24,726 nt of DNA. It comes from an uncultured virus (IMG/VR IMGVR_UViG_3300025168_000050). Lineage: Duplodnaviria; Heunggongvirae; Uroviricota; Caudoviricetes. How positions within the stretch are numbered: position 1 is the stretch's first letter; every line of letters begins with the position of its first letter. The stretch lies in IMG/VR virus record IMGVR_UViG_3300025168_000050; one strand, 5' to 3'. Shown here one piece after another: positions 1-24,726 of the stretch. The notes under the pieces were generated by a model, which searched no databases, was not told the origin of the DNA, and worked only from the letters and a program-made list of their open reading frames with translations. The translations under genes and the position numbers were made by a program.

Positions 1-2
1 AA

Positions 3-296
3 TTACATGCTGATTCTGGAAGACCTATTGAGTCTTACAGGTTCACATTCCTTGACTTTGGTATGGCAGGTGGAGAATCAAACATCCAAGCTGTTCATAA
101 AAAAGACTCTAAGGATATGATGTGGCATACTGCTGGTTCTGTAGATCCATTTGGAAATACAGCTAAATCTGTTAACACTATGCGTTCTGACAACCTTGAT
201 GGTTATTCAGTACACATGTTAACTGAGTGTGGAATTATGATTAAAAATCCTATGGCATGTGGTGAGTTGATTTGTACTAAAGTAGCACAAAACTAG
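3..296 (+). CDS. Major capsid protein, C-terminal fragment (5'-truncated by window)
   Basis: The frame is open from base 3: LHADSGRPIESYRFTFLDFGMAGGESNIQ...DGYSVHMLTECGIMIKNPMACGEL. This resembles the crAss-like MCP C-terminus. The track's Met at 63 is internal. Ends in TAG. Confidence 0.85.
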   Translation, partial: LHADSGRPIESYRFTFLDFGMAGGESNIQAVHKKDSKDMMWHTAGSVDPFGNTAKSVNTMRSDNLDGYSVHMLTECGIMIKNPMACGELICTKVAQN

Positions 297-318
297 ATTA
301 ATAAATTAAACATTAAAC

Positions 319-1083
319 ATGAAAGGAAAAATAATTTTAAAGGCTTTAGAAAGACAATCTTGGTCAGGATTTAGCAGATTCCCTAAATGTAAGGATACGG
401 TAATAGCTTCCCTCGGAAGAGGGGGCTATGCTACCGGTCTTACTGAAGCGGATGAGAAAAAACTTGAAGCAGAATTGCAAATGAAGCCAGGTACTCTTGG
501 TAAATATTCCGAGTACTGGAGAGACTATACAGTAATTCTTAATGATAAGGATAAACCCTTAGTATTAGATAGACCACGAGATTTTATAGATTATAAAATT
601 TTAATGGCTAGTAACCGTGTAGCTAATTCAGTAAATGAATTATCTTCTTGGCCTAAAGCAGAATATGTAATATATGATGCTGAAGAAGACGCTAAAAAAG
701 ATAATTTAAAAATTAAAGAAAAGCGTAAAGCATATAAAGAATTTAATAGCATGACCTCAACTGAAATGAGAAATGTATTAAAATTAATGGGTAAGAAAGC
801 AGCTAATGCTTCAGATACATTAATTGAAAATACACTTGCAGATATTTTAGATAAGGACCCAGCAATATTTAATGAAACTATGGCTATGCCAGACTTTAAA
901 ACAAGAGTATTAATAGAAGATTTGGTAGCTATAAATGCATTACGTATTAGAGGCGGACATTATATGTTCGGCGATAGTGCTATAGGTCACGACCTAGAAG
1001 CAACGTGTATATATTTAAAAGAACCAAAAAACCAGGACATTGTATTATCACTTAAGTCAAAACTTAAAGCTAGTAAAAAATAA
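319..1083 (+). CDS. Conserved crAss-like protein of unknown function following the MCP ('gene 75'-type)
   Basis: 254 aa. Directly follows MCP. Motifs TGLTEADEKKLE, YWRDY, YVIYDAEE and YLKEPKNQDI resemble this family. Confidence 0.65.
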   Translation: MKGKIILKALERQSWSGFSRFPKCKDTVIASLGRGGYATGLTEADEKKLEAELQMKPGTLGKYSEYWRDYTVILNDKDKPLVLDRPRDFIDYKILMASNRVANSVNELSSWPKAEYVIYDAEEDAKKDNLKIKEKRKAYKEFNSMTSTEMRNVLKLMGKKAANASDTLIENTLADILDKDPAIFNETMAMPDFKTRVLIEDLVAINALRIRGGHYMFGDSAIGHDLEATCIYLKEPKNQDIVLSLKSKLKASKK

Positions 1084-1784
1084 TGACATTAGCGGAAATG
1101 CATATAGAATTCAAAGTGGGGTTAGATAAGACTGATAGTCTTAACTACCCCAATTTTGAACCTGAAGAAATCGACTTGTGGCTTAATAGGTCACAGGACC
1201 GTTTTGTAAAACAACGTTATTCACATGATCCGAAAAATGAAACTTTTGAGTTAACTCAGAAACGAACGGATGATTTGAGAAAAGTAGTAACAGAGGTAAC
1301 ATTAATTCCATCTGCAACGCAAACCCCAGTTAAACCTAATGGTATTCTTTTTGAATTACCAGATGGCACAACCGGTACGGACATTTATTGGTTCGCCATT
1401 AACGAAGAATGCGAAATTCGTTATGAAGACTGCAATGGCAGTTGGGTAGATGAAAGAAATGGTGTCTATGCTATTCAGCACGACGACTATAATAAACTTG
1501 TAGATGATCCTTTTAACCAGCCTACTAAGGATGTGGTTTTAAGATTGATGCATGGTCGATTTGCTGAGTTACTTACTGACGGGACTTTTACAATAAATCA
1601 GTACTTTTTGAGATATATAAGACAACCAATTAGATTAGATATATTAAATACACCAGGTGTTTCCTGCGAATTAGCCGAACACACGCATGCTGAAATATGT
1701 GCAGGCGCTGTAACAATGGCATTAGAGAATATAGCTAGTCCTAGATTTCAATCTCATATTATTTCAGAAATGACTCAAGAATAG
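1083..1784 (+). CDS. Tail ring / head-tail connector protein (crAss 'gene 74'-type)
   Basis: 233 aa. MTLAEMHIEFKVGLDK..EEIDLWLNRSQ..FELTQKRTDDLR..YFLRYIRQP..CELAEHTHAEI is the typical pattern of crAss ring proteins, and the position fits. Confidence 0.75.
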   Translation: MTLAEMHIEFKVGLDKTDSLNYPNFEPEEIDLWLNRSQDRFVKQRYSHDPKNETFELTQKRTDDLRKVVTEVTLIPSATQTPVKPNGILFELPDGTTGTDIYWFAINEECEIRYEDCNGSWVDERNGVYAIQHDDYNKLVDDPFNQPTKDVVLRLMHGRFAELLTDGTFTINQYFLRYIRQPIRLDILNTPGVSCELAEHTHAEICAGAVTMALENIASPRFQSHIISEMTQE

Positions 1785-1817
1785 TAAAATAAATAATTAA
1801 TTTTAAAATAAAAAGTA

Positions 1818-2804
1818 ATGGCAAGACATGAAAATTATAAAATCCTAATCGGAAAAGATGTAGCAAGAACTGCAGCTTTAACTGTAGCTAACATCGCTGA
1901 TGGGGAAATAGCTGTTGTAAAAAACGACATGACTATAATGAATGCAGGTGATACTATCGCGAATAGTGAATACTGCTATATTGTTCAAGGAGTATTTGAG
2001 AATGGTGTGAGAGTAGCTCCACGTTTCTCAGCTAAAATCCAAGGAGCACAAGTAACTAAATGGGGAGGAACTTCTTTCCAAGCTGCAGTACAGCAAGTAA
2101 CAACAGTTGGTGCAGTAGCAGCTGGTGCAGGTTCTGTAAATTTAGTAAACGCAACAGAGTATAGATTATCACTAATCTTTACATTTGATAAAGTAATAGG
2201 TTCAGAAAGACAATTAGTAAGACGTTTTTACTATACTTCAGATTCAACAGCTACACAAGCTGAAATTACTGCGGCTATGGTTTTAGCAATTAACGGTGAT
2301 GATGTTGCTAAAGATTTAGTAGTAGCAGCACAAACTACAGGAGCAGTAGCTACTGATAGTGGTTTAACAATAACTGCAAAACCACAAGCTTATAAAATTA
2401 TTGACGGTTACGAGCAAGTAACATTTAAAACTGTAATGGATGCAGGTTTTTCTGATGGTGGTACAACTACTTTAGGAGAAGCACTTCCAAATTACGGATC
2501 TGGTACATTTGCTCATGTTTCTGATTTAGAAAGAGCAGCATTAGGATATGACGGTATAACGAATCTTATGAGATTCCCAGTACCTTCTTACCCAGTATAT
2601 GCTGTTTCTACGGCTACGTATGATGTATATGCTATACAGCATTCTGACAGACATGCAACAGCTAATCTTAACAAAGATGGATTAAGTCCAGAGATGACAT
2701 TAGTAGCTATGCCAGTAGGTGCAGGAGATCAGTTAGCTTTTGAAGGGGAAATTAATCCTTGGATGGCTTCAACTCCAGGTAACTTTGCTAACGTAGCACT
2801 GTAA
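1818..2804 (+). CDS. Auxiliary capsid / structural protein (crAss 'gene 73'-type)
   Basis: 328 aa, Ala/Thr/Val-rich. Located after the ring gene. The C-terminal GSGT..VSDLE...GY.G...R..P......YDVY pattern resembles this family. Confidence 0.6.
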   Translation: MARHENYKILIGKDVARTAALTVANIADGEIAVVKNDMTIMNAGDTIANSEYCYIVQGVFENGVRVAPRFSAKIQGAQVTKWGGTSFQAAVQQVTTVGAVAAGAGSVNLVNATEYRLSLIFTFDKVIGSERQLVRRFYYTSDSTATQAEITAAMVLAINGDDVAKDLVVAAQTTGAVATDSGLTITAKPQAYKIIDGYEQVTFKTVMDAGFSDGGTTTLGEALPNYGSGTFAHVSDLERAALGYDGITNLMRFPVPSYPVYAVSTATYDVYAIQHSDRHATANLNKDGLSPEMTLVAMPVGAGDQLAFEGEINPWMASTPGNFANVAL

Positions 2805-2838
2805 TAAACTAAATCAATAATTTTAAAAATATAAGATA

Positions 2839-3225
2839 ATGGCAAATATAATAGAAAAAAGAGCAATAAACGGTAACATTGAGTTAGCGTCAGTTGCTAT
2901 AGTATATGATGGATCAGCAGCTGGATCAGCATTCGTTTCGGATGCTATGATTCCAGTAGGTTCTACTATAACAGGTGTTTACTTAAATACTAGTACTGCA
3001 AACGGAGGTGTTTTAGCAGGTACCGGAACACTAAGAGTAGCAGTAGGTGGAGCTACTAATTGGGTTACTGGATCTATTGCTGCAGCTGCTTGTAAAGCAG
3101 GCCCTGCAGTACTATACTCAGGTGGTAACCAGTCTGGAGCAATCCATGTAACTGCAGGTGGTACAGTAACAGCGGTTAATGGCGTACACTACATCACAGT
3201 AGCGTACGTTAGAGGTAACGCGTAA
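2839..3225 (+). CDS. Putative capsid decoration / small beta-rich structural protein
   Basis: 128 aa, Gly/Ala/Thr-rich. IPVGSTITGVYL...LRVAVG...TAG...ITVAY pattern resembles jelly-roll decoration proteins. Strong A-rich initiation region. Confidence 0.5.
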   Translation: MANIIEKRAINGNIELASVAIVYDGSAAGSAFVSDAMIPVGSTITGVYLNTSTANGGVLAGTGTLRVAVGGATNWVTGSIAAAACKAGPAVLYSGGNQSGAIHVTAGGTVTAVNGVHYITVAYVRGNA

Positions 3226-3240
3226 GCAGTTTAATAATTT

Positions 3241-3281
3241 TACATAATACAGGAGGGAGAAATCCCTTCTGTATCTATGTA
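3241..3281 (+). terminator. Intergenic stem-loop (terminator-like or mRNA processing/stabilising element)
   Basis: ATACAGGAGGGA-GAAA-TCCCTTCTGTAT (3247-3274) forms a 12-bp stem with one G-U pair and a GNRA loop. It extends by TACATA/TATGTA around one bulge. No clean U-tract follows. Confidence 0.55.
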
Positions 3282-3298
3282 TATAAAAAAGTATATGA

Positions 3299-3898
3299 AT
3301 GGCTATAAAGTTAAACTTCAAAGTTGCTGAAGCATGTGATAGTAAAAGTATTTTATTTACCGATACAACTGGTGCATATTCCACTAATAATACTACTGGA
3401 TGGGGAAGTCCAAACCCTCTACTGGGAGCAGTCATAGATGTAGAAATAATTATCTTAGCTCCAGATGGGAATACGTATGTTATTTCTATGTTAAATATTA
3501 ATGGAGATCTTCCTAATTCTACTAATGGAATATTTAATATTCATATGGGATATTTAGGTGGAACTGCAGGACACGTAGTTCAACAGGGGGTATATAATGT
3601 AGAATATCGTGTTATATACGATGATGGAACTCCTACAGGACAACTTGTATCATTAAGAAAATACATACTTGCAACAAGTGTAATTAAATGTTGCGTCCAT
3701 AAAATGTTAGCAAATTTAGATATGTGTGATGACTGCCCTTGTGGTGAAGATAAGTCAAATGCATTAGAAGCTTATACTCTTTATAAAGCCATGTTATATG
3801 CTTATAAATGTGGTAGTACTGTCAAAGCAGGAAAGATGGCTACCCAAATAAATAAGATGTGTAACTACAGAGGTACTTGTTCATCTTGTACTTCATAA
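3299..3898 (+). CDS. Putative tail hub / fibre-attachment protein
   Basis: 199 aa. Ig-like N-part (FTDTTGAYS..GWGSPNP..GVYNVEYRV) and a Cys-rich helical C-part (KCCVHKM..DMCDDC..YKCG..KMC). Sits after the auxiliary capsid gene, where crAss tail-hub genes occur. Confidence 0.5.
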   Translation: MAIKLNFKVAEACDSKSILFTDTTGAYSTNNTTGWGSPNPLLGAVIDVEIIILAPDGNTYVISMLNINGDLPNSTNGIFNIHMGYLGGTAGHVVQQGVYNVEYRVIYDDGTPTGQLVSLRKYILATSVIKCCVHKMLANLDMCDDCPCGEDKSNALEAYTLYKAMLYAYKCGSTVKAGKMATQINKMCNYRGTCSSCTS

Positions 3899-3912
3899 AA
3901 AAAGAGTAAATA

Positions 3913-4803
3913 ATGGCATGTAATAATTGTAACAATGGATGTGTTAATCCACAAACTTGCGCGTGCGACTGTACGTCTTGTGCTGAAGCAAACTCGTGTG
4001 ATATTCCTGTAGGAGATACAGGTCCTCAAGGGCCTGCTGGGCCTATGGGTCTTCCTGGAGTAAATGGTACAGACGGTGTAAACGGAACTGATGGTACAGA
4101 TGGTTGTACTCTTTTAGATGTTTATATTTCAGACGGTAGTGATGGGAATGTACAGGGTGACGTAATAGTTACTACTGGACCTACGCCTACGCCTTGTAAT
4201 CAAGTTATTAATGCCGGAAATATAATCCAATCAGTAATTAACCAGGGAGCTCTTATTCCATCAGGAATAATTGTAATGTGGTCTGGTCCTTTAGGTTCTA
4301 TTCCTCTTGGATGGAGTCTTTGTGATGGTACCGGAGGTACACCAAACCTTGCAGGAAAATTTATAGCTTCTTATGGAGCAGGGGATCCAAACTTTGGTGC
4401 AGTTTTAGCAGCAGGGGGTAGTCCTACTGTTACACTTTCTAAATCTAATATACCTGCTCATGTACATAATATAGGATCATATAGTGCTAATATAGCTATG
4501 TCTGGAGCTCATGCTCATAGATGGAGAGGATGGTATGCGCTCGATGCTTTACCAGATCAACAGGAATGTAAAAGCCGATTTAGAATTGGTAGTGACGCAT
4601 TAGAGTGGTGTACAGCAAGACCTAATGATGGAACAACTGATTGTACAGGTGATGCGGATCCTAATTGTGGGGCTCACACACATAATGTATCCTTAACAGG
4701 TAATTCAGGAGACGGACAAGCAGATAGTCTTAATTTTCCACAAGGTGTTCCTTTTAATATATTACCAGCGTTTGTAACCTTAGCATATATAATTAAAAAT
4801 TAA
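3913..4803 (+). CDS. Tail fibre protein: Cys-rich N-terminus, collagen-like segment, phage tail-collar domain with HxH tip motifs
   Basis: 296 aa. Ten Gly-X-Y triplets, then collar motif IPSGIIVMWSG..IPLGWSLCDGTGGTPNLAGKF, GGSPTVTLSKSNIPAHVH, AHAH, AHTH, and C-terminal NILPAFVTLAYIIK. Confidence 0.8.
   Translation: MACNNCNNGCVNPQTCACDCTSCAEANSCDIPVGDTGPQGPAGPMGLPGVNGTDGVNGTDGTDGCTLLDVYISDGSDGNVQGDVIVTTGPTPTPCNQVINAGNIIQSVINQGALIPSGIIVMWSGPLGSIPLGWSLCDGTGGTPNLAGKFIASYGAGDPNFGAVLAAGGSPTVTLSKSNIPAHVHNIGSYSANIAMSGAHAHRWRGWYALDALPDQQECKSRFRIGSDALEWCTARPNDGTTDCTGDADPNCGAHTHNVSLTGNSGDGQADSLNFPQGVPFNILPAFVTLAYIIKN
4012..4101 (+). repeat. Collagen-like (Gly-X-Y)10 coding repeat
   Basis: GDT GPQ GPA GPM GLP GVN GTD GVN GTD GTD. 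Confidence 0.9.
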
Positions 4804-5462
4804 TGGGATTTAAACCAATTACACAAGAAGACCTAATTTATAGGTTAAATAAATTAAAATGTTGTTTTGCAACTAAGGCAGCAGAAGTAACTGATAAACA
4901 GCGTCTAGGCAAATTATGCAAAGATGAAATGTGTAATTTAAAACTTTTAGGAGCATACATTGAAATGATTGAATGCTATGCCCCAATTCCATGTGACTGT
5001 TATAAAGAATGGGTAACAGATGGAGAGTTATATTGGGATGAAACTACACCATTTAGTGCAGGACAAGTTGTTAAAATATTCCCAAGACCTAATGCAAACA
5101 TAGGAGAATTTTTATACTTAAGGTGGCAAAACGCTTTACCACAACCCTCTGGCACAAACTGTTTTGATCCTGTATTAGGTTGGGCCCCTTGTTGGTCCGG
5201 TATATACGGAATAACTCCAGGAGCATGGAGTGTTTGTGGCAATTTAAAAGTTGCATGGGAAGCTAGAGGAAGTTTAATATGGAATGATGCACTTACATAT
5301 GATATAGGAGATATAGTAAAATTTATGGGAGGAGGCCCAGGAGCAATACAAACAGGAAGAGGCAAGTATTACATCGCTGCTTCTTCTCCTACTACTACAG
5401 GATCTGGTTTTTTTGAAAGCGGTCATTGGGTAGAATTACAATGTTTTAACGAACCCGGATAA
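4803..5462 (+). CDS. Tail-associated protein: helical Cys-containing N-terminus plus two CBM5/12-like modules
   Basis: 219 aa. WDETTPFSAGQVVKI and WNDALTYDIGDIVKF...GKYYIA...GHW match the W-x4-Y/F-xx-G-x-xV pattern of CBM5/12-type modules. Confidence 0.5.
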   Translation: MGFKPITQEDLIYRLNKLKCCFATKAAEVTDKQRLGKLCKDEMCNLKLLGAYIEMIECYAPIPCDCYKEWVTDGELYWDETTPFSAGQVVKIFPRPNANIGEFLYLRWQNALPQPSGTNCFDPVLGWAPCWSGIYGITPGAWSVCGNLKVAWEARGSLIWNDALTYDIGDIVKFMGGGPGAIQTGRGKYYIAASSPTTTGSGFFESGHWVELQCFNEPG

Positions 5463-5474
5463 AAAATATAATAA

Positions 5475-8400
5475 ATGGCAACATCAGATAATTTTGAAAA
5501 ACAGTTTACAGGAAGAAGTGTCTTAGCAAACTTGACAGCTAATCCTCCTACTATGGGAAACGTTCCAGGAGCTCTTGGAGTTGCAGATGCTCCTTATAGT
5601 AGTTGTACAATAGTATCAGCTTCAGCTCAAACATTTGGAGTCGGAGCTTCAACAACTACCTTTGCTGATGGAGACATTTTATTTTATTCAGACGGTTACA
5701 GAATATATGATTCTACTGGAGTAGCAATGTTAGGTGCTGAAGCAACAATAGCAAATAATAAAACTGGTGGTGTAAGAGCTGCTCCTCAAGCTGTTACATT
5801 TATAAAAGTTCCTGATTATTTATCTTCTACTGTAACAGCAGGTCAGGATCCTGGCGCAGGTAATTCTACAGGTGCTATATTTTGGGCATTTTTTAATGGC
5901 ATGTATGGAGGTATAAAAGCAGGTGTTGTTGATATGAATGGTAATGGAGGAAAAGGAAAGTTTTTTAATCATCTAAATATAGGCCAATCAGGAGTAGCTC
6001 CAAATGATGGCCAGCTAAAAGATTCTATTTGTGATGGTCGTATGGTTTCTTTTTGTTGTCACATAGGCGGTAAAGAGGCTCCGGGATTAATTATTAAAAA
6101 ACATGACTGGAGTGGAGCTGCAGATAACAATAGTTATAGTGTATTTAGATTTTCTACAATTAGTAGTATGGGGGCTCCAAATTTATACGGAGGAACTTCC
6201 CTAACTGGAGACCCTGTAGAAACATCAATAGGAGCTACAACTGAAAGTAATGATGGAGCTAGAATGGGTATATTGAGTGTAACCAAATCAGATTTAGATC
6301 CTACTTCTTCTAGTTATAACTTATTTAAATTTGCTACTATTATACAAGACAAGGTAGGAAGTCCGGTTGCACAAAACGATTTCGCAACTGTACAAGTTTT
6401 TAACCTTAGTGCTATTACAGGCGTAATATCTAACGCTTCTCTAATTACTGCTCCACAAGCTGTAGTAGAACAATTAGATAGAGGTCCTATATCTTGGCCA
6501 CAAAGTGCAAGTACTGCAAGTAGATATTTTAGTATGCATAGTTGTTTTACTAGTGATAGTAATACAGATAGTTGTACACTTTATTTCGGTTGGTTTGATA
6601 GTACTTCTGTACCAGGAGGAGAATTAAAAATAAAATATATAACATTAAATGCTACTAACGCTATAACTGCTTCTTCTCCAGTTAATTATGGACATATAGA
6701 AGATGGGGCAGGAAATAATATATGGAATGGGATGAATGGCCCATCAAGAATAATTGCAGGTATTTGGCCAGACCCAGTATACAGTGATCGTATCCTATTT
6801 TTATGTCCAGAACAAATAGATAAATTTAATCTATCAGTTATAGCATCTGCTCCAGCTTGGACAACTAATTATCCAGAAGAATATGGAGACCCAAACAATC
6901 CTGAAGTCTACAATATAGGAGTAATAGATAATGCTACAAATCCTGCAACTGCACAATTTGGTTTTGAAGGGACACCTGTAGCAACTACTTTTATAAGATA
7001 TGGAGCTCCAGCAGAACATATATGTTCTAATAATATTATAGTACCAGAACTAGATGTAAAAAGATGTGATACTGTAGGTACATATACACTAGATTTAAAT
7101 AAAAACTTATGGAAAAATACTGTATTGCCTACTGGGGCTGAGATGAATTTAATTACTTCAGTAACAGGTACTGATTTTAGAGGACTATCTTTTAACATGT
7201 ATACTGCAATGTTGAGTATTTGGGATTCTCCTACACCATCAACATTAGCTTATCAAATATTTCATCCTGATTTAAATACAGTAACAAATCCTACAGCTGT
7301 TACAGCTAATGCAACATGGGAAAAATATAATGCATTTACAAACACAGTAGGACTTTCTAGTACAGTTACTGGTGCAGCTATTAGTGCAGCGCACCTTTGT
7401 AACATACATTGGTTTATGGGTAAAAAAACAGGAGCAGCCCAAGAATATGGTTTTGGTTTATTTGATCAAAGTGCTAATACAGTGAGTAATGTTGTTGGGA
7501 CCCACATAAATTTGGCTACTTTTATGGGTGGCGCTCTTACAGGGTTAGCCCCAGTTTCTATTGCTGGAGCTCAGGCTGGGAATCTAAACCCACAAGTTAG
7601 TCTAGTTGGTGGATACATGTATATTGCAATAGGTACAAGAATTGTTGCATATGATACAAATGCAAATACATATACATTATTAGCAGGAGTTGCTCCTGCA
7701 TCTATTAATGATATATGGTTAGAATTTGATGGAACAGGTATTAATGGATATACATTAAAAGGTACTACAGGAGTAGCTGGTGCTCAGATAGCTTATGATG
7801 TAAACCAAGGAACTGGAGCATTTACTGTTCTAGGTCCAGTCGTTACTAATCCCGGTGGATTTGCTTGGCCTGGAAAATCTTTAGCAACAGCTTATGATAG
7901 TTCATTTCGTAATTGGTTATCTTTCCCATTAAAAATATTTGGGACAGATCCAAATTTTATTGCTGTAAGTAATTACTGTGCCTCAACTCCTGTAATGGTC
8001 TGGAATTGGGCTAGTTTAAATATAGCCGGATGTTTTACTTGCTCTGTTCCTGCAAGTACTACATATCATACAAATGCTACTTCTTGTGAAATTTATGGAG
8101 CAGCATCTGCATCTTATCCAACTTGTAGAGACTGTATAGATGCTATAGATAATCAATGTTCTTCTTTTATACCGTGCTGTGCTATAGGAAATTCTGGATA
8201 TAATTCTGGGCCTATACATTTACCTGCAGTAACAACAGATGCGGTAACTCCTGGAGATGTTTATTCAGTTAGTGCTAACGGAAATACACCTGAATGTTCT
8301 GTAGCTTTTACTCCTCAACAGCAGATACTTATGTCTTTTAATAATGCTATAGATGGTGGTAATAATAATATTGTAGAAATACCTAGTCTTGTTGGTAGTG

Positions 8401-11400
8401 GGACAGTAATACCAACTCTTACAGCCGCTTCAGGTATAACCTTTTCTCAAGGTGATGTAAATGATATTGCTTTTGATAAACATAATAATCTTGCTATAAC
8501 TCAAACAAATAATAATATTTGGTTATCCGCAATACCTGGATATGAAAGTCCGCCAGTAACATTTAGCCCAGGTTTTATACAATGGACATGTTCTGACTAT
8601 GATTACACAGCTGCAGGACATCTTGTTGTTGCTTATAATTTTGCAGGTGATGCATATTTTGTAAAATATAATCAGGATTTAGTTAGTATAACTCAAGTTT
8701 CTAATTTTACAAACGTTGGTATTTCTGTAGGCCATGATATTTCAGTTGATTATAATACAGGAGATTATTGGTTAATAGGAGATAGTACTAATTCTGGAGG
8801 ACTAAATGATTTAATGACTATAGATGATGCTAGTGGAGCATCTAGTTTAGTAAGTGATTTATCAGTAATATGTTCTTATGCTGCTGGAGAGTTCACTTGT
8901 GGTGTAGAGTCAGTAAGAGCATCAGGGTCTACTACTTCTTTATATATAATTTCAGCTGTACCGTCTGGATCAGCTTATACATTAAAACTAAGAGAATTAA
9001 ATTCAACAGGTACAGCTCAAATAAGTTCAATAAGTTTATTAAACCCTATTACAAATACATTAAATTGGGATGAGCATCCAAATGGGATGGCTATAAATGA
9101 TCTATGTGAAAAATGGTTACAAGCACCGGATAATGTAAATCCTGCTATTGTACCATATGCTGATTGTGTAAGTTGTTTTACTAATGTTTCTACTGCAAGT
9201 TGTTGCTTTAGTTTAACTAATTGTGTTACAGGTGTAGTAACTTATAGCCAATCTAATCTAACTGCTTATATAGGTCAAGTAGTTCAAGATGCTTCAGGGA
9301 ATTGTCTTACAGTAGCTACTAGTCTTGCTTGTATTTCCCCGGCACCTTTTACTCCATCAGGACCACCTTTTGCAGATTGTATTTCTTGTTCAACACCTAC
9401 TGTTTGTTATAAATTAACAAAGTGTGGTGATCCATCTAATGTAATATATACAACAGGAATTTTATCTCCTTTTATACCAGGTCAGGTAGGAGGAGTTGTT
9501 CAGTTAACTGGTGAGCTTTTTTGTAGAGAAGTTGCTATAGATTCTACTTGTACATTACCACAAGTGGCTGTAACAATAGTTAATACACCTTCAGATTGTT
9601 CTGAATGTAACTTTTATATTGAATTAAGAGAGTGTAGCAGTGGTGCTATTATGTTAGTAGACTATGCAACTAGTTTAGCATTTGTTCCTTTTTTCGGAAC
9701 ACTAAATGCTCATACTGTTACATTAGGAGGAGTTGCTCAAGCAGGTTGCTGGAACGCTATAGGTGTTTTTGGCCCAAGCGCAACAGCATATCCTACAGGA
9801 GCTATTGTTACTACATCTACTAATTGTGTAGCATGTAGTAATCAAGGGAGTTGTTTCTTGTTAACTCACTGTTGTGGCCAAGGTTTTGTAACAAGTCAGA
9901 TTGTAGGAACAGGATCAGGTGTAGCAGGTACTGATATAGGACAAGTAATTGAAGCAGAAGTAACTGTAGCGGGTATTGTTTACCCAGGATGTTGGACAGT
10001 ATCACAACCAGGATCACTAAATTGTTCACTCGCACTTCCAAATATAGATGTAACAGTATTAAACTCAACAACTGTAGGTTCGCCTATAGGAACTAATTGT
10101 CTCGACTGTCCTACTAGTCCAGACCCATGTTCTTCTGACTGTGATTTATTAGTTACATGTGTTCCGAATGCGGGACCAGATATAAATATATCCCCAGCAG
10201 ATGCAGCACTTGTAGGAACTGATGCAGTTACAATACTAGGTTCTCCACTTTGTTATCAGATATGCCCAAGCGGAAATCCTTTACATGGTACCCAATTATT
10301 TTATGGGAACCAATTAGGAATAGATTATTCTAGCGGTGCTCCTACACCAAACCTTTCTGGAGGATCATTAATGAATGATTATGATAGTGTCGGAGCTGCT
10401 GATTATAGTACAATGGGAGGAGCAAGTTGTTGTGCTAATAAAGCAGCTACTATTGGTGCTACTGTATATAACGAAGGTGATATAATGTTTTATACAGACG
10501 GTCATCTAATATATGATTCATCACATAATTTAATGCTTGATAGTACAGGAGCTGCAGCAGGATTATTAGGAGGGGCCAATGGACAACCTGGTTTCGAAAA
10601 TAGAAAATTCGCACAACAACAAGTATTATACTTTCCTAAAACAGATGGGGGAATCACAAATGGATTATACCATCAATGGTATATTGTATGTAATACTGTT
10701 GATGATGGACCAATATATCGTTCTATTGTAGATATGACTCTCAATAGCGGTAAAGGACAAGTCTTAGTAGCAGGTAAGAATACAGTAGTTATAGCTAATG
10801 GAATTCCTACTGAGCACATGTGCGTAACAAATACAAGAACTAGCGCTACTGCTCAAGATTATTATTTTTATTATAGACATAAAATGAGTAGTAATGTTGA
10901 TTATGCTGATCTAGGTATACGAGGAATTAAAATTACAAATGGTGTTTGGGGAGCTCCTTTTGTAGCAGGAGACCTACCATCAAATTTCATGCTAGCAACT
11001 TATACACAAAAACAAAGATGCTCTGGAGAAATGTTAGTATCTCCTAATAACAAAGTACTTGCTATGTGTGGCTTATGGAGAAATGATGCGGCTAATGATG
11101 ATGGTGCAGGTTATGCATCTTTTTCTATAAACATGAGTGATGGAACACTAACAGGACCTGGAGACCCTGCAATAAGGGTAAATAATGGTTACAACGGAGG
11201 TGCAAATAATGGTATATTACAATATCTAGGAGCTATTGGTACAGGTATATTTGGAGGATCAGCACCTGATATGTGGGGTGAAATAGCAGGATCTATTGCT
11301 ATTACTCAAAATGGAGACTATGTATATTGGGCCATTGATTATACACCTGGATTCCTACAGTCTGCGGGAGTGCTAGTTAGAGATCCTGTTGGTAGTTGGA

Positions 11401-14400
11401 GAGATAGTCTTCCTTCTCCTAGCCAATCCAACTGGACAATGAGGGGTTATCCAGATGATACTACAGTTAATGGTTGGAGAACTTTTTCACCAGTAGAACC
11501 AGTAACTACAGGAGATATAGCTTTAATGCCTGATGGAAATATTGCTTTTGCTATGCAAAATGTAGTTGAGGCCGATCTATATAAAGGAAAAATAGGTACT
11601 GCTCCTCCACCTGATGGAAATTCAAGTGCATGTATTGGAGTAATTGTAAACTCGGAAAGTCCTAATCCTACAGATATAGGCAACCAAATAGATGGTGATA
11701 TGGGTGCTCCAGGTCCTAATATGCTTGCAAGTATTTATAATATAGGAGGAAGAGTTATGGGAACAAAATTCCCTACATATTTATGGGGACCTTGTGATTG
11801 CGACCCAAGCCTTATACAAGCAATTAATATAACAAACACTTATCCAAACTGTAGTGATGCAAATTGTGTTGGTGGAACTGGTGGACAAGATGGATTTGAA
11901 ATTACAGAATGTGAGTGTACAGGAGGAGGAGCTGTAACTAATTTATGTGATATATCAAATGTAGCTAATCAGCCTCCAGCAATGGTTGCAAATGGCAAGT
12001 CTTGGTCTCCTACATGTCAGAGCCCAGGACCTCAAAGAATAAATGCATTAGTAGCTGCAGTTCAAAATTTAGGAACACAAGCAGTTCCAGGTTTACCACA
12101 AACATTAACATTTACTTATAGTTTCTGTGCAGCAGGTACACAGGTCCCAGGAGAAAGTGGGGCGGGAGTTACTTTGACTTTTGAATCAGGACCGACAACT
12201 GCTAACCCAACAGGGAGATTAAATAGTTGTGCAGTTTATACTAAAACATACACTATAACCAATGTTCAATTTAAAGCTGAAATAGCTGGATCGTTTGCAA
12301 AAATGAAAGGTTTAATTGAAAGTAGATTTAATACAGCGTGTGGGTATGGTGCAGATCTTACAGTAAACTTTACAGATGTAGGAAACGAAAGTGCAGCAAC
12401 AGATATAACACCAGGTGTAGGTATAGCTAGTGCTCAAGTAAATGGTACTTATACAGACACTCAAGGAACTAGTAATATAGGAGATTTTAGATTTGGTTAT
12501 GGACCAACAAATACTTCTTGTTCTAGTGTAGGAAGTAAGTTAGGTGTTCTTGCTTATGCTTATAGCCCAGAACCAAACATGGTTCCAGGTAATGGAGGAG
12601 CCGGAGTAAAAAATACTAGTTGGGGTAGCTTTATGATGATTGATGCTAATGAGGATTGGAGAAAAGGTATGGGTGTTCCAGATCCAGTAGTTGCTGATAG
12701 TTTTGATTTACAATTAGTTGTAACTCACGAGCTTGGGCATGCATTTGGATTAGGCCATGATATATTTTGGGATCAAGCATTATGTACTACGTTAACAGGA
12801 GCTCCTTGTGGATGCCCTTGTTATCAGGGAGCTGGTAATTCTGTTTGTGGTAATGTAATATGTGGAACTGCTAATTCAGATGCTTTAATGGGACCGTGGG
12901 CTACAACTGCTCAATTTTCATCAGTATTTCCAACAGGTCTTACAGGATCAGATGGTATATATGAACAAAGAGCTATCTGTGGTATCTACGGAAACCCAAG
13001 TGCAAACTATGGATGTGAAGATGTATTCTGTTTAGCAGGATGTACTCCTTTAGTATATCATTCTACAGACTTTGTAAATTTAACTAATGTTGCACCGGGA
13101 ATAATGGACTGGGATGATGGTACTCCAGCCGGACTAAGATGTTGGGATGTACAATATATGAATCCATTACCAAGTGGATATGTAGACACAACACCTGTTG
13201 TCCCAGTTAGTTCAACACAAAATGCAGATTGTTTGGATTGTACAACTCAAGCTAATCAATGTTACACTCTTAATTTATGTGCATGTAATACAATACTAGG
13301 AGTACCTGCACAAGTTGTAACAACAACAGACTTAAGTGGATATTGCGCTGGAACAGTAGGATCAGGTACTATTGTAGAAATAGATTTATATCCAGGAGCA
13401 TGTTATGAAATAGATTGTACACCACAGCCATGCCCTCCTACTGGAGCAGTGGCTGTAGTAGTAACACAAGATCATTTAGATTGTGCAGATTGTTGTACAG
13501 CGAATCAATTATGTTATGAATTATGCCCATGTACTACTACTCCTACTTCTAATACTTGTTCTACTCTTACTGAGATAAATGTAGGAGTATCAACTTCAAA
13601 TGGATTTGCATTACAGTTTATTTCTGATGTTGCTAACTCTCCATTAAATAGTACAGATGTTACTACATTAAAATATGGGAATAATGTTCAGCCTGCAGGA
13701 CCAGATCCATGTGTAGCTCCGGGTGGAGGACACTATACATATTTCCCTGGTTTTATGGCTAATGGTGGAGTTTTTACTTGTTATACACCTGGCACGAGTA
13801 CTCCCCCTCCGGGAATAGCAGTAGGTTATACCAAATGGACTGATTTCTTAGCTGACCTTGTAGGACTTGGTGTTGCCGGAGTTTCAAATCCTGCGACACC
13901 GTATTTAGGCATTTCTTCATTAATAAAAACTCATTATGGGTACTCGAGCAATCCGCCTTTTGCTATTTGGAACAAGCGATGTGAATGTACAAGTGTTTCG
14001 GGATGTGTAACAGTAACAAATGATTTATCAGGTGTTATAGGATCAGTTGTAGATTTAACAGGAGCAACTCCTACAGGTTTAGATGATTCAACATGTTATC
14101 TACCAGGAGTGTGTGGACCATGTTCTTCAGTTCCAGGGGCTGCATGTGTACCGGTAGGGACTGTAACAATAGATAATGTGTATACTGATTGTGTAAAATG
14201 TGATAATGGTAATCCATTAGATTGTTATCAACTTATAAACTGTAATGACCCTAATGATATAATAGACAATGTTTGTGCAAATATAGATATAGATAATGCG
14301 TATATAGCTGGAGAAGTTGTAAATGTAAATGGTACTACAGAATGTTATTATATTGATACAAGTCAAAACTGTGATCCAAATACCTGTATACCAGTTACAG

Positions 14401-16478
14401 TAGATAATACTTTTGCATCTTGTCAGCTTTGTACTGGTGCTGGATTGAACTGGGTATGTACTAGTCCATGTGATTGTACACAAGTAGCCGGACCGGGATG
14501 GGCAACTCAAGCACTATGTTTAGCTAACACTAATTCTGTAGGCCAACCTTGTTGTCCTTCAACTTCTTTTGATTGCGATCAGGGATGTAATTGTGTACCA
14601 GCTCCAGGATCAACGGGAGCTTTCCCAGATTTAGTTACATGCCAGACTGCTTTACTTAATCCAAACGGAGGAGCAAACTGTTGTAATGGAATAACTCCAT
14701 CTTTTGATTGTGGTCAATATACACCAGGCTCAACAGTATTTACGTGTCAGGACCCTGGAAATGGTACTGGACTATTTGCAAGTCTGTCTGATTGTAACGC
14801 AGCAATAGCATCTAATACTCAGCCATGCTATGCAGAAACATGGAATTGTCTAATTGATTTAACTACAGGAGTAAGTACTTGTATTGATCCTTTAGATGGG
14901 ACCGGAGTATTTAATAGTGGTAACGGAGGTTTAGCAGCATGTGCGGCTTGTAATGGTTGTCCTCAATCTCCACAGTGTACGGGAACTTTAGATACATGGG
15001 ATTGTGATCCTACTTTAGGATGTGTTTTAGTATTAACCGGAACAGGCCAATATACTTCATTAGCAGACTGTGCTCTAAATTGTTCTAGCTATGATCCTGA
15101 CGGAGGAGAGTATGAAGGAGATTGTATTAATTGCTTTGAAGATCCTGATATGCAAATCTTAATGGAAAAAGTAGCTGATATGTGTGATGATTGTAATCCA
15201 CCATTCGGCTTAGAAAAAAATGAAGTAATATGTGATGACTGTTTTGGTAACTCAAACCTTTATGTATTCTTTGATATGTCTTCAACATTCACAGGAGGAC
15301 CATTTGATAAACTGACAGCAATATCTCAGTTTAAAGCTAATGTAGTTATTCCAGCATTTAATCAATTAAAAGCAGAATATCCTCAGTATGGAGGACACTT
15401 ATATATAATACCTGGACCTGTATGGTCTGTTAGTTGTAATAACTATAATGGTTCAGGAACAACTATAGCAGGAAGCTCAACAGCATTTGAAGACTGGTTA
15501 AACTGGGCTTCATATCCGATGACAGGTAATGCAGGAGCTAATGGGTCTCTACCAAATCCACTTACTGGACAGACATTACCAAATGCACTAAGAGTTCCAT
15601 TACTAGGTACAATAATTGATGGTGTAGGCGGTGCACCACTTTCTTGTTGGACTTACACTGCAGCAATGGCTCCGTTAATAGAAGACATACTAATCCTTCC
15701 AGGTAGTTATGCAACTGATGGATTTACCCAACTTAATCCTTGGGGAGATGCTGCAGGCTTTGAAGGAATAAGTGATCCTTTCCATGAGTTTGAAGGAGGG
15801 GATAGAACTGCAATCTCAATGATTATATGTGATGAAGCTACACAGGGTTACTATGCTTCAAATAATAATGGAGTTACTGGAGCTAATCCTTTTATTAACC
15901 CTATGGGTACGTGCGGTAATCCATTAGATAATGGAGTGCCTGCTACAGATTACAATGATTTTGGATTAAATAATGCAGGAAACTTGACTGCAACTTGGAA
16001 ATTACATTATAATAATTACATGGATATATATAGATATGGTATAGATCTTAACGGAGCTGTAAATGTGGGAGCAGCTGCATTACCTGAAGCTACAACTAGA
16101 GTAATGTTATATTTAGGATCAGATAAAATTCCGGGTCCAGGTCTCTTTGATTCTTATAGAGATATGTTCTACCACATATACCAAGCTATTGGAGGTAAGA
16201 TGGGAACTGTAAATAATACAGGCCATATAAGTTGTGCAGACTATGTACCTTTACCAGCGGTGTATGGATTCCAAATCTTTCTTGTAACAGACCCGTCAAT
16301 CCCTAATCAGTATATGGGAGCAGCGGGAGGAGGAGATCCTACTCATACAACAGGGTATAAAGGAGGATCATTAAGTAATTATGGTATGGACTTTTATGTA
16401 CCGGATGTTCCTATTGATCAGATGGATTCCAATAGGTTGTATGAATTATGGAAAGAATATTTATCGAATTGTGTCTAA
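5475..16478 (+). CDS. Giant Cys-rich multidomain protein (putative fibre/adhesin) with beta-propellers, matrixin-like M10 metalloprotease and vWA-like C-terminal domain
   Basis: Uninterrupted 3667-aa ORF among tail genes. HELGHAFGLGH at 12726-12758 with Met-turn DALMGP. Two GD(I)xFYxDG propeller starts. About 11 repeats ending in xCxxC. YVFFDMSS motif near the C-terminus. No signal peptide evident. Confidence 0.85.
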   Translation: MATSDNFEKQFTGRSVLANLTANPPTMGNVPGALGVADAPYSSCTIVSASAQTFGVGASTTTFADGDILFYSDGYRIYDSTGVAMLGAEATIANNKTGGVRAAPQAVTFIKVPDYLSSTVTAGQDPGAGNSTGAIFWAFFNGMYGGIKAGVVDMNGNGGKGKFFNHLNIGQSGVAPNDGQLKDSICDGRMVSFCCHIGGKEAPGLIIKKHDWSGAADNNSYSVFRFSTISSMGAPNLYGGTSLTGDPVETSIGATTESNDGARMGILSVTKSDLDPTSSSYNLFKFATIIQDKVGSPVAQNDFATVQVFNLSAITGVISNASLITAPQAVVEQLDRGPISWPQSASTASRYFSMHSCFTSDSNTDSCTLYFGWFDSTSVPGGELKIKYITLNATNAITASSPVNYGHIEDGAGNNIWNGMNGPSRIIAGIWPDPVYSDRILFLCPEQIDKFNLSVIASAPAWTTNYPEEYGDPNNPEVYNIGVIDNATNPATAQFGFEGTPVATTFIRYGAPAEHICSNNIIVPELDVKRCDTVGTYTLDLNKNLWKNTVLPTGAEMNLITSVTGTDFRGLSFNMYTAMLSIWDSPTPSTLAYQIFHPDLNTVTNPTAVTANATWEKYNAFTNTVGLSSTVTGAAISAAHLCNIHWFMGKKTGAAQEYGFGLFDQSANTVSNVVGTHINLATFMGGALTGLAPVSIAGAQAGNLNPQVSLVGGYMYIAIGTRIVAYDTNANTYTLLAGVAPASINDIWLEFDGTGINGYTLKGTTGVAGAQIAYDVNQGTGAFTVLGPVVTNPGGFAWPGKSLATAYDSSFRNWLSFPLKIFGTDPNFIAVSNYCASTPVMVWNWASLNIAGCFTCSVPASTTYHTNATSCEIYGAASASYPTCRDCIDAIDNQCSSFIPCCAIGNSGYNSGPIHLPAVTTDAVTPGDVYSVSANGNTPECSVAFTPQQQILMSFNNAIDGGNNNIVEIPSLVGSGTVIPTLTAASGITFSQGDVNDIAFDKHNNLAITQTNNNIWLSAIPGYESPPVTFSPGFIQWTCSDYDYTAAGHLVVAYNFAGDAYFVKYNQDLVSITQVSNFTNVGISVGHDISVDYNTGDYWLIGDSTNSGGLNDLMTIDDASGASSLVSDLSVICSYAAGEFTCGVESVRASGSTTSLYIISAVPSGSAYTLKLRELNSTGTAQISSISLLNPITNTLNWDEHPNGMAINDLCEKWLQAPDNVNPAIVPYADCVSCFTNVSTASCCFSLTNCVTGVVTYSQSNLTAYIGQVVQDASGNCLTVATSLACISPAPFTPSGPPFADCISCSTPTVCYKLTKCGDPSNVIYTTGILSPFIPGQVGGVVQLTGELFCREVAIDSTCTLPQVAVTIVNTPSDCSECNFYIELRECSSGAIMLVDYATSLAFVPFFGTLNAHTVTLGGVAQAGCWNAIGVFGPSATAYPTGAIVTTSTNCVACSNQGSCFLLTHCCGQGFVTSQIVGTGSGVAGTDIGQVIEAEVTVAGIVYPGCWTVSQPGSLNCSLALPNIDVTVLNSTTVGSPIGTNCLDCPTSPDPCSSDCDLLVTCVPNAGPDINISPADAALVGTDAVTILGSPLCYQICPSGNPLHGTQLFYGNQLGIDYSSGAPTPNLSGGSLMNDYDSVGAADYSTMGGASCCANKAATIGATVYNEGDIMFYTDGHLIYDSSHNLMLDSTGAAAGLLGGANGQPGFENRKFAQQQVLYFPKTDGGITNGLYHQWYIVCNTVDDGPIYRSIVDMTLNSGKGQVLVAGKNTVVIANGIPTEHMCVTNTRTSATAQDYYFYYRHKMSSNVDYADLGIRGIKITNGVWGAPFVAGDLPSNFMLATYTQKQRCSGEMLVSPNNKVLAMCGLWRNDAANDDGAGYASFSINMSDGTLTGPGDPAIRVNNGYNGGANNGILQYLGAIGTGIFGGSAPDMWGEIAGSIAITQNGDYVYWAIDYTPGFLQSAGVLVRDPVGSWRDSLPSPSQSNWTMRGYPDDTTVNGWRTFSPVEPVTTGDIALMPDGNIAFAMQNVVEADLYKGKIGTAPPPDGNSSACIGVIVNSESPNPTDIGNQIDGDMGAPGPNMLASIYNIGGRVMGTKFPTYLWGPCDCDPSLIQAINITNTYPNCSDANCVGGTGGQDGFEITECECTGGGAVTNLCDISNVANQPPAMVANGKSWSPTCQSPGPQRINALVAAVQNLGTQAVPGLPQTLTFTYSFCAAGTQVPGESGAGVTLTFESGPTTANPTGRLNSCAVYTKTYTITNVQFKAEIAGSFAKMKGLIESRFNTACGYGADLTVNFTDVGNESAATDITPGVGIASAQVNGTYTDTQGTSNIGDFRFGYGPTNTSCSSVGSKLGVLAYAYSPEPNMVPGNGGAGVKNTSWGSFMMIDANEDWRKGMGVPDPVVADSFDLQLVVTHELGHAFGLGHDIFWDQALCTTLTGAPCGCPCYQGAGNSVCGNVICGTANSDALMGPWATTAQFSSVFPTGLTGSDGIYEQRAICGIYGNPSANYGCEDVFCLAGCTPLVYHSTDFVNLTNVAPGIMDWDDGTPAGLRCWDVQYMNPLPSGYVDTTPVVPVSSTQNADCLDCTTQANQCYTLNLCACNTILGVPAQVVTTTDLSGYCAGTVGSGTIVEIDLYPGACYEIDCTPQPCPPTGAVAVVVTQDHLDCADCCTANQLCYELCPCTTTPTSNTCSTLTEINVGVSTSNGFALQFISDVANSPLNSTDVTTLKYGNNVQPAGPDPCVAPGGGHYTYFPGFMANGGVFTCYTPGTSTPPPGIAVGYTKWTDFLADLVGLGVAGVSNPATPYLGISSLIKTHYGYSSNPPFAIWNKRCECTSVSGCVTVTNDLSGVIGSVVDLTGATPTGLDDSTCYLPGVCGPCSSVPGAACVPVGTVTIDNVYTDCVKCDNGNPLDCYQLINCNDPNDIIDNVCANIDIDNAYIAGEVVNVNGTTECYYIDTSQNCDPNTCIPVTVDNTFASCQLCTGAGLNWVCTSPCDCTQVAGPGWATQALCLANTNSVGQPCCPSTSFDCDQGCNCVPAPGSTGAFPDLVTCQTALLNPNGGANCCNGITPSFDCGQYTPGSTVFTCQDPGNGTGLFASLSDCNAAIASNTQPCYAETWNCLIDLTTGVSTCIDPLDGTGVFNSGNGGLAACAACNGCPQSPQCTGTLDTWDCDPTLGCVLVLTGTGQYTSLADCALNCSSYDPDGGEYEGDCINCFEDPDMQILMEKVADMCDDCNPPFGLEKNEVICDDCFGNSNLYVFFDMSSTFTGGPFDKLTAISQFKANVVIPAFNQLKAEYPQYGGHLYIIPGPVWSVSCNNYNGSGTTIAGSSTAFEDWLNWASYPMTGNAGANGSLPNPLTGQTLPNALRVPLLGTIIDGVGGAPLSCWTYTAAMAPLIEDILILPGSYATDGFTQLNPWGDAAGFEGISDPFHEFEGGDRTAISMIICDEATQGYYASNNNGVTGANPFINPMGTCGNPLDNGVPATDYNDFGLNNAGNLTATWKLHYNNYMDIYRYGIDLNGAVNVGAAALPEATTRVMLYLGSDKIPGPGLFDSYRDMFYHIYQAIGGKMGTVNNTGHISCADYVPLPAVYGFQIFLVTDPSIPNQYMGAAGGGDPTHTTGYKGGSLSNYGMDFYVPDVPIDQMDSNRLYELWKEYLSNCV
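8000..14432 (+). repeat. About 11 dispersed Cys-rich protein repeats (type A) in the giant ORF
   Basis: Consensus C[YF]xLxxC...T.xL...G.VV.l...CY.v...C...VtV...[YF]xDCxxC. Repeat ends: YPTCRDC, YADCVSC, FADCISC, PSDCSEC, STNCVAC, GTNCLDC, YPNCSDANC, NADCLDC, HLDCADC, YTDCVKC, FASCQLC. Visible at protein level only; boundaries approximate. Confidence 0.75.
14448..15083 (+). repeat. Five tandem short Cys repeats (type B) in the giant ORF
   Basis: NWVC..C..GPGWATQALC, SFDC..C..GSTGAFPDLVTC, SFDC..CQDPGNGTGLFASLSDC, TWNC..CIDPLDGTGVF..LAAC, TWDC..C..TGTGQYTSLADCALNC. Confidence 0.75.
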
Positions 16479-16500
16479 TGAATAATTTTTCCTATATTTG
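16469..16500 (+). promoter_or_regulatory. Bacteroidota sigma70-type promoter
   Basis: TTG (16469-16471), 21-nt spacer, then TATATTTG (16493-16500), matching TAnnTTTG in the typical TTTTCC-TATATTTG-CA context. Lies right after the giant gene's stop. Confidence 0.65.
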
Positions 16501-16504
16501 CAGA

Positions 16505-16633
16505 ATGTTTAAAAATAAATCTAAATATTACTGGGATATAACTAGGAATATGGATTACAAAGAAGGTAAAGAGTATTTAAGATTAGAAAATAAAATAAAA
16601 AGAATTATTAATAAAATAAAAAATAAAGTATAA
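16505..16633 (+). CDS. Small basic hypothetical protein (42 aa, MFKNKSKYYWDITRN...)
   Basis: In-frame ATG at 16505, 4 nt after the promoter element. Its stop overlaps the next ATG (TAATG). The track's 16448 start lies inside the giant gene. Confidence 0.4.
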   Translation: MFKNKSKYYWDITRNMDYKEGKEYLRLENKIKRIINKIKNKV

Positions 16634-16950
16634 TGGGAATAGAAAAGACAGACATTTCGATGTTTAGCAAAGTCACGTCTCTAGGAGCACGTTTCTTTGA
16701 GAAATATGTATCTACAGCGATGATGAATAAAAAATTAACAGAGATGAATAACATAGGATTACGTGATGTAATCGTTGCTACAGCAGTATCACAAACTACA
16801 GACTTTGGAAGTCTTAAGGTTGGAGATCAGGTTATTATCATTAAGCCTGCTGCAGGAAATGCACAGTTTGTGACTATCACAACAGCAGGAGATTTAGGAA
16901 CCGCAGCAGTAGTTGGACAGTTATATGTAGTTATAACTCCAAGTATGTAA
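16633..16950 (+). CDS. Hypothetical protein, possibly small structural protein
   Basis: 105 aa with A-rich initiation region and a beta-rich C-terminal half (LKVGDQVIII...VVGQLYVVIT). Confidence 0.6.
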   Translation: MGIEKTDISMFSKVTSLGARFFEKYVSTAMMNKKLTEMNNIGLRDVIVATAVSQTTDFGSLKVGDQVIIIKPAAGNAQFVTITTAGDLGTAAVVGQLYVVITPSM

Positions 16951-16981
16951 TAATAATTAATATTAATTTAAAAACAATAAC

Positions 16982-17398
16982 ATGAGTACAAAAGTAAAAG
17001 AAATGAAAACTTCTTCAATAAGTCAAACAATGAAGAAAAAAGAATTGTTAACTGTAAGCCAAGGACTTGCATACATTAATAGTAAAGAAACAAGAGTATG
17101 GCATACTATATCTAAAAATTTAGATAATATTGCTACTTTAGTTTTTCAGACTAACGAAGCTCACAAACAGTTAGTTGCTGATCTCTCTATTAAAGATGAA
17201 GATGGAAATGCTGTTAGAAGCGAAAATAACCAAATTGATTTTGGAGATAATTTAGAAACGGCTAACGAAAGATGGAATACAGTTTTAGAAGAAGAAGTTA
17301 CATTTGATTTAATTCCTATCAATCTTGAAGATATTAAGGATTATGGATTAGATGCAAATATCATGAAACCTTTAATGGGACTTTTAGTAATTGAATAA
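16982..17398 (+). CDS. DUF1617-like phage protein (possible tail-fibre-associated chaperone)
   Basis: 138 aa, acidic. The pattern ISKNL...KDEDGN...EEEVTFDLIPINLEDI...IMKPLMGLL resembles small proteins that follow fibre genes. Confidence 0.5.
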   Translation: MSTKVKEMKTSSISQTMKKKELLTVSQGLAYINSKETRVWHTISKNLDNIATLVFQTNEAHKQLVADLSIKDEDGNAVRSENNQIDFGDNLETANERWNTVLEEEVTFDLIPINLEDIKDYGLDANIMKPLMGLLVIE

Positions 17399-17409
17399 AC
17401 TATAAGATA

Positions 17410-17625
17410 ATGAGAAGACGAATAACAAACTTAGAGTTAGATGAGAAACTAGCAGATATAAAAGATGATGTTAGATTAATTAAAACACGACTTTTAGATC
17501 CTGATATAGGAGTAACAGCTAGGGTAAATAAGAATACGTCTTTTCGTAAATCAACTACAAAAGTTTTATTTTCAATTTGGGTAGCGCTTGCGGGAGTGTT
17601 AACTAAATTAATATTCTGGAATTAA
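17410..17625 (+). CDS. Holin-like / XhlA-like small membrane protein
   Basis: 71 aa. Charged coiled-coil N-terminus and a single C-terminal hydrophobic helix (VLFSIWVALAGVLTKLIFW). Coupled to the next gene by TAATG. Confidence 0.45.
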   Translation: MRRRITNLELDEKLADIKDDVRLIKTRLLDPDIGVTARVNKNTSFRKSTTKVLFSIWVALAGVLTKLIFWN

Positions 17626-18182
17626 TGAAGAATAATAAAATATGGATAATAGTTTTAATAGGGCTTTTTCTATATATTATTAATTCAGAGGGATGTAGAA
17701 CTAATACTGATGATATTGTAATAACTGAAACTGATACTATTAGAACTACATTTGTAGATACAGTTTTGTTTATAGATACAATAGTTCATACAGTAGTTGT
17801 AACTATTGATGACCCATTAATAATAAATGATAGTGTAAAAGAATATACTAATGATTTTACAGATAGTTTATTAATAGGGTCTGTATGGACACAGGTTCAA
17901 GGAAGTATTCTGAATCAGAAGATTGATTATACACCAAAGTTTCCACAGTATATCTTTCAGATTGATACAGTAATTATTAACAATAATCAAACTATTATTA
18001 GACAACCATCTAGTTTTAGTTTGAATGTAGGTCTTGAGGTAGGAGGGAATACTGATAAATTCAACTTCTCTCCTATGTTAGGCTTAACAGATAAAAGAGG
18101 TACATCTTACTCTTATAGATATGGAGTTCTTGATAAAACTCATAATATAGGATTAATGTATAATATAAAAATAATGAAATAA
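17625..18182 (+). CDS. Membrane-anchored protein, spanin candidate
   Basis: 185 aa. N-terminal basic residues plus hydrophobic helix and Cys24. Repeated DT-[IV] beta motifs. Amphipathic C-terminal strands (LNVGLEVGG, YSYRYG, IGLMYNI). Confidence 0.45.
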   Translation: MKNNKIWIIVLIGLFLYIINSEGCRTNTDDIVITETDTIRTTFVDTVLFIDTIVHTVVVTIDDPLIINDSVKEYTNDFTDSLLIGSVWTQVQGSILNQKIDYTPKFPQYIFQIDTVIINNNQTIIRQPSSFSLNVGLEVGGNTDKFNFSPMLGLTDKRGTSYSYRYGVLDKTHNIGLMYNIKIMK

Positions 18183-18186
18183 AACT

Positions 18187-19332
18187 ATGATATTACAGAT
18201 CACGTATGAAGGTCAACTGGTAGGGCGTTACCAGAGCATAACAGAAGCGTCAGATAAAACAGATATTGATAAAGGAAGTATCTGTAGAGTGTTAAAAGGT
18301 CAGCGTAAAAGTGCTGGAGGATTTAAATGGGAACGGGAAGAAGATGAAATTGATAATGATAATATCAATATGAATGATTCTGATTTTAACTCCTTACTAA
18401 CAGCAGAAGGATTAGACCGATCCAACGTCAAGTCTGTGAAGATATGGCAAACAATGAAGGGTCAAACTCGTTACTCTATAGTAACAAAGGAGGGAGATCA
18501 GGCAATGCGAGATGTTAAAGATGAGTTCTTTGAAAGTTTAAAATCTATATCCCCTACGATTCTAAAAAGATCGTATGATATAAAAAAGGAGAGTCCTGTT
18601 GTATATGAAATATCTTTACCAGATATTCATTATGGTAAGAGAACAGGTATTAGCCCTGAGCAAGCTGAAGTTAATTATATGAATTCGATTCAAGAATTAC
18701 ATCAGAGAGCGGAAGGATTAAATATAGAAAGGTTCTTATTACCTATAGGTAATGATGGAATGAATTCTGAAGGTGCTAGTAGAGCTACAACAAAAGGAAC
18801 TCCTCAAGATGATACAATGGATTGGCAGCAATCTTTTGTTGGGTATACAAAACTAATGATAAAAGCTATAAATTATCTAAGTCAGTATGCGCCAGTAGAT
18901 GTTGTTGTTATTCAGGGAAATCATGATCATGAGCGTATGTTCTATGCGGGTGAAGTTTTATCTGCGTGGTATATGAAAGACGATAATGTTACTGTAGACA
19001 ATGATACAGAAGGAAGAAAGTATTATGAATATGGAACTAACATGATTATGTTTACTCATGGGGATAAAGAGAAAGCTGCAAATATGCCACTTATAATGGC
19101 TACAGAGCAGCCGATGATGTTTGCACGAACTAAGTTTAGAGAAGTTCATTGTGGACATCTACATAAAGAAATGGTTAATGAGTATAGAGGAATCAAAGTA
19201 AGATTTATTCCTTCAATATGCGCTAACGATTCTTGGCACAAACTGATGGGTTATTCCGCATCAAGATGTGCTCAAGCATATATATGGAATAAGGAAAAAG
19301 GATGTGAAGGTTATTTACAGGTAAATATTTAA
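18187..19332 (+). CDS. NUMOD1 DNA-binding domain fused to calcineurin-like metallophosphoesterase
   Basis: 381 aa. N-terminus GQLVGRYQSITEASDKTDIDKGSICRVLKGQRKSAGGFKW is NUMOD1-like. The five MPE motifs DIHYG, GND, GNHD, HGD and GHLH are all present. Confidence 0.85.
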   Translation: MILQITYEGQLVGRYQSITEASDKTDIDKGSICRVLKGQRKSAGGFKWEREEDEIDNDNINMNDSDFNSLLTAEGLDRSNVKSVKIWQTMKGQTRYSIVTKEGDQAMRDVKDEFFESLKSISPTILKRSYDIKKESPVVYEISLPDIHYGKRTGISPEQAEVNYMNSIQELHQRAEGLNIERFLLPIGNDGMNSEGASRATTKGTPQDDTMDWQQSFVGYTKLMIKAINYLSQYAPVDVVVIQGNHDHERMFYAGEVLSAWYMKDDNVTVDNDTEGRKYYEYGTNMIMFTHGDKEKAANMPLIMATEQPMMFARTKFREVHCGHLHKEMVNEYRGIKVRFIPSICANDSWHKLMGYSASRCAQAYIWNKEKGCEGYLQVNI

Positions 19333-19336
19333 GCGA

Positions 19337-20062
19337 ATGGCAATAAATTTAAATAAGATAGTTTATGATATAATTAATATCGCATACGGAGGAGAAAGTT
19401 CTGACGATGCAGATGTTAGTTTTAGACAATGTGCGTATTGGGTCATGCAGGAAAGATCGATGCTACTCACACAAATGATGAGTCGGAAAGTTCGAGTACC
19501 AGCCGCCTGTACAGAATATCTAAACTGTGTATATTTAGAGCCAGTAGATGCTTCTGAATGCTGTGAAGTAGATTTAGGTGTACACGTACTTAAGTCTATT
19601 AGTCCGATTCCCGGTACAGTACAGAGAAATAATAGAGATAGTATATTAGCTGTTGAGTCTTTAGACGGTGCAAGAGCATTTTCAGAGACTACTGATACAA
19701 GACGCAAGTGGAACAAATACAATAAATACACAAGTTCAAATGCGAGATGGTATATTAAAAACAGTTACTTATATGTGAGTTGCGATATGTTGATTGAAGC
19801 AGTCAAGGTAACAGGAGTATTCGAAGATCCTACTGAAGTATGGAAGATGAATTACTGTACAAGCGCAACGAATCCAATTATTTCAGCCTGTGAGTATGAC
19901 TGGGAATTTCCTTTCCCTATTTCATTATCTATGGCAAATTCAGTAACTAATCAAATTTTACAAAAAAGAATTAATATAATATTATCAACACCGGGAGATG
20001 AAACAAACAATGCAAATGGAGACAGGATGTCAGGACCTACTCAACAACAAGCCAGCAACTAG
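19337..20062 (+). CDS. Tail ring structural protein (crAss-like)
   Basis: 241 aa. LNKIVYDII..SDD..S.RQ..YWV.QERSML..NKYT..WYIKNSYLYV..VKVTGVFEDP..FPIS resembles the crAss ring protein found upstream of the IHF-like gene. Confidence 0.7.
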   Translation: MAINLNKIVYDIINIAYGGESSDDADVSFRQCAYWVMQERSMLLTQMMSRKVRVPAACTEYLNCVYLEPVDASECCEVDLGVHVLKSISPIPGTVQRNNRDSILAVESLDGARAFSETTDTRRKWNKYNKYTSSNARWYIKNSYLYVSCDMLIEAVKVTGVFEDPTEVWKMNYCTSATNPIISACEYDWEFPFPISLSMANSVTNQILQKRINIILSTPGDETNNANGDRMSGPTQQQASN

Positions 20063-20474
20063 TTGTACACTAGTTCAAGCTTATAAAGAGTATGATGATT
20101 TTTATAAGGTTGGTTATAAAAAATATAGAAGTATATGTGAAGAGTTTAATAAACTAATCATTGATGACATACTTCTAAAAGCAAAAGAATTTAAAATTCC
20201 TTATAGGTTAGGAAGTTTAAGAATTCTAAAAAAAGAAATGAATTATTCTGTAAATAAGAATAAATTAAAAATAGATTGGAAAGAAACTAATAAACATAAA
20301 AAAGTAATATATCATTTAAATGATCATACTGATGGATTTAATTATAGATGGTTATGGTCTAAAAAAAATGCAATAGTTAAAAACAAAAGTGTTTATAGTT
20401 TCCAAGCAACGAGAACTAATAAGAGAAGATTAGCCTCACTATTAAAAGAAAAAAAAGTAGACTACTATGAATAA
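19998..20474 (+). CDS. crAss-type IHF/HU-like protein
   Basis: Lys-rich. FKIPYRLGSLRILK..KIDWKET..IYHLNDHTDGFNYRWLWSK..YSFQATRTNKRRLA is characteristic of the crAss IHF-like family. Start uncertain (ATG at 19998, 20010 or 20016). Confidence 0.75.
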   Translation: MKQTMQMETGCQDLLNNKPATSCTLVQAYKEYDDFYKVGYKKYRSICEEFNKLIIDDILLKAKEFKIPYRLGSLRILKKEMNYSVNKNKLKIDWKETNKHKKVIYHLNDHTDGFNYRWLWSKKNAIVKNKSVYSFQATRTNKRRLASLLKEKKVDYYE

Positions 20475-20483
20475 ATAACGCTA

Positions 20484-21239
20484 ATGATTTACAAATTTAT
20501 ATCAATAAATGAAATAATAGAAGGAGTATACAGAGACAATGCTATCTATGAGGAGTTAGATATTTGGGATGTAATTGAGTGGGGAGGAGAAGCTTTAGAG
20601 CTTATTGGAGCAGGCTTGCAATATGAAGAGCTTATTGCTGAAATTTGTGTTAAAGAACACCGAGCGCCTTTGCCTTGTAACTTACATTTATCTGATTCTG
20701 TTTCATATAAAGGACACCCATTACATCAATGTACTGGTACCTTCGGTGCAATCTCTACATCTCCTACAAGTACAGATACAAATATTATTGATGGCAAACA
20801 AGTAGATAAAGATAACTTTCCGCAGATGGGAGGGAGCCTAGGTGGAGGAGGAGATTGTTATTATATGAATGATAATTTTATTGTTACATCATTTAAATCC
20901 GGATGTATCTTATTAGCATTTAGAGGAATCAAAGTAGACCATGATGGGTATCCAATGATACCTGATAATGTTAGTTACAAGAGAGCAGTTAAGTCTTATA
21001 TAACTATGATGTTAGATAGGATTAATTGGAGAAAAGGTTCATCTCCAGAAGCTCATTATAGAGATAGCCAAAGAGATTGGGAGTGGTATGTTAAGCAAGC
21101 TAGAGGAGCAGCTAATATGCCTAACTTGGATATGATGGATAATATTAAAACTCAGTGGGTTAAGCTAAAACCTTCTCAGACAGCTCATCAAACTTTTTAT
21201 ACAGATTTAGGTAATTCAGAAAGAAGATTAATCGGATAA
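20484..21239 (+). CDS. Tail tubular / ring protein (P22 gp4-like position) preceding the muzzle
   Basis: 251 aa. YKFISINEII..DVIEWGGEALELIG..LPCNL..TSFKSGCILLAF..DHDGYPMIPD..WEWYVKQAR is typical of the crAss tail tubular family. Confidence 0.75.
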   Translation: MIYKFISINEIIEGVYRDNAIYEELDIWDVIEWGGEALELIGAGLQYEELIAEICVKEHRAPLPCNLHLSDSVSYKGHPLHQCTGTFGAISTSPTSTDTNIIDGKQVDKDNFPQMGGSLGGGGDCYYMNDNFIVTSFKSGCILLAFRGIKVDHDGYPMIPDNVSYKRAVKSYITMMLDRINWRKGSSPEAHYRDSQRDWEWYVKQARGAANMPNLDMMDNIKTQWVKLKPSQTAHQTFYTDLGNSERRLIG

Positions 21240-24200
21240 TGGCAGAACAAGGACAGCAACCCCCTATTAGTTTAAATACCTTTATAAAAGGTATGAATAA
21301 AGATATATCAAAGTATGCTCTTTCACCAGATCAATACTATGATGGAAAAAATGTTAGAGTAGTTGCGAGCTCAGCGAAAGAAGGAGCCGCTTTAGTTAAC
21401 ATAGAAGGTAATGAGTATGCTTTTAAAATACCTTGTAGCCCAGCTGTATTTAGTTTTACTTTAGACCCAGCTGCACTTTTAGCAGGGGTGCCTTGGACAT
21501 CTACTATTACTATTGTAGTACAAATGGCCACAGGAGCAGTAGACACATGGACTTTAACTATTAGTGGTACAGGAGGTAATCCTATAAATACATTAGCAGA
21601 AAAATTAAAAGATGCAGCAAGTGCTCCTTGGTTTTTGAATGGAGTATTAACTACACCTAGCAATGTAAGAGATAGAACACCTGGTTTTTTGTGGAGTTTT
21701 GATGAGTCTTCTAAACGAATTGTTATTTGGGGTAAACCTAATTTAATAAACCCTGATTTAAATATACCATTAACAAATTCAACGGGTGTATTTGGAACCC
21801 CTGAAGTAAATCAAGTAACTAGTATTTCTATGACTGGTGGGTATACATTTACAGATTCATTAGCTTTTGCTCAATGTGATCTTGATGTAATAGGATACAC
21901 AACACTAAGAGAGAATATATATCTATTCACTACAAACTGGGATCCAGGAAACGGAGATGTTACTGAAGCAGCTCTTGCGGCTGATGGAGATAATGGGCAG
22001 ATCTGGAGACTAAGTATAGATACAGCTATACAAAATGTTAATGGCTATCAAGTATATTTAGAATGTATATATGCTGCAAAGTCATGTATAAATTTTACTA
22101 AACAGCACCCAATAGAAGCTATTGGTAGATATGAGAAAAAAGATATTCAGGGTATATATTGGACAGATAATTTTAACCCTCCCAGAAAACTAAATGTAGC
22201 TAACCCAGATGTAATGGCAACACCATGTGCCTTTTTAGACCTAGCTCCTAAAACAGGATTACAAATACCTACATTAAAAGTAATAACTATTGGAGGATCT
22301 TTAGAGTCAGGAGTATATCAATTAGCATTTAGATATAAGAACTCTGAAGGACTAGTAACTGATTGGTCACCCCTTTCTAACTTAGTACCTATCTATGCAA
22401 GTGATGATCAAAATCCATTTTGTACAATAGAAGGAAGCGGTATAGATCCGGATACAAATCTAGGAAAAGTTACATCCAAAGCAATAACATGGACACTAAC
22501 TGGTCTAGATACAACATATGAACTTTTAGAACTAGCAGCTGTTTATAGAAAAGATGCTGTCCCTGCAAATGCATCTGTATTTTCATTTGCTCAATTAACA
22601 AATGGATTACCTACATTAGATATAACTTTCTCAGGATCAGAGGATAGGATACCTATAACAATGGAAGATTTTTTAACTGGGATTGGAACAACCTTTGAAA
22701 GAGTAAAAACATTAGAATCAAAAGATAATAAATTATTTTTTGGTAATATAACTAATACTAGTTTTAATGTTGAGTATGATGCAAGAGCATATCGATTTAA
22801 ATCTAATAGAGAAGCATTGTTAGATTCTAAGTCTGATGCGCCTGTGCAGTTAGACGGTGCTAACTTAAATAATCCTGTTGCCCCATTTATTCCTATACTA
22901 GAAGTTCCAGATGAGCATGATTGTATAAATCGTTATAATGATGAAAATCCTTCAACGAATGCAGACTGGACTACTAATGACCAATATATCTTCCAAAGTA
23001 ATGGAAATGTGTTAGGAGGTTCAGGAATAAATATTACTTATAAATTTATAAGAGAGCAACATTTTCAAGATGAGATAATTGAGTATGGAGACTGGGTAGC
23101 AGCTGATGCAGCTGGTAATTGGCTTTATAATAATATAGGAAGTTGTACATCATATAATCCAGATCCTGTGTCAGGATGCTTTGCTACAGGAGGAGCACGT
23201 GTAAGTACTATAGATAATTTAGGTATAGCAGTTCAAAATTATCCTATGAATAATACATATGATAATTATAAATCTCCTTATAAGTGGAGTTTATATGGAG
23301 CATATGCTAGAGGAGAAACTTATAGATTTGGTATTGTTTTTTACAATAATAAAGGGCAGGCAAGCTTTGTAAATTGGGTTGGAGATATTAAATTTCCATA
23401 CTCATATAGTACTGGTGCGGGTACTCCTTTTGGATTTTTTAAAATCGAAGATTGGCGTGGAGGTGTAGGTTCTCCTGAGTTTGATTATTTTGATACACAA
23501 AATATGCCTTGGGTAGGTCAGATGTATACTAATAATATTGGAATTGAATTTTCAGTTAATTTAGATCCTTTAACTTCAGGAATAGATGTAGCAGAACTAG
23601 GTATCACAGGTTACTCTATTGTAAGATCAGAAAGAACAATTAATGATATGTCTCGTTTTGGTACAGGATATATAAGAACTGTTGATAGATTACGAATGGT
23701 TCAGGATGAATGGGATGGTATAGCAGGAGCAGTTAGTAATTATTGGGGAGTTGGTAATAGCGGATCAGTATTAATTCCATCAGTTGTTCAGTGGGAGAGT
23801 ACATGTGGAGGCGCAGGATTAGCAAATAGAGGAGGTGCTGTTGATGATTTATGTTGTGATTTTTATCCTTACTGGGGAGGTGTGAACCAATCTGGTACAC
23901 GAGTATGTCAAACACAGAAAAAAGAAGTATTATTATACGGGCCATTAGGTTGGCACAATAGTGATCCATCTAGCCCTCTTAATTATGCTGGAGGATTAAG
24001 TGTAGATACTCCACTTGCTGATGGTGATTATATTAAAACAGAGTCTATCTTTTTACCTATGGTTAATCCTAATATGGGATTAAACTCAACTATGAATGGA
24101 TCTGGAGCAGTTTGGAGAATTTATGCAAATCATTATTATAAGTATTATTATCCTGTAACACAGACCGGGGGAATTCCTGGATCTGGTGCAAACGCTGCAT

Positions 24201-24726
24201 TGTATAGTTATTTTAATGGAATGCCTGCTAATGCTTATTCTCAAAATCCTTTAAACGATAGAGTACAAATTAGTTGGGGTGAATGGGTTTCTGATGGAGG
24301 GAGAATAGACGGTACATCAGTTCCTACTATGGGATTTGATTTTGTTAATGTTACAAACCCAGGAAATCAAGATGATATTTCTAGTTATGGGTCCGCGGGT
24401 AGTATGATTACATGGCCGGCATCTAGACCTCGTAGTATTGGAGGGGAAGGGTTTTTATTAAATTTAAAAACTGATTTTATAAATTCTCATTATCTTATGG
24501 GATCTAGTGTATCTCAAAGTTGTGCTAGTTTTCCTGCGGGAGGAACACCAATACAATATCAAGCTGTGCCTTTTCAAGCAACAATGAGCTACGAAAGATA
24601 TATAACTCCTTATGGAGGTAATACTTATTCTACAAGGGCTAATAGTGATTACATGTCTACGGGACATTTTATGCCTATTATAACTTCAGGCATAAATGCT
24701 ACTATTCTTTCATTACCTTTAGTACA
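21239..24726 (+). CDS. Muzzle / tail stabilisation protein (P22 gp10-like), 3'-truncated by window
   Basis: Not in the ORF track because it has no stop in the window. The ATG overlaps the previous TAA. Reads MAEQGQQPPISLNTFIKGMNKDISKY..DQYYDGKNVR..LVNIEGNE, later RGETYRFGIVFYNNKGQASFVNWVGDIKFP and YGGNTYSTRANSDYMSTGHF in the same frame (spot-checked; about 1160 codons). Confidence 0.85.
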   Translation, partial: MAEQGQQPPISLNTFIKGMNKDISKYALSPDQYYDGKNVRVVASSAKEGAALVNIEGNEYAFKIPCSPAVFSFTLDPAALLAGVPWTSTITIVVQMATGAVDTWTLTISGTGGNPINTLAEKLKDAASAPWFLNGVLTTPSNVRDRTPGFLWSFDESSKRIVIWGKPNLINPDLNIPLTNSTGVFGTPEVNQVTSISMTGGYTFTDSLAFAQCDLDVIGYTTLRENIYLFTTNWDPGNGDVTEAALAADGDNGQIWRLSIDTAIQNVNGYQVYLECIYAAKSCINFTKQHPIEAIGRYEKKDIQGIYWTDNFNPPRKLNVANPDVMATPCAFLDLAPKTGLQIPTLKVITIGGSLESGVYQLAFRYKNSEGLVTDWSPLSNLVPIYASDDQNPFCTIEGSGIDPDTNLGKVTSKAITWTLTGLDTTYELLELAAVYRKDAVPANASVFSFAQLTNGLPTLDITFSGSEDRIPITMEDFLTGIGTTFERVKTLESKDNKLFFGNITNTSFNVEYDARAYRFKSNREALLDSKSDAPVQLDGANLNNPVAPFIPILEVPDEHDCINRYNDENPSTNADWTTNDQYIFQSNGNVLGGSGINITYKFIREQHFQDEIIEYGDWVAADAAGNWLYNNIGSCTSYNPDPVSGCFATGGARVSTIDNLGIAVQNYPMNNTYDNYKSPYKWSLYGAYARGETYRFGIVFYNNKGQASFVNWVGDIKFPYSYSTGAGTPFGFFKIEDWRGGVGSPEFDYFDTQNMPWVGQMYTNNIGIEFSVNLDPLTSGIDVAELGITGYSIVRSERTINDMSRFGTGYIRTVDRLRMVQDEWDGIAGAVSNYWGVGNSGSVLIPSVVQWESTCGGAGLANRGGAVDDLCCDFYPYWGGVNQSGTRVCQTQKKEVLLYGPLGWHNSDPSSPLNYAGGLSVDTPLADGDYIKTESIFLPMVNPNMGLNSTMNGSGAVWRIYANHYYKYYYPVTQTGGIPGSGANAALYSYFNGMPANAYSQNPLNDRVQISWGEWVSDGGRIDGTSVPTMGFDFVNVTNPGNQDDISSYGSAGSMITWPASRPRSIGGEGFLLNLKTDFINSHYLMGSSVSQSCASFPAGGTPIQYQAVPFQATMSYERYITPYGGNTYSTRANSDYMSTGHFMPIITSGINATILSLPLV

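Follow-up and report, generated by a model that had tools for sequence, protein, structure and literature searches.

Insertion of whole domains into phage adhesion proteins has precedent. Siphophages that infect lactic acid bacteria have 'evolved' distal tail (Dit) and Tal proteins, in which carbohydrate-binding modules are inserted in a structural domain (PMC10688798, PMC7533335), and the giant protein described here, designated P0001, would represent a nested-domain variant of this kind of adhesin. As far as the cited parts of those papers go, the likeness lies in a tail structural protein that carries binding modules in the loops of a host domain and whose inserts vary between phages. However, the phage type, the host domain and the inserts are all different, and the evolved proteins have one host domain, whereas P0001 has a tandem array of small Cys-rich hosts. 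Within the same parts of those accounts no enzyme is inserted, whereas one of the inserts of P0001 (insert C) is protease-like. No sequence relation was found between evolved Dit/Tal proteins and P0001.

A second parallel is offered by the LDLR, LRP4, LRP6 and LRP2 arrays, long extracellular chains in which propellers are interspersed with small Cys-rich modules, a design shared by P0001. Among the YWTD propeller/EGF chains used for comparison (1ijq, 3v65, 3s8v and 8jx8), 1ijq_A was aligned with the model of insert A at Z 13.6 (rmsd 4.3, 231 residues aligned) and 3s8v_A at Z 14.3. In the LDL-receptor family, however, the propeller sits between EGF modules, whereas in P0001 it sits inside a module, and this module, a beta unit of 62-86 aa with a C-terminal helix, is not an EGF domain when judged by the general features of the latter. 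P0001 gave no Pfam match to Ldl_recept_b or EGF. The likeness is one of fold and design only.

Finally, the fibres (gp22 and its partners) and the muzzle of crAss001 share with P0001 the virus order and the tail gene block. Muzzle length is reported to vary through insertions into the muzzle domains (PMC10172136). In contrast to the giant P0001, the crAss001 fibre set is described as several smaller proteins, and the Cys-rich module of P0001 is absent from the part of the crAss001 account cited here (PMC10172136). In the literature searched, we found no nested-domain Cys-repeat architecture of a phage fibre.

The giant protein and its genomic setting

The window analyzed here is the whole stretch of 24,726 nucleotides from an uncultured virus (IMG/VR IMGVR_UViG_3300025168_000050), and its features are collected in Table 1. 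P0001 is encoded by a single open reading frame and contains 158 Cys (4.3%), concentrated at aa 850-3250, in agreement with a first-pass annotation that had described one giant phage protein with Cys-rich repeats. The genes for tail rings 1, 2 and 3/4 and for the muzzle flank the P0001 gene, all four Pfam models scoring above their cut-off of 27 bits, and the assignment to a crAss-like genome therefore holds. Orthologues of P0001 comprise ten database proteins of 3,635-3,839 aa, including P0135, P0145 and P0007, together with open frames at IMG/VR loci, the longest of which reach 3,843 aa.

Table 1. Features of the window and of the giant protein, in order of position.
Feature	Position (nt)	Strand	Basis or remark
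crAss tail ring protein 3/4	1083..1784	+	PF25710, E 1.6e-21, 77.0 bits
Tail fibre protein with collagen-like stretch	3913..4803	+	16 PHROG tail families, best E 1.8e-16
Giant open reading frame, P0001	5475..16478	+	3,667 aa
N-terminal domain, aa 1-850	5475..8024	+	aa 9-155 homologous to start of insert B
Doubtful remnant module, aa 853-887 (CxxC...C...CxxC)	8031..8135	+	Cys invariant in 15 orthologues
Module U0, left part, aa 895-945	8157..8309	+	canonical Cys 1, 7, 38; profile tests fail
Insert A, 265 aa, predicted beta-propeller	8310..9104	+	AF2, Foldseek and VIA
Module U0, right part, aa 1211-1234	9105..9176	+	canonical Cys 47, 63, 66; 6.0 bits, positions 56-66
Intact modules U1-U4	9204..10109	+	E 5e-7 to 2e-18, external profile
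Module U5, left part	10140..10265	+	profile positions 4-44
Insert B, 508 aa	10266..11789	+	C-terminal part less conserved
Module U5, right part	11790..11867	+	profile positions 47-65
Module U6, left part, first strand	11895..11918	+	FEITECEC in P0001; CYKLTEC in 8 orthologues
Insert C, 374 aa, predicted metzincin-like zinc protease	11919..13040	+	Pfam M10 and motifs
Module U6, right part	13041..13241	+	profile match; C1/C47 covariation across insert
Intact module U7, aa 2596-2673	13260..13493	+	E 8.7e-13; also modelled
Module U8, left part, CYELCPC	13512..13532	+	predicted strand, model 90-96
Insert D, 149 aa, predicted alpha/beta, variable cassette	13533..13979	+	orthologue comparison and model
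Module U8, right part	13980..14201	+	E 1.1e-4 alone, positions 7-66
Intact module U9, aa 2917-2986	14223..14432	+	E 4.6e-13
Second Cys-rich repeat type	14451..15083	+	about five copies of about 40 aa, read by eye
C-terminal domain, aa 3206-3667	15090..16478	+	conservation throughout the full-length orthologues
crAss tail ring protein 2	19337..20062	+	PF25702, E 6.9e-36, 124.3 bits
crAss tail ring protein 1	20484..21239	+	PF24228, E 4.7e-57, 193.9 bits
Crassvirus muzzle protein, runs off the window	21239..24724	+	PF25731, E 6e-93, 313.3 bits

The N-terminal domain had no PDB, Pfam or cultured-phage match, and its homology to the start of insert B was detected by hhalign (99.0%, E 6.6e-18) as well as by phmmer. 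No PDB, Atlas, Pfam or cultured-phage match was obtained for the C-terminal domain, and a von Willebrand-type (VWA) identity was not supported, the Pfam match being absent and a DMSST stretch seen by eye providing no evidence. A near-length search with this domain returned only seven proteins of 262-447 aa, 45-75% identical and devoid of names or Pfam domains, which are presumably pieces of giants. PDB sequence searches likewise gave nothing for aa 1-942, aa 2986-3667 or the whole-protein profile A2, and tblastn against cultured phages gave no match for aa 1197-3260, either terminal domain or the family member P0004. By hhalign, inserts A and B and the two terminal domains contain no internal repeats. 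Self-BLAST of whole P0001 produced the trivial self match only, and its windowed version few pairs.

Intact and split Cys-rich modules

The modules were scored with an external profile of 66 positions, derived from 370 modules of other proteins, neither P0001 nor its closest relative being included. Six intact modules of 62-86 aa were recognized in P0001 at E 5e-7 to 2e-18, i.e., U1-U4 (aa 1244-1305, 1311-1378, 1379-1454 and 1460-1545), U7 and U9, and all of the uninterrupted copies originally pointed out thus match the profile. In comparisons with 1,000 shuffles, C[YFW]x[LIVM]xxC occurred 6 times in P0001 (shuffle mean 0.14, maximum 2) and [DNST]CxxC 11 times (mean 2.1, maximum 8). The initial count of about 11 repeats came down to about ten modules, the eleventh (aa 853-887) being doubtful, with 3.9% in hhalign against the family profile and a pLDDT below 50.

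The module family comprises 174 representative proteins at E<=1e-3 among 1.84 billion. Its members are mostly 500-1,000 aa long with 3-5 tandem copies, and Pfam, NCBIfam and PHROGs have no model for the module. Mid-size members also show Pfam matches to BNR/sortilin-type propellers, PA14 and VWA, a few of which reach cut-offs. Five mid-size members carry a homologous insert of 83-92 aa at profile position 45-47, and their halves, once joined, score 37-42 bits from positions 1-2 to 66. One family member, of 1,201 aa, is encoded in another phage contig, where genes of the portal, major head and ring-3/4-like types precede it; a viral-contig scan with P0004 found nothing.

A model of U7-U8-U9 (aa 2590-2990) had a pLDDT of 79.9 and a pTM of 0.42, and because of the latter value a rigid stalk is not indicated. 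The model had no Foldseek PDB match at E<=1e-3, which does not in itself imply a new fold. The best VIA Z was 3.8, for small beta-barrel-like entries and residues 325-396 only, and in BFVD the model matched a homologue without a name, A0A516LFR9, at E 2.8e-30.

Four repeats had been proposed to be split in two by a large unrelated domain (splits a-d in U0, U5, U6 and U8, respectively). The data support the nesting of whole domains inside the repeated module. When half-matches were mapped with the profile, the halves at b, c and d were complementary and became full-length once joined, as had been anticipated; those of U5 match complementary stretches of the external profile. Joined, U5 scored 20.8 bits over positions 4-65 and U8 16.6-19.9 bits, with none of 500 shuffles as high in either case, while U6 scored 7.0 bits with one boundary (9 of 500 shuffles as high) and 16.1 bits when aa 2523 was taken as the boundary. 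By hhalign, orthologue profiles matched the family profile at 96.7% (E 4.5e-10) for b, 96.5% (E 7.5e-10) for c and 97.6% (E 3.5e-12) for d, as opposed to at most 1.1% for three control segments. Split a, however, failed both profile tests, with 2.6 bits after joining (61 of 500 shuffles as high) and 8.1% in hhalign, covering the final YADCVSC only. Weaker support for split a comes from the six Cys of U0, which have the canonical order and spacing class and are invariant in 15 orthologues, and from the predicted strand order given below.

Structure prediction of U0 and U8 with their inserts gave a strand order as in intact modules, in line with the original view of these repeats. In the model of U0, four strands (52-56, 74-76, 85-89 and 96-101) precede the insert and a fifth (380-384) follows it with the helix (387-393), i.e., b1-b4, insert, b5-helix. 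Across insert D, the strand order of U8 in the aa 2590-2990 model is that of U7 and U9. The boundaries of all four inserts agreed with those first drawn, and the halves probably pack as one module, as suggested by profiles and by the Cys covariation described below.

Four Cys of the module (C7, C38, C63 and C66) are 98-100% conserved in the 370 intact modules. C1 and C47 are both present in 178 of these and both missing from 166, only 26 having one of the two (phi 0.86). Within P0001, C1 and C47 are missing together from U3 and U6 and occur together in the remaining copies. In U6, C1 would fall to the left and C47 to the right of the 374-aa insert C, and in a comparison of P0001 and 13 orthologues the two were both present in 8/8 and both absent in 6/6 sequences, the latter falling in two separate lineages. 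This covariation across the protease insert (14/14) argues that the halves touch; because the orthologues are related, it represents about two events, not fourteen. Extra invariant Cys were found on both sides of each insert junction. The modules may be stapled by disulfides.

Alternatively, and this we advance only tentatively, zinc bound to the four invariant Cys may stabilize the modules, leaving only C1-C47 and the junction Cys as disulfides. The number of invariant Cys is exactly four, a CxxC at the helix start accounting for two, and phage assembly takes place in the reducing cytoplasm, all of which would suit a metal site. The C1/C47 pair, however, behaves as a disulfide pair would, and the fold searches recovered no zinc-binding fold, although this is weak evidence. 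In addition, the tail of crAss001 is reported to be disulfide-stabilized in the part of that account cited here (PMC10172136).

Fixed inserts and a variable cassette

Insert A had been called a propeller, and modelling agrees with this. The model of aa 845-1245 had a mean pLDDT of 78.1 and a pTM of 0.78, and insert A gave 290 Foldseek PDB matches at E<=1e-3. In VIA, 824 of 971 chains were at Z>=8, the top entries reaching Z 12.6-15.9 with a core at about 103..368 of the model; matches included the NHL chain 4zlr_A (Z 14.7, rmsd 3.5, 196 residues aligned) and Pizza6 (Z 12.6-12.7 over model 103..368). No NHL, YWTD, Kelch or other Pfam repeat family was detected in insert A at E<=0.1. For insert B, which had also been called a propeller, an Atlas feature search provided a weak lead (scores 0.92-0.94); in the rank-4 cluster, 22% of the members carry PD40.

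The earlier designation of insert C as a metalloprotease is borne out by a Pfam Peptidase_M10 (PF00413) match in P0001 of 26.3 bits (cut-off 24) and by the stretch HELGHAFGLGHD at nt 12726-12761 (aa 2418-2429), the H, E, H, G, H and D of HExxHxxGxxHD being invariant in 14/14 sequences. A Met-turn downstream of the zinc-binding motif defines the metzincins, and the putative one here, ALMGP at nt 12882-12896 (aa 2470-2474), is also invariant in 14/14. Insert C shares HExxHxxGxxH, and putatively a downstream ALMxP-like turn, with matrixin-type metzincins (PF00413; karilysin of Tannerella forsythia, MMP-20), but differs from them in the approximately 40 Cys-rich residues that separate the putative Met-turn from the third His, in the Asp that follows the third His and in being nested inside another module. 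None of seven other giants scanned reached the M10 cut-off, three of them scoring 16.9-20.0 bits and four having no M10 entry. The best entries of a PDB profile search with insert C were karilysin and MMP-20 at a non-significant E of 0.55-1.5, and a PDB sequence search with aa 2106-2595 gave weak matches, to antibody heavy chains (E 0.0037, the best) and MMP-16 (E 0.19). In the Flavobacterium phage FpV4, the corresponding tail region contains a 'peptidase' gene of its own, which is not similar to insert C (BLASTP E 0.17).

Inserts A, B and C were present and collinear in 14/14 full-length orthologues and were detected also in the more distant P0135. By this comparison, the predicted protease, the predicted propeller and insert B appear to be fixed equipment. 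The proposal that modules are swapped into loops therefore stands for insert D, which can be absent, single, double or exchanged, but not for the other three. Insert D is missing from P0135, in which U8 is uninterrupted and devoid of the extra junction Cys, and is doubled in two lineages (L008, P0032, L009), L008 having two copies of different types. Against P0007, insert D is 72% identical as compared with 36-44% for the flanking U6R and U8R and 42% for the whole relative; against P0152, the respective values are 52%, 76-92% and 71%. The crossover is confined to about aa 2700-2820. For the orthologue comparison we used the 15-row alignment A4, which replaced an alignment (A3) in which 56 added mid-size members had stretched intact repeats over insert D. 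The identities support the view that insert D behaves as a cassette exchanged between lineages, and insert D is a candidate for the specificity-determining part of the protein.

Putative virion location and possible function

The presence of crAss ring, fibre and muzzle genes nearby leads us to place P0001 provisionally on the virion. It probably serves this marine crAss-like podovirus as a very large tail appendage, built as a chain of Cys-modules, four of which host domains. Linkers of 0-10 residues would connect the small beta modules of the core, about ten in number. Each module would have five strands, a short helix at its C-terminal end beginning at CxxC, and four invariant Cys plus an optional, co-varying fifth and sixth. 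Insertion would be between strands 4 and 5 at sites a and b (the beta-propeller and the 508-aa domain) and just after strand 1 at sites c and d (the metzincin-like protease and the 149-aa alpha/beta domain). Because the ends of each insert would emerge side by side, the module chain would continue past it, and would therefore carry side-mounted working domains. The overall shape may be stalk-like and the role host-binding, with the protease acting on a host surface protein or in self-processing.

It is unlikely, albeit compatible with the nesting, that P0001 serves instead as cargo, whether ejected or internal, or as a polyprotein from which several smaller tail components are released by its own metzincin. 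A virion location deduced from gene neighbours leaves room for this, P0001 matched no PHROG family at E<=1e-3 (the fibre families being matched only by the neighbour at 3913-4803), a conserved predicted protease lies mid-chain, and very large virion proteins are reported in crassviruses in the part of the account cited here (PMC10172136). On the other hand, mid-size family members have the BNR/sortilin-type propeller, PA14 and VWA matches mentioned above. Propellers, Cys-rich modules and variable cassettes, as present in P0001, are typical of surface-exposed proteins. Furthermore, the P0001 gene is upstream of the muzzle gene and beside the fibre gene, whereas cargo genes of crAss001 are placed downstream of the muzzle gene in the cited part of its description (PMC10172136).

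An end-to-end fusion of several fibre genes without true nesting, with the partial repeats as decayed leftovers, is largely refuted and highly improbable: the homology of the first 150 aa of insert B to the P0001 N-terminus is what two similar fused genes would leave, and split a fails the profile tests, but the halves are complementary (positions 4-44 and 47-64 for b, 1-7 and 7-66 for c and d), the canonical Cys are all kept in 14 orthologues, C1 and C47 covary across insert C, U8 is intact in P0135, and the same insertion site is used in five unrelated mid-size proteins.

The module could conceivably, though this is speculative, act as a plug-in scaffold with two sockets, one after strand 1 and the other between strands 4 and 5. 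Marine crAss-like phages, which are abundant in uncultured form, might then change the target of their tails through recombination of cassettes into the U8 socket, crossing over at its conserved flanks, CYELCPC and CxC...VTVTNDLS; the host range would be set by insert D, and foreign domains might fit into the same socket. The locus is significant in three respects: it has a compact module family, new to Pfam, NCBIfam and PHROGs, two loops of which can take up whole domains; one of these loops occurs naturally in a series of states, empty, with one or two inserts, or with an exchanged one; and a conserved predicted protease is mounted on a putative fibre. If location and packing are as proposed, it would provide both a testable model of host-range change by cassette exchange and a small scaffold for displaying domains.

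Beyond the module chain, the second Cys-rich repeat type has the motif [WF]xC...GxGx[FY]xxLxxC...C. It is recognized by phmmer in the three closest orthologues only, and its profile also matches P0121.

The Cys-rich module family and its genomic setting

P0001, the 3,667-aa product of the giant ORF, contains 158 cysteines, which are densest at aa 850-3250. A metallopeptidase was its sole match in Pfam, and it had no match in PHROGs or NCBIfam. A profile (A1) built from 12 intact copies of the module, a small Cys-rich beta unit of 62-86 aa, matched 174 representative proteins at E<=1e-3 among 1.84 billion; the majority were 500-1,000 aa in length with 3-5 tandem copies, and a few were giants. 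An external profile of 66 positions was then built from 370 full-length copies drawn from these 174 proteins, with P0001 and its closest relative excluded and intact copies of five more distant orthologues included. The consensus reads CYKLTNC...TTDLSAYVGQVV...GCWTV...C...VTVTV..Y.DC..C. Six intact P0001 copies matched the external profile (E 5e-7 to 2e-18), in agreement with the positions at which the first-pass annotation had placed uninterrupted repeats. Pfam held no model for the module in a scan of 69 mid-size members, 14 of which gave BNR/sortilin-type propeller, PA14, VWA or thioredoxin matches, mostly under Pfam's own cut-offs. Judged by sequence profiles, the module is a real family without an entry in the libraries searched (Pfam, PHROGs, NCBIfam). 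In another phage contig, a 1,201-aa member is encoded downstream of genes for portal, major head and ring-3/4-like proteins.

The window occupies positions 47188-71913 of an IMG/VR virus record of 86,270 bases, rated 99% complete. Amongst the neighbours of P0001, four crAss Pfam families scored far over the Pfam cut-offs. The published account of crAss001 (PMC10172136) places its ring, tail-hub, fibre and muzzle genes in a single block, followed by the cargo genes. The best-supported reading of P0001 is a tail appendage in which small Cys-rich modules are strung into a chain. Four of these modules would bear side-mounted domains at two loop positions, with one socket (insert D) holding a variable cassette. 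We infer a virion location and a stalk-like shape; the modules would be stabilized by disulfides rather than zinc. We also infer host binding by P0001 and a target for its putative protease.

Features of the tail-gene region, in window coordinates
Feature	Position	Strand	Remark
Ring protein 3/4	1083-1784		crassvirus tail gene, neighbour of P0001 gene
328-aa ORF	1818-2804
128-aa ORF	2839-3225
Fibre protein	3913-4803		collagen-like stretch; neighbour of P0001 gene
P0001	5475-16478	+	3,667 aa
Duplicated segment, N-terminal	5499-5939		aa 9-155
Duplicated segment, insert B	10293-10772		about aa 1607-1766
His-to-Met-turn stretch, insert C	12762-12881		aa 2430-2469
Second Cys-rich repeat	14451-15083		after last module
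381-aa gene	18187-19332	+	between giant gene and ring protein 2
Ring 2	19337-20062		crassvirus tail gene
Ring 1	20484-21239		crassvirus tail gene
Muzzle protein	from 21239		crassvirus tail gene

Modules interrupted by inserts

Amongst the copies numbered U0-U9 along P0001, four (U0, U5, U6 and U8; split copies a, b, c and d) are read as interrupted by inserts A, B, C and D, respectively. In split b, positions 4-44 of the external profile matched aa 1559-1599 and positions 47-64 matched aa 2109-2127, i.e., complementary halves with 509 residues between them. The halves of each split copy were joined by script and scored against the external profile alongside 500 shuffles. Joined b scored 20.8 bits (positions 4-65) and joined d 16.6-19.9 bits, with 0/500 shuffles as high in each case; joined c scored 7.0 bits (9/500 shuffles as high), or 16.1 bits with the boundary at aa 2523, and joined a 2.6 bits (61/500). 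The first-pass annotation had proposed that the flanking halves belong to single repeats. By profile-profile comparison with 13-14 orthologue rows, this held for b (96.7%, E 4.5e-10), c (96.5%, E 7.5e-10) and d (97.6%, E 3.5e-12), but not for a (8.1% against the family, limited to its last eight columns). The stretch aa 853-887 gave 3.9% and three control segments <=1.1%. In c and d, the left part is the first strand alone and contributes just 3 bits, so the profile by itself is no proof that it belongs.

Cysteines 7, 38, 63 and 66 are 98-100% conserved among the 370 external copies. About half of the copies have Cys at position 1 and about half at position 47, nearly always jointly (both in 178, neither in 166 and a single one in 26; phi 0.86), as would be expected of a bonded pair. 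In U6, position 1 precedes and position 47 follows the 374-aa protease insert. Cys 47 is present on the right in all eight orthologues whose left part reads CYxLTEC, and all six that lack Cys 1 (five relatives of P0001 and the separate P0032) also lack Cys 47; given that the sequences are related, the fourteen cases represent only about two events. All 14 orthologues have the invariant Cys 7 within the left 7-mer of both c and d, and every insert junction is flanked by extra invariant cysteines. In P0135, a distant orthologue, U8 is uninterrupted, reading CYTITKC and directly onward; the same unusual Cys-rich loop is kept later in the module, and the extra junction Cys is missing. A mutually homologous insert of 83-92 aa also occurs in five mid-size members, at profile position 45-47, the site used in b; when the halves of these copies are joined, they score 37-42 bits from position 1-2 to position 66. 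These sequence data are evidence that the halves of split modules touch one another.

An AF2 model of aa 2590-2990 (15-row alignment; mean pLDDT 79.9, pTM 0.42) gave U7, U8 and U9 the same order: strands 1 and 2 are followed by a turn or short helix, then by strands 3-5, and last by a helix that begins at the CxxC. In U8, strand 1 lies at model residues 90-96, ahead of insert D, and the remainder at 256-323. In the model of aa 845-1245 (mean pLDDT 78.1, pTM 0.78; first 45 residues < 50), the left part of U0 forms four strands and the right part one strand plus a helix at the CxxC, in the order of the intact module. As this order is kept, together with six cysteines in canonical order that are invariant across 15 orthologues, copy a is plausible as a split module, though less well supported than b, c and d.

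Inserts and their variation among orthologues

Insert A (265 aa) is a beta-propeller, as the first-pass annotation had supposed, with 290 PDB matches at E<=1e-3 by Foldseek and, in VIA, Z>=8 for 824/971 chains (NHL domains 14.6-14.7, LRP6 14.3, LDLR 13.6, designed Pizza6 12.6-12.7). The matches span model residues about 103-368, exactly the insert borders. The ends of a propeller lie side by side, which suits a role as an insert. The opening 170 residues of insert B (508 aa) are homologous to aa 9-155 of P0001 itself (hhalign 99.0%, E 6.6e-18). Judging from this homology, the pair, which is also present in P0135, is an old internal duplication. An Atlas search yielded a weak propeller-type lead for insert B, the C-terminal part of which is poorly conserved.

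Insert C (374 aa) passed the Pfam matrixin cut-off (26.3 bits vs 24), and its HExxHxxGxxHD motif and downstream ALMGP are invariant in 14/14 orthologues, supporting the earlier prediction of a metalloprotease. Matrixin scores in seven other giants were under the Pfam cut-off, and a PDB profile search with insert C gave a non-significant karilysin match (E 0.55). From the third zinc-binding His to the putative Met-turn there are about 40 residues with 6 Cys, a spacing unusual for a metzincin.

Ten database-protein orthologues (3,635-3,839 aa) were found, with more as open frames in IMG/VR loci. The idea that inserts are swapped found no support for A, B and C, which occur with the modules in the same order in all 14 full-length sequences aligned and were also detected in P0135. 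Variability was evident, as anticipated, for insert D (149 aa, alpha/beta in the AF2 model), which is of at least four sequence types, missing from P0135 and doubled in P0032 and in the loci L009 and L008, the latter with a copy of each of two types. Searches with the model of aa 2590-2990 gave no structural match for insert D. P0001 shares 72% identity with P0007 in insert D, compared with 42% overall and 36-44% in the flanking U6R and U8R (right parts); with P0152 it shares only 52%, compared with 71% overall and 76-92% in the flanks. The changeover falls within about aa 2700-2820. This identity pattern indicates exchange of insert D between lineages.

The nearest phage precedent is found in siphophages, where carbohydrate-binding modules are inserted into Dit and Tal proteins. 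In design, the closest analogue of P0001 is the array of YWTD propellers and EGF modules in LDL-receptor relatives; there the propeller lies between small modules, whereas that of P0001 is read as lying inside one. No description of the module or of the nested architecture was found in literature outside subscription journals and supplements.

Further observations on P0001 and its neighbours

The second Cys-rich repeat (aa 2993-3203; some five copies of about 40 aa each, judged by eye) is poorly conserved and recognisable by phmmer in the three closest orthologues only; its profile also matches P0121, an otherwise unrelated family member.

In a nucleotide-level search, the only cultured-phage matches extended over just 3% of a 6.5-kb query, with 70-72% identity. 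The 30 records, 29 from Flavobacterium phages and one uncultured, are a weak pointer to a Bacteroidota host. In Flavobacterium phage FpV4 (KT876724.1), a cultured distant relative, several mid-size genes replace the single giant in the same tail region. One of these, annotated 'peptidase' (11658-12530 of that locus, L012), showed no similarity to insert C (BLASTP E 0.17).

The 328-aa and 128-aa ORFs occupy the place of the crAss001 tail hub genes and gave no significant family match; in NCBIfam the former weakly matches the metzincin Mep72 in its C-terminal part (E 0.0024, 16.5 bits vs a cut-off of 645), a match that is probably meaningless. A second giant ORF (3,688 aa, + strand; G000:C1:23-11089) lies outside the window, past the muzzle gene and a pair of ORFs of about 1,100 aa each; judging by its position, it may encode a cargo protein or a virion RNA polymerase. 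Finally, the 381-aa gene within the tail block looks like a mobile intruder, with an N-terminal I-HmuI NUMOD-like endonuclease domain (PF22083, E 1.8e-7) and a metallophosphatase / 'DNA repair exonuclease' body (phrog_704, E 2.3e-59).
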